From a virus: DNA of 64,000 nucleotides. How positions within the stretch are numbered: the first letter of the stretch is position 1; each line of letters begins with the position of its first letter. The stretch is from positions 43,127-107,126 of the IMG/VR virus record IMGVR_UViG_3300027971_000031, one strand, 5' to 3'. This document shows positions 1 to 64,000 of the stretch, piece after piece. Both the position numbers and the translations under genes were made by a program. The notes beneath the pieces were generated by a model. That model saw only the letters and a program-made list of their open reading frames with translations, was not told the origin of the DNA and did not search any database.

Positions 1-1403
1 CTTGTAAGTATGGTGATAATTTTGTTTATATGAAATTAGACCCTGAAAAAGGTATTGTTGGTTGTCAACAATTACCAACAATTGAAATTGAACGTCATGA
101 GGTTGGTGTAACCGCTAAGATTACTGTGGATATCACACAGGAACAAGACCAGAATAAGAAGGCTCTTCACTTTACTTGGAAAAACAGAAACATGGAATTC
201 CAATCATGGGAGATTGCTCACTTTAGATTATTAGGTGATGACAGAAAACTTCCATATGGTACATCAATGTTAGAAAAAGCAAGACGTATTTGGAAACAGT
301 TATTGTTATCAGAAGATGCCATGTTAATCTATCGTACATCAAGAGCACCTGAAAGAAGAATGTTTAAAGTGTTTGTGGGTAACATGAATGACGATGATGT
401 TGAAGCATACGTAAACCGTGTTGCGAACAAATTTAAAAGAGAACAAATTGTGGACGCTAAAACAGGAAACGTAGATATGAGATTCAACCAAATGGCGGTT
501 GACCAAGATTACTTCATTCCAGTTCGTGACCCTGCAGCACCAGACCCAATTACAACATTACCCGGAGCTACAAACTTATCAGAAATTGCCGATATTGAAT
601 ATATCCAAAAGAAATTATTAACCGCACTTCGTGTTCCTAAGGCATTCTTAGGATTTGAAGAAGTTGTTGGTGATGGTAAAAACTTATCATTACAAGATAT
701 CCGTTTTGCTCGTACAATCAACAGAATTCAAAAAAGTATGATTGCCGAGTTAAATAAAATTGCAATTGTTCACTTATTTTTATTAGGATTTGAAGATGAA
801 TTACAAAACTTTACATTAGGTTTATCTAATCCATCAACACAAGCCGATTTATTAAAAATTGACGTATGGAAAGAAAAAGTGTTATTGTATAAAGATTTGG
901 TTGCCGACCCAGGAAATGGTATTCAACCTACATCATCAACTTGGGCTAAGAAACATATCTTTAACTGGTCTGATGAAGAAATCAGATTGGATTTACAACA
1001 ACAAAGAATTGAAAGAGCTGTTGGAGAGGAACTTAAAGCAACTCCGACAGTTATTACCAAAACAGGATTATTTGATAATATTGATAAGTTATATGGTAAT
1101 CCGTCTGGGTCAACTGCAAATGCTGCGACAACTACAGATAGTGAAAATACGGGTGCCGTACCATCATTTGGAGGAGGAGGTTTTGAAACAGCTCCACCAC
1201 CAGCAGGTGAAGAAGCTCCACCAGCAGGAGGTGAAACAGCACCGCCACCAGCAGGTGAAGTAACACCTGAATCTAAAAGAGCAAATATGAATATTTTATT
1301 AGAAAATAATTTTGCAGAAAAATCAAGATTTTTAAATTTGAATCAAGGTCAAGATTCTTTGGGAGAAATTTCAAAAGAATTGGATAAGTTACTAAATTCG
1401 TAA
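1..1403 (+). CDS. gp20: Portal protein, T4 gp20-like (5'-truncated by window edge)
   Basis: Frame is open upstream of the ATG at 30 (CKYGDNFVYM). Motifs LSEDAMLIYRTSRAPERRMFKVFVGNM, DYFIPVR, ITTLPGATNL, DIEYIQKKLLTALRVPK, DIRFARTINRIQ are typical of gp20; lies upstream of protease, scaffold and MCP. Confidence 0.95.
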   Translation, partial: CKYGDNFVYMKLDPEKGIVGCQQLPTIEIERHEVGVTAKITVDITQEQDQNKKALHFTWKNRNMEFQSWEIAHFRLLGDDRKLPYGTSMLEKARRIWKQLLLSEDAMLIYRTSRAPERRMFKVFVGNMNDDDVEAYVNRVANKFKREQIVDAKTGNVDMRFNQMAVDQDYFIPVRDPAAPDPITTLPGATNLSEIADIEYIQKKLLTALRVPKAFLGFEEVVGDGKNLSLQDIRFARTINRIQKSMIAELNKIAIVHLFLLGFEDELQNFTLGLSNPSTQADLLKIDVWKEKVLLYKDLVADPGNGIQPTSSTWAKKHIFNWSDEEIRLDLQQQRIERAVGEELKATPTVITKTGLFDNIDKLYGNPSGSTANAATTTDSENTGAVPSFGGGGFETAPPPAGEEAPPAGGETAPPPAGEVTPESKRANMNILLENNFAEKSRFLNLNQGQDSLGEISKELDKLLNS

Positions 1404-1426
1404 TATTTATATTGAAAATAGACAAA

Positions 1427-2128
1427 ATGACTTTCGGACAAATTAAATCCATAATTGAAAACAATTTATTAGAATCCTACAAAAATGAGCAGGAATTTAA
1501 AAAATCGTTAAAAGAGTTCAAACATAATGTTTTGAACAATAAGAATATGTCAAAATTATATTCTTTATACGACCAATTAACTACACCTCAAGGATTAACC
1601 GAAGCCGATGCAAAAGATTTCTTGGAAGAAGGGATTACCTTAATTCAAAAATTGGTGCCAACAATTAAAACACCAAAAACAACATATGAGAATGTTTCAA
1701 ACAAATATTCTGATATTGATTCGTTAGTTTATACTAACAAATTGGATTTAATGGAAAGAGTTCAATCAAAGAAGACTTTGATTAAGACATTGGTTTCACA
1801 AAAACCTGAAACTATAAAGGAATCAATTAATATTCCTTTAAAATCTATGGTTAGTATTGCAAACCAAACAATGAAGGGTTATCTTGATAATCTTGACGAA
1901 TCAACCAAAAAAGAATTCATCCAATTAATGTCTGAAGATACTTCATTACTTCAAGAAAAATTTGAAACTTTAAAAGAAAGTACAATCTCTAAATTGAACA
2001 CTCTATTAGAAAACGAAAATGAATTTGAAATTAAGACAAAATTGTCTGAAACAATTGATAGATTGAAAGTTGAAAAATTTGACCAACTTAATTTCCTTAA
2101 GTTAAAGAACTTAGAAGAATCAATCTAA
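1427..2128 (+). CDS. Hypothetical head-module protein (prohead core-like, helical, several L/I-x-E sites)
   Basis: ORF 1412-2128; ATG at 1427 follows TATTTAT at 1404-1410. Sites LLES, IKES, LKES; between portal and protease. Confidence 0.6.
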   Translation: MTFGQIKSIIENNLLESYKNEQEFKKSLKEFKHNVLNNKNMSKLYSLYDQLTTPQGLTEADAKDFLEEGITLIQKLVPTIKTPKTTYENVSNKYSDIDSLVYTNKLDLMERVQSKKTLIKTLVSQKPETIKESINIPLKSMVSIANQTMKGYLDNLDESTKKEFIQLMSEDTSLLQEKFETLKESTISKLNTLLENENEFEIKTKLSETIDRLKVEKFDQLNFLKLKNLEESI

Positions 2129-2308
2129 TTTAGATTTCATCTTTTGAACGTAAGAAGCTTTCAACTTTTGTTGTCTTCTTTCCACCGACTTTTTAACAAA
2201 TTCTTTTTTACCAAACAACATCTGATTTTGTTTAGTTTTAATTACTTTTGACTTTAATGTCTTTAGGGCCCTTTCTATCCCATCTTTTTTTACATCTACT
2301 TTTAACAT
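2120..2308 (-). CDS. rpsU: Ribosomal protein bS21 homolog
   Basis: MLKVDVKKDGIERALKTLKSKVIKTKQNQMLFGKKEFVKKSVERRQQKLKA matches the bS21 pattern (V..V....IERALK.FK.K......EF.KPS..RR). Small and basic; likely ATG at 2308. Confidence 0.85.
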   Translation of the reverse strand: MLKVDVKKDGIERALKTLKSKVIKTKQNQMLFGKKEFVKKSVERRQQKLKASYVQKMKSKLD

Positions 2309-2341
2309 ATAATACAAATATCTTAATATTTCAGAAAGTTT

Positions 2342-2370
2342 TTGACAATAGAACTAATTTTTATTATTAT
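2342..2370 (+). promoter_or_regulatory. Possible host-type promoter TTGACA-N17-TATTAT
   Basis: TTGACA at 2342-2347, 17 nt spacer, TATTAT at 2365-2370, upstream of the ORF at 2408. The AT-rich context lowers specificity. Confidence 0.4.
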
Positions 2371-2407
2371 TTTAACAAATAAATAAACATTGACAATATG
2401 AAACTTA

Positions 2408-2839
2408 ATGAAAAAAGGAAAAAGTGTAAAGTTAAATCTGTATAATCCAATTAAATCTGTCTACGGAACAGTAGATTCAAAAAATTTAAAATCATTATAC
2501 ATTAACATACAATCATGGGTAACACCTAAATTTGAACATAACAATTGGAATAGAGTTGTTTGTAATCTTAGCCGAGATATTAAACATTCGGTATTCAACT
2601 CAATAAACCACGAATTATTTAAAGAACAAAGTATAGTTGATTTGGACCTTAGGACAAGTGGTATTTCACACGGTAAAAAATCTTTTTTAAACTTAGAGGT
2701 TAATTTATATACCAACAATGAAATAGATTTTAAATGTCCTGAAATAAAAGATTCGGTTAAAGCAATCATTAAAAACATAGTTAAAGAGAATGTAATCCAA
2801 AACAAATACTTCGAATTTTCACCTTCTAAAAACGATTAA
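2408..2839 (+). CDS. Hypothetical protein
   Basis: 143 aa ORF with normal codon usage, in the head module. Confidence 0.7.
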   Translation: MKKGKSVKLNLYNPIKSVYGTVDSKNLKSLYINIQSWVTPKFEHNNWNRVVCNLSRDIKHSVFNSINHELFKEQSIVDLDLRTSGISHGKKSFLNLEVNLYTNNEIDFKCPEIKDSVKAIIKNIVKENVIQNKYFEFSPSKND

Positions 2840-2884
2840 TATTAAAAAGATAGTAATATCGTATATTTATCTTAAAAAGAATTC

Positions 2885-3607
2885 ATGAAACAATTAAGAA
2901 TTTTAGAAGCAAGCGAAGTAGGTCATGGAATATTGGTTGAAACCGACGCAGGTTGGATATCACCAAAAGATATTCGTAACGCCGAGATGTTAAGAGAAGC
3001 AAAGGAGTTAGATTATAGAAATCCTTTTGAATTTTATGCGGTATTACAAAAATACGATACACCAAATAGAAACGGAAGATTTTATCCTGAAAGAATATTA
3101 AAGAGAGAAGCAATAAACTATCAAAAAGCAATTGAAAAGGGTTTATCCACTTCAGAACTTAATCACCCTGAATCGTCTTTAATTGACTTAGATAGGGTAT
3201 CTCACATCATCACAGAGATATGGTGGGATAGAAATATCTTAATGGGTAAACTTAAATTGTTAACATCGCCAGGTTTTCATGAAAGAGGTATTGTTTCCAC
3301 TAAAGGAGACCAAGCAGCTAACTTAATGAGACAAGGTGTTACTATGGGTGTTTCTTCAAGAGGTGTAGGTTCGTTGAAAAAGGTTGGTGAAAGAAATGAA
3401 GTACAAGACGATTTTGAATTAATCTGTTTTGATTTGGTATCATCTCCATCAACACCAGGAGCTTATTTATTTACGAATCCTGATGATAGAGATAAGTACG
3501 AAGAGAACTTGGAAGAAGAAAAAAAATACAAATCACCTGAAAATTCGGAATTTCAAACTAAAGGAGTTGACTTAATGAGAAAATTAACCGATTATTTGGG
3601 AAAATAA
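2885..3607 (+). CDS. gp21: Prohead protease, T4 gp21-like
   Basis: NRNGRFYP, ELNHP (catalytic His), VSHII, GVSSRGVGS (catalytic Ser), DFELICFDLVSSPSTPGAY. Confidence 0.95.
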   Translation: MKQLRILEASEVGHGILVETDAGWISPKDIRNAEMLREAKELDYRNPFEFYAVLQKYDTPNRNGRFYPERILKREAINYQKAIEKGLSTSELNHPESSLIDLDRVSHIITEIWWDRNILMGKLKLLTSPGFHERGIVSTKGDQAANLMRQGVTMGVSSRGVGSLKKVGERNEVQDDFELICFDLVSSPSTPGAYLFTNPDDRDKYEENLEEEKKYKSPENSEFQTKGVDLMRKLTDYLGK

Positions 3608-3613
3608 TAAATT

Positions 3614-3823
3614 ATGGACGAAAAATATTTTGTAGCGAAAATTCAGTATGACTTACCTGATGAGAATACTGGTAAAATCAAAAAAATCAGAGAAGAGAAA
3701 TTAGTTAAAGGTTTTTCAGTAACAGATGTCGAAGCAAAGGTTACGGAAAAATACCAAGGGTTTACAAATGATTGGAGAATTACTTCAGTATCAGAAAGTA
3801 AAATTGATGAGGTAATCGAATAA
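3614..3823 (+). CDS. Small protein resembling one repeat of the Bacteroidota DUF4494 family
   Basis: YFVAKIQY...GKIKKIREEKLVKGFSVTDVEAKV...WRITSVSESKIDEV resembles the DUF4494 repeat as recalled (WF.CK..Y...G..KKV.E.YLV.A.SFTEAE). Confidence 0.55.
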   Translation: MDEKYFVAKIQYDLPDENTGKIKKIREEKLVKGFSVTDVEAKVTEKYQGFTNDWRITSVSESKIDEVIE

Positions 3824-3846
3824 TTAAATTTTAAACAAATTAAATT

Positions 3847-3874
3847 AAAGTGGTCATAATCGACCACTTTTTTT
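3847..3874 (+). terminator. Rho-independent terminator
   Basis: AAAGTGGTC-ATAATC-GACCACTTT hairpin followed by a T-run. Confidence 0.8.
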
Positions 3875-3977
3875 ATGCTCCGAATTTTTTACATAAAATA
3901 AAATTAAGATTGTGTTACCCTAAAAGTGAATTTTTTATTATTTGACACTATTTATATTGTAAAAATAATAGATTTTC

Positions 3978-5537
3978 ATGAAAGAAAACAAATTAGTCCA
4001 AGAGGCTCTTATTCAAATGAGACAAGTTGAAGAAGCTATAGCCGAAAATGCAAAAGGAATACTTGCTTCAACTATGAAGGAAGAAATCAACCAATTAGTA
4101 AAAGAATCTCTTTCTGAACAGGATGATGAAAATGAGATTGATTTAGATGCAGACGTTGATACGGATGCTGATAACGATGAAATGGAAATGGATATCGATA
4201 CAGATATGGACATGGACTCTGATGAAGAGGATATGGATATGGATGTTGACATGGATATGGACATGGATTCAGAAGAAAGTCCAATAGATTTAACTGACGC
4301 TTCTGACGAGGAAATCTTGAAAGTATTCAAAGCTATGGGTGAAGATGACGGTATCATTGTAAAAAAAGATGGTGAAAACGTTCATTTAACTGATGATGAT
4401 GCTGACGTAGAATATCTTGTTAAGCTTGGTGAGTCTGAAGAAGACGAATTAATGCAAGAAGACGATATGAATTACGACGAACGAGATGAATCTGTTGATG
4501 ACGTTATTAACGCTATTTTCTCTGATAATGGTGATTCATCAGATGTTGAAGATTTTGACGATGAAGAAGAAGTTGTTTATGAAATAACTTTAGACGATGA
4601 TGATGACGAAATGATGGACGATGATGATGACGAAATGATGGACGATGATGATGACGAAATGATGGATGATTCAGAAATGAGGGAAGAAGATGACATGGAC
4701 GATTTAACAAATGAAACTTACAAACCTAAAGGTGTTGGAATGGGCTCAGGTCCTAAATTTTCTTACAAAGATAAAGCTAAAGGCGGATTTGATGAAAAGA
4801 AAAAAGTAGGTCCTAAATCAGTTGGTACTGGTAAAGCAAAATTTGAATACAAGAAAGGTGAAAATATGGGAGGTAAATCCAAAGTTGTTAAAGCAGAAAC
4901 TAAAGAAGGTGATTACGGAATGAATAGAGGTGATAAATCTAAAACCATGAAAGGTAAAGAAGATTACACTACTAAAAAAGGTATGACAAATTCTAAAGGA
5001 GAAAAAGCTTTTGAAAAAACTGAAACAAAAGAAGCAGCTAGAACATACGGAATGGGTTCCAAAGAAGGTAGAGGATTAAGAAAAGGCATCACAAATAACA
5101 GAAACTATGTTTATGGTAAAAATGGTGTTAAAGTTGAATCAACTACTTCAGAAGAAGTTAGAATGTTGAGAGAAAAGAATGAAGAGTACAGAAAAGCATT
5201 GAATGTGTTTAGAGAAAAACTTAACGAAGTTGCAATCTTTAATTCAAACTTAGCTTACGCAACAAGATTGTTCACAGAGCACTCAACCACTAAAAAAGAA
5301 AAAATAAACATCCTAAGAAGATTCGATGATGTTGAAACTTTAAAAGAATCTAAAAATCTTTATAAGTCAATCAAAGACGAATTAAATACTGTGGATACAA
5401 AATCAATTAACGAATCGGTAGCAACAAAACTAAACAAATCAGTTTCTACAGGTTCATCAACAACTCTAATTGAATCAAAAACTTATGAAAATCCTCAATT
5501 CTTAAGAATGAAGGACTTAATGGGTAAATTAGGTTAA
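3978..5537 (+). CDS. Prohead scaffold/core protein (gp22-like)
   Basis: Immediately upstream of the MCP. Very acidic N-terminal half, Lys/Gly-rich middle, coiled-coil C-terminus with many L/I-x-E protease sites, ending RMKDLMG. Confidence 0.8.
   Translation: MKENKLVQEALIQMRQVEEAIAENAKGILASTMKEEINQLVKESLSEQDDENEIDLDADVDTDADNDEMEMDIDTDMDMDSDEEDMDMDVDMDMDMDSEESPIDLTDASDEEILKVFKAMGEDDGIIVKKDGENVHLTDDDADVEYLVKLGESEEDELMQEDDMNYDERDESVDDVINAIFSDNGDSSDVEDFDDEEEVVYEITLDDDDDEMMDDDDDEMMDDDDDEMMDDSEMREEDDMDDLTNETYKPKGVGMGSGPKFSYKDKAKGGFDEKKKVGPKSVGTGKAKFEYKKGENMGGKSKVVKAETKEGDYGMNRGDKSKTMKGKEDYTTKKGMTNSKGEKAFEKTETKEAARTYGMGSKEGRGLRKGITNNRNYVYGKNGVKVESTTSEEVRMLREKNEEYRKALNVFREKLNEVAIFNSNLAYATRLFTEHSTTKKEKINILRRFDDVETLKESKNLYKSIKDELNTVDTKSINESVATKLNKSVSTGSSTTLIESKTYENPQFLRMKDLMGKLG
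4593..4664 (+). repeat. 3 x 24 bp perfect tandem repeat (DDDDDEMM) in the scaffold gene
   Basis: GACGATGATGATGACGAAATGATG repeated three times. Confidence 0.9.
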
Positions 5538-5581
5538 AAAAATAAAAATAAAATAAACTTAAAAACAAAACAAATACTAAA

Positions 5582-7387
5582 ATGGGAGCATTATTAGAAT
5601 CAGGTCTTGTAGGTAACATCGGGTTAAAACACCTTAAAGTTATCAAAGAAGACACAATCAACAAATGGGACAAATTAGGCTTTTTAGAAGGTCTTAAAGG
5701 TCACATGAGAGAAAACGTAGCACAATTATACGAAAACCAAGCATCGTTCTTAATTAACGAAGCATCATCTACATCTGACACAGGTGCATTTGAAACAGTT
5801 GTTTTCCCAATTGTAAGACGTGTATTCTCTAAATTATTAGCGAATGACATCGTATCAGTACAAGCAATGAACTTACCTATCGGTAAATTATTTTACTTTG
5901 TACCTAACATTCAGGCTTACACTGACCCAGCTAACTTAGCTACTACAGGTATTCACTACCCACCTTATGGTTCACCAAACGCTGCGGCTGACCAAACACC
6001 AAACAGTGGTTATGACTACAACAACACTAAAGACCTTTACGATAGATTCTACGAAGGTAACGAACCAGCGTTAGACCCACCAGGTTTATTCGACTATTCT
6101 AAAGGACAATATTCTGCAATCACAGCTCCAGTTGTAACTGTATCTTGGTTAGCAGACCAATTGGTTCCTTCAGCTTACACTACAGACAACTATAGAAAAG
6201 TTCTTATTGTTATGTCAGGTTTTGCAGCTGATGGTGCTGGTAAATTAATCGGTCCTGATGGTCAACCAATGGATAACGAAGCGTTTTTATCTGATTTAAC
6301 TATCTATGGTGTTGCAGGTAATAACTACACTTCAGGAAACACAAGTAACCCTTACTTATTTAGAGTTGTAACTCAAAGATATGGTAAAGGTATTGTACAA
6401 TACGGTAATAACAACTCTACGTTAGTATTCCCTAACAGTAAAACTGATGGTGGTCAATATGACAACATGTGTGATGCTGAAGGTAAAATCTACTTAGAAG
6501 TTGATTTACAAGTACCAGTTTGTATTACTTGTGGTGGTTCTATGGACGGTTACACAGGTTCAACATTCTCTTCAGATACAACAAGTAATGATGCATTTAC
6601 TGCAACTTACAGAATCTACAAAAACTTAGAATTTGAAGATAGAATTGGTGAGGTATCTTTCGACCTTATGTCAGTTACAGTTTCTGTAACAGAAAGAAAA
6701 TTAAGAGCTCAATGGTCTCCAGAAATGGCACAAGACGTTGCAGCATTCCACAACATCGATGCTGAAGCTGAATTAACAGCTTTATTATCTGAGCAAGTTG
6801 CGGCTGAAATCGACCGTGAAATCTTAAGAGATTTACGTAAAGGTGCGGCTTGGAACTTACGTTGGGATTACAATGGTTGGAAACGTCTTGGTTCAAGTGC
6901 AGTTCCTTACACTCAAAAAGACTGGAATCAAACGTTGATTACAGCTATCAACCAAATTTCGGCTCAAATCCACAAATCTACCTTAAGAGGTGGAGCTAAC
7001 TGGATTGTTGTTTCTTCTGAAATCAGTGCTATCTTTGATGACTTGGAGTACTTCCACGTATCAAATGCAGCTCCTGAGCAAGACCAATACAACATGGGTA
7101 TTGAAAGAGTTGGTACATTAGCTGGTCGTTACCAAGTGTATAGAGACCCTTACTTCCCACCAAACCAAGTGTTGTTGGGTCACAAAGGTACGTCTTTACT
7201 TGACACAGGTTATATCTACGCACCGTATGTACCTCTACAATTAACACCTACAATGTACAATCCATTCAACTTTACACCTATCAAAGGTATAATGACGAGA
7301 TACGCTAAGAAAATGGTTAATAACCGTTTCTACGGACGTATCACGGTTGATGGTGTACGTACATTCGATTTAAGAGAATTGAGATAA
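5582..7387 (+). CDS. gp23: Major capsid protein, T4 gp23-like
   Basis: PIVRRVF..LLANDIVSVQAM..P.G, RKLRAQWSPEMAQDVAAFHNIDAEAELTALLSEQVAAEIDREIL, GYIYAPYVPL, FTPIKGIMTRYA; predicted maturation site LINE/A near residue 60. Confidence 0.97.
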   Translation: MGALLESGLVGNIGLKHLKVIKEDTINKWDKLGFLEGLKGHMRENVAQLYENQASFLINEASSTSDTGAFETVVFPIVRRVFSKLLANDIVSVQAMNLPIGKLFYFVPNIQAYTDPANLATTGIHYPPYGSPNAAADQTPNSGYDYNNTKDLYDRFYEGNEPALDPPGLFDYSKGQYSAITAPVVTVSWLADQLVPSAYTTDNYRKVLIVMSGFAADGAGKLIGPDGQPMDNEAFLSDLTIYGVAGNNYTSGNTSNPYLFRVVTQRYGKGIVQYGNNNSTLVFPNSKTDGGQYDNMCDAEGKIYLEVDLQVPVCITCGGSMDGYTGSTFSSDTTSNDAFTATYRIYKNLEFEDRIGEVSFDLMSVTVSVTERKLRAQWSPEMAQDVAAFHNIDAEAELTALLSEQVAAEIDREILRDLRKGAAWNLRWDYNGWKRLGSSAVPYTQKDWNQTLITAINQISAQIHKSTLRGGANWIVVSSEISAIFDDLEYFHVSNAAPEQDQYNMGIERVGTLAGRYQVYRDPYFPPNQVLLGHKGTSLLDTGYIYAPYVPLQLTPTMYNPFNFTPIKGIMTRYAKKMVNNRFYGRITVDGVRTFDLRELR

Positions 7388-7408
7388 TCAATATCTTATT
7401 TAGATACC

Positions 7409-7440
7409 AAAAAGGGGACAAGAAATTGTCTCCTTTTTTT
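7409..7440 (+). terminator. Rho-independent terminator after the MCP gene
   Basis: AAAAAGGGGACAA-GAAA-TTGTCTCCTTTTTTT. Confidence 0.9.
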
Positions 7441-7486
7441 ATTTACAGGAAAATTAAATTGTATATATTTATTATTAGATTTTAGA

Positions 7487-7561
7487 TTATCAGTCCCCAA
7501 CCCTAAGAAGTTGTTGAGTGTTCACGGACACAAAGGTATTGGTAACATAGTCATTAACTAT
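7487..7561 (+). other. Candidate structured 5' leader RNA (three-way junction plus a small hairpin)
   Basis: TTATCAGT(7487-94) pairs with ATTGGTAA(7538-45), enclosing CAAC/GTTG and GTGTT-CACG-GACAC hairpins. Lies between TATTTAT (7466) and the next CDS. Confidence 0.4.
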
Positions 7562-7579
7562 TATAAAATTAAAAAAAAA

Positions 7580-8353
7580 AAGTATTACAAAACAACTAGC
7601 GCGAGCAAGCCGACTGCTCACATCACAAAGAAAAAGTCGCGTTTAAAAATCTACAATGGTAATGTCGTATTCCTTAACGACAAAGATAATTTCGAATTCG
7701 AAATTCATAATCCAAAACAAACATCGGTTCTTTGTAAAATCAAACTGAATGGTCAGTATATCTCTAAAAGTGGTATTATTTTACGACCAGGTCAAAGGGT
7801 GTTTTTAGAACGTTTCCTTGACTCAAATAACAAGTTTGAGTTCAGTACCTATGAAGTTAAAGATACGTCCGAGAATCGTGATGCAATTGACTTAAATGGA
7901 GATGTAATGGTTGAGTTCTACGATGAACAGGAAGTTAGGATTTACCCTCACCTTTCAGGTGGAAATTGGGGTAGTGGTTGGACAACTATTAATACAGGTT
8001 CTCCATATTATGGTGATATAACTTTTACCAATAACTCATCAACTACATATGTTTCTACCACATCTCTTAATAGTCTGACCAATACAGTTGAAGGTCCAAA
8101 CATTAGAAGTGTTAAATCTAAAAAATCTATTGAAACAGGTAGGGTTGAAAAAGGTGAAAAATCAAATCAACAATTTACCAATTCATCAAATCAAACTTTT
8201 AATTTTTTGGTATCTAACTCTATAAGATTTAAAATATTACCATTAGGTAATAAAAATGTCACCACAGAGGATATTAAACATTACTGTACCGAATGTGGTA
8301 TCAAGACAAAATCAAAATATAAATTTTGTCCGTCTTGTGGTAAAAAATTGTAA
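7580..8353 (+). CDS. Hypothetical protein with C-terminal zinc ribbon (start uncertain)
   Basis: ORF track 7511-8353 (TTG start). C-terminal CTECG...KFCPSCG. Protein-like sequence begins near 7580, where AAG stands in place of an expected ATG. Confidence 0.7.
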   Translation, partial: KYYKTTSASKPTAHITKKKSRLKIYNGNVVFLNDKDNFEFEIHNPKQTSVLCKIKLNGQYISKSGIILRPGQRVFLERFLDSNNKFEFSTYEVKDTSENRDAIDLNGDVMVEFYDEQEVRIYPHLSGGNWGSGWTTINTGSPYYGDITFTNNSSTTYVSTTSLNSLTNTVEGPNIRSVKSKKSIETGRVEKGEKSNQQFTNSSNQTFNFLVSNSIRFKILPLGNKNVTTEDIKHYCTECGIKTKSKYKFCPSCGKKL

Positions 8354-8358
8354 GATAT

Positions 8359-8390
8359 AAAAAAAGGGGTTCCGTGAGACCCCTTTTTTT
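8359..8390. terminator. Bidirectional terminator between convergent genes
   Basis: A7-GGGGTT...GACCCC-T7 hairpin flanked by A- and T-runs. Confidence 0.85.
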
Positions 8391-8595
8391 ATTTTAGCAT
8401 TCTAAGTGATTTAGAAACAATTTCAGATTCGGTTAACGAATATAATCCATTCTTATATGCCATTTGAACGGCTCTAATTAACATAAATTTTGCCTGTTCT
8501 TCTGTTAAGTTATCTATTAGATTTTCAATATCTTCAGGTTTGTATATTGCAACGTCCTCAAATAGAAAGGCGATTGGTTGTTTTTCTTGTTCCAT
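8389..8595 (-). CDS. Hypothetical protein
   Basis: 68 aa ORF with ATG, ending at the bidirectional terminator. Confidence 0.65.
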   Translation of the reverse strand: MEQEKQPIAFLFEDVAIYKPEDIENLIDNLTEEQAKFMLIRAVQMAYKNGLYSLTESEIVSKSLRMLK

Positions 8596-8626
8596 AATGT
8601 ATTAACGATATATTTATAGTAAGTAT

Positions 8627-9319
8627 ATGAAAAGAAATAGAATTAGTGAAGCCACAGGTTCGGGAAGTGCGGGAAACTTCAAAGTACCAATAGTATTATC
8701 TCCACAACCGTGGACAGAAGACCAAGTTGCACCATTTACTAATCCTGTTTATAGTTATAATAATGCAGAGTTGGCATATGAAGAAGCTGACGGTGATTTT
8801 AAAGAAACACCTGAAGAACGAGCTCGAATAGAAAAAAGGACAGATAGAATTGCTCAAGTGGATAGATACCTAAAAAGTTTCTATACTGGTCAAAATGATG
8901 AAGATGGGAGTAATGTTGCGGATATTGAAGACCCTGAGAAAATCATACAACAAGCGGTTGGACCACTTAAAGAAGATTTAGCTGTTTGGTTTGGAACAAA
9001 GAAAAAACCAAAAGGTTCGTCACAACCAAAAGGTCCTTGGGTTAATATTTGTAGAAAAAAAGAAGGTGGTGGTCACCCACCATGTGGAAGACCTGAATCT
9101 TCAGATAAAGGATATCCAAAATGTAGAGCCGCAGGGGTTGCATCTAAAATGAGTGATTCTGAAAAGAAATCTGCGTGTGCTCAAAAAAGAAAAGAAGAGA
9201 AAAAAGACCCAAAAGTTGGTACAGGTAATAAACCAACTATGGTATCTTACAAACCAAAAAATGAATCATTAAAGGACGTAATAAAAAATGTTCTTAATGA
9301 ATATAAAACATCTATTTGA
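8627..9319 (+). CDS. Putative head-internal protein with basic Cys-containing domain (WF...WVNIC...PCGR...YPKCR)
   Basis: TATTTAT at 8611. N-terminal ISE/A, internal LKE/D and C-terminal NESLKDVIKNVLNE tags. Confidence 0.65.
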   Translation: MKRNRISEATGSGSAGNFKVPIVLSPQPWTEDQVAPFTNPVYSYNNAELAYEEADGDFKETPEERARIEKRTDRIAQVDRYLKSFYTGQNDEDGSNVADIEDPEKIIQQAVGPLKEDLAVWFGTKKKPKGSSQPKGPWVNICRKKEGGGHPPCGRPESSDKGYPKCRAAGVASKMSDSEKKSACAQKRKEEKKDPKVGTGNKPTMVSYKPKNESLKDVIKNVLNEYKTSI

Positions 9320-9614
9320 TAACACTATCATTAAATGATGTTGTATCTATTTTTTTAGGTTGAATTAATTTAGTTTCTTTTTTTGGTATTAAAACATTAA
9401 TTGGTTTTGGACGTTCAATAAAAAGAGTATCGTGTATAATTTCTTTTTCAAAGGTTATTGGCGTTTCAATAACTTCAATTTTCTCTTTCTTAATTGGGTT
9501 ATTATTATAAATTGTTTTATAAATGTTAATTGAAACTGATGTAATTAACGCACATACTATTAATATAATTAACAGCCCAAAATAAAACGTATATTTGAAA
9601 GAATTGTTTTTCAT
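9312..9614 (-). CDS. Hypothetical membrane-anchored protein
   Basis: N-terminal hydrophobic segment FYFGLLIILIVCALITSVSINIY. Confidence 0.65.
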   Translation of the reverse strand: MKNNSFKYTFYFGLLIILIVCALITSVSINIYKTIYNNNPIKKEKIEVIETPITFEKEIIHDTLFIERPKPINVLIPKKETKLIQPKKIDTTSFNDSVIK

Positions 9615-10015
9615 TAGATGCTATGTAATATATTTTGAAGTGAATGTTTAATGTTTGACGTAATTTCTTTTTCAAAAATTTCTCTACGTTTTTCTACCTC
9701 ATTATCAAACATAGATACAAGATTTTCCCAACAATTTTTTTCTAAAAAAACCGTATAAGAATATACGTGGTTAATTACCTTAACGTTGTTACCCTCTAAA
9801 ATAACAAATATTTGATGTTCTTCATTTCTAATGTAACGTTTATTAGAAATTGGGGTTAATAATAAAATGGTTTCTTCTTTATCGATAAGTTTTTTACAAA
9901 TAGAAATACAATCTCTCTCATATTCCGATTTTTGCATAGGTGGAGTTGATAATCTAACTAAAGAAATGTACCATTTTTGAATTGCGCGTTTTAAGTTGTG
10001 TGGTGAAAGATTCAT
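9614..10015 (-). CDS. Hypothetical protein
   Basis: 133 aa ORF, translationally coupled to the next gene. Confidence 0.65.
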   Translation of the reverse strand: MNLSPHNLKRAIQKWYISLVRLSTPPMQKSEYERDCISICKKLIDKEETILLLTPISNKRYIRNEEHQIFVILEGNNVKVINHVYSYTVFLEKNCWENLVSMFDNEVEKRREIFEKEITSNIKHSLQNILHSI

Positions 10016-10036
10016 ATGTGTATTTTTATTTGACTA

Positions 10037-10044
10037 CAAAAGTA
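10037..10044 (-). promoter_or_regulatory. Bacteroidota-type -7 promoter element TACTTTTG
   Basis: Exact TAnnTTTG on the minus strand 21 nt upstream of the ATG at 10015, with TTG about 23 nt further upstream. Confidence 0.5.
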
Positions 10045-10084
10045 AACAAAAACTTTAAATAAAAAAACAACTGATATAAAAAAA

Positions 10085-10546
10085 TTAACAATAAGCTCCA
10101 GAGCACTGTCTTTTACCGTCCAATCCTTTGATTTTACCCTTACATACTTGAACGGCATATCCGTTAGCGTATGCTGATGGATAAACAGTATATTTTGATT
10201 TGGCGGCAGATTTACCTCTTGCACAAAGTGGAGTTCCTGTTTTTTTTCTACCTTCATTCATTTCTTCAAAATCAACATATTGTGATTCTTTTTCCATTTC
10301 ATTTTTTAAGAAATCAAAAACTTGGTCAATATTTGTTTTGGCTTCGGATATATGGTCATCTGCCCAATCATGTCCATTTTGAAGTATTTGGTCAACTGTT
10401 GATGGGTCCATCTCCATAATCATTTCAAGTTGTCTTTTCATCTGTTTTAAATTTGAAAAGAACATATAATTCGTTTCGTCTTGTTCTGAAAGAACTTTTT
10501 TAACAATTCTGTTTAAGTCTGATTCGGTTAATTTTACTGTTTTCAT
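10085..10546 (-). CDS. Putative head-internal protein with KLTES...VLSE tag and YPSAYANG domain
   Basis: N-terminus MKTVKLTESDLNRIVKKVLSEQ; C-terminal CARGKSAAKSKYTVYPSAYANGYAVQVCKG. Confidence 0.65.
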   Translation of the reverse strand: MKTVKLTESDLNRIVKKVLSEQDETNYMFFSNLKQMKRQLEMIMEMDPSTVDQILQNGHDWADDHISEAKTNIDQVFDFLKNEMEKESQYVDFEEMNEGRKKTGTPLCARGKSAAKSKYTVYPSAYANGYAVQVCKGKIKGLDGKRQCSGAYC

Positions 10547-10547
10547 A

Positions 10548-12071
10548 TTATTGTCTGAATGATGTATTATTTGTTTTGTAATTTACTATGTTAAAAGTTA
10601 ATTGTCTCTTATAAGTATCTTTCTCTCCTGAAGTGTTCACTTGAATATCAACATAATATTGATTAGGTATTTTATCCCTCATATCAAACATGAAATAATA
10701 TTCATTTGGAGTTCTGTTAACTGGCGTCCAATCTTGAACTAATACTTCAGTTGTTCCTTCTCTAACGTATACTCTATAAAATGCTGAGATATCTTCTAAT
10801 GGTGCTTGACCCGTATAAGCCTTTTTAATTGTAACCCCAACCTTTCTAATATCGGTATTAAGGATTTGTTCGTTTTGTAAAATACCGTAGAACTCAAATC
10901 CAAATTTACTTGGTTCTTTGGATGTTGAACCGATTTGAATACCTGCTGTATATTGTTGTAATATAAATTGATTTGTTACGTTTGGTAATGCTTGACCATT
11001 AATTGTTAAACCTGACCATATATCATAAAACATACAAGGAGTTGCCCCTGTAAATCCATTAGGTACAATTACTTCATAAACTCCTCTTGTTCTTAAACAA
11101 GTTGATAATGTTGCCATACCAGGAACGGCATCACCATTTCTGTCTTCAATTCTAACTACAGGGTCAGAATCTAAATTGGCAAAATCACCATTTTGATAAA
11201 TGTATAAATACAATTTATTTGTTTGGTTTTTTAAGAATAGGTTACGGTTGTCTTTAATTAAGTCGTCGTATGTTGTTTGAAGGAATGGTTGGTAAAATGT
11301 TTGAGTATGTCTTGAAAAGAACGCCACACTATAACTGTCAGTTAAACCTGTAATATTTTCAATTTGTGGTAAGTATGCAACTCCCCAACCAGTAACACCA
11401 GTTATTGTACCATTTAATATACCATTAATTTCATTTGACATATCCATCAATAAATCTTCATTACCAAGTTCAAAGTGTTGTCTTGCAACAATTGTTAAAC
11501 CTGAGAAATTTACGGTACCTTCATTCTTGTTGTTATAAACCCCTGGTTGAGACCAATTGTTAATAGTGGATGTCTGATACCAATTTGATGGTCGAGTCGA
11601 ATAGGCACGACTATCTACATACGTAAGAGGTGTTGAACCACCATACGGGCTATTTTGATTTTCATTAAAATCTGTGTAATCATAACCAACACCTTCATCC
11701 CAAGTTTGAGGGATTCCTGTTGTTCCTGAAGTTTGAGGAATTCTAAATAAGATTAAATCAAATGATGTCGCTCGTCTTCTCTCGTTTGACATGAATGTAT
11801 TTAACAATTCATTATCAAATGATGAGGTGTTTGTCATTTGTAAGACGTGAGTCATACCTGTGGTACATCCTGTAGAAATTACACCTGATGCAATGTCTTC
11901 TCTTAATAAATCTAAATCTAAATCAAATAGGAAACGAGTGTAACCATAATTTGGGATGATATAATCTGACGCACCAAAATTTAATTCAACAATAGGGTTT
12001 CTACCCGTATTGACATATGAATTTGAAATGATGGTATTGTTCTTATCTATGTACGACCTTAAAATTGACAT
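10548..12071 (-). CDS. Putative virion structural (baseplate-associated) protein
   Basis: 507 aa, beta-rich and Thr/Gly/Tyr-rich; preceded by TATTTAT (12085-12091, minus); downstream of the gp5-like gene. Confidence 0.6.
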   Translation of the reverse strand: MSILRSYIDKNNTIISNSYVNTGRNPIVELNFGASDYIIPNYGYTRFLFDLDLDLLREDIASGVISTGCTTGMTHVLQMTNTSSFDNELLNTFMSNERRRATSFDLILFRIPQTSGTTGIPQTWDEGVGYDYTDFNENQNSPYGGSTPLTYVDSRAYSTRPSNWYQTSTINNWSQPGVYNNKNEGTVNFSGLTIVARQHFELGNEDLLMDMSNEINGILNGTITGVTGWGVAYLPQIENITGLTDSYSVAFFSRHTQTFYQPFLQTTYDDLIKDNRNLFLKNQTNKLYLYIYQNGDFANLDSDPVVRIEDRNGDAVPGMATLSTCLRTRGVYEVIVPNGFTGATPCMFYDIWSGLTINGQALPNVTNQFILQQYTAGIQIGSTSKEPSKFGFEFYGILQNEQILNTDIRKVGVTIKKAYTGQAPLEDISAFYRVYVREGTTEVLVQDWTPVNRTPNEYYFMFDMRDKIPNQYYVDIQVNTSGEKDTYKRQLTFNIVNYKTNNTSFRQ

Positions 12072-12091
12072 TAATTGTTTTAATATAAATA

Positions 12092-13627
12092 TTAGTTAAG
12101 TCTAATATTTTCATTAAGAATTTTTGTGTAGGCGTTTTGCATTTCAGTTAATATATCCGTAACAGTTGAACCGTCTTGAGTTACAGGAACTGGAGGTAAA
12201 CCAGGGTATGCGTGAGTATGAGTAATTAAGAATCTAACAATCAAGTTAATCAATTCTAAAAGTTCTTCCCCTCTAACTAAACTTGATGTTTTTGGTAATA
12301 TTTCATCAACAAATTGGTCTAATGAAATTCCATATAATGTGTCATCAAAATTGATTTTACCTTTACCAGGAATTGCCGACGTATGAGATAACAAATATAA
12401 AGTATCCGCCCCAACCGCTCCATATGTGGTTTGAATTGATTTGTATGTCTCCTGAGGTACAATAGTTGTTTTAAAGTTAAGTGGTTTTCCAACTTTATCC
12501 TTAGCATAAATTAAACCATAACCACCTCGTTTAAGGGCGGGGTATAATTTAATTTGATTGTATATGTCAGAAACATTTTTAAATGCGTCCGCTTCGGTTG
12601 TTCCTGTTTGAGTGGTTGATGATGGTGTTATAACAGAATAAGTTATATTATTTGGTCTATAAAATATTGCAAATTTATTAAGTTCACTTGTAAATAATGT
12701 TTTACCTGAAACGGTTGTTGTTTTGGTATTACACGTTTTAATAAAATTATTTATAAATGTAATAGTTTCTGTTTTTGTTAATCGTGAAAATTTTTCTTCG
12801 GCAACTAAAGATTTTAAAGATTCTTTAACAATTGTACCAACTGTTAAATTTGTGGAGTTTGTCGATAGGTCGGGTTTTAATTGATAAAGATAAACTGACC
12901 CAGTAAAATTATCTTGGGTGTTTTCAGGATTTGTGATAACCCATTCAATTAAGTATTTAACTTGAACTACGATTTCATTTGTCTCTGTTACAATTTTATT
13001 TGGTAATGGTACTTTTGATTGATTAAATCTTGAGAGTTGTAAAAATCCTCGTTGTTGGTTTGCCACAGGTGGAACATTTGGTACTAATTCAGCACCTTTA
13101 AATTTACCTGCTCTAAGTAATACCGTATCTTGTTTTGTAATAACATCGGCACTTCCCCTACCTAAAATGGCATTATCACCTGGCTCAGGAAATACACCCT
13201 TGTGAACCGCTTTGTCGGTATAAGTACCATCTTGGTTTTTTAAAGGTTTTGGATTTTTTAATTGTGTACCTGTACCTGTAAACTTATTACCACCTTGATA
13301 ATATTCATAACCCGTTGTTGTCGGACTTGAAAATGTATTTTGGACGTAATATTGGTTTTGATATTTAAAATCTTTATTCACATAAAGTACTTGAGCCATT
13401 TCTGTTGGCTTTGGTACTTGATACATGAAATATGGCATAAGGGGACTAAAGACAAAAGGGTCTCTTGTCGTCCAAATATCTTTTTCTTCATTCCAAGGTG
13501 GGTCAGTAATTGACTTGACTATGTCGTTATAGTTATCAATTAAAAGTTTTGCTCGAATCCTACCCAACATCATTGGGTCTTGATTACTTATAACCGATAC
13601 CTGAAAAAATATTGTATTATCATCCAT
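12092..13627 (-). CDS. Baseplate hub/central spike protein, gp5/Vgr-like
   Basis: N-terminal OB-fold motif VISNQDPMMLGRIRAK; PGDNAILGRG; C-terminal LVRGEELLELI...THTH spike-tip motif. Confidence 0.7.
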   Translation of the reverse strand: MDDNTIFFQVSVISNQDPMMLGRIRAKLLIDNYNDIVKSITDPPWNEEKDIWTTRDPFVFSPLMPYFMYQVPKPTEMAQVLYVNKDFKYQNQYYVQNTFSSPTTTGYEYYQGGNKFTGTGTQLKNPKPLKNQDGTYTDKAVHKGVFPEPGDNAILGRGSADVITKQDTVLLRAGKFKGAELVPNVPPVANQQRGFLQLSRFNQSKVPLPNKIVTETNEIVVQVKYLIEWVITNPENTQDNFTGSVYLYQLKPDLSTNSTNLTVGTIVKESLKSLVAEEKFSRLTKTETITFINNFIKTCNTKTTTVSGKTLFTSELNKFAIFYRPNNITYSVITPSSTTQTGTTEADAFKNVSDIYNQIKLYPALKRGGYGLIYAKDKVGKPLNFKTTIVPQETYKSIQTTYGAVGADTLYLLSHTSAIPGKGKINFDDTLYGISLDQFVDEILPKTSSLVRGEELLELINLIVRFLITHTHAYPGLPPVPVTQDGSTVTDILTEMQNAYTKILNENIRLN

Positions 13628-13830
13628 TATTTTCTAGATTGAAACTCTTTAAGAGTATTGTTATATAGTTCTTCAAGTTTATCCAAATACATTGTTAAAT
13701 TAATAATGTTTTCTTTGGTCAACTCAAAATCAGTGGTTAAAATATCCATAGCCTCAATTAATTTTGAATTAGGTTGTTCTTTCAAATTATTTTGTAAATT
13801 TACAATATTTTCAAATTCTTCTTTTTTCAT
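13627..13830 (-). CDS. Hypothetical protein
   Basis: 67 aa helical ORF coupled to its neighbours. Confidence 0.6.
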   Translation of the reverse strand: MKKEEFENIVNLQNNLKEQPNSKLIEAMDILTTDFELTKENIINLTMYLDKLEELYNNTLKEFQSRK

Positions 13831-13831
13831 A

Positions 13832-15934
13832 TTATTTTGGTTTTATCCAATTTTTAACAAGCATTCCGTCAGATGTTACTCCAAATGAGTCAGCAGTTCC
13901 ATTTTCTGCCTGTTCTTTATCCGCCCCTTTGTTTGCCGATAAGTTAAATAATAACATTACATTTGGTGAACCATCAGGTAAAGTACCTGTCGGTATTCCA
14001 AGTTTTTGTAATTGTTCTATTGTATTAATAGTTGACCTTTCAGGTGATGTTCCCGGTAAAAACTCTGTTAATAGTAACAATGCGTTTGGTATTTTTGAAC
14101 CTGGAGGTGCTAAACTATTTAATAAATTTAGTATTTTTAAAATTTCATCAACTAAAGATTTACATTTTCGATAATCATTAACCCCCCTTGCAACTTGTTG
14201 AAGAATTAATGCAATATTAACTAATCTTTGAACTGTTAAATATTTTTTCTCTAATCTTCCTTTTGCAATATCTGTAATAACAGGTTTTAAAAGATTAATT
14301 AAATCTTTTTTTAATATTTGAAAAAGTTGTTCTATAAAAATTGAACCAACTCTTGATGTTACTTGGATGTTAAAAGTTTTGAATGTTTTGGCAAAATCAA
14401 CTTGATTATTAATGATATTATTAACGATACCATTAATTGTGTTTGCGCTTTGAGTATATGTGTTTGCGGATGTAACCGCTTGGTTATAAACATTCGTACC
14501 TTGACTTTCAAGTACTTGTAATAAAACAAAAATTGGAAATAAAACTTTTGGACTTAAAATTGAACCAGCAACTGCCAATGGGATTTGGTTAATAAATTCT
14601 TGATTTAAAATTTGACCATCAAAATTTGTTGGTAAAAAAACTTTCCAATCGGGATTTTCAACTAATGTGTTAGTAATATCAATAATATTTTGAACTTGTT
14701 CTTCGGTTGACAAATCTTCTTTATCTCGAAACCCAATTAATTCATCAATTATTGTTTCATAATCAACGGGTACTTGTACATTATCGCAATCAACAAGTTC
14801 TATAATACCATTTTGGATATTATTTATTCTTATGTCAATATTTCTTAAATCGACTTCTGTTGTTTCAAAAAATGTTTCATCAACACCATCTAACTCTGCA
14901 ATTTTTGAAATCCCACTAACATCTATTTCTTTTCTTGAATCAAAACAAAGACCTAATATTCTTTGAAGAAAGATTAAAAACTTTGTTTGTTCTGTAATCT
15001 CTTCGCTACCCAAGTTTGCTTTAATATCAATTGCACCTGAAACAATATTCATTAGTGTTGCGGTAAAATCGACAGTATCTATTAATTTAATTGTACCGTA
15101 ATAATCTTGTAATAAATCTATTACTTTATTTACGGTACCTCCAGTTACTGTTGATGTCGCATTTACTTTTGATATTAATGCGACTCTATAACATGCTTGG
15201 TCAACCCCAAATTGGTTTGTTGGACTATATTGAAAATCAAATAAATCTTGACCTGAAACACCTTGATAATATTTACCATATTCACCCTTATATGATTTTG
15301 AAAAATTTGAACCGGTTAATCTTTGATTAAATTCTTTATTCATTGGAAATGGTCTTATACCTCCATAAGGTAAGAAATTACCCGTTTGTACGTTAGGTGT
15401 TTGTTTTTCATATATTACTTTACCAACTCTTGAAGTTGTGGATATTTTTAATATACTAGCAATATCCATAGATTGAATGGGTACGTATATTCCTTGTCCC
15501 ACAGGTAAAGTTTCTAAAGGATTAGCATCTAAATCTGTGGAAGTAAAAGCTTGAAATGTTTGTTCTTGTGAACAACCTAATGCCTTTAACGCTTCTTCAC
15601 TAATAATTTTTTTAATATCTGGCTCAATTTTAGTTACAGTTTCTAATAATTTTTTCTTAAGATATCTTGAAGTTTCTGAACCAGAGCCACTTGATAATTT
15701 TAACAATTCAAATAATTGGTTAAATGTCGTTGGTTGATTTCTTAAATATCGTTTTTGTTGGTCAGCAACTTTATTTAATTGTGATGCAACATCTGGTATT
15801 GCTGGTGATTGTGAATTTCCAGCACTACTTTTTAATTTTTTTGCAGATTTAGAAACCTCAGTATAATTTTTAATTGAACTGATTTTACTTTGGGAAGAAT
15901 CGTATCCTTCCGTTAAATCAACAATTGTTCCCAT
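13832..15934 (-). CDS. Large hypothetical protein, probably baseplate-associated
   Basis: 700 aa ORF in the operon with the gp5-like gene, behind a TATTTAT promoter. Confidence 0.6.
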   Translation of the reverse strand: MGTIVDLTEGYDSSQSKISSIKNYTEVSKSAKKLKSSAGNSQSPAIPDVASQLNKVADQQKRYLRNQPTTFNQLFELLKLSSGSGSETSRYLKKKLLETVTKIEPDIKKIISEEALKALGCSQEQTFQAFTSTDLDANPLETLPVGQGIYVPIQSMDIASILKISTTSRVGKVIYEKQTPNVQTGNFLPYGGIRPFPMNKEFNQRLTGSNFSKSYKGEYGKYYQGVSGQDLFDFQYSPTNQFGVDQACYRVALISKVNATSTVTGGTVNKVIDLLQDYYGTIKLIDTVDFTATLMNIVSGAIDIKANLGSEEITEQTKFLIFLQRILGLCFDSRKEIDVSGISKIAELDGVDETFFETTEVDLRNIDIRINNIQNGIIELVDCDNVQVPVDYETIIDELIGFRDKEDLSTEEQVQNIIDITNTLVENPDWKVFLPTNFDGQILNQEFINQIPLAVAGSILSPKVLFPIFVLLQVLESQGTNVYNQAVTSANTYTQSANTINGIVNNIINNQVDFAKTFKTFNIQVTSRVGSIFIEQLFQILKKDLINLLKPVITDIAKGRLEKKYLTVQRLVNIALILQQVARGVNDYRKCKSLVDEILKILNLLNSLAPPGSKIPNALLLLTEFLPGTSPERSTINTIEQLQKLGIPTGTLPDGSPNVMLLFNLSANKGADKEQAENGTADSFGVTSDGMLVKNWIKPK

Positions 15935-15935
15935 A

Positions 15936-16304
15936 TTATTTCATTTTGTACGATTGTTCATCGTTAGAAACATCTTTGTCAATTAGATTTTGAATTAAGT
16001 CATCATCCAAATCCGCAAGCGAAAATGATTCGGTATTGTTATTATTTGATTTTTCCCAAATACCCGATTGTAATTTGGATAAACTAATTTTTTTCTCAAC
16101 ACAATCATTAACAATTTTTTGTTGTTTTTCAATAACGGGTCCAATTGTAGTCATGTCTTCAGGGTCTTTTAACATTGTTAACATTTTATTTTGAATCCTT
16201 ATTGCGGTCTGTCTTTGTTCTACAAGTTCATTATATATTTCTTGCATTAAAGATAATATTGAATCTTTAGTAAAATTAATTTCTTTACGTTGTGGTCTTG
16301 GCAT
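15936..16304 (-). CDS. Hypothetical coiled-coil protein
   Basis: 122 aa; TATTTAT 4 nt upstream (16309-16315, minus). Confidence 0.65.
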   Translation of the reverse strand: MPRPQRKEINFTKDSILSLMQEIYNELVEQRQTAIRIQNKMLTMLKDPEDMTTIGPVIEKQQKIVNDCVEKKISLSKLQSGIWEKSNNNNTESFSLADLDDDLIQNLIDKDVSNDEQSYKMK

Positions 16305-16319
16305 ATCTATAAATACTTT

Positions 16320-17069
16320 TTAATCAGTTTTCATTTTTGAATGAATCAAAATATATAATTTTTTAAATCTTTTGATTGAACTTCTAATTTCTTTTGTACT
16401 AAGATTTGTCATTTCCCTTAAAGATAAAAGGATAACATTTTTATTAAATTTGTTATTATCTGCTCCTGAAAATATTGATTCATAATTTTCAAATAAATCT
16501 ATTAAAGCATAACCTAATTTTCTTTCATTGTCGTTTAAATTTTCATTTTCAATAAAATCTCGTAGTTCACTTAAATATTTTGAAATAATTACGGTAGTAT
16601 CAATCTCTTCCTCATCAATACGATACATCATGTCAGGTCTTTCTTCGATACTTTGAGACATATCCTCATAAGAAACTTTTCGATTAGTTTCCTTTTGGTC
16701 TTTAATGATTTGACCCATTAAATAATTTTTACAGATAGTTCCAAAATATGAATAAGCCTTTTTTTCTTTTGCAGGTTTAAATTTATCAACCTTTGTCATT
16801 AAAAAAGAATGTGTGTCGCAATGAATTTCAACAAAATCCATATCTTTACGATATAATTTATATCGTCGTATGATTGATGAAATCATCTTATCTAAAGGCC
16901 CTCGTAAATATTCGTTATATATTTTGTTTTTTTCTTCAGAAGTTTCAGCTAGTAAAAAACTCCTAACAGCATCTTCCTCTCTAACATCAAAATAATTTAC
17001 ATTTACCGTTTTTCTACCTCTTTTTTTGGATGAAACATCTTCTGTTGTTGCAGATAGAGTTTCTAACAT
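16320..17069 (-). CDS. Phage sigma factor, T4 gp55-like (late transcription)
   Basis: Region-2-like DKFKPAKEKKAYSYFGTICKNYLMGQIIKDQK (compare gp55 FDP.K..NPFAYFTQIC...F...I.KE); C-terminal HTH-like LREMTNLSTKEIRSSIKRFK. Confidence 0.7.
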   Translation of the reverse strand: MLETLSATTEDVSSKKRGRKTVNVNYFDVREEDAVRSFLLAETSEEKNKIYNEYLRGPLDKMISSIIRRYKLYRKDMDFVEIHCDTHSFLMTKVDKFKPAKEKKAYSYFGTICKNYLMGQIIKDQKETNRKVSYEDMSQSIEERPDMMYRIDEEEIDTTVIISKYLSELRDFIENENLNDNERKLGYALIDLFENYESIFSGADNNKFNKNVILLSLREMTNLSTKEIRSSIKRFKKLYILIHSKMKTD

Positions 17070-17875
17070 TATACATTTTCAGATTGATATTTTATGTTTC
17101 TATCTTCAATAAAGAAAAATTCTTTTTTTGCTGTTTGAATCCAAAACTTAACCTCATCTTCAATCATTTTTTCTTCACCAAATTTATAATTCCAAAAAAT
17201 AGAACCTTCTCTTAAATTGGTATGTTTGTAACCAAGTTTTGGTATTGTCATAATAGATACAGAGTTATAAGTTAATCTCAATAAAAACTCATAAATGAAT
17301 GTTAATTTAATTGATGGTTTAAACCCTCCAAAATCTTCAATAACTGATTTTTTAATTACAGAACCTGCAGTTTGAAAGTTTTGATAATCTTGTAATGTTT
17401 CATTTGTTAAAAATCCCATTTCTTGAGTGAAATTTGCAGCAAAGGTTGCTTCATTTGTAAATCCTGCAAATATTCCTTTTTCGTCAGTTTCAACTACAAC
17501 TGGTAAGAATATTTGTGCCTTTGGGTATGCGTCGATATACTTCGCAACATTTTTAAACCAAATAGATGAATATTCATCATCAAATTCAAATAACGATATC
17601 CAAGAACCTTTTGAGTTTTTAACACCATAATTAACTTGTTCACAATAATTAGGGTCTTTATCCCATAATAATTTTGTGACGTTTAAATCTCCAAAATCAT
17701 AACCGTTTAAATATTCAACTAAAGATTCTTCTGAAGTGTGAACGATTAATAATTCTTCAATTCCAACTGTTTGTGAATTGATTGATGCAATTGCTTTTTC
17801 AAAATACTCATCAAAATTTCTTGCTTTTGATGATTTAATTGGTAATATAACTGATATTGGTAATGTAGTATTCAT
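17069..17875 (-). CDS. Glycosyltransferase family 2
   Basis: ISVILPI, AIASINSQT, NYGVKNSKGSWISLFEFDDEY (DXD region), FGGFKP. ATG near 17875 preferred over 17908. Confidence 0.8.
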   Translation of the reverse strand: MNTTLPISVILPIKSSKARNFDEYFEKAIASINSQTVGIEELLIVHTSEESLVEYLNGYDFGDLNVTKLLWDKDPNYCEQVNYGVKNSKGSWISLFEFDDEYSSIWFKNVAKYIDAYPKAQIFLPVVVETDEKGIFAGFTNEATFAANFTQEMGFLTNETLQDYQNFQTAGSVIKKSVIEDFGGFKPSIKLTFIYEFLLRLTYNSVSIMTIPKLGYKHTNLREGSIFWNYKFGEEKMIEDEVKFWIQTAKKEFFFIEDRNIKYQSENV

Positions 17876-17876
17876 A

Positions 17877-18929
17877 TTATTCTTCGGTTTTAGAAATTTG
17901 TTCTTCAAATGAATTTGCCCTTACGTTTAAATAGTCACCAAATAAAGTTGTAACGTTAGTATCAAATTCTTGTTTATTAGTATAGTTTTCAACAGTTTTT
18001 TTCATACTGTCATAAAGTTCAGGTTTGATATTATCTTCTAACCAATTTTGTATAAAATCAGCAATAAAATCACACATTAATGTTGGATTAGTAACCCAAA
18101 CACCATTATTCTCATTCATCCATTCAGGTTGAATGTATGGTACTTTACCAATCACAGGTACTCCTGATGCCATAGATTCCAATGGGAATGTGCCAAATCC
18201 ACTTTGTTCATCCATCCAAACACTAACAAAACATTCTCTTAATGAATTTCCAAATTCTATTTCAGAAAGACCTCTTAAATCTCTAAATGTAAACCATCTA
18301 TATTGAGGAAATTTTAAGTAAAACGTTTTAATAATATTAATTGTGTCTGATTGTTCTTTAGTATGTACACCAATGATAGGCATTGGTGGTAAATTTTTTG
18401 GATAAAAATTTTCAGTAATTAAAGGTTTTAATATATCAAAACTACATTGTCTCATTACAGATTCAATATATTCTTGTTGTTTTTGAGTTGTAGTAATACA
18501 TTTTAAAAATCCGTATTGAGACCAACTCTGACCTGGTTGTAATGTTTCAACAATGTGAGAATAATTTTGAGTCAATACAATTTTACCACAAGGTAAATTT
18601 TTAATTTGTTCCATAATGTACCCAAAAAGTTCTGGAATTACAATAAAATCTTCAGGTGAAATTTCTAAATTTTGACCTTCAATTGATTGATGTCGGATTG
18701 ACATATATTCTTCATCCATCCAAGCAACTACACCTGCGTAGTCATTTTTTTCGTGAAGAATAATAGGATTAAATCCTGAATCTAAAAGAGTTTTAGCCAT
18801 TTGATAGATTAATCTAACAGATGCTTTTGCATTCCCTTTAGTGTCTTGAACTAAGAAATAAATTCTTGATTTTTTATCTCTTAAATTTTTAATTGATTCT
18901 GTTACTTTTTCGTTTAACGATGCGTCCAT
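17877..18929 (-). CDS. GT-B fold glycosyltransferase (GT4-like)
   Basis: DFIVIPE, SGFGTFPLESMASGVPVIG. Confidence 0.75.
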   Translation of the reverse strand: MDASLNEKVTESIKNLRDKKSRIYFLVQDTKGNAKASVRLIYQMAKTLLDSGFNPIILHEKNDYAGVVAWMDEEYMSIRHQSIEGQNLEISPEDFIVIPELFGYIMEQIKNLPCGKIVLTQNYSHIVETLQPGQSWSQYGFLKCITTTQKQQEYIESVMRQCSFDILKPLITENFYPKNLPPMPIIGVHTKEQSDTINIIKTFYLKFPQYRWFTFRDLRGLSEIEFGNSLRECFVSVWMDEQSGFGTFPLESMASGVPVIGKVPYIQPEWMNENNGVWVTNPTLMCDFIADFIQNWLEDNIKPELYDSMKKTVENYTNKQEFDTNVTTLFGDYLNVRANSFEEQISKTEE

Positions 18930-18930
18930 A

Positions 18931-19224
18931 TTAATAGTGATTTATAAGTTTTTTATTTAATAAGCTATTGAACGATAATCTAAATGGTATACTAGTATTG
19001 TTACTTGATTTCATACCTAATTTTTCGTCAATTTCTTCATGTTCTGTTAAAATGGTATCCATTAACATTTTTACCATTTCAAATTTTATTATATTTACTT
19101 TCATGTCTGTTGAACCTGAAAATTCATCATCTTCAATATCTTCAACAGGTTTAATTGACATGTCTAAATATTCTTCGATTTTATCTAAATCAAAATAGTA
19201 ATTTTCTCCTAATACCTTAATCAT
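18931..19224 (-). CDS. Hypothetical protein
   Basis: 97 aa ORF in the operon. Confidence 0.65.
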   Translation of the reverse strand: MIKVLGENYYFDLDKIEEYLDMSIKPVEDIEDDEFSGSTDMKVNIIKFEMVKMLMDTILTEHEEIDEKLGMKSSNNTSIPFRLSFNSLLNKKLINHY

Positions 19225-19813
19225 ATAGTTCTGTTATTTTTGTTTTTAAATCCTTTAGGGTTGTTATTGTATGTTCAACATTAATATTTTGGTTATATAA
19301 TGTTTTATATTTTATAACGGTTTTACCTTTTGGGTGATTTAATAATAGTGTGGGATTTGCTGTAAGTAAAACATCTATTGAATCCCAAAGTGAATTAATT
19401 GTTGATTCACTATAAAATTTAACAGTTTCAACTAAACAACCAAATTTTGAAATGAAAAATAAAGACGCTGGCTTTGATTTACCCATTTCATCAGAAACAA
19501 TTAAAATATCATGAAAATCTCTCATATCTAAATAAAACTCATTAAAATCCATCATACTAGAATGTTCAACTGAACCCGCATGACCAAAGATTTCCATAGT
19601 ATGTTCTTTATATAAAAAATTATATAATTCGTCTTCATCTTTAAATTTAAGATGTTTTGATATATCTAAAGTTGTTAAATCTGAAATTACTTGATATTCG
19701 GATTTTTCTTCATCTTCTTTAAAAGGATTCTCAAGATACCATTTTTCGTACTCTTGTTGTATTTTTTTTAAAGTATCTCTTAATACTCCATTTAATTCTA
19801 TTGCAATTTTCAT
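19217..19813 (-). CDS. HAD/5'(3')-deoxyribonucleotidase-like protein with degenerate motif I
   Basis: MKIAIELNGVLRD (canonical IAIDMDGVL.D); DVLLTANP and YNQN at the NT5C motif positions. Confidence 0.6.
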   Translation of the reverse strand: MKIAIELNGVLRDTLKKIQQEYEKWYLENPFKEDEEKSEYQVISDLTTLDISKHLKFKDEDELYNFLYKEHTMEIFGHAGSVEHSSMMDFNEFYLDMRDFHDILIVSDEMGKSKPASLFFISKFGCLVETVKFYSESTINSLWDSIDVLLTANPTLLLNHPKGKTVIKYKTLYNQNINVEHTITTLKDLKTKITELYD

Positions 19814-20559
19814 TCTGTCTCGTTATCATATTTGTCTAAAATCTTACTAATCAAAGGATTTCTAACAATGTCTTTTTTATCTTTAAATTCAAAAGTTGAA
19901 ATGTGATTAGAGTCTCTAAACTTTTCAATAGCATCCCATAACCCACTGTGTGTTTTGTTTTTATATCTATCAGATTGTTCAACATCTCCTGAAATAAAAA
20001 ACTTACTATTAAATCCAATCCTTGTTAATAAAAGTTTCATCTGACTTGGTGTTGCATTTTGACCTTCTTCAAATATTAATATTGAATTGTCAATATTCAT
20101 ACCTCTCATAAACGCCAAAGCAAAAACTTCAATAACTTCAAGTTCTTTTAATTTTTCCCTCATTTCTTTTCCAATAATTTTATTTAATAGATAGTATGAT
20201 GGAAAAATATATGGGTCTAATTTTTCTTCTACGTTACCAGGTAAACTACCTAATTTTTCTTCAGCTTCAACCGCAGGTCTTACAATAATAATTTTTTCGT
20301 AAGGTGTACTTGGGTCTGATAATAAATCAACTGCCGCTTTCATTGTAATATAACTTTTACCTACACCCGCAGGTCCTGAACAAATAGTTACCTCACTTGA
20401 GGTTAAAACGTCATAATAATTTTTTTGGGTTTGTGTTAAAAATTTTTCTTTTGTTTTTCTTTTTATAATTGAACATATAATTTCTTTTTTTGTTCTTGTA
20501 CTTTTTTCGTCTGTTAATGGTGTTGGTGTTGGTAATTTTCTACTTGCTTTTGTTGCCAT
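19810..20559 (-). CDS. phoH: PhoH-family ATPase
   Basis: SGPAGVGKS, RPAVEAEEKLGSLPG..EEKLDPY, AFMRG, EEGQN, LLTRIG, GDVEQSD, DIVRNPL. Confidence 0.95.
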   Translation of the reverse strand: MATKASRKLPTPTPLTDEKSTRTKKEIICSIIKRKTKEKFLTQTQKNYYDVLTSSEVTICSGPAGVGKSYITMKAAVDLLSDPSTPYEKIIIVRPAVEAEEKLGSLPGNVEEKLDPYIFPSYYLLNKIIGKEMREKLKELEVIEVFALAFMRGMNIDNSILIFEEGQNATPSQMKLLLTRIGFNSKFFISGDVEQSDRYKNKTHSGLWDAIEKFRDSNHISTFEFKDKKDIVRNPLISKILDKYDNETE

Positions 20560-20603
20560 TATTTAATATTATTGTAATAGTTTATTTAAATTTATTTTTT
20601 ATA

Positions 20604-21764
20604 TTAATATTTTAATAGGATATCACAAACTCTATCAATATCTTCTTTTGTCATTTTATCATGATTTGGAACATATATTCCTCTTTCATCTATAATTGTA
20701 CATTTAGGTAATTTATTTTCTCCGTATAATTTTTTGTAAAATGGTTGAGTTCCCATTGAACCTGAAATTAATGGTCGACATACAATGTTGTTCTCATTCA
20801 ATTCTTTTATTAGTTTTTCTTTATCCTCAATAGTTTTGGTAATAAACGGAATTGCAAAATTTGAAGTATAACTATCGTCAAAAGTTCTTGGAAACCATGT
20901 TTTACTTTCTAACTTAGATTTGTAATATAAGAAATTCTCATAACGATTATTAATCATTCCATCTACTTTATCTAATTGTTTGATTCCAATTTGGGCTTGT
21001 AAATCTGTACTTCTTAAATTAAAACCTGGAACGTAAAATGTGTATAATGCCGAAAAATCATTTACATCCCATTCTTTTCTTAATTCTTGTTGTTTTTCCA
21101 AAGATAAATCTCTATCCCATCCGTGACTTCTAAGTTGCAACAAAGTGTTGTAAATCTCTTCATCGTTAGTCGAAATAACCCCACCCTCAATTGTTGACAT
21201 TGTGTGTCCAAAATAAGTTGAGAATGATGACATCAATCCAAAGTTACCAAGTTTGGTCCCCTTAAATTTAGTTCCCTGTGACTCACAATTATCTTCAAGT
21301 AAGATTACATCATACTTTTTACATAACCGAACAATAGAATCCATATCTGGAGATAATCCTAATACAGAAACCAAAAATAATACGGACGGTTGTTCGGTTT
21401 TAAAGACTTCTTCAAGATGTGTTAAATCTACCGATAAGTTATCCAAATTACAATCAATTAATAATGGTTTCATATCAAACTGAAGTACGGGTGCCAAGTC
21501 TGTTGCCCAACATAATGTGGGAACACAAACTTTATTGTTTTTCATTTTGTTAAGAATTTTTAATGCATACAACATAAGTAAATTTGCTGACGACCCTGAA
21601 TTGACAAATACGGAATATTTTGTCCCTAACCACTGAGACCATTTATTTTCAAACTCAATTGTTTTAGACCCTTTAGTTAATTTTGGATAAGTTTTTAACC
21701 AGTCAATTAAATTATCGATGTCTTGATTATTGATTGTATCTTGAATTAAATCAATTCTTTTCAT
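20604..21764 (-). CDS. DegT/DnrJ-family PLP enzyme, ColD-like GDP-4-keto-6-deoxymannose 3-dehydratase
   Basis: VNSGSSANLL, LLEDNCES, FSTYFGHTMSTIEGG with His at the usual PLP-Lys position, HGWDR, GFNLRSTDLQA; no RfbH Fe-S cysteine motif. Confidence 0.8.
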   Translation of the reverse strand: MKRIDLIQDTINNQDIDNLIDWLKTYPKLTKGSKTIEFENKWSQWLGTKYSVFVNSGSSANLLMLYALKILNKMKNNKVCVPTLCWATDLAPVLQFDMKPLLIDCNLDNLSVDLTHLEEVFKTEQPSVLFLVSVLGLSPDMDSIVRLCKKYDVILLEDNCESQGTKFKGTKLGNFGLMSSFSTYFGHTMSTIEGGVISTNDEEIYNTLLQLRSHGWDRDLSLEKQQELRKEWDVNDFSALYTFYVPGFNLRSTDLQAQIGIKQLDKVDGMINNRYENFLYYKSKLESKTWFPRTFDDSYTSNFAIPFITKTIEDKEKLIKELNENNIVCRPLISGSMGTQPFYKKLYGENKLPKCTIIDERGIYVPNHDKMTKEDIDRVCDILLKY

Positions 21765-22684
21765 TTTCTAAGAGTATTATAATTGTTAATGAACCATTCA
21801 ATCGTTTCAATAATTCCTTGCTCTAAATTAATGTATTGGTAATCTTTAGGAATATCTGATTTTGCGGGTTTTCTAAACTGACCTTTTGGTTTTGTCTCAT
21901 CAAATATTAAGTTATCATCTTGGATATTAAATTTTTTGGCAACAATTTTAACAATATCCATAACTGAGTGTTCGTTATCATTTACTGCCATAAAGGGAAC
22001 TTCACTATTCCAATTATCAATTGCCCATAAAATAACTTTTGCCAAATCTTTTGAATGGATAAATTGTCTTAATGGACTTCCGTCTCCCCAAACTACAAAG
22101 TCTTCATTATTTTGTTTACAGTTATACGCTCTGTGAATAATACCAGGAATCATATGACTGTGCTCAGGATGAAAATTATCGTGTGGACCATAAACATTTG
22201 TTGGTACAATTGTAATCCAATTGTTACCTGTTAATTGTCTAATAATTTTTGTTTGATAACCTGACAATCTTTTTGCGTAAGAATAACCATGATTAGATGG
22301 GTGTGGCGGTGCAATGTCAATTTGGTCGGCAGTTAATGGGTATGTGATATTAGAGTCGGGGAAAATACAAGTAGATGATAAATTAACAAAATTCTTAACT
22401 TTGTTATTAAATGCCGAGTTAATTACATTATTATTTATCTTATAGTTTTCAACAAAGAAAGTTTCATTATTGTCTGAGTTTGCTTGAACTCCACCAACCA
22501 TTGCAGCACAATGTATAATTGTGTCCACACCTGAGTTTTTTACATGATGTGTGATATAATCATTAGTTGATTTTTCGTCAGTTAAATCCACATCTTTTCT
22601 TGTGTGGTATATGTGACCTTCACCTAATAATTCTTTTAATGCCGTGCCAAGTAATCCGTTTGAACCTGTAACTAATACTTTCAT
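21761..22684 (-). CDS. fcl: GDP-L-fucose synthase / ColC-like epimerase-reductase
   Basis: VTGSNGLLG, HCAAMVGGVQAN, SSTCIFP, GYSYAKR, PTNVYGPHDNF, SHMIPG, VWGDGSPLRQF. Confidence 0.85.
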   Translation of the reverse strand: MKVLVTGSNGLLGTALKELLGEGHIYHTRKDVDLTDEKSTNDYITHHVKNSGVDTIIHCAAMVGGVQANSDNNETFFVENYKINNNVINSAFNNKVKNFVNLSSTCIFPDSNITYPLTADQIDIAPPHPSNHGYSYAKRLSGYQTKIIRQLTGNNWITIVPTNVYGPHDNFHPEHSHMIPGIIHRAYNCKQNNEDFVVWGDGSPLRQFIHSKDLAKVILWAIDNWNSEVPFMAVNDNEHSVMDIVKIVAKKFNIQDDNLIFDETKPKGQFRKPAKSDIPKDYQYINLEQGIIETIEWFINNYNTLRK

Positions 22685-23463
22685 AATTTAATCCATTTAT
22701 CACAATATAAGTCATTAGTGTTTAAATGTGAATTGGAAACGCCAAACCATTTTGACGGAATTATTACTTGTTTATTTTCATTGTTATTTAACCAAGCCCC
22801 CCACCAACTAAATGTTGAATTTGCAATTATGTTATTTTTACACATAGACATTAAATACAAATCTTCATAATCTTTATTATCGGATATAAATGTTTTGTTA
22901 ATTAAAAACCCAAAGTTTTCTTTACACCATTCAATATCATCGGAAAATACTAAGAAATGTTTTTCTTCACCAATAATTTGAATAGCCTCCTTATAATATT
23001 CAATTGATTGGGTTGGGTGGTAATTTGGAAGACCCAAATAATCACCTCTTCTAATATGAATTGAACACGTATCTTGATTTATAATATCTCCATATTTTTC
23101 AGACAAATATGTTTTTGTTGTATTGTCAATTTCAAAAAGTTCTAATATTTTATCCCTATGTTCTATAAAGTATTTTTCACTTTGAAAGTGTCCAACTAAT
23201 TTAATATTTCCATTAATTTTTGGTATTGGAGTGTAGTGAAATCCACCTTCACCCATATTTTTTAAATTGGTTAAACTATTTGAAAATTTAATATTTCTAA
23301 ATATATTATTAGTATAATATGTATATGGTTTATGAGGGATTTGCATCTCTGTAATATCACAAATTATTTCTTTATTATCTCTAAGAGCAATACTATGTGA
23401 TGTTGCGATTTGGTACATCATGTTCCCTAATCCCCCCATTAATCTTGTTGAAACAATATCCAT
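22681..23463 (-). CDS. GT11 alpha-1,2-fucosyl(colitosyl)transferase
   Basis: GGLGNMMYQ, GHFQSEKYF, SIHIRRGDY, VFSDDIEWCK, DLYLMSMCKNNIIANSTFSWWGAWL. Confidence 0.92.
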   Translation of the reverse strand: MDIVSTRLMGGLGNMMYQIATSHSIALRDNKEIICDITEMQIPHKPYTYYTNNIFRNIKFSNSLTNLKNMGEGGFHYTPIPKINGNIKLVGHFQSEKYFIEHRDKILELFEIDNTTKTYLSEKYGDIINQDTCSIHIRRGDYLGLPNYHPTQSIEYYKEAIQIIGEEKHFLVFSDDIEWCKENFGFLINKTFISDNKDYEDLYLMSMCKNNIIANSTFSWWGAWLNNNENKQVIIPSKWFGVSNSHLNTNDLYCDKWIKL

Positions 23464-23550
23464 TATTTAATATTTTTTTTTAAGACAGATTTTTATTTTA
23501 GTTGAAATATAAGAAATCTTACTTATAATTCAATTATAAATTTGAATAAT

Positions 23551-24195
23551 ATGGCACAAGGGGTACATAAAATAACTGAGGATTTTGAAAGGAGTTTGTG
23601 TGATTATACAGGAGCACCTTACGCAATTGCATTAGACAACATGAGTAACGCAATATTTTTGGCGTTATATTATGAAAAGAACATAAAACAAAGTTTAACA
23701 TCAGATAAGGTAGATTGTCCGTCAAAGACATATCCATCAGTTCCGTGTGAAATTATTCATGCGGGGTTAAAAGTTAATTTTACGCCTGTTGAGGGAGAAA
23801 CAATTAAAGGAGCCTACCAACTATCTCCAAGTAATGTTTGGGATTCAGCTTTAAGATTTACTGCCGACATGTATATACCAAAGTCTCATATGTGTCTTTC
23901 ATTTACAGGTCCATATAAAACTTTAAAATTAAGTAAAGGTGGGGCAATTTTAACTGATGACCATAAAGCAATGTTATGGTTTAAACGTGCCAGATTTAGC
24001 GGTAGAAGAGAGTGTTCGTATCACGATGATAATTTTGATATGTTGGGTTGGAATTTTTACATGATGCCAGAACTTTCGGCCAGAGGATTGTTGATGATGT
24101 CACAGTTTTACGATTTGAAAGGGAATAAAAAACACATCGATGATTTGGAATTACCTTATCCTGATTTGTCCAAATTTGAAATTTATAAAAAATGA
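23551..24195 (+). CDS. Short DegT/DnrJ-family aminotransferase
   Basis: FERSLCDYTGAPYAIALDN, TYPSVPCEIIHAG, WDSA, SFTGPYKTL..GGAILTDD, GWNFYM; only ~214 aa. Confidence 0.7.
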   Translation: MAQGVHKITEDFERSLCDYTGAPYAIALDNMSNAIFLALYYEKNIKQSLTSDKVDCPSKTYPSVPCEIIHAGLKVNFTPVEGETIKGAYQLSPSNVWDSALRFTADMYIPKSHMCLSFTGPYKTLKLSKGGAILTDDHKAMLWFKRARFSGRRECSYHDDNFDMLGWNFYMMPELSARGLLMMSQFYDLKGNKKHIDDLELPYPDLSKFEIYKK

Positions 24196-24791
24196 AAAAA
24201 GGAATTATAGGTGCTGGAGGTTTTGGTAGAGAAGTTTATTGGAGCTTATCTTTAATAGAACGAGTTAATACCAAATTTTTTGTTGATGACAAATACTGGG
24301 ATGACACAAATGATTTAATTTTACCAATTTCTAAATTTAACCCAAGTGAATATAAAATAGTTGTTGCAATTGGAGACCCAAGGGATAGGTTTGATATGGT
24401 AGAAAGATTACCAAAAGAAACCAAATATTTTACACATATACATCCTAGTGTACAAATACTTGGAGATGACGTTGAGATTAATGAGGGAAGTATTATATGC
24501 GCCGGAACTATAATTACAACAAATGTTAAAATAGGGAAACATGCTCATTTAAATCTTCAAACCACTATTGGTCATGATTGTGAAATTGGTGATTATTTTA
24601 CCACAGCCCCTGGTGCTAAAATATCAGGTAATTGTAAGATATATGATTGTGTTTATGTAGGTACAAATGCGTCAATTAAAGAAAAAATATCAATACATAG
24701 TTTAACTACTATAGGTTCAAATGCTACGGTAGTTAAAAATATTGAAGAACCAGGAATTTATGTTGGAGTTCCTTCCAAAAAAATAAAATAA
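24192..24791 (+). CDS. NeuD/PglD-like sugar N/O-acetyltransferase
   Basis: GAGGFGREV, VAIGDP..R, IHPS, hexapeptide repeats, IGHD, GVPSK. Confidence 0.9.
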   Translation: MKKGIIGAGGFGREVYWSLSLIERVNTKFFVDDKYWDDTNDLILPISKFNPSEYKIVVAIGDPRDRFDMVERLPKETKYFTHIHPSVQILGDDVEINEGSIICAGTIITTNVKIGKHAHLNLQTTIGHDCEIGDYFTTAPGAKISGNCKIYDCVYVGTNASIKEKISIHSLTTIGSNATVVKNIEEPGIYVGVPSKKIK

Positions 24792-24796
24792 ACGTT

Positions 24797-25600
24797 TTAA
24801 TGATTTTTAACAAAATCAATTATTTTGTCTCTTAACGACTCTCTAAATTTGGCGTATTTAAAACTTCTTTCATAATTTTCTTGAATATAGGGTAACATTT
24901 GATGATAAGTCTCAGTTGTAATTGAATTACAAACATTAGTAATATCATCTAAGTTTTTAACTATAAACATCCCTCTAGTGTCAAAGAAATCTCCAATATT
25001 TGGACACCCCAAATAAATTGGAATTGTTTTAGTTTGAAAACAATCAATTAATTTTTCAGTAAACCAATTATATGAAGACATATTTTCAATCGCAATGTGA
25101 AACTGAGAGTAAAACAATTCATTTTTTATTTCACTATCTTGAATATATCTATCAATTAATGGTGTTCCTGTATAAGGTTCATTTTTACTGTTAAATAAAT
25201 GTATTGGTATTGTACTCACCATTTCATTTATTTTAGGTAATCCTTGTCTCATAATTTGATATTGTGTTATTGTTTTACCTCCAACAATTGATGTTATGCA
25301 ATATTCTTTTTCTTTTGTTAAATCAAAATCTAAAATCCAAGAAGTTCCAAACGGAAACAATTTAGCATTTGGACAAGTATCTAATACTTCTTTATGCCAA
25401 GTTAAAATTAAGTCAAATTCTTTGTACCTATTAATTACATGATTTCTTAACCTTGAAACTTCATTTGGCTCAACACACCAAAGAATTCTTATACCTTCTT
25501 TAGGTTTTAACGGGAATCTATCAACATATAATTCACACGGTTTATCTGTTTGAATATCAATTTTAATGTCCCAAATTGAAAATTTTTTTACTGAATACAT
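24797..25600 (-). CDS. GT10 alpha-1,3/4-fucosyltransferase-like protein
   Basis: FHIAIENMSSYNWFTEKLIDCFQTKTIPIYLGCPNI matches the GT10 motif. Confidence 0.8.
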   Translation of the reverse strand: MYSVKKFSIWDIKIDIQTDKPCELYVDRFPLKPKEGIRILWCVEPNEVSRLRNHVINRYKEFDLILTWHKEVLDTCPNAKLFPFGTSWILDFDLTKEKEYCITSIVGGKTITQYQIMRQGLPKINEMVSTIPIHLFNSKNEPYTGTPLIDRYIQDSEIKNELFYSQFHIAIENMSSYNWFTEKLIDCFQTKTIPIYLGCPNIGDFFDTRGMFIVKNLDDITNVCNSITTETYHQMLPYIQENYERSFKYAKFRESLRDKIIDFVKNH

Positions 25601-25635
25601 ATTTTATATTTATACGGGACTATTTGACGTACCAA

Positions 25636-26253
25636 TTAATAGATTTTTTTAATGTAACCATTTGGATTAAATGTTGCATTTTTACCAAAAAAATCACACC
25701 ATTTTCTATCAATTTGGAAATTAGGGTTATTTGGTAAAAATTCTTTAATTGCTCTTAGTGGTCCTCCATCATAATCTTTTTCAAGACCAATATTATTTAA
25801 TATTCCATCTTCAATAATAAAATAAGAGTTAACTGAAACTAAATCTTTAAACTTATCCATAGTTATTTTAACGTGACTATATAGGTGAGACCCATCATCA
25901 ATTACTAGTATATTATTAAACCCCTCGGCATTTTTTAAATCGTAACTTTCAAAACCGCCTAAAAATCTTTTAATTCTTGGGTGGTTAACTATTAACGGGT
26001 CCATAGGATATTCCATTATATCCATAGTATGAATCATACCATTACCCAACAAATCTAACATATCTGCCATGTATAGAGATGAGGCACCATGGTTAGTGCC
26101 AATTTCAATAATTAAATCAGGTTTAACTTCATTTATTATCATTTGGTATAGTAAATAATCAAAAGGGTCTTTAATTAATTTAATACCTCGATAAGATACT
26201 TTATGATGACCTTCAACTATAGATTCAATTGAGAAAGAAATTTCATTGTCCAT
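25636..26253 (-). CDS. CmcI/rhamnosyl O-methyltransferase-family methyltransferase
   Basis: YRG..LIKDPFD..LYQ.II.EVKPDLIIEIGT..GAS, VIDDGSH, YFIIED, TFNPNGY. Confidence 0.85.
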   Translation of the reverse strand: MDNEISFSIESIVEGHHKVSYRGIKLIKDPFDYLLYQMIINEVKPDLIIEIGTNHGASSLYMADMLDLLGNGMIHTMDIMEYPMDPLIVNHPRIKRFLGGFESYDLKNAEGFNNILVIDDGSHLYSHVKITMDKFKDLVSVNSYFIIEDGILNNIGLEKDYDGGPLRAIKEFLPNNPNFQIDRKWCDFFGKNATFNPNGYIKKIY

Positions 26254-26280
26254 TTTAAATGTTATTATTTTTTATTATGT

Positions 26281-26985
26281 TTAGTTGTTTTTAAAATAAC
26301 CATCACCTTCTACCGTGCAAGTAATTTTATTTATTAATACTGATTTTAAATTATTTTCTTCAATCAATTCTCTAATTTCAAAATATAAGCATCCATCTGA
26401 TGAATTATCTCCACATTTTTCATCACCTAAAGTCCTATATCTTAAGGGTAGTTGATTTAAATTAAAACATATTGAGGAATGAACTAAAGTTTCTGGATAT
26501 GGTTTAAAATTAATATATTTTTCATGACTTGAAATATTAGGTAATATTGTATCACGATATTTACTTTTGGTACAAATAAATGCCGGATTGTTTAATTCAA
26601 TACATTCATTTATTAATTCTAAATGATTGTTTTCCCAAAAATCATCATGGTCAAGTTTAACAATATAATTAAACCCTTCATTACTTGAAATATTTATGGA
26701 ATGGTTTATTGCATTAACCCCACCAAATTTCCAAATATCTACTTTATTATCAAAAATATCCCTTTCTTTTGCCACCTCTAAATTTTGATAAAATAATTTT
26801 TCAGGGTAAGGAAATGATTTACATATAGTTTCAAACTCCTCATTGTTTTCGTACCTATCACCAGTTAAAAAAATTTTATAATCTTGATAGGTTTGATTTG
26901 CAATACTATTTAAAGCTCTTGTTAAGAAACTACTAGACCTACCATCTTTACGGTAGTAAGTTGATATAATTATTGCTAATTTCAT
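26281..26985 (-). CDS. Glycosyltransferase family 2
   Basis: IIISTY, RALNSIANQTY, YIVKLDHDDFW. Confidence 0.8.
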   Translation of the reverse strand: MKLAIIISTYYRKDGRSSSFLTRALNSIANQTYQDYKIFLTGDRYENNEEFETICKSFPYPEKLFYQNLEVAKERDIFDNKVDIWKFGGVNAINHSINISSNEGFNYIVKLDHDDFWENNHLELINECIELNNPAFICTKSKYRDTILPNISSHEKYINFKPYPETLVHSSICFNLNQLPLRYRTLGDEKCGDNSSDGCLYFEIRELIEENNLKSVLINKITCTVEGDGYFKNN

Positions 26986-26989
26986 TTAA

Positions 26990-27412
26990 TTATATTTTTT
27001 TTAAATCAAATCTCATAGTTATTGACTCTTGATTAAATCCATTTTTTTTATAAAAATTAATCCTTTCAGGAAAACAAGATAAAATTATTTTATAACACCC
27101 AAAATTTTCAGCCTTTTTAATTAATTCTTGTATTAATTGAGAACCAATGTTATTTCCTCTATAATCCTCTCTAACTACAACATCTTCAATACATCCAGCA
27201 ATACCACCATTACGAATAATTTTTTGTTGTAAATGTAAAGTTGCAGAACCAACAATTTCACCATTAAACTCGGCAACTACCATGTGATTATCATTATTAA
27301 ACCATTTATCTAATGTTGATTCGTTTATTTCATCAACTGACCACACTTCTTTAAGTGTTTTTAATAACCCGTTTGTTGAGTCATTTCTTTCAAAATCACG
27401 AATAACTAACAT
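26990..27412 (-). CDS. GNAT acetyltransferase, glucosamine-6-phosphate N-acetyltransferase (GNA1)-like
   Basis: IVGSATL..QQKII..GG..G.IEDVVV..DYRG..IG..LI..L...A...GCYKIILSC....FYKKNGF. Confidence 0.8.
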   Translation of the reverse strand: MLVIRDFERNDSTNGLLKTLKEVWSVDEINESTLDKWFNNDNHMVVAEFNGEIVGSATLHLQQKIIRNGGIAGCIEDVVVREDYRGNNIGSQLIQELIKKAENFGCYKIILSCFPERINFYKKNGFNQESITMRFDLKKI

Positions 27413-27413
27413 A

Positions 27414-28571
27414 TCAATTTAAATTTTTATTTATTTCTATAACTTTTTCTATGATGTATTTCACATCATCGTCATTTAAGTTCATATGTAATGGTAGTGT
27501 TATTAATTTTTCAGAGATAGTTAAAGAGTTTGGACAAGTACCAAATCCGTGTTTATACATTTTATAATTGGTATTGTCTCTATAGTGAACTCCAGGATAA
27601 ATTCCGTTTGAGTTTAATAGTTCCATAAATTTATTTCTTTGATTAACAACAATTTGAAATAAATGTCTTGATGACAATACACAATCTTTATGAGTTTTTA
27701 TAGTTTGAATTCCATGTTTGGTTAATTCTTTTTCATAATTTTCACAGATTTCTCTTCTTCTGTTATTATCTTCGTCAAGATATTTTAAACCAACTAATGC
27801 CATTGATGCCATAATTGAGTTTCCGTGGTATTTGTAACCAACGTCAACTAAATCATATTCCCACTTATAATTTCCTTTGTCATTACTTCTTTGGTATGTG
27901 TCTTTATCAATACCTAACCAAGATAGTTTTCTAACTAAAGTATCGTAGTCCTCATTTGTAAAACAAATCATACCCGAATCTGCCGTTGGTAAGTTTTTAA
28001 CGGCTTGGAAACTAAATACGGTTACGTCAGCTCCATGACCAACATGTTCAACGTCACCTGTTGATGGATTTTTTGCAAATGTACCTGACATGTGTGCTGC
28101 ATCTAAAATTAACTTTAACTTATGTTTCTTACATAAGTCAATAATTTTATAAAGTTCACCAGTATTACCTCCAATACCAATAAACAAAACTGCCTTTGTT
28201 TTTTTAGTTATTTTTGATTCTACTGATTCAGGGTCTAAACACAAGTGTTCATCAACATCTGCAAATACAGGTTTTAAATTTTCATACATTATTGCATGAT
28301 TTGACGATACAAATGTTAATGGACTTGTAATGATTTCATCGTCATCCGACCATTTATTAGTATCTTTTAATATTTTGATTGCCAAATGGAGACCTGAAGT
28401 ATTTGAGTTTATAAAATGGGCGTAAGGTAATCCTGTGTAAGATTTCCATTCATTTTCAATTTCAACGGTTTTAAATCCTAAACCAGTCCACCCTTTGTCT
28501 AAACAAGTTGACATGTGTTCAAAAATTTCTTCGTTTCTAAATTTTGGGATAAATAATTGTATGTTTTTCAT
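27414..28571 (-). CDS. DegT/DnrJ/EryC1 sugar aminotransferase
   Basis: NSNTSGLHLA, TFVSSNHAI, LDAAH, FSFQAVKNL (PLP Lys present), GYKYH. Confidence 0.9.
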   Translation of the reverse strand: MKNIQLFIPKFRNEEIFEHMSTCLDKGWTGLGFKTVEIENEWKSYTGLPYAHFINSNTSGLHLAIKILKDTNKWSDDDEIITSPLTFVSSNHAIMYENLKPVFADVDEHLCLDPESVESKITKKTKAVLFIGIGGNTGELYKIIDLCKKHKLKLILDAAHMSGTFAKNPSTGDVEHVGHGADVTVFSFQAVKNLPTADSGMICFTNEDYDTLVRKLSWLGIDKDTYQRSNDKGNYKWEYDLVDVGYKYHGNSIMASMALVGLKYLDEDNNRRREICENYEKELTKHGIQTIKTHKDCVLSSRHLFQIVVNQRNKFMELLNSNGIYPGVHYRDNTNYKMYKHGFGTCPNSLTISEKLITLPLHMNLNDDDVKYIIEKVIEINKNLN

Positions 28572-29284
28572 ATTAAAAATTTTTTATTGCAATACTCAAT
28601 ATCTTTATAAAGTAAATCACTTTGTTTTAATGCCCATTGGCTAGTTAATGTATGGTCTCCAATTCCAACGGATATTCTATAATCTTTTAAAACACCCGGA
28701 TAACCATATTTTATAAACATACGATACCAAAGTTCACAATCAATCATATATAAAACTTCAGTGTCAAAATATTCATCACGAGGTATTAATCCAACACTTG
28801 GACAACCAACAAAGTTAATGCCCCTTATTAAATGTCTACCATCACCTTCAATTCTAGGAATGATTGGATTTGTCCAACTTCCATTTCCATAATCATAATG
28901 AATGCATCCACTGATAACCCATTTACCTTCATTTAATAATAAATTAACCATTAGTTGTAATGTATCTTCACCAACAATAAAATCATCTAAATTCATCAAT
29001 TTGATGTAATCCCCACTAGAATTTTTAATGGCGTTATTAGTATTGTGAGCAGGAAACCCAATATTCTCGGTGTTTCTTAAATACACAATATTATCTAACC
29101 CTAACCCTTTAATGTAGTTCTCAATATCATCATTTTTTGAATGGTCGGAAATTACAATTTCCATATTTTTATATGTTTGAGAAAGAATTGATTGGATATT
29201 TTTATTGATAAATTCAACACCTCTACCATTTGCTTCATATGATGGAATACATATTGAAATTTTTGGAGTAAAGTTTTCAGACAT
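28568..29284 (-). CDS. Glycosyltransferase family 2
   Basis: ISICIPSYE, SILSQTYKNMEIVISDHS, NTNNAIKNSSGDYIKLMNLDD. Confidence 0.85.
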   Translation of the reverse strand: MSENFTPKISICIPSYEANGRGVEFINKNIQSILSQTYKNMEIVISDHSKNDDIENYIKGLGLDNIVYLRNTENIGFPAHNTNNAIKNSSGDYIKLMNLDDFIVGEDTLQLMVNLLLNEGKWVISGCIHYDYGNGSWTNPIIPRIEGDGRHLIRGINFVGCPSVGLIPRDEYFDTEVLYMIDCELWYRMFIKYGYPGVLKDYRISVGIGDHTLTSQWALKQSDLLYKDIEYCNKKFLI

Positions 29285-29996
29285 TTTGTAATAAATTATA
29301 TTGTAGTTTATTTCTAATTATGTTTACGGTTGAACTTACTTTATTCATATTAACTTTGTGGTCATTTAATGGGTTTGACTCATTGTATATATATAACACA
29401 TTTGGAATATATTTAAAGTGATTTTCTCCCGACATTTCTAACATTGGAAACATAAATGATAAATCACCTGCAACACTCCAATAATTTCCACTATTATCTT
29501 TTAAATCTTCTTCTTTAATTTTTTTCCATAACCAAGACTTCCATGTTCTCATATGGGACAATGTAAAAGTTTGTTTTCTAATATCTGTAAATTTTTTTGG
29601 AGGATTTGCAAACCCTGGCCGACCATCATGATACTTAAAAGAACCACTTGTCATCCAAACGTTTTCATCTTTATAAACGTCATCTATGAACGATAAAACA
29701 TTTGAATTGGGTAACCAATCGTCACCATCAATCTCAACACATATTTCATTATCAGGAATATTTAAACCACGAATTACTTGGTCGTAATTACCAGGTTGAT
29801 ACATTTTTTCTTTATTCTCAATTAGGATAAATCTTTCATCACCTAATATAGTTTTCTTTATTACATTAACCGTATTATCGGTTGACATGTCATCTGTAAT
29901 ATAACATTTAAAATCTTTAAATCTTTGTGTCATAATTGTTAGCAAAGATTTTTCTACATAATTTTCACAATTATATGTTGTGGTTAATATTATCAT
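29277..29996 (-). CDS. Glycosyltransferase family 2
   Basis: TTYNCENYVEKSL, DDMSTDNT, EIDGDDWL. Confidence 0.85.
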   Translation of the reverse strand: MIILTTTYNCENYVEKSLLTIMTQRFKDFKCYITDDMSTDNTVNVIKKTILGDERFILIENKEKMYQPGNYDQVIRGLNIPDNEICVEIDGDDWLPNSNVLSFIDDVYKDENVWMTSGSFKYHDGRPGFANPPKKFTDIRKQTFTLSHMRTWKSWLWKKIKEEDLKDNSGNYWSVAGDLSFMFPMLEMSGENHFKYIPNVLYIYNESNPLNDHKVNMNKVSSTVNIIRNKLQYNLLQNV

Positions 29997-31153
29997 TATA
30001 AATTAATTACTATTCCTTCAGGTTTTGTACCTGGCTTATAAAATTTTAATCTACCGTTATATGATTCAGATAATGAATTTAGATTGGTAGATACTTCGGA
30101 GATTTCAATAACATTTACACTATATCCATCACTTAGTAATTCAATACACAATTTGAATTGTTGAGATTCTTCAACAATATTAGAACCTTTCTTATATGTT
30201 ATATGGTTCATAACAAATGGGATTTCTTTATTTGGATTTTTTTGTGTGTAATATTTTTTAATAAATAAAATATGAGATTTATTAAATTGATTAACACTTG
30301 AAATTAAATCAGTACCCGCACCAACACTATCGGCAAAATGTTTTAATGATTTATTGTCCCCATTAATTGTTGGACCACCAAAACCAAACCCATAGTTCAT
30401 GTGTTTTTTACCAATTCCTGAATCACCTCCAATTGCGTTTAATACCATATTAACCTCATCTTCAATACCTGATTTAGTGATAATTTCACCTAACATATTG
30501 GCGTAACTAATTTTTGCAGATAAAAAAGAATTAATTCCAATCTTTGTCAATTCCGCAGCTTTTGATGACATGGAATAAACATTAACAAGAACTTTTTTAA
30601 TTTTGGTGTGTAACTGAATTAAATCATTTGTTAATTCTTGGTATTCACTACCAATCAAAACCATTTCATGATTTTCAATATCTTTAACAATTTCACCTTC
30701 ATTTGTAAAGAATGGGTTGTAAGCAACCTGAACATTAAACATGTTTAATCTTTGTTGTATTTGTTCCACTTCGCCAGGATTTGTGGTAGAACATATAACC
30801 ACTTTCTTATTATGAATAGGAACATTTTGTGATGATAAACTATAAAATTCTGAAATTATATCAAACACTTTTGTTGTGTCGTAGTTACCCTCAATATTAG
30901 ATGGGGTTTGTGAAAAAATAAAAATGATATCAGAATTTTTAATCACATCTAAATTACTTGTCGTTGCACTAAATTTTTTAGTGTTAAATAACATAGATTG
31001 AATTAATGGTTCATTTGTAATACAAATCTTTTGATTAAGATTAAAAATATAATCTTCATCCATATTTGAAACTAAAACGTCATATCCATTTTTTTCACAT
31101 AATAAACCAAACGACAACCCAACGTCATTAATACCAATAACACCTAATTTCAT
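29996..31153 (-). CDS. UDP-glucose/GDP-mannose dehydrogenase-family protein (degenerate active site)
   Basis: NEP, VICSTTNPG, YNP.F..EG, AELTKIGINSFLSAKISYAN, GFGFGGPT (catalytic Cys absent). Confidence 0.75.
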   Translation of the reverse strand: MKLGVIGINDVGLSFGLLCEKNGYDVLVSNMDEDYIFNLNQKICITNEPLIQSMLFNTKKFSATTSNLDVIKNSDIIFIFSQTPSNIEGNYDTTKVFDIISEFYSLSSQNVPIHNKKVVICSTTNPGEVEQIQQRLNMFNVQVAYNPFFTNEGEIVKDIENHEMVLIGSEYQELTNDLIQLHTKIKKVLVNVYSMSSKAAELTKIGINSFLSAKISYANMLGEIITKSGIEDEVNMVLNAIGGDSGIGKKHMNYGFGFGGPTINGDNKSLKHFADSVGAGTDLISSVNQFNKSHILFIKKYYTQKNPNKEIPFVMNHITYKKGSNIVEESQQFKLCIELLSDGYSVNVIEISEVSTNLNSLSESYNGRLKFYKPGTKPEGIVINL

Positions 31154-32787
31154 TATGAAAGAATTTTAAGATATTCGTCTTTAATTTGTTGAGCAACACC
31201 CATAGTATAATATTTCTCAATATCTGTTGGTGGTTCGTATTTTTTTTTGGAAAGGATAAATCCACCTTTATCGACTTTATAAATCCAACTTGATTTACCA
31301 CACATCCAACTTTCAATTGTTGTTCTACCTAATTGGATTCCTGCTGTTTCATAAGCCTTTAAGATGAAATCCTCAACCTTCCAAGTTGATGGGAAATGTT
31401 TGACGTGGTCTTCCAACAAAACATTTTCCAAATAATTTCCATTATTTTCTCCAACTAACCAAAGTTCTTTTCCAATCTCTCTGGTATATTCAATTAAATC
31501 TAAGATTGATTCTTTTCTCAAATAATCTATGGTACCAACAAATAACACATAATTTTCTGTCGATGCGTTTTTAGATTTAAATTTCTCATTATCTATAGGA
31601 TTATAAATAATGTTAATCATCTCTTCAGGTATTTCAAAGTTATCAACCATGTGTTCTTTAATCTCAGGACGAATGGCAATGTATTTTTTAATTGTTGGGT
31701 CAACAACTGGGTCTTCTAACGAAATGACCTCAGAGTGAATACTACAAATCTTATCCAATTCAGGATACATATTTAAAATTCGTTCTGCAACAGGTTTGTG
31801 TTGGAAGTGGATTATATCATAATCTACTTCTGCAACACGGTATAATGCATTTGGTGTTGATGGTTTAAATCCTTCAGGAGTATTTGTTCCCCACTGTCCG
31901 TCACCAAGTTTGAAACCTGGCGCATTTTCAAATGAAACACATTTAATCCCAAGTTTTTTTGCCATGTCAGTTACAGGACCACCAATTTGTGAAAGAACCG
32001 TAACACTACAATTTAACTTGATTAAACTTTTTGCCAATTCAAAAACATATAATTCTGAACCTGTAAAATTTCTAAATGAAATACAAGATAATAATACTTT
32101 TAATCTTCTATTTGGGTCAAACGGAATTTTGTTTGGTAAATTATCTTTATATTTTTGAACGAAAAAATTTCTATTATCTTCCCATTGGTCATTGGTTTGA
32201 CCAATAGACTTATGAGTTATTCTGATGTTGGTGATTACACCAACTTTAACACCTTCTAAATGATTTCTAAAACAAAACGCAATATCATAAAAGTGAAACC
32301 CTTCAAACTCTTCATCAAATGTGTGTTTAATTCTTGATTTACTTAACGCGATAAATAAACCATCAACAATAACTGTTTGTCTAATTGACTTACCTAAATC
32401 ATCTGAATATTTTGAAGTCCATTTCTTTCCTTCACTTTCGTGGTTAACAATACCAATCATATCTTTTCTACGATTAGTCTCCCACCATCTACCAGTGTCA
32501 GACATGTTGGTTGTACCTGCAACTCCTAAAATACCAAAATCACTTTTTTCAAAATGAGTTTTAATTTTGTGAAACCAACTTGGGGTATCAAAATAAATGT
32601 CATCATGACAAAGAACAACGATATCTGTCGTTGATTCCTCAAGAATTTCATTATAAACTTGAGACAGTGATTTCTCTCCGTTATTAATCTTTTCAATAAC
32701 TTCTATTTTTTTAAACCCCGAACTTTTCTTTAAGTACTCAATAAATTGAGGGTTATGTTCTCTTGTTGAATATCCTACTGTAATCAT
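31153..32787 (-). CDS. Two-domain glycosyltransferase (GT-A Glyco_tranf_2_5-like + GT-B/GT4-like)
   Basis: N-half SLSQVYNE..VVLCHDD, GVAG, DGLFIA, FHFYD; C-half TGSELYVFELAKSL, IYNPID, LFVGTI, GRTTIESWMCG. Confidence 0.8.
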   Translation of the reverse strand: MITVGYSTREHNPQFIEYLKKSSGFKKIEVIEKINNGEKSLSQVYNEILEESTTDIVVLCHDDIYFDTPSWFHKIKTHFEKSDFGILGVAGTTNMSDTGRWWETNRRKDMIGIVNHESEGKKWTSKYSDDLGKSIRQTVIVDGLFIALSKSRIKHTFDEEFEGFHFYDIAFCFRNHLEGVKVGVITNIRITHKSIGQTNDQWEDNRNFFVQKYKDNLPNKIPFDPNRRLKVLLSCISFRNFTGSELYVFELAKSLIKLNCSVTVLSQIGGPVTDMAKKLGIKCVSFENAPGFKLGDGQWGTNTPEGFKPSTPNALYRVAEVDYDIIHFQHKPVAERILNMYPELDKICSIHSEVISLEDPVVDPTIKKYIAIRPEIKEHMVDNFEIPEEMINIIYNPIDNEKFKSKNASTENYVLFVGTIDYLRKESILDLIEYTREIGKELWLVGENNGNYLENVLLEDHVKHFPSTWKVEDFILKAYETAGIQLGRTTIESWMCGKSSWIYKVDKGGFILSKKKYEPPTDIEKYYTMGVAQQIKDEYLKILS

Positions 32788-32797
32788 TTTTTAATTT

Positions 32798-33418
32798 TTA
32801 AATTCCCGTACTACCAAATCCATTATCGCCTCTATCTTTTTCATTAAGAGTATCGACTTGTTCAAATCTTACGTATTTTCCATTTATTACGGGACACAAT
32901 ACCGCTTGAGCAACTTTCATACCTTTAGGTATCATCACGGTGTGATTATTTGTGTTAAACACAATTACTTGTATTTCACCTGTATATCCTTGGTCAACAG
33001 TCCCTGGTGTGTTAAGAACTGTTAATCCTTGTTTAATGGCTAAACCACTCTTGGGTCTAACTTGAATTTCATAGCCCTCTTGGAAAGAAACTTTAATACC
33101 TGTTGGAACTAAAATTCTACCAAACGGACCAATTGTTAAATCTTGTGTTGAGTGTAAGTCAAATCCTGAATCCGATGGATAGGCATATTTTGGAAAAACG
33201 GCATCATTATTAACCAATTCAACCTCAACAAATTTTGTTTTAGCGTTGATTGCAATCTGTTCGTCTAAATCATCGAAATCAATACCAAAAAGGTCTTCAA
33301 ATTCTTTTTGATTTTCATCATCAGGTTCAATACCTGCTTCAAGTTTAATTTTTTCAAATTGTTTTAAAATTTCTTCGTAAATTTTTGGGTCATAACCCAA
33401 TTGATTCATGTTGTCCAT
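32798..33418 (-). CDS. dut: Trimeric dUTPase with acidic N-terminal extension
   Basis: SGFDL, QVRPKSGLA, NTPGTVDQGYTGEI, AQAV, RGDNGFGSTG. Confidence 0.95.
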   Translation of the reverse strand: MDNMNQLGYDPKIYEEILKQFEKIKLEAGIEPDDENQKEFEDLFGIDFDDLDEQIAINAKTKFVEVELVNNDAVFPKYAYPSDSGFDLHSTQDLTIGPFGRILVPTGIKVSFQEGYEIQVRPKSGLAIKQGLTVLNTPGTVDQGYTGEIQVIVFNTNNHTVMIPKGMKVAQAVLCPVINGKYVRFEQVDTLNEKDRGDNGFGSTGI

Positions 33419-34119
33419 TATTTTAAATCTATTAATTTTTTTATTACATCAATTAACACCGACACATCTTTTTCACAATATTTCACAATACCTTCAATAT
33501 CTTTTTTAACCCAAAAAGCTTCGTGTACTTTATTACCCGTTATCTCCATTGTTTTTGATGATTCAACACCTAAACAAACACACATAAGTTCAAGAGATGC
33601 GATGGAACCATATCCACCATATTGCCAAACTTCTTTTGTATCCAAAGCTTTAATTTCCCATGGTTTTGTATCGTGACCAGGTAAAATCTTTGGCGGCATA
33701 ATTCCATTCATAATCATACGTTTTGCCAACATTGGAATATCAAATCCTTTAACATTATGACCACATAAAAAGAAACCAAGTTCACCAATTCTATATAAAA
33801 GTTTTTGAACTTCTAACAACATTTTTTTCTCATCAATATCGCTAAATGATTGCATTTTAACTTCACCCTTTTCTGTTACGAACGCAACACTGACACAGGC
33901 GATTCTTGCAAATTCAGGAACTAATGCTGAACGATTAACGAACATTTGACCAACCCCGTTGGCTCCGTCTTCAGGAAATCGTTTTTGAAACCAATCAAAA
34001 TAATGTTCGAATTGGAATGAAAGAGCTTCATTGTGTTTAACTAATGAATCCCAATCAGGTTGGACACCAACAGTTTCAATGTCCAAAAATAAAATTTTAG
34101 TTAATGGTATGTTAATCAT
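33418..34119 (-). CDS. DnaQ-like 3'-5' exonuclease (PolB exonuclease-related)
   Basis: LFLDIETV, CGHNVKGFDIP, YCEKDV. Confidence 0.88.
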   Translation of the reverse strand: MINIPLTKILFLDIETVGVQPDWDSLVKHNEALSFQFEHYFDWFQKRFPEDGANGVGQMFVNRSALVPEFARIACVSVAFVTEKGEVKMQSFSDIDEKKMLLEVQKLLYRIGELGFFLCGHNVKGFDIPMLAKRMIMNGIMPPKILPGHDTKPWEIKALDTKEVWQYGGYGSIASLELMCVCLGVESSKTMEITGNKVHEAFWVKKDIEGIVKYCEKDVSVLIDVIKKLIDLK

Positions 34120-34120
34120 A

Positions 34121-35335
34121 TTATTTAATTAAAGATTTGTAATATTCAGCTCTATTTTTTGTAACGTTATTTAAATCATATGTGTCTTTAACAGTTTCAT
34201 ATAATCTTTCACCCATATCGTTTACTAAGTTAGGGTTATCAACCAATTTCTTAATGTATTTTGCCCAATCAGAGTGATTTCTATTTTCATTTACTAACAT
34301 AGCATTTCCATCAACAAAATTACCGTGTTCTAAACAATGTTTTAAATCGATGGTATATGGACCTAAATCAGAAGTAATTAACGCCTTCTTATAAAATCCC
34401 GCTTCAATTACTTTCAATTGTGATTTCATTCGGTTAAACATTGTATTTTTGATTGGTGCCAAAGATACATCAAATTTTGAATAATTTTTTGCGTAAGATG
34501 TAACGGGTTGTGTCCAAACTCTCACGTACGATTCATTGTATTGGTTCGGATAAACTTCTTGAGTATATTTTAACAAATATTTTTTATATTCTTCGGAAAC
34601 TAATGAATGGTTTTGTGTAAATATTTTTTCATATTGAGCCCAAACAGTTTCATGAGGTAAAATGTCTCTTTTTTTATGTTCACCTGTTTGTTGATTGATT
34701 TCAGTCACACTTCCTCTTGTGTCAAATCCACACAAAACAAATTGTAATTTATCTTTAAGATTTGTTATTTTACCAAAAGGTTGGTCTAATAACTGAATAT
34801 CATGTAAGTGTGATGAACCACCTAACCATCCGACTCTTAATCGGTCTGATTCTAATGTTGGTTCTTTAAATTGGGGTTCATTTGGATTAATTGCGTTTGG
34901 AAAAACAACAACATTTTTATTAAACTTTCTAATTTCATTTGCAAAGATTTCTGTTGTTGTTGTAACATATGAGGCAACTTTAAGATTTGCAACAATCTTT
35001 TCATTAATCTTATTAAATTTAATGATATCGTGAATAGGGTGTTCTTTGCCTGGCATCCAATAATCGTCAATGTCCGCAATTGTGATTATACCTAATGAAT
35101 TTAATTTTTGAATTAATTCATGTGCTCTTTCAAAATCAGGACCAATACTTCTGTGAAAAGTAACTATTTGATACTGTTTCCAAAAGTTCATATCATCATA
35201 TGATGGTTCATAATCAATATCCACATGGAAATCATCACCATATAAATTTTGTAAGAATACGTGAGGGTCAACCGACCTAAATTTACCAACTCCTGTTCTA
35301 TCGGATGGTACGACTAAGACTTTAATTTTCGACAT
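34121..35335 (-). CDS. GT-B fold glycosyltransferase
   Basis: GVGKFRSVDPH, DIDDYW, VFPNAI, RVGWLGGSSHLHD, DVSLAPIK..FNRMKSQLKVIEAG. Confidence 0.85.
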   Translation of the reverse strand: MSKIKVLVVPSDRTGVGKFRSVDPHVFLQNLYGDDFHVDIDYEPSYDDMNFWKQYQIVTFHRSIGPDFERAHELIQKLNSLGIITIADIDDYWMPGKEHPIHDIIKFNKINEKIVANLKVASYVTTTTEIFANEIRKFNKNVVVFPNAINPNEPQFKEPTLESDRLRVGWLGGSSHLHDIQLLDQPFGKITNLKDKLQFVLCGFDTRGSVTEINQQTGEHKKRDILPHETVWAQYEKIFTQNHSLVSEEYKKYLLKYTQEVYPNQYNESYVRVWTQPVTSYAKNYSKFDVSLAPIKNTMFNRMKSQLKVIEAGFYKKALITSDLGPYTIDLKHCLEHGNFVDGNAMLVNENRNHSDWAKYIKKLVDNPNLVNDMGERLYETVKDTYDLNNVTKNRAEYYKSLIK

Positions 35336-35389
35336 TTTAATTATTATATTTCTTAAAATATAGTAATTACTATCGAATAAAGAAAGGTG

Positions 35390-36031
35390 TTATGACAATT
35401 TTTTAATTTTTGTGACCTTACCTTCGAATACGTGTTTACCTACTTTAAAGTTAAACACCTCGTTAGATTTTTCGGAACTTTCAACTACTAAACCATTCTC
35501 TTTTAAAGCATTGTTAACCGCTTCATTAATCATTTTTTGAATTAATTTGTAATCAATACCTCCATTAGGGTTTGATTGAGGTTGTTGTTGTGTGGTTTGT
35601 TTTGGTTTTGCGGATTCAGGTATGTAACCACCACCAGTTTGTTTCATTAATCTCGATGCTTTTTCAATAAGTTCGTTAGATATTGTAGTTGGCTGTTGTT
35701 GAGGTTGTCCAATTGGGTGTTCCATCATCAATCTCTTAATCTCATCAGGTAATTTAGAGTTTTTAATTGCATCTACCGTTGGAACTCCAACAGGTTTAGT
35801 ATTTTCTCTTGGTATGTTAGATAAGTAAGGTTGTTGTGTTTGTTCTGATTCCTGTAAAAATTCTGCAGGAATGTTATATTTTGCCGTTGGTATATTAAAT
35901 GATTCTGGAGAATTCATTTGTTGTAATGATGTTGGAGGTAATCCTCCATTCATAGAATTACTATTTTTAATTCCGTCTGCTTTATCCATAATTGCTTTTG
36001 ATAAAGCTAATTTTTCCATTAAATTGCTCAT
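35390..36031 (-). CDS. Hypothetical protein (Gln/Pro-rich, multiple x-x-E/S sites; possible head-internal protein)
   Basis: 213 aa; FLQES, YIPES, INEAVNNALKENGLVVES. Confidence 0.6.
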   Translation of the reverse strand: MSNLMEKLALSKAIMDKADGIKNSNSMNGGLPPTSLQQMNSPESFNIPTAKYNIPAEFLQESEQTQQPYLSNIPRENTKPVGVPTVDAIKNSKLPDEIKRLMMEHPIGQPQQQPTTISNELIEKASRLMKQTGGGYIPESAKPKQTTQQQPQSNPNGGIDYKLIQKMINEAVNNALKENGLVVESSEKSNEVFNFKVGKHVFEGKVTKIKKLS

Positions 36032-36037
36032 ATTATA

Positions 36038-36478
36038 TTATATTTCTTCTTCAGGTGTATTTGGTTCTGTTGGAGGTTGTGGAGTTGGGGGGTTATTATC
36101 AAATTTTGCATTAATAATAACACTAACCATACTTTTGTCTCCATTAAAATTATAACCAGGTTTAGGTTCATTGTAAACCTCACCTGTTGGTTTGTTTGAT
36201 AGTATTTTATCCAATCTGAATAATCTCCAACCTGGTAATGGTTGTTCGCCCTTATAACCAGTATGCGACGCACCTTCAGTATCCCAAGCTCTTAAAACTT
36301 TATTTCCTGCTTTACTAACTCCTAAGCACACAGGTTCAATTTGACGTATACCTCTACCACCTGGCTCATCACCATCATAATAGATTATAACAACTTTTCG
36401 TCCTTTGATAGCATCAACTATACTATCCAAAGAAGCAATTTCACAAATTAAACCTTTTAATGCTCCTTGAAGTTTCAT
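36038..36478 (-). CDS. Stand-alone WYL-like domain protein
   Basis: IVDAIKGRKVVIIYY...RQIEPVCLG....LRAW...WRLFRLDKI. Confidence 0.7.
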   Translation of the reverse strand: MKLQGALKGLICEIASLDSIVDAIKGRKVVIIYYDGDEPGGRGIRQIEPVCLGVSKAGNKVLRAWDTEGASHTGYKGEQPLPGWRLFRLDKILSNKPTGEVYNEPKPGYNFNGDKSMVSVIINAKFDNNPPTPQPPTEPNTPEEEI

Positions 36479-36771
36479 TAGAAATTAGGATATGTTTTCG
36501 ATTGGTTATATTGATTAATTTTTATTTCGCTCTTTCTTTCAACAACGTCATTTATTGTTCCAGCGTTTACGTTATAAACATCTAAAAAAACTCCTGTACC
36601 TCTACCTAAATCATCACCATCGGCGAGGGCATCTTTATTAACTACGGAATATTCGTTTCCTACTTTATTGTAGTCATTTTTAGGGATTAATTTTGCTCTC
36701 TCTTGGTCTGCAATTGCGCTAAGAGCGTTTGGTTCTGTTTGGTTTAAATCTACCGTGATTTGAGTTGACAT
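36478..36771 (-). CDS. Hypothetical protein
   Basis: 97 aa ORF coupled to the WYL-like gene. Confidence 0.6.
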   Translation of the reverse strand: MSTQITVDLNQTEPNALSAIADQERAKLIPKNDYNKVGNEYSVVNKDALADGDDLGRGTGVFLDVYNVNAGTINDVVERKSEIKINQYNQSKTYPNF

Positions 36772-36775
36772 AATT

Positions 36776-37243
36776 TTATATTTTTGATATTAGTTCGTTT
36801 ATTCTCTTAACACTTTCATTAACTGATGGATTATACTTGTCCACCGTTTTTGAGTGTTCTTGAGATGTTCTTACATTTGTAAAATCTTTTTTCTCGTGAG
36901 GGTCAATAAACTGGTTCATCATACCTGCGTCCATTTTATTGGTTTTAGTGTTTTTAATATAATCCCTCATTTTTCTTAATTCACTATCAACCCAATTTTT
37001 AATCTCGACACCACCATTTAAAATAAATGAAGGTTCTTTGTGGTTGCCTTTAAAATTATCAAAAAAGTTTTTAATTCTTTTTAATTGTTTATATGTGATA
37101 AATTTTTGACCCTGAAGTTCTTTGTTTCTATTAAAACCTTCAGTATTTTCATCCGCACCTTTAACCATATGAAAAGATTTTCTCATATGTTCCCTTTTGT
37201 CAGATGGAAACTCAATTTCTTTATCGTATAAACTTTTATTCAC
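36776..37243 (-). CDS. Hypothetical protein with C-terminal VNESVKRINELI tag
   Basis: ITYKQLKRIKNFFD...LNGG...W resembles a domain recalled from phage head-associated proteins. Confidence 0.6.
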   Translation of the reverse strand: MNKSLYDKEIEFPSDKREHMRKSFHMVKGADENTEGFNRNKELQGQKFITYKQLKRIKNFFDNFKGNHKEPSFILNGGVEIKNWVDSELRKMRDYIKNTKTNKMDAGMMNQFIDPHEKKDFTNVRTSQEHSKTVDKYNPSVNESVKRINELISKI

Positions 37244-38048
37244 TTTTAATCATCTTTAATAGTTCAGAAATAGAAATTCCTTCTTTTTCTGCTTGTTTTT
37301 TTAATGATGAAATATTTTTCTTTAAAATATTTGATGTGTTAGATTCTTTTTTTCCAACCTCGGAATTGTCAGAACTTTTTTTACCCATCAAAATATCTTC
37401 CACAACTTTAATCATTTTTTGTTTTTGGATTTCAGATAAAGTTGCCCTTGTTATAAAATTTTTATCTTTATAGTAAGGTGATTTTTTATCTTTATTACCT
37501 GTTGGGTCTTGACCTTTTTGTTTTGTTCTTTCTTTAGCCTCATCAGGTTCCATACCCATTTTCTTAACTAAATATTTGAAAGTTTCTTCACCATCCATAT
37601 TTTCAGTTTCTTCATAACCAAAAGCACCTGACATATCAATCTCATCTATTTCTTCAACTGATTCACCATAATATGTTCTATAACCACGAGAAATAGGGTC
37701 GTTTGTAATACGAGCCGCCGCAACCGTTTGGTCCATAGTTTTCATTGGGTGAAGTTTTGGGTCAAGAATTGGAATTTTTGAGTTGGACAAAGCTCCGTCC
37801 AAGTTTACCAATTCTTCCAAATCTTTTTTAAGAGTTTTTGTAGATTTAACTTTTTTCTCTTTGGCAACTTTTTTAAGGTGGTTTTTAACTTTTTCACCCT
37901 TACTTTTTTCAAAGTGAATTACCTCATCTTTTTCACGAGCCTCATTTAAATTTCCCTCTACAGAGAAGTATAGGGAGTATTTATCTCCTTTATTTCTCAA
38001 TAAAAAATAGTATGGTGACGAATAAAATTCTTTGTCTGTAGTAATCAT
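37236..38048 (-). CDS. Hypothetical late protein (possible head-internal)
   Basis: TATTTAT at 38065-38071 (minus); LNE/A, YGE/S, LSE/I sites. Confidence 0.6.
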   Translation of the reverse strand: MITTDKEFYSSPYYFLLRNKGDKYSLYFSVEGNLNEAREKDEVIHFEKSKGEKVKNHLKKVAKEKKVKSTKTLKKDLEELVNLDGALSNSKIPILDPKLHPMKTMDQTVAAARITNDPISRGYRTYYGESVEEIDEIDMSGAFGYEETENMDGEETFKYLVKKMGMEPDEAKERTKQKGQDPTGNKDKKSPYYKDKNFITRATLSEIQKQKMIKVVEDILMGKKSSDNSEVGKKESNTSNILKKNISSLKKQAEKEGISISELLKMIKSE

Positions 38049-38064
38049 CTCTTCTTTTTTATCT

Positions 38065-38091
38065 ATAAATACTAGCTCATAAGGTATTTAT
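38065..38091. promoter_or_regulatory. Back-to-back divergent TATTTAT putative late promoters
   Basis: ATAAATA at 38065-71 faces the minus-strand gene starting at 38048; TATTTAT at 38085-91 faces the plus-strand gene at 38101. Confidence 0.65.
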
Positions 38092-38100
38092 CATTAGTAT

Positions 38101-40971
38101 ATGGCATATCAAAACATTAATCAGTATAATTTTCGTAAATGGGGGATAAAACCAGTCAATGAAATTACCGACATTTGCTTAGCGTCGGACGAGAGAGATT
38201 ATGACCAAGAAGTCGTTTTTTCACCTTTATTAATAGGTGAATTTGATGGAAACAGAATGCCATTTAAGTTTGACTTCAATAGTTCAGGAACAACTTTATG
38301 TCAAGTATCCCCTTGTGTTTTTAGTGCAGATACTATTGTTTCAGAGAATTATTGGAACCCTGACGACATTGACCCCAACTTTTGTCCAATCGTTACAGAA
38401 TTATGTGATATTGGTCTAACGGGAATCGACAACGGACTTGTTCAAAACATGTCAGGTGAAACAATCGAAATTACAACAGGATTATATACAAACATTTCAG
38501 ACAAGTTTAGTAGATACAAATATGACAGGAGAATGAAACTTCATCCTATCACAGGTTTTACCACGACCGAAAATAGATTATGGAATGATAACTCATACAC
38601 TTATGATTTAAATTATCAAAACGTTGGTGGAGATATTGGGTATGTTGCAAACTTACAAGGTGGATTCTTCCAAGGGTTTTACAAAATACCAGGATATGAT
38701 TACCAAGTTTTTCCACAAAGAGTCCCATTAGGTTGGACAGCTGAGTTCATGTTAAAGTATAGATGGACTGGTGATACATCAGGAGGTCTTAACAACAGAT
38801 ATCCCGACAATAAAGGAACATTCTTTTACATGGGGGCAAGAGCCGAGAATAAATTTTACCATTATGCTGACGGTAGTCCAAAACAAGATACGGGATATAC
38901 AAGAGTTACATCAGGTTTAACTTGTATGCACACTTGTGGTTGTGCAAGTAGTGCCAATACATCATCACAATGTCTTCAAGTGTATCAACCATCAGGTGGT
39001 ACCATTACAAATTGTACTTGTGGATGTGCTTGTGATTGTACGACAACCGCTCAATACCCTGAAAAAGACCCACTATATGATGAGGTTTCAAATGCATTGT
39101 CTTTAAGATTAAGTGGCGACACGGGTAGTCCAAGATTGTGTGTTAAGACATATAGAATAACAGGTGGATGTGAACATAGTGGAACTTGTTTAACGGGACT
39201 CACTTATGTAACGGGGACTTCATTAACTGAATGGTGTTCGACAAGAGGTATTTTTGATGATTGTTCGGGAACCACTTATCAAAATGTAGAACATTGGGTT
39301 CAGATTGATGCCGTATTCCAAAGATATGAATGGTTGGATAAATGTGACCTATATGATAAAGGTGGACTTGGTCTGCTTGTTAAAGATGTATATTATGCAA
39401 CAATTGAAGGTAGAAGTGTAACCTTAATTGAACCTCCAATAACCCATGAAGCAAAATATGACCCAGCATCAACTGAAGTTGTGACATTCACTGACATGTG
39501 GACTGAAGAACAAAAGTATAGATTGGGAACACTTAAGTTTTATGTGAATGGAAAATTATTTATGGTCACTGAAAACTTTGAAGAAATTATTCCAAGATTG
39601 TTGAATACTCCAAAAGAAAAACAAATTGGTGTTGGATATAACATTTCAATTGGTGGTGGTACTCAAGGACTTCACGATAACTTAACATTCTCTGGTGGTT
39701 GTCCTGAAACAATTGGTGAAATTGTTTATCAACAAGACCCTGAGTGTTTAACTAATTATGATTTGGAACATACAATTTATTCAGGATTAACAACCCAAAT
39801 TAAATTGGAAGAATATTTTGGTGGTAGTATGATTGGAGAAATCAGTGCATTTAGAATGTATACTGAACCATTAAATGCTTCACAAATTAAACACAACTTT
39901 AGAATATTAAAATTCAAATATAATTTATTAGACCCTGATTGTTTAAATTGTAGAATAACAATACCAGGAAATGATTTAACATATATTTTAATTCCTAATA
40001 ATGATTTATATTATTTGAGTATACCTGCGAATGATTTGTATTACGAACTAATTCAACCAACACCTACACCGACAAATACTCCAACTAATACGACAACGCC
40101 AACTAATACACAAACACCAACGCCAACAATTGGTACTATTACAATATCTCTTGTAGGTACATATTCACCAGGCTCAATCAACGCCAACTATATTGCAAAT
40201 GCAAACACAACATTAGGTGTTGATATTGATATCACATTTGTTAACACTTTAGGTGTGACCAGTGGTTTACCAATTGTTATCAGTGGCTCGGTTACAATAC
40301 AATCGGGACAAACATTTGGAAGTAGTTATTATACTATCGTAGATGATTATAACTTATTAGACGATAATAGTGTTTTCACCTCGGTAAATGTATCAGTTAC
40401 AGGCTCAACATCAAGTACGTTTGTTGTTAATACAATATCAGAGTTTGATGTTACACCAACACCAACTCCTTCAATAACACCTACCAACACTGTAACCCCA
40501 ACTAATACACCCACTAATACCGAAACACCCACTATAACACCAACTGTAACCCCAACTAATACACCTACTAATACTAATACACCAACTGTAACACCAACTG
40601 TAACTTCAACAAACACACCTACTAATACTAATACACCAACGGTAACTCAAACTCCAACAAATACTGAAACGCCAACACCAACCAATACTGAGACACCAAC
40701 AAACACTCCAACTGAAACTCCTACTAATACACCAACTAATACACTAACACCAACTGAAACCCAAATCATTACTCCAACTCCAACAAATACTAATACACCA
40801 ACCATTACCTCAACCCCAACACCGACAACAACAAGTACACCAACTGTGACACCAACTAATACTAAAACTCCAACGCCGACTCCAACTTCAACTGAACCAT
40901 TCTTTATTTTAATTCAAAATGGTGACATATTAACGGCTCAAGATGGTAGTGGAATAGAATATCAACATTAA
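38101..40971 (+). CDS. Large virion protein: Cys-rich LamG/ConA-like region plus Thr/Pro mucin-like tracts
   Basis: [39 protein letters not shown] (LamG-like); IPxNDLxY x3; long TPTNT repeats; C-terminal [13 protein letters not shown]. Confidence 0.7.
40450..40895 (+). repeat. Thr/Pro-rich low-complexity tract (TPTNT/TPTVT), ~150 aa
   Basis: Direct translation; degenerate ACN-CCN-ACN codon repeats. Confidence 0.9.
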
Positions 40972-40988
40972 AACTAATATTTATAGAA

Positions 40989-41495
40989 ATGGCAAACGTA
41001 CAAATAGCAAATTTACCGACATACACAGGAAACACAAATGGTGCTTTTCTTGTTATGAACAATAGTGGGAACACAGAATCATTTAAAGTAACCAAAGAAA
41101 CATTATTTAGCGGGTATTCGCAAAATGCAATATCACCAGTCACAGGAAGTTGGACGTTATCTGCAGGTACAAATACTGTTAGTTTTACAGTTCCTCAGGG
41201 TGAATCATATGTTATGTGGGTGAATGGAAATATTCCAAACGGTATTGTTAATTGGAATGCAACAGTAACACTATCAAACAATAATGTACCTGTAATAGGT
41301 GTACAGTATGGGTGGTATTATCTCGCGGGAAATGCTTTGGAGTTAACATCAATACCAAGTCAGATAGTCGGAACTGCGGGAACTATTAGTACATCAGCAC
41401 CTGCGGGTTCAAATACAAATACCTTTACATTTGGTATAACCAATAATAGTGGCTCGTCTAAAATAATATATTACGGATATATTAAAATAAGTTAA
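40989..41495 (+). CDS. Putative fiber/decoration protein
   Basis: TATTTAT 4 nt upstream; N-terminal VQIANLP motif reminiscent of fiber attachment modules; beta-rich. Confidence 0.6.
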   Translation: MANVQIANLPTYTGNTNGAFLVMNNSGNTESFKVTKETLFSGYSQNAISPVTGSWTLSAGTNTVSFTVPQGESYVMWVNGNIPNGIVNWNATVTLSNNNVPVIGVQYGWYYLAGNALELTSIPSQIVGTAGTISTSAPAGSNTNTFTFGITNNSGSSKIIYYGYIKIS

Positions 41496-41496
41496 A

Positions 41497-42057
41497 ATGG
41501 ATTGTTTTTACTACAGAATAACAAATTATAATAATGTTGAAACTGGATTTTACCGATGGACAGGGTGTACTGACATAATTGGTGTTACTCCTGTTGAACC
41601 ATTACAAACTAGTTATTTTTGCGCTAAAGATATATCTGTTGAAGATTATGCTGCACCACTTGATGTTGTGGATATGGGATTATGTCCGTCAACAACACCC
41701 ACACCAACTGTAACTCCTACACCAACTCAAACATCTGTAACTCCTACACCAACTCAAACATCTGTAACCCCAACTCAAACTCCAACACCAACAGTAACAC
41801 CTGTAATTGTTTATAAATACAATTTAAGAACTGGTGGTTATTATCAAAATGTTTGTGGCTCAACATATTTTGGAAATGCAGCTAACGTTACAATTTATAC
41901 CGAAAAAATATTTGGTGATTTACAAATTGGAGACAATGTTTATGGTGATATTTTATTAACAATCCCACCAATAGGTGCGAATTTCACAATTTCAGATGGC
42001 TCAACATTTATACAAATTGGAGGAACGTTGATTATTAATAAAGGAATATGTGGTTAA
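41497..42057 (+). CDS. Mucin-like modular virion protein (Cys module - T/P linker - Cys module)
   Basis: T/P linker includes a 27 bp tandem repeat at 41708-41768. Confidence 0.7.
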   Translation: MDCFYYRITNYNNVETGFYRWTGCTDIIGVTPVEPLQTSYFCAKDISVEDYAAPLDVVDMGLCPSTTPTPTVTPTPTQTSVTPTPTQTSVTPTQTPTPTVTPVIVYKYNLRTGGYYQNVCGSTYFGNAANVTIYTEKIFGDLQIGDNVYGDILLTIPPIGANFTISDGSTFIQIGGTLIINKGICG

Positions 42058-42102
42058 AATTTTTTTAATTAGTATAAAACAAAAAAATAAGTATTTATTG
42101 AT

Positions 42103-43509
42103 ATGTCATTAGGAGTAAGAATTTTAAGTAATAATTTGAGTGGTCAAACCACAAATGTTGTGTATTTTCCAGATACAGGAGGTACGATTGATTTGGGTAC
42201 GCAAGTATTCCCATTCAATTATCTTTCAAGTTATTATTATGGTAATTATGATTGTTATGTCCCAACATATGGTTATACATACTCATTGAATATTCCAGGT
42301 CCAACACCAAGTCCAACTCCAACAAATACTGAAACTCCAACAAACACACCAGGTTTAAGTCCATCAGCAACAGAAACTGCGACTCAAACACCTACAAATA
42401 CTGCAACTCCAACTGTAACACCTACAAATACCGCAACACCAACTCCTTCAGTTACGGTAGGATTGACTCCAACCGCAACTTCAAGTAATACTCCTACTCC
42501 AACTGAGACTCCAACAAATACTCCAACTAATACTACAACACCAAGTCAAACTCCAAGTAATACTGCAACTTCAACGGTTACGCCTACGGTAACTACAACA
42601 AATACCACAACTCCAACTAATACACCAACTAACACTGTAACACCAAGTAACTCACTTTGTAAGACTTATTTATTGTTTGGTGGTACAATAAATCAGACAA
42701 CATTTGCCGGTATTGATTGTGATGGTTTTGTATATGATTTCTTCCTTGAAGTTTTAGATACTTTAGTTTATTGTGCTCAAACTGTTATTATTGTCGATGG
42801 TGACGGTAGCGCGACTTATTTAGGTGGATGTCCATTACCAACACCGACAGCAACTCCAACAAATACTGCAACTCAAACACCAACTCCTTCAATTACATCA
42901 AGTAATACACCAACACCAACTGTAACTCCAACAAATACTGAGACTCAAACTCAAACGCCAACTAACACTCCAACTAACACGGAGACTCCAACAGAGACAC
43001 CAACTAACACACCTACTAATACCGAAACTTCAACTCAAACTCCAACACCAACTAACACAGAAACTCCAACACAAACTCAAACAAATACACCAAGTGAAAC
43101 TCCAACCAATACTCCTACCAACACAAAAACTCCAACACAAACTCAAACACAATCTCAAACACCGACATTAACTACAACTGAAACACCAACACAGACACCT
43201 ACTAACACAGAAACACCAACGCCAACTACTACTAATACTCCAACACCAACTACTACTCCAACTGTTGGATATTATGTTTATTCTTTTGGTTATAATGTAT
43301 CTTCAATTGTATCCGCTTGTTCGGCAACACCTTCAAACTATTATCTTTCGCCATCATTAAATCCTCTTGACTTGGGTGATTATATCTATACAGATACGTC
43401 TCTTACCACTCCGGCCCCTAATGGTTATTATTCTGACGGCACTGGATGGTATTTAGTGAGTGGAGGTTCAGGTCAAATTACAGGTAATGACCCTAATGGA
43501 TGTCCATAA
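42103..43509 (+). CDS. Mucin-like modular virion protein with two long T/P tracts
   Basis: TATTTAT 4 nt upstream; more than half of the protein is T/P/S/N repeat; C-terminal ...NGYYSDG...DPNGCP module. Confidence 0.75.
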   Translation: MSLGVRILSNNLSGQTTNVVYFPDTGGTIDLGTQVFPFNYLSSYYYGNYDCYVPTYGYTYSLNIPGPTPSPTPTNTETPTNTPGLSPSATETATQTPTNTATPTVTPTNTATPTPSVTVGLTPTATSSNTPTPTETPTNTPTNTTTPSQTPSNTATSTVTPTVTTTNTTTPTNTPTNTVTPSNSLCKTYLLFGGTINQTTFAGIDCDGFVYDFFLEVLDTLVYCAQTVIIVDGDGSATYLGGCPLPTPTATPTNTATQTPTPSITSSNTPTPTVTPTNTETQTQTPTNTPTNTETPTETPTNTPTNTETSTQTPTPTNTETPTQTQTNTPSETPTNTPTNTKTPTQTQTQSQTPTLTTTETPTQTPTNTETPTPTTTNTPTPTTTPTVGYYVYSFGYNVSSIVSACSATPSNYYLSPSLNPLDLGDYIYTDTSLTTPAPNGYYSDGTGWYLVSGGSGQITGNDPNGCP

Positions 43510-43574
43510 ATTAAAAAAAAAATATTTATAACAATATAAAATAACGTAGTATTTATAATAAAATAGAAAATAAG

Positions 43575-44621
43575 ATGGCATGTAGTAAATATACCCTAAC
43601 AAATACTGGTTCAACCATAGTAAATTTCAACTATAGAAGATGTGATGACTCTATGTGGGAGTATCAAGTTGAATTAGAACAAAATCAAACTAAAAACATT
43701 TGGTTAATTAATGGTACATATTCAATTGCACCATCATTTAGTAGTAGTGTTGTTTTAGTTAATAATGGTGCCTACCCAACGGTTCTTCCCACACATACAC
43801 CAACAGGAACTCCAACGTCAACACCTACACAAACGCCAACTCAAACACAAACAGGTACTGCTGCGGTAACACCAACTCCAACTCAAACACAAACAGGTAC
43901 TGCTGCGGTAACACCAACTCCAAGTGTAACACCAACAGAAACCGCGGATGTAACACCAACTCCAACACCAACAGTAACTAATACACCAACAGTAACTAAT
44001 ACACCAACAGTAACTAATACACCAACACATGCTAGATTTACATTTGTAATTACTTCAGGTCTAACATCTAACGTAGCTTGTGATACGGGAGTATCGGGTA
44101 CTATCTACGGTGATGAATCAATCTTTAATGATAACACTCAATTCTATAATTCATTAACAGGACCTGTAAATATTGATATGACAGGATACTATGCAAATTC
44201 AGGAGTTGTTGTTTTATTAACTACTAATGGATTTGAAACGGGTGGTTATACACTTTGTTCGGTTCTTCCAACATTAACCCCAACTCCAACTGTAACTCAA
44301 ACTCCAACTAATACACCAACTGTAACTCAAACTCCAACTAACACATCAACATCAACTCCGACACCAACACCAACAATTGGATATTATACTTATAGTTTAG
44401 GTTATGATGCATCTTCAAATGTAACGGCTTGTTCTGCAATACTTTCAAATTATTATCTTTCTCCTTCTCAAAACCCACTTAGTATCGGTGATACTATTTG
44501 GACTAACACAGCTCTTTCAACACCAGCGTCAAATGGATACTATTCTGATGGTATTGGTTGGTATCAAGTTACTGGCGGAGCAGGATTAATTAGTAACACT
44601 GACCCTAACGGATGTATTTAA
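43575..44621 (+). CDS. Mucin-like modular virion protein
   Basis: Two upstream TATTTAT (43523, 43550); T/P linkers with 42 bp x2 (43836-43919) and 18 bp x3 repeats; C-terminal module paralogous to that of 42103-43509. Confidence 0.75.
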
Positions 44622-44647
44622 AAAAAAACAATACAAATATATTTTAG

Positions 44648-44677
44648 AAAACCCTTCACCTTCGTGGAGGGTTTTTT
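44648..44677 (+). terminator. Rho-independent terminator
   Basis: AAAACCCTTCAC-CTTC-GTGGAGGGTTTTTT. Confidence 0.85.
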
Positions 44678-44703
44678 ATTTTTATATATAAAATATATTA
44701 TAC

Positions 44704-45969
44704 ATGAAAATTTTCGTTCAAATCGCATCTTACAGAGACCCTCAGTTGGTTCCAACAATTAAAGACATGTTGGCAAATGCCAAAAAACCAAATAACCTTG
44801 TTATCGGTATTGCAAGACAATATAGCGATGAAGATGGTTTTGATAATTTAGATGAATATAAAGATGACAAAAGATTTAGAATCTTAAATATTCCTTACCG
44901 AGATGCCAAAGGTGTATGTTGGGCAAGACACCAAGTTCAACAACTTTACAAAGGTGAAACATACACACTACAAATTGATTCTCACATGAGATTTGTTAAG
45001 GATTGGGATGATATCCTTATCAAAATGATAAAGGGGTTACAGAAGGACGGGTATAAGAAGCCTCTACTTACGGGCTACGTTCCTTCTTTTGACCCCGAAA
45101 ATGAACCCGCAGGAAGAGCAACCGATGCTTGGAGAATGGCGTTTGACCGTTTTATTCCTGAAGGTGCTGTGTTCTTCTTACCTGAAACAATTCCAGGTTG
45201 GAAAGAAATGAAGAAACCTGTGACCTCAAGATTTTACTCAGCTCACTTCTGTTTTACATTAGGACAATTCTCAACTGAAGTTCAACACAACCCTGAATAT
45301 TATTTTCACGGAGAAGAAATTTCAATTGCTGCAAGAGCGTACACTTGGGGTTATGATTTATTCCACCCACATATTCCTGTTGTTTTCCACGAGTATACTC
45401 GTAAAGGTAGAACAAAACAATGGGATGATGACACAACTTGGGGACAAAAGAATAGTCACTCTCACTTAACAAATAGAAAATTATTTGGTATGGATGGTGA
45501 AACTCAAGAAGGTCATGACGGTCCTTATGGTTTTGGTCCTGTTAGGACTTTAACCGATTATGAAAAATATGCCGGTATTCTTTTTTCAAAAAGAGCAATT
45601 GACAAACATACTTTAGATAAAAATTATCCACCAAATCCATATAATTTTGAAACAGAACAAGAGTGGAAAGATAGTTTCTGTATGATGTTCAAACATTGTA
45701 TTGATATTGGATATTCTCAAGTTCCTGAAACTGATTATGATTTTTGGGTTGTTGCATTCCATAATGATAAAGAGGATACTTTATTTAGAAAAGACGCAGA
45801 CAAAAATGAAATTGCTGGTTTTATGAGAGACCCTGACAAATATTGTAAAGTATGGAGAGAGTTCCAAACGGATGAAATGCCGTCTCATTGGGTTGTTTGG
45901 CCTCACTCAGAATCTAAAGGATGGTGTGATAGAATTACAGGTAGATTAACCCACAATCACATTAGTTAA
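44704..45969 (+). CDS. GT60-like polypeptide alpha-GlcNAc transferase (Skp1 Gnt1 / Pfam GlcNAc family) with extra C-terminal domain
   Basis: IFVQIASYRDP, AKGVCWAR, YTLQIDSHMRF..DWD (DSH motif), LLTGY, SAHFCF, YFHGEE...AARAYTWGYDLFHP, HEY. Confidence 0.85.
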   Translation: MKIFVQIASYRDPQLVPTIKDMLANAKKPNNLVIGIARQYSDEDGFDNLDEYKDDKRFRILNIPYRDAKGVCWARHQVQQLYKGETYTLQIDSHMRFVKDWDDILIKMIKGLQKDGYKKPLLTGYVPSFDPENEPAGRATDAWRMAFDRFIPEGAVFFLPETIPGWKEMKKPVTSRFYSAHFCFTLGQFSTEVQHNPEYYFHGEEISIAARAYTWGYDLFHPHIPVVFHEYTRKGRTKQWDDDTTWGQKNSHSHLTNRKLFGMDGETQEGHDGPYGFGPVRTLTDYEKYAGILFSKRAIDKHTLDKNYPPNPYNFETEQEWKDSFCMMFKHCIDIGYSQVPETDYDFWVVAFHNDKEDTLFRKDADKNEIAGFMRDPDKYCKVWREFQTDEMPSHWVVWPHSESKGWCDRITGRLTHNHIS

Positions 45970-46703
45970 TGAATATTACAAATATACCTAAGTTTGTCGT
46001 TAATTTAGAAAGACGACCTGACCGATTGGAACATATCCAAAAAGAAATGGATTATATGGGTTGGGATTATGAGTTATTTAAGGCGGTTGATTTAAATAAT
46101 CATGGTGGTTGTACTTTGTCTCATACAGAGATTATTAAAATAGCAAAAGAACGTGGGTATGATTCAGTAATGGTGATTGAAGACGATTGTACTTTTTTAC
46201 CTTATTCAAAAGATTTAATTAATAAAATTGATACAGAATCTGGTGATTTTGAATTTGGTATAATTAATCTTGCACCAACATTAAACAGAAAAGTTAATCG
46301 TAGTGAGGAAAATCCTCTCTTTTTAGACATTACAAATTTACCACCAAAACTAGAACATGAAAGAGGTGTCTTTGCAACAAATATGATAATCTATCATAGT
46401 TCAATTTATGACGATGTTTTAGAATTAGAAAAACCTGAAAAATTAGGGTACTACGCAATTGACGATTATATTTATCAATTTATTTTACCTATCAAACAAA
46501 GTTATTCTCCAATACTACCAATTGCACCTCAAATGAGTAGTTGGTCTGATGTATCACAAGGACAATACAATAATTTTTACACACAAACATATAATTGGAA
46601 TTTATATAGTCCATGTAAAATACCTTCAGGATATTTACATGGGACTTTAGTTCAAGAATTAAAAGACAATAAACAACACAACGAATTTACATATGTCAGT
46701 TAA
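45969..46703 (+). CDS. Glycosyltransferase family 25
   Basis: FVVNLERRPDRL, FKAVD, GCTLSH, VMVIEDD, AIDD. Confidence 0.85.
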   Translation: MNITNIPKFVVNLERRPDRLEHIQKEMDYMGWDYELFKAVDLNNHGGCTLSHTEIIKIAKERGYDSVMVIEDDCTFLPYSKDLINKIDTESGDFEFGIINLAPTLNRKVNRSEENPLFLDITNLPPKLEHERGVFATNMIIYHSSIYDDVLELEKPEKLGYYAIDDYIYQFILPIKQSYSPILPIAPQMSSWSDVSQGQYNNFYTQTYNWNLYSPCKIPSGYLHGTLVQELKDNKQHNEFTYVS

Positions 46704-47574
46704 ATTTATTACATCAATATATAGTGATTTATATGGTACCGAATATGGTGGACGAATTGGTAGAGGAGGACATTATAGATACAGTCTGTTATCACTTTTA
46801 AAAATGACTGATGCCGATTTTTTATGTTATACCTCAGATAGAGAATTACCATCACTAATTACTTTTTTTTATGAAACTCATGGTATATCACCAGATAAAT
46901 TAAAATTTGAAGTCTTTGATATTGCAAATACAAAATTCAAAGATTTAATTAATCAATACAAAGATGTTGAGGCAACTAAAAAGTCTGACCGTTGTATTGA
47001 AGTTCAATATAGTAAATTTCATTGGTGGTGGAATGAAGATAAATCTTATGATTATTATTATTGGATTGATGCAGGATTATCACATTGTGGTTTAATTCCT
47101 GTAAAATATTTGGTTGGTACTCATCCTGAACAAAGATATTATGAATCAACCTTGTTTAACAACGATTTCTTAAAAAATTTAGTTGAGGATACTGGTGATA
47201 AATTTTTAATGATTGGAAAAGAAAATGACCGAAATTATTGGGCGGGAACTTTAAATCCTAAGTGGTATACAAATTGGGAAAGAGGTATTCATATTATTGG
47301 TGGATTGTTTGGTGGTCATAAAGATAAGTGGGACGAAATTGTAACACTATTTGAAAATTATACAGAAAATGTTATTACTGAAGATAAAGGTATACCTCAT
47401 GAAGAAAATGTGATGACGTTGATGTATTATAACCATAAAGAATTAATTGAAAGAAAACATTTTGACATTTGGTGGTGTAGGGATAACGCACCTGCAGGTG
47501 TTACCGATGAAATGTTTGAGGAAAATAAAAGTTTTTTTAGAATTTTAGAAGAATTTAATAGAATATATGAGTAA
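46693..47574 (+). CDS. HtrL/YibB (WlaTC)-like glycosyltransferase
   Basis: FITSIY, QYSKF, YYYWIDAGLSH, IGGLFGG, HEENVMT. Confidence 0.65.
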   Translation: MSVKFITSIYSDLYGTEYGGRIGRGGHYRYSLLSLLKMTDADFLCYTSDRELPSLITFFYETHGISPDKLKFEVFDIANTKFKDLINQYKDVEATKKSDRCIEVQYSKFHWWWNEDKSYDYYYWIDAGLSHCGLIPVKYLVGTHPEQRYYESTLFNNDFLKNLVEDTGDKFLMIGKENDRNYWAGTLNPKWYTNWERGIHIIGGLFGGHKDKWDEIVTLFENYTENVITEDKGIPHEENVMTLMYYNHKELIERKHFDIWWCRDNAPAGVTDEMFEENKSFFRILEEFNRIYE

Positions 47575-49243
47575 TATAACTTTAGTAACAGGAATATGGG
47601 ATATTGGTAGAGGTGAACTATCTGAAGGATGGTCAAGACCTTACCAACATTATTTAGATAAGTTTGAGCAACTTTTAAAGTGCGATGAAAACATGATTAT
47701 TTTTGGAGATGAAGAACTTCAAAAATTTGTCTTTGAACGAAGAAGTCGGGATAACACTCAATTTATTCTTAGACCAATGTCTTGGTTTAGAGAGTCTGAA
47801 TTTTTTGATAAAGTTCAGAAAATTAGGACAAATGAACAATGGAAAAACTTATCGGGATGGTTAAAAGAATCAACTCAAGGTAGATTAGAGAATTATAATC
47901 CGTTAGTAATGTCCAAAGTGTTTTTATTACACGATGCTAAAATTATGGACAGATTCAATTCTGAATATATGTTTTGGATTGATGGTGGATTAACAAATAC
48001 CGTTCACCAAGGTTATTTTACTCACGATAAAGTTCTTAATAATCTATCAAAATATATTTCAAAATTTTCATTTATTTGTTTCCCATACGATGCGGAAAAT
48101 GAAATTCATGGGTTTGAATATAATGCGTTAAATTCTATTGCTGGTTCAAAAGTTAATAAAGTTGCACGAGGTGGATTCTTTGGTGGTCCAAAACACACTA
48201 TTAGTGATATTAATGGAATCTATTATGGATTACTTAAATCAACATTAGATGAGGGATATATGGGTACCGAAGAATCAATCTTCAGTATTATGTGTTATAA
48301 ACATTCTGACATGATTAATTATTTTGAAATTGAATCTAATGGTTTAGTTGGTAAGTTTTTTGAAGATTTAAAGAACGGTGAATTAAAACCTAAATCTGAA
48401 AACATTAATAAAGAAACGAACACATTAGATGTTAATAAAGTTGGTTTATATGTTATCACATTTAACAGTCCAAAACAATTCTCAACTTTAATTGAATCTA
48501 TGAATGCGTACGATAAAGATTATTTATTAAAAACTAAAAAGTTTTTGTTAGATAACTCAAGTGATGAATCAACATTTGATGATTATGCTAAATTGTGTGA
48601 AGAGAATGGTTTTGAACACATTAAAAAAGATAATTTAGGTATTTGTGGTGGTCGTCAGTGGATTGCAGAACATTTCCAAAATGAAACAGATTTAGATTTC
48701 TATTTGTTTTTTGAAGATGACATGTTCTTTTATCCAAAAGAAGGTGATGTGTGTAGAAATGGATTTAATAGATATGTTTCAAATTTATATTCAAAAACAT
48801 TACAAATTGTTAAGAAAGAAAACTTTGATTTTTTAAAACTTAATTATAGTGAATTCTTTGGTGACAATGGTACTCAATGGGCTTGGTACAACGTGCCTCA
48901 AGATGTGAGACAAAAGTATTGGCCAGGTAAAGATAGATTACCTGTTCAAGGTTTAGACCCAAATGCCCCAAGAGCGGTTTATAATTCAGTTAATTCATTT
49001 CAAGGAGTTCCTTATGTTACGGGTGATGTATATTATTGTAATTGGCCTCAAATCGTTACAAGAACAGGAAATCAAAAAATGTTCTTAGATACAACATGGG
49101 GACATCCATTCGAACAAACATGGATGAGTCATATGTATCAGTTAGTCAAGAAAGGTGAGTTATATCCTGGTTTATTACTCATGACACCAACAGAACACGA
49201 TAGATTTGAACATTACGAAAGAAGTTTAAGAAAAGAGTCATAA
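47567..49243 (+). CDS. HtrL-like + GT-A two-domain glycosyltransferase
   Basis: ITLVTGIWDIGR, YNPLVMSKVFLL, FWIDGG, RGGFFGG, GTEESIF; second domain LYVITFN, LLDNS, NLGICGGR, FFEDDM. Confidence 0.75.
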   Translation: MSNITLVTGIWDIGRGELSEGWSRPYQHYLDKFEQLLKCDENMIIFGDEELQKFVFERRSRDNTQFILRPMSWFRESEFFDKVQKIRTNEQWKNLSGWLKESTQGRLENYNPLVMSKVFLLHDAKIMDRFNSEYMFWIDGGLTNTVHQGYFTHDKVLNNLSKYISKFSFICFPYDAENEIHGFEYNALNSIAGSKVNKVARGGFFGGPKHTISDINGIYYGLLKSTLDEGYMGTEESIFSIMCYKHSDMINYFEIESNGLVGKFFEDLKNGELKPKSENINKETNTLDVNKVGLYVITFNSPKQFSTLIESMNAYDKDYLLKTKKFLLDNSSDESTFDDYAKLCEENGFEHIKKDNLGICGGRQWIAEHFQNETDLDFYLFFEDDMFFYPKEGDVCRNGFNRYVSNLYSKTLQIVKKENFDFLKLNYSEFFGDNGTQWAWYNVPQDVRQKYWPGKDRLPVQGLDPNAPRAVYNSVNSFQGVPYVTGDVYYCNWPQIVTRTGNQKMFLDTTWGHPFEQTWMSHMYQLVKKGELYPGLLLMTPTEHDRFEHYERSLRKES

Positions 49244-49259
49244 CAATATATTTATTGTT

Positions 49260-49637
49260 ATGGAATTCTTTATTAAACAAAATGCAAATCTACCTGTATT
49301 AAAAATGCAAGTAGTAAAAGATGGTAGAGCGGGTTACTTAGAACTGATGCAGGACTTGGAGGTTTCTACTATTTTCTTTACAATGATTGATGTTGAAACT
49401 GAAATTCCTAAAATTGTGTCTGCCCCTTGTGAAATCGTTTCGCTTATCTTACCATTAGGTGCAACACCTGAATATTATATCTATTACAAGTTTACGGGTA
49501 GAGACACCAACACACCTGGTAGATATGTTGGTCAGTTCTTGATTAAGAACGATGAGGGTAATCTAATTCTTCCAATCAGAGAGGAATTGTATATTAACGT
49601 TCAACCAAGTTTTATTTCGGAAACTGCTTGTTGTTAA
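49260..49637 (+). CDS. BppU-N-like (Ig-fold) virion protein
   Basis: FFIKQNANLPVL...YKF...DT...GRY.GQF.I......LP; TATTTAT 4 nt upstream. Confidence 0.55.
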   Translation: MEFFIKQNANLPVLKMQVVKDGRAGYLELMQDLEVSTIFFTMIDVETEIPKIVSAPCEIVSLILPLGATPEYYIYYKFTGRDTNTPGRYVGQFLIKNDEGNLILPIREELYINVQPSFISETACC

Positions 49638-49725
49638 TTTGATTAAATAGATTTTTCATTTATATTTATTTACGAAGGTAAATTTCACGATGGTGTGAAA
49701 GCTAATAAACCAACGAAATAATATT

Positions 49726-52455
49726 ATGATATCTAACGAAGAAATTGAATCTTTCTTACACGGCAACGACCCTGAAGAATTTATTGTAGCAATCGAATTT
49801 GACTACGCATCCAACTCCATTTATAAAATTAAAGAAATTCCTGGTAAAGGAAAAGAAATCCGTAAGGATACATTTACCCCATTCGCTTGGGTAGGTGATT
49901 TACGTAATATCAACTTTTATGGTGGTTCCAAATCCGCTCAAAAAGATGCCATGACCAAACATGGTATTACGATTGATAAATTAGAAACCCATGGTGATGA
50001 ACGATTAGAAAATGGTATGACCTTTATGGTTAAATCTCTTAAAGGATATCGTGAACTCATCCAATTTTTTAGAGAAGGTGGATGTGACCCATGGGGTGAA
50101 AAAACAAAGGATAAACTTATTGTCCTTCCGCCCGTAGAACAATATCTTATATCAAAAGAAAAACGACTATTTAAGGGATTTGAGAATTACAATGAGGTGA
50201 CCCGACTCGTATATGACTTAGAGACGACCTCTCTTGAACCACAAGACGGTCGTATATTCATGATTGGAATTAAAACAAATAAAGGATACCACAGAGTTAT
50301 TGAATGTATTGATGAATCTGAAGAACGAAATGCAATCATCGAATTCTTCAACGTAATCAATGAATTAAAACCAAGTATCATCGGTGGTTATAATTCTGCA
50401 AACTTTGACTGGCATTGGATTTTTGAACGTTGTAGAATTTTGGGACTTGACCCAAAAAAGATTTGTAAGTCATTACACCCCCAACATTCGTTCACAAGAA
50501 AAGACGGGATGTTGAAACTTGCTAACGAGGTGGAGACATTTACTCAAACCTCAATTTGGGGTTATAATGTTATCGACATTATTCACGCAGTTCGTAGAGC
50601 TCAGGCAATTAACTCAAGTATCAAGGCGGCAGGTTTGAAATATATTACAAAATATATCAACGCAGAATCACCAAGTCGTGTGTATATTGAACACGACAAT
50701 ATCGGTAAGTTATTCCTTAACAAAGAAGAGTATTGGTTAAACACACAGAATGGTAATTACAAGAAAGCAAACAATCCTGCGTACGATAACTTAGACACAA
50801 AGTTTCCTAACGTCTACAAAAAGATTACAGGTGATAAAATTGTTGAGATGTATCTTGACGATGACTTAGATGAAACCTTAAAAGTTGACCAAGAGTTCAA
50901 CCAAGGTTCATTCTTGTTGGCTGCGATGATTCCAACAACATACGAGAGAGTATCTACAATGGGTACCGCAACTTTATGGAAAATGTTGATGTTGGCATGG
51001 TCTTACAAACACGGACTTGCAATCCCCGCCAAACAGGGTAAGACAGACTTCGTAGGAGGTCTCTCACGACTACTTAAGGTTGGTTATAGTAAGAATGTAC
51101 TTAAACTCGATTTCTCGTCACTATATCCATCTATTCAGTTGGTACACGATGTATTCCCTAAGTGTGATGTAACAGGTGCGATGAAAGGAATGTTAAAATA
51201 CTTCCGTGACACTCGTATTATGTACAAACAATTGGCAGAAGAGTTTGAAAAAACAGACCCTAAGAAGTCAGAGTCATATGGTAATAAACAATTACCAATT
51301 AAGATTTTCATTAACTCGATGTTCGGCGCGTTGTCGGCACCACAAGTATTTGCTTGGGGTGACATGTACATGGGAGAACAGATTACTTGTACGGGTAGAC
51401 AATACCTTCGTCAAATGATTAAGTTCTTTATGACAAAAGGATATGTTCCGTTGGTAATGGATACGGACGGTGTGAACTTCTCGACTCCTGACGATGCAAA
51501 AGACCGAGTTTATGTTGGTCGTGGATTGAATTGGAAATCTAAGTTGGGTAAAGAATATTATGGACCTGAGGCTGATGTTGCCGAGTATAACGATATCTTC
51601 ATGAGGGGTGAGATGGCACTTGACACGGATGGGGTTTGGCCTTCGTGTATTAACTTGGCTCGTAAGAACTATGCGGTTATGGATGCCAAGGGTAAAATTA
51701 AATTGACAGGTAACAGTATCAAGTCAAAGAAACTTCCAATCTACATTGAGGAGTTTTTAGATAAAGGTGTTAAAATGTTATTGGAAGGTAATGGTCAGGC
51801 GTTTGTTGAATATTATTATGAATACTTACAAAAGATTTTTGACAAACAAATCCCTTTAAGTAAGATTGCACAACGAGCTAAAGTTAAATTATCTGTAGAT
51901 GATTATAAGAAAAGATTAACAACTAAAACAAAGTCAGGAAATAGTATGAGTCGTATGGCTCACATGGAACTTGCAATACAAGAAAATCTTGCGGTAAATC
52001 TTGGGGATGTTATTATGTATGTGAATAATGGATTAAAGTCATCTCATGGTGACGTTCAGAAAAAAGGTGATGGTGTTCAAATCAATTGTTATATGTTACA
52101 CAAAGATATTTTGGAAAATGACCCTAATCTAACAGGTGAATATAATGTGCCGAGAGCAATTACAACATTTAACAAAAGAATGGAACCATTAATGGTTGTA
52201 TTTCAAGATGAGGTTAGAAATAACTTAATTGTTAATGACCCTGAAAATAGAGGTATTTTCACAAAGGCTCAATGTGAATTGATTAATGGACATCCACTAG
52301 GTAATGGTGACCAAGATAGATTGCAAGAAGATGTACTTGATATAACCGAACAAGAGTTAAATTACTGGGAAAGACGAGGGTTAAGTCCTGACTACATGTA
52401 CGATTTTGCGGAAGAAGATTGGAAAGAAAAATTAGGAATTCTTGAGACCGTCTGA
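49726..52455 (+). CDS. polB: DNA polymerase family B
   Basis: Exo motifs DLETT and GYNSANFDW; polymerase motifs DFSSLYPSI, KIFINSMFG, MDTDG, KNYA. No intein seen. Confidence 0.95.
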   Translation: MISNEEIESFLHGNDPEEFIVAIEFDYASNSIYKIKEIPGKGKEIRKDTFTPFAWVGDLRNINFYGGSKSAQKDAMTKHGITIDKLETHGDERLENGMTFMVKSLKGYRELIQFFREGGCDPWGEKTKDKLIVLPPVEQYLISKEKRLFKGFENYNEVTRLVYDLETTSLEPQDGRIFMIGIKTNKGYHRVIECIDESEERNAIIEFFNVINELKPSIIGGYNSANFDWHWIFERCRILGLDPKKICKSLHPQHSFTRKDGMLKLANEVETFTQTSIWGYNVIDIIHAVRRAQAINSSIKAAGLKYITKYINAESPSRVYIEHDNIGKLFLNKEEYWLNTQNGNYKKANNPAYDNLDTKFPNVYKKITGDKIVEMYLDDDLDETLKVDQEFNQGSFLLAAMIPTTYERVSTMGTATLWKMLMLAWSYKHGLAIPAKQGKTDFVGGLSRLLKVGYSKNVLKLDFSSLYPSIQLVHDVFPKCDVTGAMKGMLKYFRDTRIMYKQLAEEFEKTDPKKSESYGNKQLPIKIFINSMFGALSAPQVFAWGDMYMGEQITCTGRQYLRQMIKFFMTKGYVPLVMDTDGVNFSTPDDAKDRVYVGRGLNWKSKLGKEYYGPEADVAEYNDIFMRGEMALDTDGVWPSCINLARKNYAVMDAKGKIKLTGNSIKSKKLPIYIEEFLDKGVKMLLEGNGQAFVEYYYEYLQKIFDKQIPLSKIAQRAKVKLSVDDYKKRLTTKTKSGNSMSRMAHMELAIQENLAVNLGDVIMYVNNGLKSSHGDVQKKGDGVQINCYMLHKDILENDPNLTGEYNVPRAITTFNKRMEPLMVVFQDEVRNNLIVNDPENRGIFTKAQCELINGHPLGNGDQDRLQEDVLDITEQELNYWERRGLSPDYMYDFAEEDWKEKLGILETV

Positions 52456-52767
52456 TGATAGGATATACCAGTTTCCAACACAAAATCTAAATTCAATACA
52501 AGAGTATCGGTCAGCAATAATTTCATCATAATCCTCATCAATTTTACCAACATCAGGTTTAATTGTTAAACGAGTCATTGATTTTATTACTACGTGGTCT
52601 GTTGTTTTTGAATCTAAAATAACTGTTGATTCTTGTACGTTTCTAACGATAACACATTCTTCACCGTTTGTTCTGTATTCTGTTTCAGATACTACTGAAA
52701 TCTCTGATGTTTCAAGAATTTCACCATTAATCAATCTTGTTGATGGTATTGTTTTTATAATTGCCAT
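52432..52767 (-). CDS. Small beta-rich putative virion protein
   Basis: 111 aa downstream of the neck gene; pattern V.I..., I....G.ID....., W.I reminiscent of small fiber-associated domains. Confidence 0.55.
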   Translation of the reverse strand: MAIIKTIPSTRLINGEILETSEISVVSETEYRTNGEECVIVRNVQESTVILDSKTTDHVVIKSMTRLTIKPDVGKIDEDYDEIIADRYSCIEFRFCVGNWYILSSDGLKNS

Positions 52768-52770
52768 AAT

Positions 52771-53892
52771 TTAAATTACATATATTTGACGAGGCATTGC
52801 TCTGAATTTCATTTGTTTATTTAGATTTTCAGCGAGTAATGCTTCTTTTTCCATTACTTTCTCAGGACGTAATCTTGTTAACCAACCTTCGGGACCTGTT
52901 AATTCTTCAATCAACTTTGTCTTTTCGTCTTTCCCTTCAGTTAATAAACTTGTGTAGTCCATTTGTAATTCTGAGTCAGGAGCCTTTAAGTTTCCACTAT
53001 ATTTTCCTCTAACTCTACCTAATGTTTCTTTAACATATGCGGTGAACCATCTTCTTACCCATTGTTGAGCGGGAACATTTAAATCAACCCAATTCATTTC
53101 CTCTAAAGGAACTTCATTTGGCATTTTAATTACGTCAGGATTATTTTTTAAACAATCGGCTCTACTATCAGGTGTTACATCATAGTACCAATACCATACA
53201 GCTTTACCAACATATTGACTATAATTACCCCAGTTAAACTGATTACCAGGAGCGTTGTATAATTGTAAATCTTTTTTACCGTCAGGTAATGCCGTAATTC
53301 TATAAGTTAAAGAACCACCAAGAATTCTATTTAAGATGTTAGATTCTTGCATTCTAATTAGATAGTCAAACCCTGACATCATATAATAAGAACCTTGATA
53401 TCCCATTTGAGCAAAACCTGCTTCGTTTGCACCAAGACCAGCACCACCAAATCCGCCAATACCACCCATACCAAATGCGGTGATAGGTTGGTTGCTAAAC
53501 CATAAAACCTCATTGATTTCACGACCTGCAGGAATTTCGTAATTTTGTTTGTTTTGTTCAAGAATAACATAATCCTTTTTTAATACCCAAGGACCTTGAG
53601 CCTGAAGACCCACAATTTTTGAATATGAATATGAGAATTGTTGTTCAAAATCCATTGTTCTTGTGATTAATGCTTGAGCAACAGATTTTTCAGTCATGTT
53701 AAGATTAACCAAGTTAACCCACTGACTATCAATTAACCAATTCAAGATATACTGTTCATAATCTTGAATAGATAATTCCATCAACGAGTCCATCATTTCA
53801 TCAGTGACTTCAACACTTCTTAATGGTGCACCCAATAGATGTTTAATTCTCGTATAAATTTTCGACCTTTCTGGTTCTGGTATAACTGCCAT
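52771..53892 (-). CDS. Neck/head-tail adaptor protein, T4 gp13-like
   Basis: LLGAPLRSVEVT, WVRRWFTAYVKETLGRVRGKYSG..P...LQMD...L.EG..EK..L.EEL. Confidence 0.8.
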   Translation of the reverse strand: MAVIPEPERSKIYTRIKHLLGAPLRSVEVTDEMMDSLMELSIQDYEQYILNWLIDSQWVNLVNLNMTEKSVAQALITRTMDFEQQFSYSYSKIVGLQAQGPWVLKKDYVILEQNKQNYEIPAGREINEVLWFSNQPITAFGMGGIGGFGGAGLGANEAGFAQMGYQGSYYMMSGFDYLIRMQESNILNRILGGSLTYRITALPDGKKDLQLYNAPGNQFNWGNYSQYVGKAVWYWYYDVTPDSRADCLKNNPDVIKMPNEVPLEEMNWVDLNVPAQQWVRRWFTAYVKETLGRVRGKYSGNLKAPDSELQMDYTSLLTEGKDEKTKLIEELTGPEGWLTRLRPEKVMEKEALLAENLNKQMKFRAMPRQIYVI

Positions 53893-53916
53893 ATCTAATA
53901 AATATCGTTTAGTTTA

Positions 53917-55446
53917 TTATATACTATATAAAAGTGAATCAGGAGGAAAAACAAAGTTACCTTTAATAATTTTTGGTTTTTTATCAAACACTAAAACATT
54001 TTTCCCTCTTTGAAATACCATCCAATCTGTTTTATACAATTTAACACTTGCAGTACCCTCCAATTCCATTCCGTCTTCGGTTTGTTTCATTTCTCTGTAT
54101 GGTTTAACTTGAGCGGTATATAAAGTATCATCTTTAAATATTTCCAAATCTACTCCTTGGATTGCATCTTTTTTGTTTCCTAACTCACCAATCATTTCAA
54201 CTTTTGCACTTTTACCAAAAAATCTTTTAAGAATTGATGCCGTGATTTGTTCTCGTTTGTCGCCAGCTTTGTTTTTTTCGGTTAAAGTTATTAATAAATT
54301 AATAAATGTTGAACTTTCTCTATCAAAGATTCTATATTTAAAATGGTCCAAAGCACTTACGAATCTTTCAACTTCTTTCTTTTGTTGTGCTGGAGTTTTA
54401 TCTATAAATGATATTGGTTTTTTATTTGGTATTTTTGTAATAACGTAATTTAAATCTCTTAACAAGATACAAAACGCAGTATAATTTGTATTTAATTTAT
54501 TTATTACTGACCTACCAGGTCCTTCAATATCATAAACGCCAGGTAATTGATTGTTATTTGGTGTCTCAATATAATTTTCATTAAAAACTTCTTTAAGAAT
54601 TCTATTAATACCATTCATATAAGTCCATTTAATGTCTTGGTTTACATTAAATAACATTCTATAAAATTCATTATCAGATTTTGAACACATTTCAGATTTA
54701 CCTTCACTTAAAACTTGTTTCATTTTGGTAGATTCTGTTAATTTAGTTTCAACTTTCATTTCATACATTTTGGTTACAAAATCCCAATTAACCACTTTCC
54801 AAAAGTTTGTAATGTATTCATCTCTTTTGTTTCTATATTTCAAATAATAAGCATGTTCCCATAAATCCAATCCCAACAATGGAAAACCACCACCTTCAAT
54901 AACATTCATTAATGGATTGTCTTGGTTTGGAGTCGACATAATTTTTAATCTGTTATTGGAGGTTAGAACTAACCATACCCAACCTGAACCAAATCTTTCT
55001 TTACCAATTTTATCAAACTCTTTTTTAAAGTTTGTGAATGTTCCCCACTCTTTGGTAATTTTTTTATAAAGTTCACCTGTTAGTTTTTTTGGTTCGGGAC
55101 TTAACATATTCCAAAACAAAGCGTGGTTAAATGCTCCACCTGCGTTGTTTCGAATTGTTTTATCAAAACGACTGATTGTCTTGATTATTTTTTCTAATTC
55201 TAAATCTCCGTATTTTTTCTTTGATAATGCGTCGTTTAGTTTATCAACATACCCTTTGTAATGTTTATTGTAATGGAAACTCATGGTTTCGGGGTCAATA
55301 AACTGTTTGAGGGCTGAGTAGGAATATGGTAGTTTCTCTATTCCAATTTTTTTCATTTCTGTAATCAACAACTCTTTTTCTATGGTTACGTGATTTTCAA
55401 GTATCTGTAACTCTAGTTGTTGGATTTTCTCTTTTGTTCTTTTCAT
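53917..55446 (-). CDS. sod: Fe/Mn superoxide dismutase fused to a C-terminal PD-(D/E)xK-like domain
   Basis: LPYSYSAL, HYNKHY..YV, GGAFNHALFW, FGSGWVWL, PNQDNPL, DLWEHAYYL (all four metal ligands); C-terminal GDKRE...GVD...AQVKP. Confidence 0.85.
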   Translation of the reverse strand: MKRTKEKIQQLELQILENHVTIEKELLITEMKKIGIEKLPYSYSALKQFIDPETMSFHYNKHYKGYVDKLNDALSKKKYGDLELEKIIKTISRFDKTIRNNAGGAFNHALFWNMLSPEPKKLTGELYKKITKEWGTFTNFKKEFDKIGKERFGSGWVWLVLTSNNRLKIMSTPNQDNPLMNVIEGGGFPLLGLDLWEHAYYLKYRNKRDEYITNFWKVVNWDFVTKMYEMKVETKLTESTKMKQVLSEGKSEMCSKSDNEFYRMLFNVNQDIKWTYMNGINRILKEVFNENYIETPNNNQLPGVYDIEGPGRSVINKLNTNYTAFCILLRDLNYVITKIPNKKPISFIDKTPAQQKKEVERFVSALDHFKYRIFDRESSTFINLLITLTEKNKAGDKREQITASILKRFFGKSAKVEMIGELGNKKDAIQGVDLEIFKDDTLYTAQVKPYREMKQTEDGMELEGTASVKLYKTDWMVFQRGKNVLVFDKKPKIIKGNFVFPPDSLLYSI

Positions 55447-55487
55447 AATTTTGGATTATCCGTTATATATAAATAATCCGTAGTTCG

Positions 55488-57242
55488 TTAATATCGCAGT
55501 TCGTTAATTCTTTGTAAGATTTCTTCTGCAGCATCGGCCGGATGTTGGTTGTCGCCCATTACGGTGGCAATGACTTGTTTTTTGTTGTTTAGGATATCGT
55601 AGATGACACCTTCGATTGTATTTTCGAATATTGGATAATAAACCAAAACATTATTTTTTTGACCGTAACGATAAGCTCGGTCTTCGGCTTGGGCGTGGTC
55701 TGATGGAAGGAATGATAAGTCATTCATAATAACCGCTTCAGCCGCAGTCAATGTAATACCAACACCTGCGGCTTTAATGTTACCCACAAATACTTTAACT
55801 TTGGGATTATCTTGGAATTGGTCAACTGAGTTTTGTCTGTTGGGTTTTGACATGGAGCCATCAAGTTTAACTGCCGCTTTACCAAAGTGTTCTGTGATTT
55901 TATTTAAGGAATCTGTGAAATTACAAAAAATAATAACTTTTTTATCTTGTTCAATAATGTTTTCGGCAAGTTCGATAGTCTGTGCAATTTTTTCATCTGC
56001 AATGATTTGTCTAACTTTTGTTAATTTTGAAAATTGTACTGTGAGTGATTTAGATTCGTCAGGGTTCTTGTCGTACCAATCATAATACTCACCCATCACA
56101 TTTTCATATGACTTTGATTTCAATCTCAAATACACAGGAGTGATAATCTTGTCGGGTAAATCAAGTACGTTTTCTTTTAATCGTCGTAATGTTAGACCTA
56201 ATGTTCGGTCTCTTAATTCTTCAAGGTTAGACGCCCCCGTTACGTTCCAAACTTTTCTTCCACCAACATTAAATTGGTACCCTGAACAATAACGGATTGC
56301 ATATGCCATCCAATTCTTTGCCACGGGTGAATCGATTATACTTAATAAGTTGAAATAATCGATTGGCCTTGATGTCATTGGTGTACCTGTTAACAACCAA
56401 ATTCGTTCGGTATTTTTAATAATATCGTTAATTAGTTTTGTTCTTTGAGCCGTAGCATTTTTGATATAGTGAGCTTCGTCGATAATAACCAAATCAAATT
56501 TGGCGGCAAGAACTTGAGAATCGTCTTTCTTTTTAGGGTCATGGAAATTTTTAATTATATCGTAATTTATAATTACATAATCGGCTTCGGTACTGAAGTT
56601 TTTACTTTCCGCAATGTAGATTGATTTATCTGAATAATTTTCAATTTCACGTTTCCAGTTAATCTTTAATGTCGCAGGACAAATAATTAATACTTTCTTT
56701 GAACCTGACTCTAACGCTGCAATAATTGTTGAAGTTGTTTTACCAAGACCCATATCATCGGCAAGGATAAACTTTTTATTCTCCACTAATTTTTGAACCG
56801 CTTCTTTTTGGTGTTCAAGTGGTGGGCGATGAGAATACTTTGAATAATCAATTACAACATCTTTAACTGAATTGTCTTTAATGATTGCAGCCTTTGGTAA
56901 CCAAAAATCATGGAATTCTTCTTTATCCAATACTTTACCCCAAATGTGGTAAGCCTTTTCTTTATCCGCCAATAATTTTTCAACCCATACTTTTTGTGGG
57001 ATTTCAGTATACAATTTGTCGTCAGCCAATTTCTGAGCGAAGTATGTGTCAAGGATTACCCATTTCTTTGCAACCTTTGGTTGTTTGTTGTGAAAATTGA
57101 TAATGTATTCCGATTGACTCCTTGTTGGATAAAACTTTCTATTGACTTGTGATTTGCGTTTTAATTCCAAGATATAGTTATTGCCGCCCTCATACGACTC
57201 AAGAATGGACATTGCCTTTGATTCTAAACTAACATCACTCAT
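55488..57242 (-). CDS. SNF2-family (HARP/SMARCAL1-like) helicase
   Basis: LADDMGLGKT, IIDEAH, LTGTP, LRRLKE, AAGVGITLT, QAEDRAYRYGQ. Confidence 0.92.
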   Translation of the reverse strand: MSDVSLESKAMSILESYEGGNNYILELKRKSQVNRKFYPTRSQSEYIINFHNKQPKVAKKWVILDTYFAQKLADDKLYTEIPQKVWVEKLLADKEKAYHIWGKVLDKEEFHDFWLPKAAIIKDNSVKDVVIDYSKYSHRPPLEHQKEAVQKLVENKKFILADDMGLGKTTSTIIAALESGSKKVLIICPATLKINWKREIENYSDKSIYIAESKNFSTEADYVIINYDIIKNFHDPKKKDDSQVLAAKFDLVIIDEAHYIKNATAQRTKLINDIIKNTERIWLLTGTPMTSRPIDYFNLLSIIDSPVAKNWMAYAIRYCSGYQFNVGGRKVWNVTGASNLEELRDRTLGLTLRRLKENVLDLPDKIITPVYLRLKSKSYENVMGEYYDWYDKNPDESKSLTVQFSKLTKVRQIIADEKIAQTIELAENIIEQDKKVIIFCNFTDSLNKITEHFGKAAVKLDGSMSKPNRQNSVDQFQDNPKVKVFVGNIKAAGVGITLTAAEAVIMNDLSFLPSDHAQAEDRAYRYGQKNNVLVYYPIFENTIEGVIYDILNNKKQVIATVMGDNQHPADAAEEILQRINELRY

Positions 57243-57296
57243 TTAATATTACTAAATTTACTTAAATATAGTAAAAGTTTAGGTATTTATCAATAT

Positions 57297-57809
57297 ATGG
57301 AAAAATTAGTTCCGATAACGAGATTAGGTAAATTCTTTGGTGGTGAAGATTTTGACCTTGATATTGGTATGGGTCAAGAATGGTTGGAGGGTGATATGAA
57401 CTTTACCATTGTGTTATATCGTATTGACCGTTATAAGACAAAGAAGGATGACGTTTATGGTGAAGTCATGGAAGACGGTATTCAATTCATGGCACCTGTT
57501 GAATTAAAAGGATTGGTTCAAGTTATGGCACCAACCAATAAATTCTATGGTAATTCCAAAGTTGAAATCCAAGAGCCAGGAAATATGAAATTCTCAATTT
57601 ATCAAAAACAACTTGAAGATTTGAATGTTGAAATATTCATGGGTGATTATATTGGATATTATGAAACCGAGGACCGAGTTAGATATTATTCTGTTAGTGA
57701 TGACGGATACGTTAGGTCCGACAATAAACACACATATGGTGGGTACAAACCATTTTATAGAACAATTACCGCCACATGGGTAAGTGAAAACGAATTTAGA
57801 GGATTATAA
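57297..57809 (+). CDS. Head-closure/neck protein, gp14-like
   Basis: LYRID...DDVYGE...F..PVEL, GD.I; position between gp13-like and gp15-like genes; TATTTAT 6 nt upstream. Confidence 0.6.
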   Translation: MEKLVPITRLGKFFGGEDFDLDIGMGQEWLEGDMNFTIVLYRIDRYKTKKDDVYGEVMEDGIQFMAPVELKGLVQVMAPTNKFYGNSKVEIQEPGNMKFSIYQKQLEDLNVEIFMGDYIGYYETEDRVRYYSVSDDGYVRSDNKHTYGGYKPFYRTITATWVSENEFRGL

Positions 57810-58222
57810 TGAGAGTCGTTATTACAGAATCACAATTTGATAATTTATTCTTGGGTAAGAAGGTAATGGTCTATTACAACTTACACAAACAGACATTTTC
57901 TGTGACATACGACAGTAAAGTTATTATGCACGCTGACTATGTTAAGTTAGGTGATGTTGAATTCAGAGTTAGAAAAGGTGGTAAAGAACGAGTTCGTTCT
58001 GAAAAATCAAAAAACGTTCACGCATTTGTGATTGGAAGATTATTGGATTATTGTGAATATCCTTGTGATGACATTCCAAATCCACCGTCTGACATGATTG
58101 TGACATACAATCCTTATAGACACGATTCATTTGTTTATAAACAAAGTGAAGAACCCGTTTATAGAGCCGAAGAAGTTGATATGATTAATTCACAAAATAA
58201 ACTATTTGTAGTAAAAGAATAA
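57809..58222 (+). CDS. Conserved phage protein (VYYNLHK...NVHAFV...YNPY) with N-terminal VITESQ tag
   Basis: Motif family recalled from diverse phages; function unknown. Confidence 0.65.
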   Translation: MRVVITESQFDNLFLGKKVMVYYNLHKQTFSVTYDSKVIMHADYVKLGDVEFRVRKGGKERVRSEKSKNVHAFVIGRLLDYCEYPCDDIPNPPSDMIVTYNPYRHDSFVYKQSEEPVYRAEEVDMINSQNKLFVVKE

Positions 58223-59266
58223 ATGCCGTTACCAAGAACCATAGTCAAACCAACATTACCTTTGGTACCAAAAAAAGTTTTATCTGAAAGAAGAGAACAA
58301 CTTTTAGAATATATTAAAGATGATGGAACTTATTTACCTAAGTCAGTATTACATGCCGACTTGGATAGGGGAATGCTTGATTTTGTTAAGACCGAACTTG
58401 AAGTTGTCACTGCAGGTAAAATTGTTCCTTTATTAGATGTTATTATTACAACTCAAAACTGGACACAATATTTAGAAACATGGCAATTTGTGGATATGGA
58501 TTACAATCCCGCCCCGCCATTTATTACGGTAGTTAGAACACCTGAAGTTAAGTATGGTACAAACCCATCACTTCAATATACAATTCCAAATAGAAAACAA
58601 TTTTATTACGCTTCGGTTCCAACATGGAACGGAAACGAACAAGGTATGGACATTTATACAATTCCACAACCCGTTCCTGTAGATATTAATTATCAAGTTA
58701 AAATCATTTGTAATAGAATGAGAGAGTTGAATCAACTTAATAAAATTGTAATGCAAACTTTTTCATCAAGACAAGCATATACTTTTATTAAGGGTCAGTA
58801 TGTTCCAATTGTAATGAATAATGTATCTGATGAATCACAACTTAATATGGAGTCAAGAAAGTATTATGTTCAAAGTTATGATTTTACTATGTTGGGGTAT
58901 TTGATTGATGAAGAAGAATTTGAAGTAAAACCTGCAATTCAAAGAGTTACACAATTAATTGAAATGGATACTTCATCAAGAAAACGAAGAATAGATAAAT
59001 TTCCAAAAAACCCTGATGAGTTTCAAATGCCATTTTTATTTGTTTCAGGTAATACCGTTTTAACAGATAGAATTGATTTTACCGCTAATATGAATTTGGT
59101 ATCCACAAACAATGTTGATACTTTTGATGTATATATTAATGACGATTATTATGGTAGTGATTTACAAATAATTGAAATCACAACAAACGATATTTTAAGG
59201 ATTGAAGTTACAAAAAATGACGACACCCAAGAATCCAATATATTGTACGAAAACAAATTAGTTTAA
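58223..59266 (+). CDS. Tail terminator/sheath-stabiliser, gp15-like
   Basis: PPFITVVR, IPQPVPVDINYQVKI...ELNQL, F..LGYL; upstream of the sheath gene. Confidence 0.65.
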   Translation: MPLPRTIVKPTLPLVPKKVLSERREQLLEYIKDDGTYLPKSVLHADLDRGMLDFVKTELEVVTAGKIVPLLDVIITTQNWTQYLETWQFVDMDYNPAPPFITVVRTPEVKYGTNPSLQYTIPNRKQFYYASVPTWNGNEQGMDIYTIPQPVPVDINYQVKIICNRMRELNQLNKIVMQTFSSRQAYTFIKGQYVPIVMNNVSDESQLNMESRKYYVQSYDFTMLGYLIDEEEFEVKPAIQRVTQLIEMDTSSRKRRIDKFPKNPDEFQMPFLFVSGNTVLTDRIDFTANMNLVSTNNVDTFDVYINDDYYGSDLQIIEITTNDILRIEVTKNDDTQESNILYENKLV

Positions 59267-59424
59267 TCTTCTCCGTAGATATCTTTCTTCTCTTTACACT
59301 TTTCAAAGATTAAATTCTCCAAAAATTTATAAATCTTGATTCCACGCTTATCACAGTACTTTTTTAGGATATCATGTGATTCAGGGGATATTTTGATGTT
59401 CTTTATTTCTTTCTTGATTTTCAT
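59263..59424 (-). CDS. Small ribbon-helix-helix-like DNA-binding protein (not in ORF track)
   Basis: MKIKKEIKNIKISPESHDILKKYCDKRGIKIYKFLENLIFEKCKEKKDIYGED (53 aa); TATTTAT at 59460-59466 (minus). Confidence 0.7.
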   Translation of the reverse strand: MKIKKEIKNIKISPESHDILKKYCDKRGIKIYKFLENLIFEKCKEKKDIYGED

Positions 59425-59544
59425 GGGTAGAAAAAAGGCAGAATTTATTCATACCGTTTATAAATACTTATCCAAAAGTAAAGTTTTTTCATTAAAAGTC
59501 GAATATTTATCTATAAAATAAATCTGTAACAGAATAATTTAATA

Positions 59545-62500
59545 ATGGCAACACAAGCAAATCAAAAAGTATTCGTATCACCAGGCGTTTACACATCTGA
59601 AACCGACCTATCATTCGTAGCCCAAAGTGTGGGGGTAACGACTTTAGGTCTTGTTGGGGAAACTATAAAAGGCCCAGCATTTGAACCAGTATTCATAACA
59701 AATTACGATGAGTTCCAAGCCTACTTTGGTGGAACCGAACCCGTTAAATTTTATAACACTCAAATCCCAAAATATGAGGCTGCATATATTGCTAAATCAT
59801 ACTTGCAACAATCAAACCAATTGTTTGTTACAAGAGTATTGGGTTTGTCGGGTTATGATGCGGGTCCATCTTGGAGTCTTTCATTAATTGCTAATGTTGA
59901 CCCAACAACGATTGGTTCACCATCAAACGCAACAACATTTACCGCAACATTTACTGGTACATCATCAGGAAATACAATTACCTTTATAAGTGGGGCGTTA
60001 CCTGCTCAAGTTCAGGCGAATTTGAATGTTCAATACAGATTACAAGACGGTTCAACATCTACAATACAAGAGGATTTTAACACATATTTAGGTAACATAA
60101 TTGACACACCATCTCTTTCGGCAACAACATCCGTAGTATATGGTGCAATTCCTGATGATGATTATACACCATTAATTAACTCATACCCAACAGTTCAAAA
60201 TCCTTATAATTGTATTAACGATTTTGAACTTAATGATTTATCGTCATCTGAAAATGACCCGTGGCTTTATGCTAACTTTGATATTTCTTCAGGAAATAAC
60301 TATACAGGTTATTCGTTCTACTATGTTGTTAATAGTTTAAGTTCAGGTGGCAGTGGTAGTTTTACTGGTACAGTTACAGGTGAAACATATACATTTACAG
60401 GTACTGCATACACAGAATTCAATAACATGGTTGTTGGTACTCTTCGTTCAAGAGGTATTACTCAATATGTTAATTCTGCGGATAGTATTGACCACGGACC
60501 TGTTTACGAAGTAGGTATTGATTACGAAAACGACAACGCTTGGGTTCCTAATAATTTACAATTAATTTGTACTGGACAATATTCAGGTATAACTGACACA
60601 CCATATGGAACATTCTTGTTATCAGGTGTAACTAAAGATAATAATACATTCTCATTAGAAACTTCATTATTGGCATCTTCTGCAAAATACATTACAAAAG
60701 TGTTGGGAGTTGATAATTTTGGTAAATCAAGATTTGAAGTTCCAATTTATGTTGAGGAAATTTATCAAGGAAGTTTAAATTATGCTTATAGTCAAGGATA
60801 CATTCGTGGATTGAATTGTGACTTAATTGCATTACCAGACGCAAGAAGTCAATCAAGTCAATCAATTGCATGGAATTTAGAAAAATACCAATCACCTGAA
60901 ACACCTTATTTGGTTTCTGAATTAAGAGGTAATAAGGTATATAACTTATTTAAGTTTATATCAATTTCTGATGGAGATTCAGCAAACACTGAAGTTAAAG
61001 TGTCAATTGCAAACTTATCATATAACAATATGTCGTTTGATGTTTTTGTTAGAAATTTCTTTGATACAGATGCAAACCCTGTTGTAATTGAAAAGTTTAC
61101 CAATTGTAACATGGACCCAGCAACTAATAACTTTATTGCGAAAAAAATTGGTTCGTCTAATGGTGAGTTCGCGTTGATTTCAAAATACATCATGGTTGAA
61201 ATGGCAAATGAGTATCCAATCGATTCTTTACCTTGTGGTTTCTACGGTTACACACAAAGAGAATATGAAGATGCTGCAATTTACCCATCACCATATCCTA
61301 AATTTAAAACAAAATACGATTATCCAGGTGAAGTTATTGCTAACCCACCTTTTGGAACACCTATTGGTGGTTCAAATACAGTGGAATCTCCTGGTGATAT
61401 TGTAAGAAGAACTTATTTAGGTTTCTCAACACAATATGGAATTGATGAATCATTCTTAACTTATAAAGGAAAACAAAACCCACAATCAAATTGGGCATTA
61501 GCGACTGACTCAATCAAATGGAATTACTTAAGTAAAGGTTTCCACATGGATTCAGGAGCAACTGTAGTTACAATTGCGAACACTTCAGAAACAAGTGGTC
61601 AAACAGCGTTTGAATGTGGTGTTGCAGAATTTAGAGCAGACCCAGCAACACAAGATAACCCATACTACTTTATCTACTCAAGAAAATACACTGTGTGTTT
61701 CGCAGGTGGATTTGACGGATGGGATATTTACAGAGAATGGAGAACTAACCAAGACAGATTCCAATTAGGACAGTCAGGTTATTTGGCGGGTACTGCACCA
61801 TCTTCAAGATACCCAACTGCAACAGGTGACGGATTGTTCAAGAGAATTATTGTTCAAAACAATACTCAGGACTTTGCAAATACTGACTACTACGCTTACT
61901 TACTTGGTATTTTGACATTCGCTAATCCTGAAGCAACTAACATTAACGTGTTTGCAAGTGCAAGTATTGACTATATTAACAACTCAAATCTTGTAGAAGA
62001 AGCAATTGACATGATTCAATACTCAAGAGCAGATTCAGTTTATATCTGTACAACTCCTGACTACCAAATGTATACACCAGATTCAACAAGTTCTTTGGAT
62101 ATCATCTATTCACAAGAAGCGGTTGACAACTTGGATAATACAGGAATTGACTCTAACTATACTGCAACTTACTACCCTTGGATTTTAACAAGAGATACTG
62201 TAAACAATACACAAATTTACTTACCACCAACAGGTGAGGTTTGTAGAAACTTAGCACTGACTGATAACATTTCATTCCCTTGGTTCGCATCTGCGGGTTA
62301 CACAAGAGGTCTTGTAAACTCAATCAAAGCTAGGCAAAAACTTACACAAACTGACAGAGATACATTGTATCAAGGTAGAATCAACCCTATCGCAACTTTC
62401 TCTGATGTTGGAACTGTAATTTGGGGTAATAAAACATTACAAATTGCTGACACAGCACTTAACAGATTGAATGTAAGAAGATTATTACTTCAAGCTCGTA

Positions 62501-62772
62501 AGTTAATTTCCGCAGTAGCTGTAAGATTATTGTTTGAACAAAACGACCAAATCGTTAGACAACAATTCTTGGATAGTGTTAACCCTATCTTGGATTCAAT
62601 CAGAAGAGACAGAGGTTTATACGATTTCCGTGTAACTGTTTCATCTTCACCTGAAGACTTAGATAGAAACACATTAACAGGTAAAATTTACTTAAAACCT
62701 ACGAAGGCATTAGAATTCATCGATATCGAATTCTTTATTACTCCAACAGGAGCTTCGTTTGAAAATATTTAA
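59545..62772 (+). CDS. gp18: Tail sheath protein, T4 gp18-like
   Basis: FVSPGVYTSETDLS, GETIKGPAFEP, YTATYYPW, PWFASAGYTRG, LYQGRINPI, WGNKTLQ, LNRLNVRRLL, LFEQND, IYLKPTKALEFI. Confidence 0.96.
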   Translation: MATQANQKVFVSPGVYTSETDLSFVAQSVGVTTLGLVGETIKGPAFEPVFITNYDEFQAYFGGTEPVKFYNTQIPKYEAAYIAKSYLQQSNQLFVTRVLGLSGYDAGPSWSLSLIANVDPTTIGSPSNATTFTATFTGTSSGNTITFISGALPAQVQANLNVQYRLQDGSTSTIQEDFNTYLGNIIDTPSLSATTSVVYGAIPDDDYTPLINSYPTVQNPYNCINDFELNDLSSSENDPWLYANFDISSGNNYTGYSFYYVVNSLSSGGSGSFTGTVTGETYTFTGTAYTEFNNMVVGTLRSRGITQYVNSADSIDHGPVYEVGIDYENDNAWVPNNLQLICTGQYSGITDTPYGTFLLSGVTKDNNTFSLETSLLASSAKYITKVLGVDNFGKSRFEVPIYVEEIYQGSLNYAYSQGYIRGLNCDLIALPDARSQSSQSIAWNLEKYQSPETPYLVSELRGNKVYNLFKFISISDGDSANTEVKVSIANLSYNNMSFDVFVRNFFDTDANPVVIEKFTNCNMDPATNNFIAKKIGSSNGEFALISKYIMVEMANEYPIDSLPCGFYGYTQREYEDAAIYPSPYPKFKTKYDYPGEVIANPPFGTPIGGSNTVESPGDIVRRTYLGFSTQYGIDESFLTYKGKQNPQSNWALATDSIKWNYLSKGFHMDSGATVVTIANTSETSGQTAFECGVAEFRADPATQDNPYYFIYSRKYTVCFAGGFDGWDIYREWRTNQDRFQLGQSGYLAGTAPSSRYPTATGDGLFKRIIVQNNTQDFANTDYYAYLLGILTFANPEATNINVFASASIDYINNSNLVEEAIDMIQYSRADSVYICTTPDYQMYTPDSTSSLDIIYSQEAVDNLDNTGIDSNYTATYYPWILTRDTVNNTQIYLPPTGEVCRNLALTDNISFPWFASAGYTRGLVNSIKARQKLTQTDRDTLYQGRINPIATFSDVGTVIWGNKTLQIADTALNRLNVRRLLLQARKLISAVAVRLLFEQNDQIVRQQFLDSVNPILDSIRRDRGLYDFRVTVSSSPEDLDRNTLTGKIYLKPTKALEFIDIEFFITPTGASFENI

Positions 62773-62782
62773 TAAACATAAC

Positions 62783-62810
62783 GGGGGTACAATTAGTACC
62801 CCCTTTATTT
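62783..62810 (+). terminator. Terminator-like hairpin after the sheath gene
   Basis: GGGGGTAC-AATTA-GTACCCCC followed by TTTATTT. Confidence 0.75.
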
Positions 62811-62817
62811 GCCAAGT

Positions 62818-63648
62818 ATGAAAAGACAACTTAGAGAGGGATTTAAGGGTGAGGGAACACCAGATATGAAATATTATGCGTTTGATTGGGATGACAACAT
62901 TGTTCATATGCCAACAAAGATAATGTTAAAAACTGAAGATGGTGATGAAGTTGGTATGAGTACAGATGATTTTGCAGAATACAGAAGTAAAATTGGAAAA
63001 GAAGATTTTGACTATAATGGTGATACCATTGTTGGATTTTCTGAAGAACCATATAGAAACTTTAGAACCGCAGGTGACAAAGATTTTTTGGTTGATGCTA
63101 TGAGAGCAAAACTTGGACCGGCATTTAATGATTTTAGAGAAGCAATTAATAACGGGTCAATATTTTCAATTATTACTGCGAGAGGCCACAACCCCAACAC
63201 TTTAAAACAAGCCGTTTACAATTATATTATTGACGGGTTTCATGGAATAGATAAAGACCAACTCGTTAAGAACCTTAAAAAATACAGGTCGTTTTTTGAC
63301 GAGGAAGATATGACGGACGATGAATTAATCAAATCGTATTTGGACCTTAACAAATATCATCCAGTGTCTTTTGACGATGAAGAAGGTGCTGCCAACCCTG
63401 AAGAAGCAAAAGTTCGTGCTATGGAAGAGTTTGTTTCTTATATTAAGAAAATGGCGAAAAAGTTAAATAAGAATGCCTTTATTAAAAATGATGTATCTAA
63501 TAACTTTGTTCCAGAGCAACCTAGTATTGGATTTTCAGATGATGATATTAGAAATGTAGAAGTAATGAGTAAGCATTTTAAAAATAAACCAAATAATATA
63601 GTTAAGACTTATTCTACTGCTGGAGGCGTTAAAAAGGAATATAAGTAG
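62818..63648 (+). CDS. HAD-superfamily phosphatase-like protein
   Basis: YAFDWDDNI (DxD), IITARGH, K in EEAKV, GFSDDD..N; ATG at 62818. Confidence 0.75.
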   Translation: MKRQLREGFKGEGTPDMKYYAFDWDDNIVHMPTKIMLKTEDGDEVGMSTDDFAEYRSKIGKEDFDYNGDTIVGFSEEPYRNFRTAGDKDFLVDAMRAKLGPAFNDFREAINNGSIFSIITARGHNPNTLKQAVYNYIIDGFHGIDKDQLVKNLKKYRSFFDEEDMTDDELIKSYLDLNKYHPVSFDDEEGAANPEEAKVRAMEEFVSYIKKMAKKLNKNAFIKNDVSNNFVPEQPSIGFSDDDIRNVEVMSKHFKNKPNNIVKTYSTAGGVKKEYK

Positions 63649-63751
63649 ATAATAATCTCGACAAAATAAAAGTAAAGAGAAAAATTTTTTAACAAGACTA
63701 TATTTATAGGATATAAACAACAAAAAAAAAACAAAAAAAAATTAAAATAAC

Positions 63752-64000
63752 ATGGCTGATTTATTAATGAAAATGCCGATACCTTACGAACCGAAACGCC
63801 AGAACCGTTTCATTTTAAGGTTTCCGTCAAGTTTGGGTATCAACGAATGGTTTGTTGAAAGTGCTGCAAGACCATCTATCAAGATTGGTGCAACTGAAAT
63901 ACAATTTCTAAACACATCTACATTTGTTGCAGGTAGATTTAACTGGGACCCTATCAGTGTTAAGTTCCGTGACCCTATTGGACCGTCAGCAGCTCAAGCT
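63752..64000 (+). CDS. gp19: Tail tube protein, gp19-like (3'-truncated by window edge)
   Basis: MADLLMKMPIPYEPKRQNRFILRFPSSLGINEWFVESAARPSI...FVAGRFNWDPISVKFRDPI; follows the sheath; TATTTAT at 63701. Confidence 0.85.
   Translation, partial: MADLLMKMPIPYEPKRQNRFILRFPSSLGINEWFVESAARPSIKIGATEIQFLNTSTFVAGRFNWDPISVKFRDPIGPSAAQA

Follow-up and report, generated by a model that had tools for sequence, protein, structure and literature searches.

Organization of the locus

The window examined here is a stretch of 64,000 nucleotides within a 107-kb contig from an uncultured, freshwater-type jumbo phage. The fiber cluster begins with a gene (38101–40971, plus strand) for a 956-residue protein, here called P0001, which has more than 1400 homologues with variable C-termini. 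Its N-terminal ~650 residues (38101–40050) are conserved and are modeled as a lectin-like jelly-roll domain; the AF2 model (pLDDT 80.5, pTM 0.81) gives weak Foldseek matches to lectin-like jelly rolls and to a cyanopodophage tailspike (E ~1.5e-3, probability ~0.99). Pro/Thr linkers at residues 650–681 and 783–935 flank a further beta domain of ~100 residues. Four small proteins follow on the plus strand between 40989 and 44621 (40989–41495, 41497–42057, 42103–43509 and 43575–44621), three of which have Pro/Thr linkers, and the corresponding cluster in relatives encodes Peptidase_S74- and YadA-like fibers. Directly after the fiber cluster is a gene (44704–45969, plus strand) for a GT60-like polypeptide GlcNAc-transferase (PF11397, Pfam E 6e-66); such a gene also adjoins the P0001 homologues in six diverged loci, the neighborhoods of which were taken from scans of viral contigs.

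A late minus-strand operon is headed by two overlapping glycosyltransferase (GT) genes that together occupy 17069–18929, a GT-B gene of the GT1 type (17877–18929) and a GT2 gene (17069–17908), both assigned by Pfam. These are followed by a sigma-like gene (16320–17069), a gene at 13832–15934, a gp5-like gene and, downstream of the latter in this baseplate/hub operon, the gene for a 507-residue protein (10548–12071, minus strand), here called the 10548 protein. More than 3000 homologues of the 10548 protein are present in public data, but its AF2 model, built with a shallow alignment, reaches a pLDDT of just 37.6. Searches of solved structures, Pfam and PHROG with the 10548 protein, the small fiber proteins and the GT pair returned nothing decisive, and a search of a protein atlas gave viral hypothetical clusters only. 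The tail sheath (59545–62772, plus strand) has 1075 residues, with the Pfam sheath domains at residues 796–1065. The genome as a whole has at least 13 GT genes, with conserved ones also at 31153–32787 and 34121–35335, together with sugar-nucleotide pathways, and the island also encodes methyl- and acetyltransferases that resemble sugar-modifying enzymes (CmcI, PglD and GNAT types, beside DegT aminotransferases).

A tetrapeptide present in excess of chance

The outer tail and fiber proteins of this phage and its relatives contain the tetrapeptide [Ser/Thr]-[Gly/Ala]-x-Thr at 3–11 times the frequency expected by chance. An earlier note on this DNA had counted the glycine form, [ST]GxT, by eye, and a recount reproduces every figure: 13 copies in P0001 (with the same tetrapeptides), eight in the 10548 protein and six in the sheath, two each in the MCP, the gp5-like protein and the products of the genes starting at 40989, 42103 and 43575, one each in the portal and the product of the gene at 58223, and none in the 909-residue polymerase or the 584-residue helicase. 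Eleven of the P0001 sites lie in the N-terminal domain between 38284 and 39792 (residues 62, 118, 151, 223, 264, 271, 298, 338, 365, 389 and 561, with first codons at 38284, 38452, 38551, 38767, 38890, 38911, 38992, 39112, 39193, 39265 and 39781), and the other two, SGQT at residue 735 and TGST at residue 767 (40303–40410), lie in the beta domain between the linkers. Those in the 10548 protein begin at residues 67, 71, 115, 190, 224, 241, 341 and 353, and those in the sheath (residues 141, 278, 347, 360, 670 and 684) all fall in an insertion region that precedes the conserved sheath domains.

The note had allowed that the excess might vanish under composition control, and it does not. When the expectation for each protein is taken from 2000 shuffles after masking of the Pro/Thr linkers, the 13 sites in P0001 compare with 1.17 expected (Poisson p 4e-10), the eight in the 10548 protein with 0.69 (7e-7) and the six in the sheath with 1.30 (2e-3); the four small fiber-cluster proteins together have seven sites against ~1.95 expected. 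Across the whole 107-kb contig, masked and shuffled in the same way, there are 53 [ST]GxT sites against 18.1 expected.

Several simpler origins of these numbers were considered. First, a composition artefact, including inflation of Thr by the Pro/Thr tails, is removed by masking and shuffling, and the excess stays. Second, although the motif was chosen after the fact, SGxT ranks first contig-wide among all 8000 patterns of the form a-b-x-c (31 against 8.8, p 4e-9), with TGxT fifth and SAxT fifteenth in the same scan. Third, local richness in Ser, Gly and Thr does not suffice, as the order of the residues is critical: [ST]GxT has a z-score of 7.9, and permuted or altered patterns remain close to expectation (T.G[ST] 1.2x, [ST].GT 1.0x, [ST]G.S 1.4x, and G.T preceded by a residue other than Ser or Thr 0.95x). 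Fourth, a DNA word or codon effect is not in evidence; the sense frame has 53 matches whereas the other two sense frames have two each, which places the signal at the level of protein rather than DNA, and codon use at the sites is mostly that of the genome, with the exception of a preference for TCA over TCT at Ser. Finally, hidden paralogy of the three enriched window proteins finds no support in BLASTP comparisons, in which they show no homology to one another (P0001 and the 10548 protein included). The excess is thus confirmed as real, dependent on residue order and acting at the protein level, and the spread of the motif over unrelated structural proteins, as proposed in the note, is borne out.

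The broader proposal that virion proteins are enriched holds for P0001, the 10548 protein, the sheath and the small fiber-cluster proteins, but not for virion proteins in general. The MCP, the portal and the gp5-like protein are at background, and all of the remaining proteins pooled give ~1.75x, matching the 1.5–1.7x background of control phages. Non-virion proteins appear to be depleted, if weakly so: the 36 in the window have no sites against 3.9 expected, and those of six diverged loci have three against 7.5, although these are orthologues and not independent, while the non-structural proteins of control phages stand at 1.63x. The depletion is not genome-wide, since the first 43 kb of the contig have eight sites where ~5 are expected.

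Residue rules and lineage distribution

Two independent protein sets, one of them including non-homologous fiber proteins of relatives, give the same sharp residue rules and refine the motif to [ST]-[GA]-{P}-T. Position 1 is Ser or Thr only, with Asp (0.8–0.9x) and Asn (0.9x) at background. Position 2 is Gly or Ala, the latter enriched 6.8x in the family set and 3.4x in the fiber set and so near to Gly. Position 3 may be any residue except Pro (0 of 1101 and 0 of 887), and position 4 is Thr, with Ser at 1.3–2x and Val and Ile below 1.

The excess is specific to the phage lineage, and the pattern is conserved throughout it. In a distant relative whose MCP is 62% identical, SGxT, SAxT and TGxT take ranks 1–3 of the 8000 patterns (123 against 34, p 2e-32), whereas six control sets (immuto, Mel-JY01, Syn19, P-HM1, T4 and LR756508) show 0.7–1.7x and ranks beyond 100. 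The long tail fibers of T4 (8 against 4.7 expected) are at background, as are the fibers of immuto and Mel-JY01.

The fibers of the distant relative differ from the window's proteins in arrangement. TANT and TGNT alternate there in 16-residue repeats with a spacing of 7, 9, 7, 9, and the motif is also found inside hairpin-like V[ST]GGT[YF] modules; this regular 7/9 spacing is absent from the three enriched window proteins, the P0001 sites for example being separated by 56, 33, 72, 41, 7, 27, 40, 27, 24 and 172 residues. The motif-rich fiber proteins of the distant relative, and its sheath with them, share shuffled modules, so that part of the spread of the motif reflects descent. In relatives' fibers the motif also occurs within the peptide YLPLSGGTVTG, which is present in the fibers of unrelated cultured phages. 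The sequence YLPLSGGTVTGNT is ~93% identical in tail/fiber proteins of Klebsiella and Maribacter phages, ~58% in Aeromonas and 50–54% in Rhizobium fiber proteins; likewise YLPLSGGTVTGN is nearly unchanged (~93%) in the Klebsiella and Maribacter phage proteins and ~50–58% identical to the Aeromonas and Rhizobium fiber proteins, all with the weak E-values of a short query.

Conservation and structural context of the sites

Some sites are strongly conserved. In the 10548 family Ser115, Gly116 and Thr118 are invariant in 38 sequences, with Thr, Asp, Asn, Ser, Met or Glu at the x position. Of 21 P0001 homologues (35–83% identity), 20 retain site 118, 18 retain site 151 and 15 retain site 264, again with variation at x, and sheath sites 360, 670 and 684 are present in all 75 relatives, with site 347 in 62 and site 141 in 56. 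Other sheath sites turn over, and in the 10548 family and the sheath single sites are lost at a nearly neutral rate while density is restored, with slides of 3–4 residues between relatives. One of the eight sites in the 10548 protein is common to homologues of 37–39% identity, and two of nine in the sheath at ~40%. The P0001 homologues have 7–19 sites each, distributed over ~20 hot columns, and the motif excess in this family is 8.7–11x.

In the AF2 secondary structure of P0001 the 11 N-terminal sites are in coil or within three residues of a strand end, and none is in a helix. Their context is heterogeneous, some preceding a strand, some following one and others being in coil, and many are in well-ordered regions of the model with pLDDT of 80–96. 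A hydrophobic residue precedes the motif at 47% of sites, compared with a background of 31%.

Glycosyltransferase genes and the motif

Two sets of GT genes are of particular interest as possible partners of the motif. The GT60-like gene seems to be linked to the Pro/Thr linkers rather than to the tetrapeptide. In a deeper clade, GT60 was found neither at the syntenic site nor in four records that are 44–58% complete (a search run with a positive control), and Pro/Thr tracts are absent; the fiber-cluster proteins of this clade are nonetheless enriched 4–12x for the motif. A mucin-type acceptor role for the motif with GT60 was therefore rejected.

The GT-B/GT2 pair, with its surrounding synteny, is kept at 40–48% identity in two distant relatives, both of them motif-enriched, and each of the three enriched lineage members that were examined has it within the late structural operon. 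No homologue of the GT-B gene was found among cultured phages; the non-enriched controls are without one, as are the phages that share YLPLSGGTVTGNT. For the GT2 gene there are three marginal matches in cultured phages (22% identity, E 5e-5 to 4e-4), all outside the controls; in the phages with the shared peptide, GT2 matches are marginal at most, and elsewhere. This co-occurrence of motif and gene pair is one clade against outgroups and is phylogenetically confounded.

Possible roles of the motif

We tentatively favor the interpretation that [ST]-[GA]-{P}-T is a read tag, with glycosylation as its most likely purpose: a short surface signal that is itself the object of selection in those virion proteins that face outward, namely the fiber-cluster proteins, the insertion domains of the sheath and the 10548 protein. 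There are several reasons for this. First, the excess survives controls for composition, order, frame and look-elsewhere effects. Second, it is specific to a lineage and spread over non-homologous proteins. Third, the residue rules are sharp, and the sites turn over without loss of density. Fourth, the sites in the P0001 model have no single structural setting in common. Finally, there are at least 13 GT genes with the GT pair inside the late operon, and the lack of sites in 36 non-virion window proteins counts in the same direction, though weakly. Enrichment, residue specificity, spread over non-homologous proteins, lineage restriction and turnover are all direct observations.

From these we infer the existence of a reader, presumably a lineage-specific factor acting in trans, its nature as a glycosyltransferase, and its identity. 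The most plausible reader would be a cytoplasmic phage O-glycosyltransferase active late in infection, with position 4 (Thr) or position 1 (Ser/Thr) as acceptor. The GT-B/GT2 pair is the strongest candidate, while the neighboring GT60 would serve the Pro/Thr linkers instead. The motif may have originated in a common tail-fiber repeat (…LSGGTxTG…) and later been copied onto other exposed proteins. In its full form this proposal, a new O-glycosylation sequon through which, in a widespread lineage of uncultured jumbo phages, a conserved cytoplasmic GT-B/GT2 pair coats fibers, sheath decorations and a baseplate-region protein with glycans, distinct from the mucin-type GT60/Pro-Thr system, is possible though doubtful. 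The earlier note had likewise proposed that a phage GT reads the motif as a glycosylation sequon; its statistical premise stands, and is stronger than stated, while the case for reading by a GT is circumstantial. Several observations point the other way. Positionally conserved sites in well-ordered regions are what structural residues would give, the motif in relatives' fibers belongs to periodic repeats and to a peptide that recurs in phages with no GT-B homologue, the motif has no need of the GT60/Pro-Thr module, and the Pro/Thr linkers already provide the GT repertoire with an obvious acceptor. Literature searches did not recover the motif or a matching O-glycosyltransferase sequon.

A purely structural role is a serious possibility. 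Here the unmodified tetrapeptide would be a strand cap or corner in the beta-solenoid, beta-hairpin and beta-sandwich modules that make up the fibers and decoration domains of the lineage, the small residue fitting a tight corner and the hydroxyls hydrogen-bonding to the backbone. Descent, the shuffling of modules and convergent reuse would account for its spread. The octad VxGxxxxx of the T4 gp5 triple beta-helix is a precedent. The 16-residue repeats and V[ST]GGT[YF] modules of the distant relative's fibers, the modules shared among its motif-rich proteins, sheath included, and the recurrence of YLPLSGGTVTGN in tail/fiber proteins of unrelated cultured phages are all consistent with such a role, as are the sites invariant across families, their position at strand ends in ordered regions and the preference for a preceding hydrophobic residue. 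However, the physics of beta structure is universal and yet control phages and the T4 long tail fibers reach only 1.5–1.7x. Further, the three enriched window proteins have irregular spacing and no detectable mutual homology, sites come and go almost neutrally as density is restored, and their context in the P0001 model is mixed. The substitution profile, in which Asp and Asn do not replace Ser/Thr, Val and Ile do not replace Thr, and Ala replaces Gly almost freely, is a poor match to Asx/ST-turns, to beta-branched strand starts and to turns with Gly at positive phi; a generic Asx/ST-turn and a Gly-dependent beta-turn were rejected on these grounds.

A reader other than a GT is unlikely; candidates would be a fiber-assembly chaperone, a kinase, acyl- or methyltransferase, or a component of the host surface to which arrays of exposed Thr bind. 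The case for a lineage-specific reader applies equally to these, as none of its arguments identifies the chemistry, and both the methyl- and acetyltransferases of the island and the Peptidase_S74 chaperone domains in relatives' fibers could be cited, but no candidate gene tracks the motif and the transferases look sugar-modifying. Chance, composition, low-complexity Pro/Thr tracts and a DNA word are refuted as explanations. Thr and Gly are indeed abundant in the proteins, and the motif was picked after viewing the sequence, but the masked-shuffle probabilities, the top rank of SGxT, the near-unity of permuted orders, the frame-specific signal and largely genome-like codon use all stand against them, and both a distant genome and hundreds of homologues replicate the result.

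Two main interpretations compete, a novel signal for sugar attachment and a beta-structural building block peculiar to the lineage. If read by a GT, the motif would be without precedent as a short O-glycosylation sequon in the virions of tailed phages; glycosites would become predictable over thousands of metagenomic phage proteins (including the P0001-like and 10548-like families), orphan phage GTs could easily be tested by co-expression, and there would be implications for the ways in which large aquatic phages mask or tune the surfaces that bind their receptors. If structural, it would be a compact beta element with unusually sharp residue rules and a marker of the outer virion proteins of this clade.

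Comparison with known systems

Mycobacteriophage virions are O-glycosylated by phage-encoded GTs (Freeman et al. 2023, PMC10527164, as cited in PMC12619734), the acceptors being, according to the latter account, the C-termini of capsid and tail-tube subunits (PMC12619734). As described there, that system resembles the one proposed here: GT genes are neighbors of structural genes, and exposed virion proteins receive their glycans in the cytoplasm. It differs, on the same account, in that subunit C-termini are modified rather than a four-residue pattern distributed over fiber and sheath-decoration domains, whereas here the capsid is at background and glycosylation is a prediction from sequence. 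To our knowledge no short sequon has been described for mycobacteriophage O-glycosylation.

Short sequons are familiar from other systems. In the N-x-[ST] sequon, including that used by cytoplasmic N-glycosyltransferases of the HMW1C/NGT type, the middle residue is never Pro and Thr is much preferred to Ser in the last position (with some Cys); N-x-[ST] sites of viral envelope proteins drift while their density is kept. The motif described here is similarly short, with a free but non-Pro middle residue, Thr favored over Ser in the last position and drifting sites. It lacks Asn, however, and begins with Ser/Thr and a small residue, so that any linkage would be O-linked, and no enzyme related to the HMW1C/NGT type was identified here. 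The general O-glycosylation system of Bacteroidota, which recognizes D-[ST]-[AILVMT], is a precedent for a strict three-residue motif in prokaryotic O-glycosylation; its residues are different, and it is periplasmic and uses lipid-linked glycans, whereas phage virions assemble in the cytoplasm. The mucin-type polypeptide GlcNAc-transferases of GT60 (PF11397) act on Thr/Pro-rich tracts. A true member of this family lies directly after the fiber cluster and the motif-bearing proteins have Pro/Thr tracts, but the motif enrichment outlasts the absence of both in the deeper clade.

Other parallels are with structural repeats. The T4 gp5 octad and the …LPLSGGTxTG… fiber peptide place a small residue at a fixed point in short periodic beta repeats, and the latter is literally the SGGT subclass of the motif; the enriched proteins of the window are by contrast non-periodic, P0001 being modeled as a globular jelly roll and another of them being a sheath insertion. 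The beta-helix repeats of the autotransporters AIDA-I and TibA are heptosylated by AAH and TibC, and the collagen-like GxT repeats of Bacillus BclA are O-glycosylated. No homology to these substrates or their enzymes was found, and BclA has at its x position the Pro that is excluded here, but in each case a repeated structural motif has exposed Ser/Thr residues that double as acceptors for a cytoplasmic or dedicated O-GT. With such precedents, the structural and glycosylation interpretations of the [ST]-[GA]-{P}-T motif can both hold.

A tetrapeptide enriched in a few virion proteins

The tetrapeptide [ST]-G-x-T had been proposed in an earlier note as a candidate glycosylation sequon enriched in virion proteins, and every one of the counts given there is exact on recount. 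Expected numbers were obtained from 2000 shuffles of each protein with Pro/Thr tracts masked, because the Pro/Thr tails of several proteins inflate Thr. The excess persists under this composition control, with 13 copies against 1.17 expected in P0001, a 956-residue fibre-cluster protein (38101-40971, +), 8 against 0.69 in a 507-residue protein of the late baseplate/hub operon (10548-12071, -), 6 against 1.30 in the tail sheath (59545-62772, +), and 53 against 18.1 in the whole contig. Since the motif had been chosen by eye, all 8000 a-b-x-c patterns were scored: across the contig SGxT comes top (31 vs 8.8, p 4e-9), with TGxT in fifth place and SAxT in fifteenth, and SGxT or TGxT also leads within each of the three proteins scored singly. 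The reverse and every permuted residue order give 1.0-1.8x, Ser in the last position 1.4x, and a first residue other than Ser or Thr 0.95x. There are 53 matches in frame and 2 and 2 out of frame, and the site codons mostly match genome usage, except that for Ser TCA is preferred over TCT. In control phages (immuto, Mel-JY01, Syn19, P-HM1, LR756508, and the early region and long tail fibres of T4) the motif stands at 0.7-2.0x in structural and non-structural regions, with neither pattern within the top 100. That the excess arose by chance is scarcely credible.

The enrichment is thus confirmed, but not virion-wide as first supposed: it is confined to those three proteins and to small products of the fibre cluster. 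The capsid, portal and gp5-like proteins show about 1.6x, the general background. Non-virion proteins near the cluster are depleted (0 vs 3.9 and 3 vs 7.5; controls 1.63x), a depletion absent from the first 43 kb of the contig (8 vs about 5 expected).

The phage and the enriched proteins

The window is the terminal 64 kb of a 107-kb linear viral contig (G+C 30%) whose completeness estimate of 36% implies a jumbo phage genome of about 300 kb. The capsid protein is of the gp23 type, its closest cultured relatives being only 42-45% identical (the closest capsids are those of Flavobacterium phage immuto, Microcystis phage Mel-JY01 and an uncultured 484-kb phage), and the sheath carries large insertions. 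The family-B DNA polymerase (49726-52455) differs from T4 gp43, to which its matches are marginal despite the T4-like capsid and sheath; it has no close match in cultured phages, the best being Salinibacter phages at about 23% identity.

P0001 is encoded by the first of a cluster of co-oriented fibre-like genes (the rest at 40989-44621). Its N-terminal 650 residues are 78-96% identical across more than 1400 metagenomic proteins, with variable C-termini (LamG_3, DUF285 and others), a layout typical of a receptor-binding fibre. The predicted model (81 sequences; pLDDT 80.5, pTM 0.81) has a beta-rich domain whose best fold matches, all weak, are lectin-like jelly rolls and a cyanopodophage tailspike. 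Residues 271-390 (38911-39270) form a Cys-rich insertion with CxC runs, where model confidence drops, in parts to pLDDT 58-69; [ST]GCT is present in this insertion and again in the 10548-12071 and 41497 proteins and in remote homologues. The 10548-12071 protein, which follows the gp5-like gene in the late operon and has no family assignment, equals P0001 in metagenome abundance and has no similarity to it. In relatives, products of the equivalent cluster carry Peptidase_S74 chaperone and YadA-head domains, and the cluster proteins are therefore fibres or spikes. One relative's cluster includes a collagen-like (G-x-y)n protein (L086:10361-12058, +) with Ser/Thr at y (GTSGTSGSSGVNGTPGSNG…).

Residue rules and conservation

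Substitution profiles from the P0001 family and from 155 fibre-cluster proteins without similarity to it are concordant. Position 1 allows Ser or Thr, with Asp and Asn at background; position 2 takes Gly or Ala nearly equally, others being disallowed or at background; position 3 is anything except Pro (0/1101 and 0/887); and position 4 is Thr, with Ser at 1.3-2x, Val and Ile below 1, and Cys at 4.4x in the P0001 set only. The motif is therefore [ST]-[GA]-{P}-T.

Among 150 P0001-family representatives of at most 50% mutual identity there are 1101 occurrences against 127 expected, and remoter members are enriched 11x. An alignment of 21 diverged members has about 20 hot columns, those at residues 118, 151 and 264 almost always occupied and the others in subsets, with singleton sites at the background rate. 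Three sites are invariant in 75 sheath relatives; others are gained and lost. At six loci where the P0001 homologue is 48% identical, gene order is again P0001-like protein, fibre-like proteins, GT60, and the proteins in between are mostly unrelated to those of the window, yet enriched again (8 vs 1.0 in one of 164 aa; 9 vs 0.78 in one of 686 aa). In a deeper-clade genome with a 62%-identical capsid, SGxT, SAxT and TGxT rank 1, 2 and 3 of 8000 (123 vs 34, 86 vs 22 and 111 vs 37), with almost no motifs in capsid, portal, terminase, polymerase, helicase or glycosyltransferases. In another distant relative (G002), CPxC (9 vs 0.3), HAxG and SHxE outrank TGxT, probably marking a paralogous gene family.

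Candidate glycosyltransferases

The glycan gene set is very large: besides 13 or more glycosyltransferases it encodes DegT aminotransferases, an epimerase and a UDP-sugar dehydrogenase, as well as methyl- and acetyltransferases. Downstream of the fibre cluster lie a GT60-like polypeptide GlcNAc-transferase gene (44704-45969, +; PF11397, E 6e-66), then a GT25 gene and an HtrL-like gene. In this region (38101-49243) the GT60 gene directly follows those for proteins with linkers; four of the co-oriented proteins of the fibre cluster contain such mucin-like Pro/Thr linkers (TPTNTPT…), and in relatives linkers and GT60 are both present or both absent. In a deeper clade both are missing at the locus and elsewhere in four half-complete records, and fibre-cluster proteins there are 4-12x enriched in the motif.

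The suggestion that a phage glycosyltransferase reads the motif is partly supported: genomic context points to the conserved late-operon GT-B/GT2 pair (17069-18929, -) rather than GT60. The two overlapping genes head the operon that also holds the hub genes and the 10548-12071 gene, and lie directly upstream of a late-sigma-like gene; this block (16320-18929, -) keeps its genes and order in both distant relatives examined, at 40-53% identity. In cultured phages GT-B has no homologues and GT2 three marginal matches (22% identity), all outside the control phages. Another glycosyltransferase (34121-35335, -; PHROG 7162), amid dUTPase-like, exonuclease and WYL genes, shows the strongest conservation of those close to the fibre cluster: every relative has it, at 53-71% identity, and some have it as part of a larger fusion protein. 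Its substrate could be DNA rather than protein.

A tag read in trans, or structure

Overall, the chances that the motif is a tag read in trans are about even. Glycosylation, taken by itself, is a tentative reading that falls somewhat short of that, and a reader other than glycosylation machinery is improbable. Several observations favour a tag. First, universal folding rules should appear in all phages, and the excess is lineage-specific. Second, within the window the motif arose in proteins without detectable common ancestry. Third, the residue rules are unlike those of common small structural motifs: Asp and Asn would be tolerated in Asx/ST-turns, Ala would be excluded from Gly-turns, and Val and Ile would be tolerated at a strand start, so that all three fit the profile poorly. 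The eleven sites in the P0001 model share no context (3 before a strand, 4 after one, 4 in coil). Between orthologues of about 40% identity, 1/8 sites is kept in the 10548-12071 family and 2/9 in the sheath, about the survival of three unconstrained residues, with slides of 3-4 residues; despite this turnover, density stays several-fold above expectation. Against a tag, the Pro/Thr tracts beside GT60 already offer the glycan machinery an acceptor, and the literature searched yielded no O-glycosyltransferase that uses a sequon of this kind, nor is one known to us.

A purely structural element is a real possibility, if not the favoured one. Several sites never vary, and the majority fall in ordered parts that are modelled with confidence. 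In a distant relative's fibres the motif alternates as TANT/TGNT in 16-residue repeats (spacing 7, 9, 7, 9) and sits within V[ST]GGT[YF] modules and the peptide YLPLSGGTVTGNT; motif-rich proteins there have shuffled modules in common, one also found in the sheath. A 27-residue query of that peptide is about 93% identical over 14 residues to Klebsiella and Maribacter phage tail/fibre proteins, with weaker full-length matches (about 50-58%) to Aeromonas and Rhizobium fibre proteins; the matching phages have no GT-B homologue. One fibre protein of such a relative (L224:4371-7307, -, equivalent to G001:C1:44368-47307) has 40 [ST]G.T sites in 979 aa, with perfect-looking 16-residue repeats (…LTANTLTITGNTLLAG…), and the 1636-aa sheath of the same genome has tandem inserted modules, each with TGTT…SGFT.

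A tag and a structural element would be compatible rather than mutually exclusive readings. AIDA-type adhesins and BclA have repeated beta-motifs with exposed hydroxyls that are glycosylated; there the repeated motif itself carries the glycan, a precedent for both readings together.

Follow-up and report, generated by a model that had tools for sequence, protein, structure and literature searches.

Genes for proteins with long threonine/proline (T/P) tracts adjoin a GT60-family glycosyltransferase gene in a freshwater jumbo phage, which raises the question of whether the phage attaches sugars to its own proteins. The locus was analysed within a window of 64,000 nucleotides, the whole stretch of DNA considered here. 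From its sequence, we lean towards the view that the block is a phage-encoded O-glycosylation module acting on the threonines of the tracts.

Layout and transcription of the locus

The preliminary description placed nine open reading frames (ORFs) in this region, five genes and a four-gene glycosyltransferase (GT) operon, and all nine are present where it put them.

38084..38091, + strand: RTATTTAT motif, putative late-promoter element
38101..40971, + strand: TP956; conserved ~640-aa N-terminal domain, tract (647-685), ~90-aa bead, tract (776-938), short C-terminal peptide
40989..41495, + strand: p168; small, cluster-conserved, no T/P tract
41497..42057, + strand: TP186; two small Cys-containing domains linked by a 51-aa T/P tract, start abutting the p168 stop
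42103..43509, + strand: TP468; beads-on-a-string, with a four-Cys bead in the middle, another bead at the C terminus, and a pair of long (Thr-X)n tracts
43575..44621, + strand: TP348; T/P tracts of differing length linking three small beta beads
44645..44678, + strand: intrinsic terminator; 15-pair stem plus T run
44704..45969, + strand: GT60-family glycosyltransferase (PF11397, phrog_24687)
45969..46703, + strand: GT25-family glycosyltransferase (PF01755), start overlapping the GT60 stop
46693..47574, + strand: Htr293; distant HtrL-like paralogue (hhalign), overlapping both neighbours
47567..49243, + strand: HtrGTA558; fusion of an HtrL_YibB domain (3-252) with another conserved domain (~290-558)
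40977, 42091, 43522, 43549, 49248, 57283 and 59503, + strand: further RTATTTAT copies
53898, 16309 and 12085, - strand: further RTATTTAT copies
17069..35335, - strand: glycan toolkit island, tied to the GT operon by inference only

The GT operon sits between the T/P genes and the DNA polymerase gene (DNApol), and the gene order is repeated in 69 of 71 related contigs. The strong intrinsic terminator between TP348 and the GT60 gene was absent from the preliminary description. The operon is a separate transcription unit behind this terminator and does not belong to the late unit, and the T/P genes and the GT operon also differ in their upstream motifs. The RTATTTAT motif is found 5-46 nt 5' of TP956, p168, TP468, TP348, p125, the tail sheath gene and an adaptor-like gene. 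For 16 of its 25 copies a start codon follows within 50 nt, compared with an expectation of 0.6 and with 0-6 for control AT-rich 8-mers. The motif is missing upstream of TP186 and the GT operon. RNA-library contigs over TP348 were seen to end at 44606-44627 in three runs, a weak hint.

The island encodes five GT2 enzymes (one fused to a GT4), two of GT1 type, a GT11 and a GT10, together with three DegT aminotransferases (one a fragment), an SDR epimerase/dehydratase and a UDP-sugar dehydrogenase. A PglD-like acetyltransferase and a CmcI-type O-methyltransferase are also encoded, and genes for PhoH, a dUTPase and an exonuclease are interspersed.

Glycosyltransferases and tract proteins

Profile searches bore out the GT60 and GT25 identities proposed earlier. 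The GT60 protein matched PF11397 at 6.2e-66 (223.7 bits, cut-off 21) and phrog_24687 at 1.5e-166, and the DxH motif (within the previously noted QIDSHMRF) and the GEE motif are followed by a downstream His; D99, H101, E210, E211 and H235 are invariant in the alignment. The enzyme has no transmembrane (TM) segment and carries a conserved C-terminal extension of ~120 aa. To our knowledge, no prokaryotic GT60 member has been biochemically characterised. GT25 matched PF01755 at 1.5e-12 (48.3 bits, cut-off 24) and is swapped for other tailoring genes in related contigs. The 293-aa Htr293 had no match in Pfam or NCBIfam; its earlier description as HtrL-like was upheld by hhalign against the HtrL half of the 558-aa family (96.4%, E 1.1e-9, 195 columns), which makes it a distant HtrL paralogue. 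The proposed HtrL+GT-A fusion stood in part. Residues 3-252 of HtrGTA558 matched PF09612 (HtrL_YibB, 4.8e-19), but the putative GT-A half matched no Pfam or PDB profile; its sole marks are an EDD that is invariant and a segment resembling DNS[ST]D. In L175 and L177 each half is encoded by its own gene. HtrGTA558 is the most constant partner of GT60, being found in 63 of 80 distant viral and 18 of 80 bacterial GT60 loci.

Besides the two TP956 tracts listed above, T/P tracts cover residues 57-107 of TP186, 54-189 and 241-395 of TP468, and 64-156 and 225-277 of TP348, the exact lengths being uncertain in a metagenomic contig because short-read assemblers jump between T/P tracts. Over all tracts there are 289 Thr, 131 Pro and 35 Ser residues; the long TPTNT/TPTQT-type tracts with hundreds of threonines described earlier are thus confirmed in four proteins, and the fifth ORF, p168, is agreed to have none. 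The tracts are strict (Thr-X)n repeats in which as much as 89% of the positions in one phase are Thr (in TP956 776-938, 72 of 81), and their DNA consists of degenerate tandem repeats of 12-66 bp. They are predicted to be disordered; in the AF2 model of TP348 the tracts have a pLDDT of 32-48 and the beads 75-90. A conserved Cys pair brackets each TP348 bead in the family alignment, and the bead fold had no significant match in the PDB. The C-terminal bead of TP468 is also found in TP348, and the middle bead of TP468 is seen again in a fifth T/P protein encoded on the contig. The gene of this fifth protein lies four genes 5' of terminase in a same-strand run toward the portal and MCP genes. The N-terminal domain of TP956 belongs to a large viral family (631-1379 aa) with swapped C-terminal modules (LamG_3, DUF285); the AF2 model of residues 1-640 has a pLDDT of 27. 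p168 had no match in Pfam, PHROG or NCBIfam, and everything returned by an Atlas search was a viral hypothetical, a C1q-like similarity (0.84) being a weak lead.

Linkage of GT60 and T/P genes across genomes

Eighty distant viral GT60 loci (47-71% identity) were sampled. A T/P ORF was the immediate upstream same-strand neighbour in 25/68 and the downstream neighbour in 3/77 of these loci, which are not independent of one another in phylogeny (Fisher 3e-7). The upstream neighbours are spread over 9 of 22 GT60 clusters, and 27 of 87 T/P ORFs lie in the -2 kb bin. At bacterial GT60 loci, the T/P neighbour was upstream in 7/68 and downstream in 0/73. The T/P neighbours of distant GT60 genes fall into ~19 families unrelated to one another, among which RCC1, BNR/fn3 and GH-like modules occur; therefore it is the tract that recurs, not a protein family. 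When viral contigs were picked solely by T/P-coding DNA, GT60 was found in 17/46, compared with 0/28 of the control contigs, which were smaller (p 8e-5). GT60 and T/P-repeat genes, whose co-occurrence and synteny the preliminary description had suggested checking, are thus linked in related and distant genomes alike, and the pattern supports the view that the pairing is functional. Its recurrence in many unrelated phages and some bacteria suggests that phages which sugar-coat their own proteins may be widespread.

Two Xanthomonas jumbo phages, the cultured XacN1 and Xoo-sp13, have a GT60 gene (45-49% identity) in one operon with genes resembling those of Htr293 and HtrGTA558, although at E<=1e-20 their DNA polymerases show no relation to that of the present phage. 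TPTxT-tract ORFs are numerous in both, and some of them adjoin baseplate and tail genes. They differ from the present phage in having a carbamoyltransferase gene after GT60 and T/P genes that are dispersed rather than adjacent. XacN1 virions have at least two PAS-positive bands, not tied to named proteins, and this staining was credited to phage GTs: the authors proposed in 2018 that the products of ORFS334 (a GT60 homologue) and ORF328 make virion glycoproteins, without remarking on a T/P link (PMC5852040). The earlier statement that no mucin-plus-GT60 system had been described in a tailed phage holds for the literature searched, but virion glycosylation by a GT60 homologue had been proposed.

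The tracts could instead be plain unglycosylated spacers, with the GTs acting on other phage proteins (capsid, tail) and the adjacency reflecting clustered fast-evolving accessory genes. This is unlikely. In its favour, seven complete T/P-tract phage genomes had no match to GT60, GT2 or HtrL_YibB and the same tract composition, and therefore the tracts do not need the GT60 system; 43/68 distant viral GT60 loci have no T/P ORF directly upstream; and mycobacteriophage glycans are placed on capsid and tail-tube C-termini in the account given in PMC12619734. However, strand- and side-specific adjacency over so many unrelated T/P families is hard to obtain from loose clustering, and the strong bias of Thr over Ser fits the acceptor preference of characterised GT60 enzymes.

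A role of the GT operon, and of the sugar island, in remodelling the host envelope during infection is also fairly unlikely. LPS/LOS core or another surface glycan would then be assembled on the cytoplasmic side and exported by host machinery, for instance as a bar to superinfection or to keep progeny from adhering to debris, and the T/P genes would be mere neighbouring variable structural genes. GT25 and HtrL_YibB are by name LPS-associated families, and jumbo-phage GT clusters have been read elsewhere as surface-polysaccharide modification systems (PMC7824862), but the 64-kb window contains no flippase, polymerase, ligase, lipid-carrier transferase or membrane protein; the island proteins are all soluble and include no Wzx, Wzy or Und-P transferase. 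The neighbours of GT60 in 12 acidobacterial loci include a GT9 heptosyltransferase and HldE (LPS-core genes), although these loci are of a single lineage and divergently transcribed. Similarly, XacN1 has a GT9 gene close to its GT60 cluster, yet its virions bear glycoproteins. Envelope remodelling would agree with the T/P genes being set apart from the GT operon by a terminator, but leaves both the same-strand upstream enrichment of unrelated T/P ORFs and the GT60 excess in T/P-selected contigs unexplained.

The position of the operon beside DNApol raises a third alternative, hypermodification of phage DNA with glycans, which is highly improbable. Synteny with DNApol and p125 is lost in most distant GT60 loci (DNApol in 68/80), and the T/P association would go unexplained. 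Phage GTs are known to decorate DNA with several sugars (PMC13326640), but no GT60, GT25 or HtrL appeared in the one DNA-glycosylation paper searched. The dUTPase/dCTP-deaminase-like and ThyA-family genes in the present lineage, XacN1 and Xoo-sp13 would suit such a role, but the latter are a ThyA-family match only, with no hydroxymethylase shown.

Proposed O-glycosylation module and known systems

In the O-glycosylation module favoured here, the phage would make modular proteins late in infection, their disordered (Thr-X)n tracts carrying either small beta beads of the disulfide type or a large N-terminal domain. The soluble cytoplasmic GT60, putatively a retaining enzyme of the GT-A type whose metal site is DxH, would start the glycan on tract threonines with one sugar, most likely HexNAc donated by a UDP-sugar. 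The HtrL-fusion enzyme and strain-variable tailoring enzymes would extend it (GT25 and Htr293 in the present phage; GT10, GT2, GT7, GT34 and methyltransferases in relatives), and the 17-35 kb island may supply further GTs and unusual nucleotide sugars. The glycosylated products are probably located on the virion as fibres, whiskers or decorations, where a coat of sugars would make the linkers stiffer, shield them and present a surface that differs from strain to strain. We infer the acceptor threonines, the sugar, the virion location and the biological role. The Thr-specific tracts (Thr:Ser 289:35) count toward the tract as GT60 acceptor, while the RTATTTAT motif shared with the tail sheath and adaptor genes, the solubility of all components and the lack of lipid-carrier machinery count toward the module. 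The earlier term 'mucin-type' serves only as an analogy here: the reactions would take place in the cytoplasm, as no component was found to have a TM segment or signal peptide.

Disordered P/T/S linkers between the small modules (binding or catalytic) of bacterial and fungal cellulases are O-glycosylated, and the glycans are thought to extend the linkers and protect them from proteases. Ser/Thr-rich disordered regions are similarly glycosylated in streptococci (PMC12041528). In these cases the sugars are added outside the cytoplasm by cellular enzymes (membrane GT-C or others), whereas a virus-encoded soluble GT60 would act here. In chlorovirus and mimivirus, virus GTs and nucleotide-sugar enzymes glycosylate virion proteins independently of host secretory machinery, according to work cited in PMC5852040. 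These are giant viruses of eukaryotes with the major capsid protein or fibrils as acceptors, and no GT60/T-P tract pairing is known from them. In the Che8-type mycobacteriophages (Freeman et al. 2023, as related in PMC12619734), phage GTs likewise act in the cytoplasm on structural proteins of the phage itself. The GTs and their acceptors, the capsid and tail-tube C-termini named above, differ from the candidates proposed here.

The closest enzymes are the eukaryotic GT60 polypeptide alpha-GlcNAc transferases, TcOGNT-2 of Trypanosoma cruzi, acting on mucins, and Gnt1/Gnt2 of Dictyostelium, which share with the phage enzyme PF11397, the same DxH variant of DxD and a Thr/Pro-rich candidate acceptor. 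T. cruzi mucins also combine a conserved first sugar with strain-variable elaboration. The eukaryotic GT60 enzymes are Golgi membrane proteins, or modify one Skp1 hydroxyproline, whereas the phage enzyme is soluble and has the extra C-terminal domain. Their acceptors contain contiguous Thr runs, unlike the strict (Thr-X)n candidate of the phage; a T. cruzi GT60 enzyme adds sugar to Thr in KPPTTTTTTTTKPP (PMC3769586).

Genomic setting and the T/P-tract proteins

The window forms the final 64 kb of a 107-kb IMG/VR contig, for which CheckV estimated 36% completeness, values that fit a piece of a jumbo phage of about 300 kb; close relative contigs reach 321 kb and carry terminal repeats. The GC content of the window is about 31%, and the DNA runs containing the sequence are freshwater or lake metagenomes. 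Since genes for a portal, a major head protein, a tail sheath and a head-tail adaptor-like protein lie in the window together with those for a helicase and a family-B DNA polymerase, the phage is a myovirus in which structural and replication genes are interleaved. It has no close cultured relative, because tblastn with the polymerase recovered no enzymes but remote ones from Salinibacter and Nostoc phages (23–26% identity); by megablast, the region matched no cultured phage.

All nine ORFs that the preliminary description had placed in this region, five upstream genes and a four-gene glycosyltransferase (GT) operon, were recovered at their positions. Four of the five upstream proteins (TP956, TP186, TP468 and TP348) contain Thr/Pro-rich (Thr-X)n stretches, here called T/P tracts, which total 289 Thr, 131 Pro and 35 Ser. 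The fifth, p168, is tract-free, and an NCBIfam search added nothing for it. Thr makes up 42% and Pro 19% of the 690 tract residues, as in the Pro/Thr/Ser-rich tandem-repeat acceptors of a mucin-type system. The repeats are strict dipeptides, with Thr at 72 of 81 positions of one phase in TP956 (residues 776–938) and at 67 of 77 in TP468 (residues 241–395). Within T-X-T triplets, X is Pro in 44%, followed by Asn, Gln, Val and Glu. The underlying DNA consists of degenerate tandem repeats of 12–66 bp. An 89-aa Val/Gly-repeat ORF opposite the TP956 tract (40347–40616, minus strand) was rejected as a repeat shadow and not a gene. ARAGORN detected 27 tRNA genes at positions 14794–22646 of the whole parent contig (G000:C1), including Thr(TGT), Pro(TGG), Asn(GTT) and Gln(TTG), and CCA accounts for 77% of Pro codons within the tracts versus 49% in other genes.

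Outside the tracts, the globular parts of these proteins are conserved. TP348 and its relatives contain three small domains with a conserved Cys pair around each; AlphaFold modelled those of TP348 confidently as beta beads (pLDDT 75–90) linked by disordered tracts (pLDDT 32–48). The TP348 model had no significant fold match in the PDB by Foldseek, and a CBM-like beta sandwich, suggested by best matches at E 0.3–1, was set aside as evidence. The N-terminal domain of TP956, about 640 aa, belongs to a large viral family (>1,800 matches), and an AF2 model of residues 1–640 reached a pLDDT of 27, so that no fold could be assigned to it. Members of this family are 631–1379 aa long and have a modular C-terminal end, to which a LamG_3 or DUF285 'surface protein' module is added in some; receptor-binding and decoration proteins typically have this architecture. 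A fifth T/P protein of beads-on-a-string build (733 aa, 359 of them tract residues) is encoded at G000:C1 34881–37082 (L486:7882–10083), about 6–8 kb before the window start. It has a four-Cys bead in common with TP468, and its gene stands four genes ahead of the one for the large terminase.

Enzymes and transcription signals of the GT operon

The GT operon consists of four genes:

44704–45969, plus strand, GT60
45969–46703, plus strand, GT25
46693–47574, plus strand, Htr293, distant HtrL paralogue
47567–49243, plus strand, HtrGTA558, HtrL_YibB domain with a putative GT-A half

The GT60 and GT25 assignments, originally read from the sequence alone, were borne out by profile searches. GT60 matched PF11397 at 223.7 bits (cut-off 21; E 6.2e-66) and phrog_24687 at 1.5e-166, and scored 182.8 bits in a search of the phage's own genome. 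GT25 matched PF01755 at 48.3 bits against a cut-off of 24, in two stretches of which the best covers residues 6–44 only. The GT60 family is grouped with GT27, whose members are the mucin-initiating ppGalNAc transferases. The DxH motif (within QIDSHMRF), the acidic pair of GEE and a downstream His are invariant in 15 diverse members of the family; DxH in place of DxD as metal-binding motif has been described for GT27/GT60 (PMC7185993). Sequence searches found no solved-structure homologue of GT60, and NCBIfam added nothing for GT60, GT25, Htr293 or p125, another ORF of the window.

The remaining two assignments held in part. HtrGTA558, described as an HtrL plus GT-A fusion, contains an HtrL_YibB domain (PF09612, 69.4 bits against 24.1); its score of 76.4 bits against the NCBIfam YibB equivalog TIGR02192 is far under the threshold of 264.9, so the protein has the domain without being a YibB equivalent. 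The C-terminal half forms another conserved domain, marked by an invariant EDD and encoded by a gene of its own in two bacteria. Its reading as GT-A is plausible and unproven, since no Pfam or PDB relative of this half was detectable; the HtrGTA558 profile found nothing significant among PDB sequences (GT2 Dpm1, E 0.59). Htr293, named as an HtrL-like GT, is a distant HtrL paralogue (hhalign 96.4%), related at the profile level only.

A separate island of glycan genes at 17–35 kb encodes five GT2 domains, GT4/GT1, GT11, GT10, three DegT aminotransferases, an SDR epimerase/dehydratase, a PglD-like acetyltransferase, a CmcI-type O-methyltransferase and a UDP-sugar dehydrogenase; neither a flippase nor a polymerase nor a lipid-carrier transferase was seen. 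At 23542–24791, a 217-aa ORF, which could have arisen by truncation or rearrangement, matches a DegT aminotransferase over the N-terminal quarter alone; the PglD-like acetyltransferase gene that follows overlaps it and is opposite in strand to the remainder of the island.

The motif RTATTTAT occurs 5–46 nt upstream of the starts of TP956, p168, TP468, TP348, p125, the tail sheath gene and the adaptor-like gene. Sixteen of its 25 copies precede a start codon by less than 50 nt, at distances of 2–46 nt (0.6 expected; 0–6 for AT-rich control 8-mers), and it is non-random in placement only, with no enrichment in overall frequency (25 vs 22).

RTATTTAT before starts, plus strand: 1403, 2863, 7465, 8610, 38084, 40977, 42091, 43549, 49248, 57283, 59503
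RTATTTAT before starts, minus strand: 12085, 16309, 38065, 53898

In this phage lineage the motif may serve as a late-promoter element, and its placement supports the view that T/P and structural genes are co-regulated. RTATTTAT is absent from the GT operon, in front of which lies a strong intrinsic terminator (44645–44678); therefore the enzymes and their proposed substrates are separate transcription units. A sigma-70 promoter scan remained at background level (68 found, 59 expected). Contigs identical to parts of TP468, TP348, GT60/GT25, Htr293 and HtrGTA558 were present in four lake RNA libraries; they are compatible with expression and do not prove it, since such libraries may contain DNA and contigs carry no information on levels. 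Public-run contigs also join different T/P tracts within 40056–44375, skipping 0.8–3.8 kb. Short-read assemblies thus mis-join T/P repeats, which makes tract lengths and even gene boundaries uncertain in metagenomic contigs.

Association of GT60 with T/P tracts in other genomes

The GT60 family comprises 877 clusters (50% identity, E<=1e-30), many of them viral. In the close clade (GT60 83–99% identical), a T/P gene lies directly upstream of GT60 in 69 of 71 loci, a figure that tells little because these loci are kin. A distant set was therefore defined by 80 viral loci with GT60 47–71% identical to that of the window. The proposed linkage persisted there: in 25 of 68 loci the gene immediately upstream on the same strand is a T/P ORF, and these loci represent 9 of 22 GT60 clusters (70% identity); the remaining 43 lack such a neighbour directly upstream. 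An initiating transferase of the GT27/GT60 clade is accordingly encoded with a candidate acceptor in both sets of loci, at the frequencies just given. Tracts are found in the downstream neighbour in only 3 of 77 (Fisher p = 3e-7, for phylogenetically non-independent loci), and of the 87 T/P ORFs of the distant viral loci, 27 lie in the first 2-kb bin on the upstream side of GT60. Bacterial genomes have a weaker version of the same asymmetry (7/68 upstream vs 0/73 downstream). With tracts masked, about 19 families can be distinguished among the upstream ORFs; these match neither one another nor the proteins of the window, and their modules include RCC1, BNR/fn3 or GH-like domains. The recurring neighbour of GT60 is the tract itself. 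Co-occurrence was also evident in the reverse direction: among viral contigs picked by (TPTx)4-coding DNA, most of them fragments, 17 of 46 encode GT60, compared with 0 of 28 picked by an unrelated coding pattern (p = 8e-5; the control contigs are smaller).

That the GTs glycosylate phage DNA is very improbable. A ThyA-family gene is present in the lineage, with a match that fits thymidylate synthase or hydroxymethylase alike. Against this, synteny of the polymerase with GT60 is not conserved, being kept in only 12 of the 80 distant viral loci (15 for p125), and GT60, GT25 and HtrL are not mentioned in the one DNA-glycosylation paper searched.

The most constant partner of GT60 is HtrGTA558 (63 of 80 viral loci). 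The interval between them, 45969–47574 in the window, is occupied in related phages by a swapped tailoring cassette of 1.5–7 kb with genes for GT10, GT2-like, GT7-like (GT7C), GT34 and RXYLT1-like enzymes, several methyltransferases and DegT. With its conserved ends and hypervariable middle, the locus resembles an O-antigen locus.

L014:5080–9026, tailoring cassette
L029:11266–15654, tailoring cassette
L072:11266–16872, tailoring cassette
L081:4019–6272, tailoring cassette

Remodelling of the host envelope by the GTs is an unlikely alternative explanation, to which two observations lend themselves: GT25 and HtrL are LPS-associated names, and a single acidobacterial lineage, accounting for 12 of the 80 bacterial loci (e.g. 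Tunturiibacter L189:7253–11257), has GT60 in an LPS-core setting, next to HldE and a GT9 heptosyltransferase. In Neisseriaceae bacterium TC5R-5 (L173:8723–12976), GT60 is instead found within a T6SS cluster, right after a fimbrial-domain protein.

Seven complete phage genomes bearing T/P tracts of the same composition had no match to GT60, GT2 or HtrL_YibB, and therefore tracts can serve without a GT60 system; tract composition does not differ between GT60-positive and GT60-negative phages. These phages, like the 43 distant loci with no T/P neighbour directly upstream, count against glycosylation of the tracts by GT60 and for the explanation that the tracts are plain linkers and the GTs modify other phage proteins, which is considered improbable beside the positional association of GT60 with tracts.

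In some phages (L154:3–4628, L146:266–4366 and L165:2–8135), GT60 is directly preceded by a giant ORF consisting almost wholly of T/P tract, in one case with 1167 tract residues among 1541 aa; such proteins are far more mucin-like than the T/P proteins of the window. In Sphingomonas and other Pseudomonadota (L216, L218, L221 and L227, at about 6000–10000), the protein encoded immediately upstream of GT60 has 1220–1350 aa, two T/P tracts and a C-terminal Rv2525c-like glycoside-hydrolase-like domain.

Proposed O-glycosylation and cultured phages

The likeliest mechanism, held at somewhat better than even confidence, is that dedicated modular phage proteins are O-glycosylated in the cytoplasm at the threonines of their tracts. 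GT60 would act as initiator on tract Thr, HtrGTA558 and the strain-variable enzyme set would extend the glycan, and the products would probably be displayed on the virion, a location suggested for the T/P proteins by gene context and by the motif in common with the sheath and adaptor genes. The candidate activity of GT60 would be retaining transfer of alpha-GlcNAc from UDP-GlcNAc to Thr or Hyp of a polypeptide; what the genomes show is its association with Thr tracts. A Trypanosoma cruzi GT60 enzyme transfers alpha-GlcNAc onto Thr of the peptide KPPTTTTTTTTKPP and requires Mn2+ (PMC3769586). The tracts, in which Thr outnumbers Ser eight-fold, fit a preference of this kind.

The label 'mucin-type' in the preliminary description did not survive. 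The eukaryotic system operates in the secretory pathway (Golgi) with membrane-anchored enzymes, whereas no transmembrane segment or signal peptide was predicted in any of the GTs or T/P proteins. Modification would thus take place in the cytoplasm, and 'mucin-type' is an analogy and not membership. A broader proposal is put forward tentatively: GT60 and (Thr-X)n genes may form an ancient, mobile, cytoplasmic prokaryotic/viral 'mucin-like' O-glycosylation cassette that decorates virion appendages of many aquatic jumbo phages (in some bacteria, surface, T6SS or fimbrial-type proteins) with strain-variable glycans, and whose eukaryotic counterparts, possibly derived from it, would be the GT60/GT27 mucin-initiating enzymes.

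The proposed system would be a variant of already known phage-encoded virion glycosylation, of which we know of few cases; nor, to our knowledge, has any prokaryotic GT60 been characterized. If correct, it means that a large, environmentally abundant set of jumbo phages makes dedicated Thr-tract proteins and coats them with GT60-initiated, strain-variable glycans. This would give a function to two common unexplained features of metagenomic phages, PT-rich 'linker' ORFs and eukaryote-like GT clusters, would provide the first candidate substrates for prokaryotic GT60 enzymes, and would bear on phage-host recognition, resistance to grazing and proteases, and immune recognition of therapeutic phages. 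No tie of PF11397/GT60 or T/P tracts to phage glycosylation appeared in the literature searched; for the aquatic 'moraphages', four core GT orthogroups were described without the T/P-GT60 link (PMC12619734).

Among cultured phages, GT60 occurs at 43–49% identity in Xanthomonas phages XacN1 and Xoo-sp13 and in two Stenotrophomonas phages. The polymerases of XacN1 and Xoo-sp13 do not match that of the window at E<=1e-20, so the GT module is common to otherwise distant lineages. TPTxTPTxT-coding DNA gave 29 and 39 matches in the two Xanthomonas phage genomes and none with the reversed control. The XacN1 tracts lie in a six-gene paralogous family (ORF232–237) and in large ORFs beside baseplate wedge genes and the tail-sheath completion gene. 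Purified XacN1 virions yielded at least two Schiff-positive (PAS) glycoprotein bands, the proteins behind which were not named, and their authors proposed that the phage GTs ORF328 and ORF334 make the virion glycoproteins (PMC5852040); ORF334 is the GT60 homologue, as is gp304 in Xoo-sp13. In XacN1 and Xoo-sp13, GT60 is followed by a carbamoyltransferase, an Htr293-like and an HtrGTA558-like gene. The 765-aa carbamoyltransferase is inserted directly 3' of GT60 (L001/L002, 10390–12706), which suggests that the glycans of these two phages contain carbamoylated sugars.
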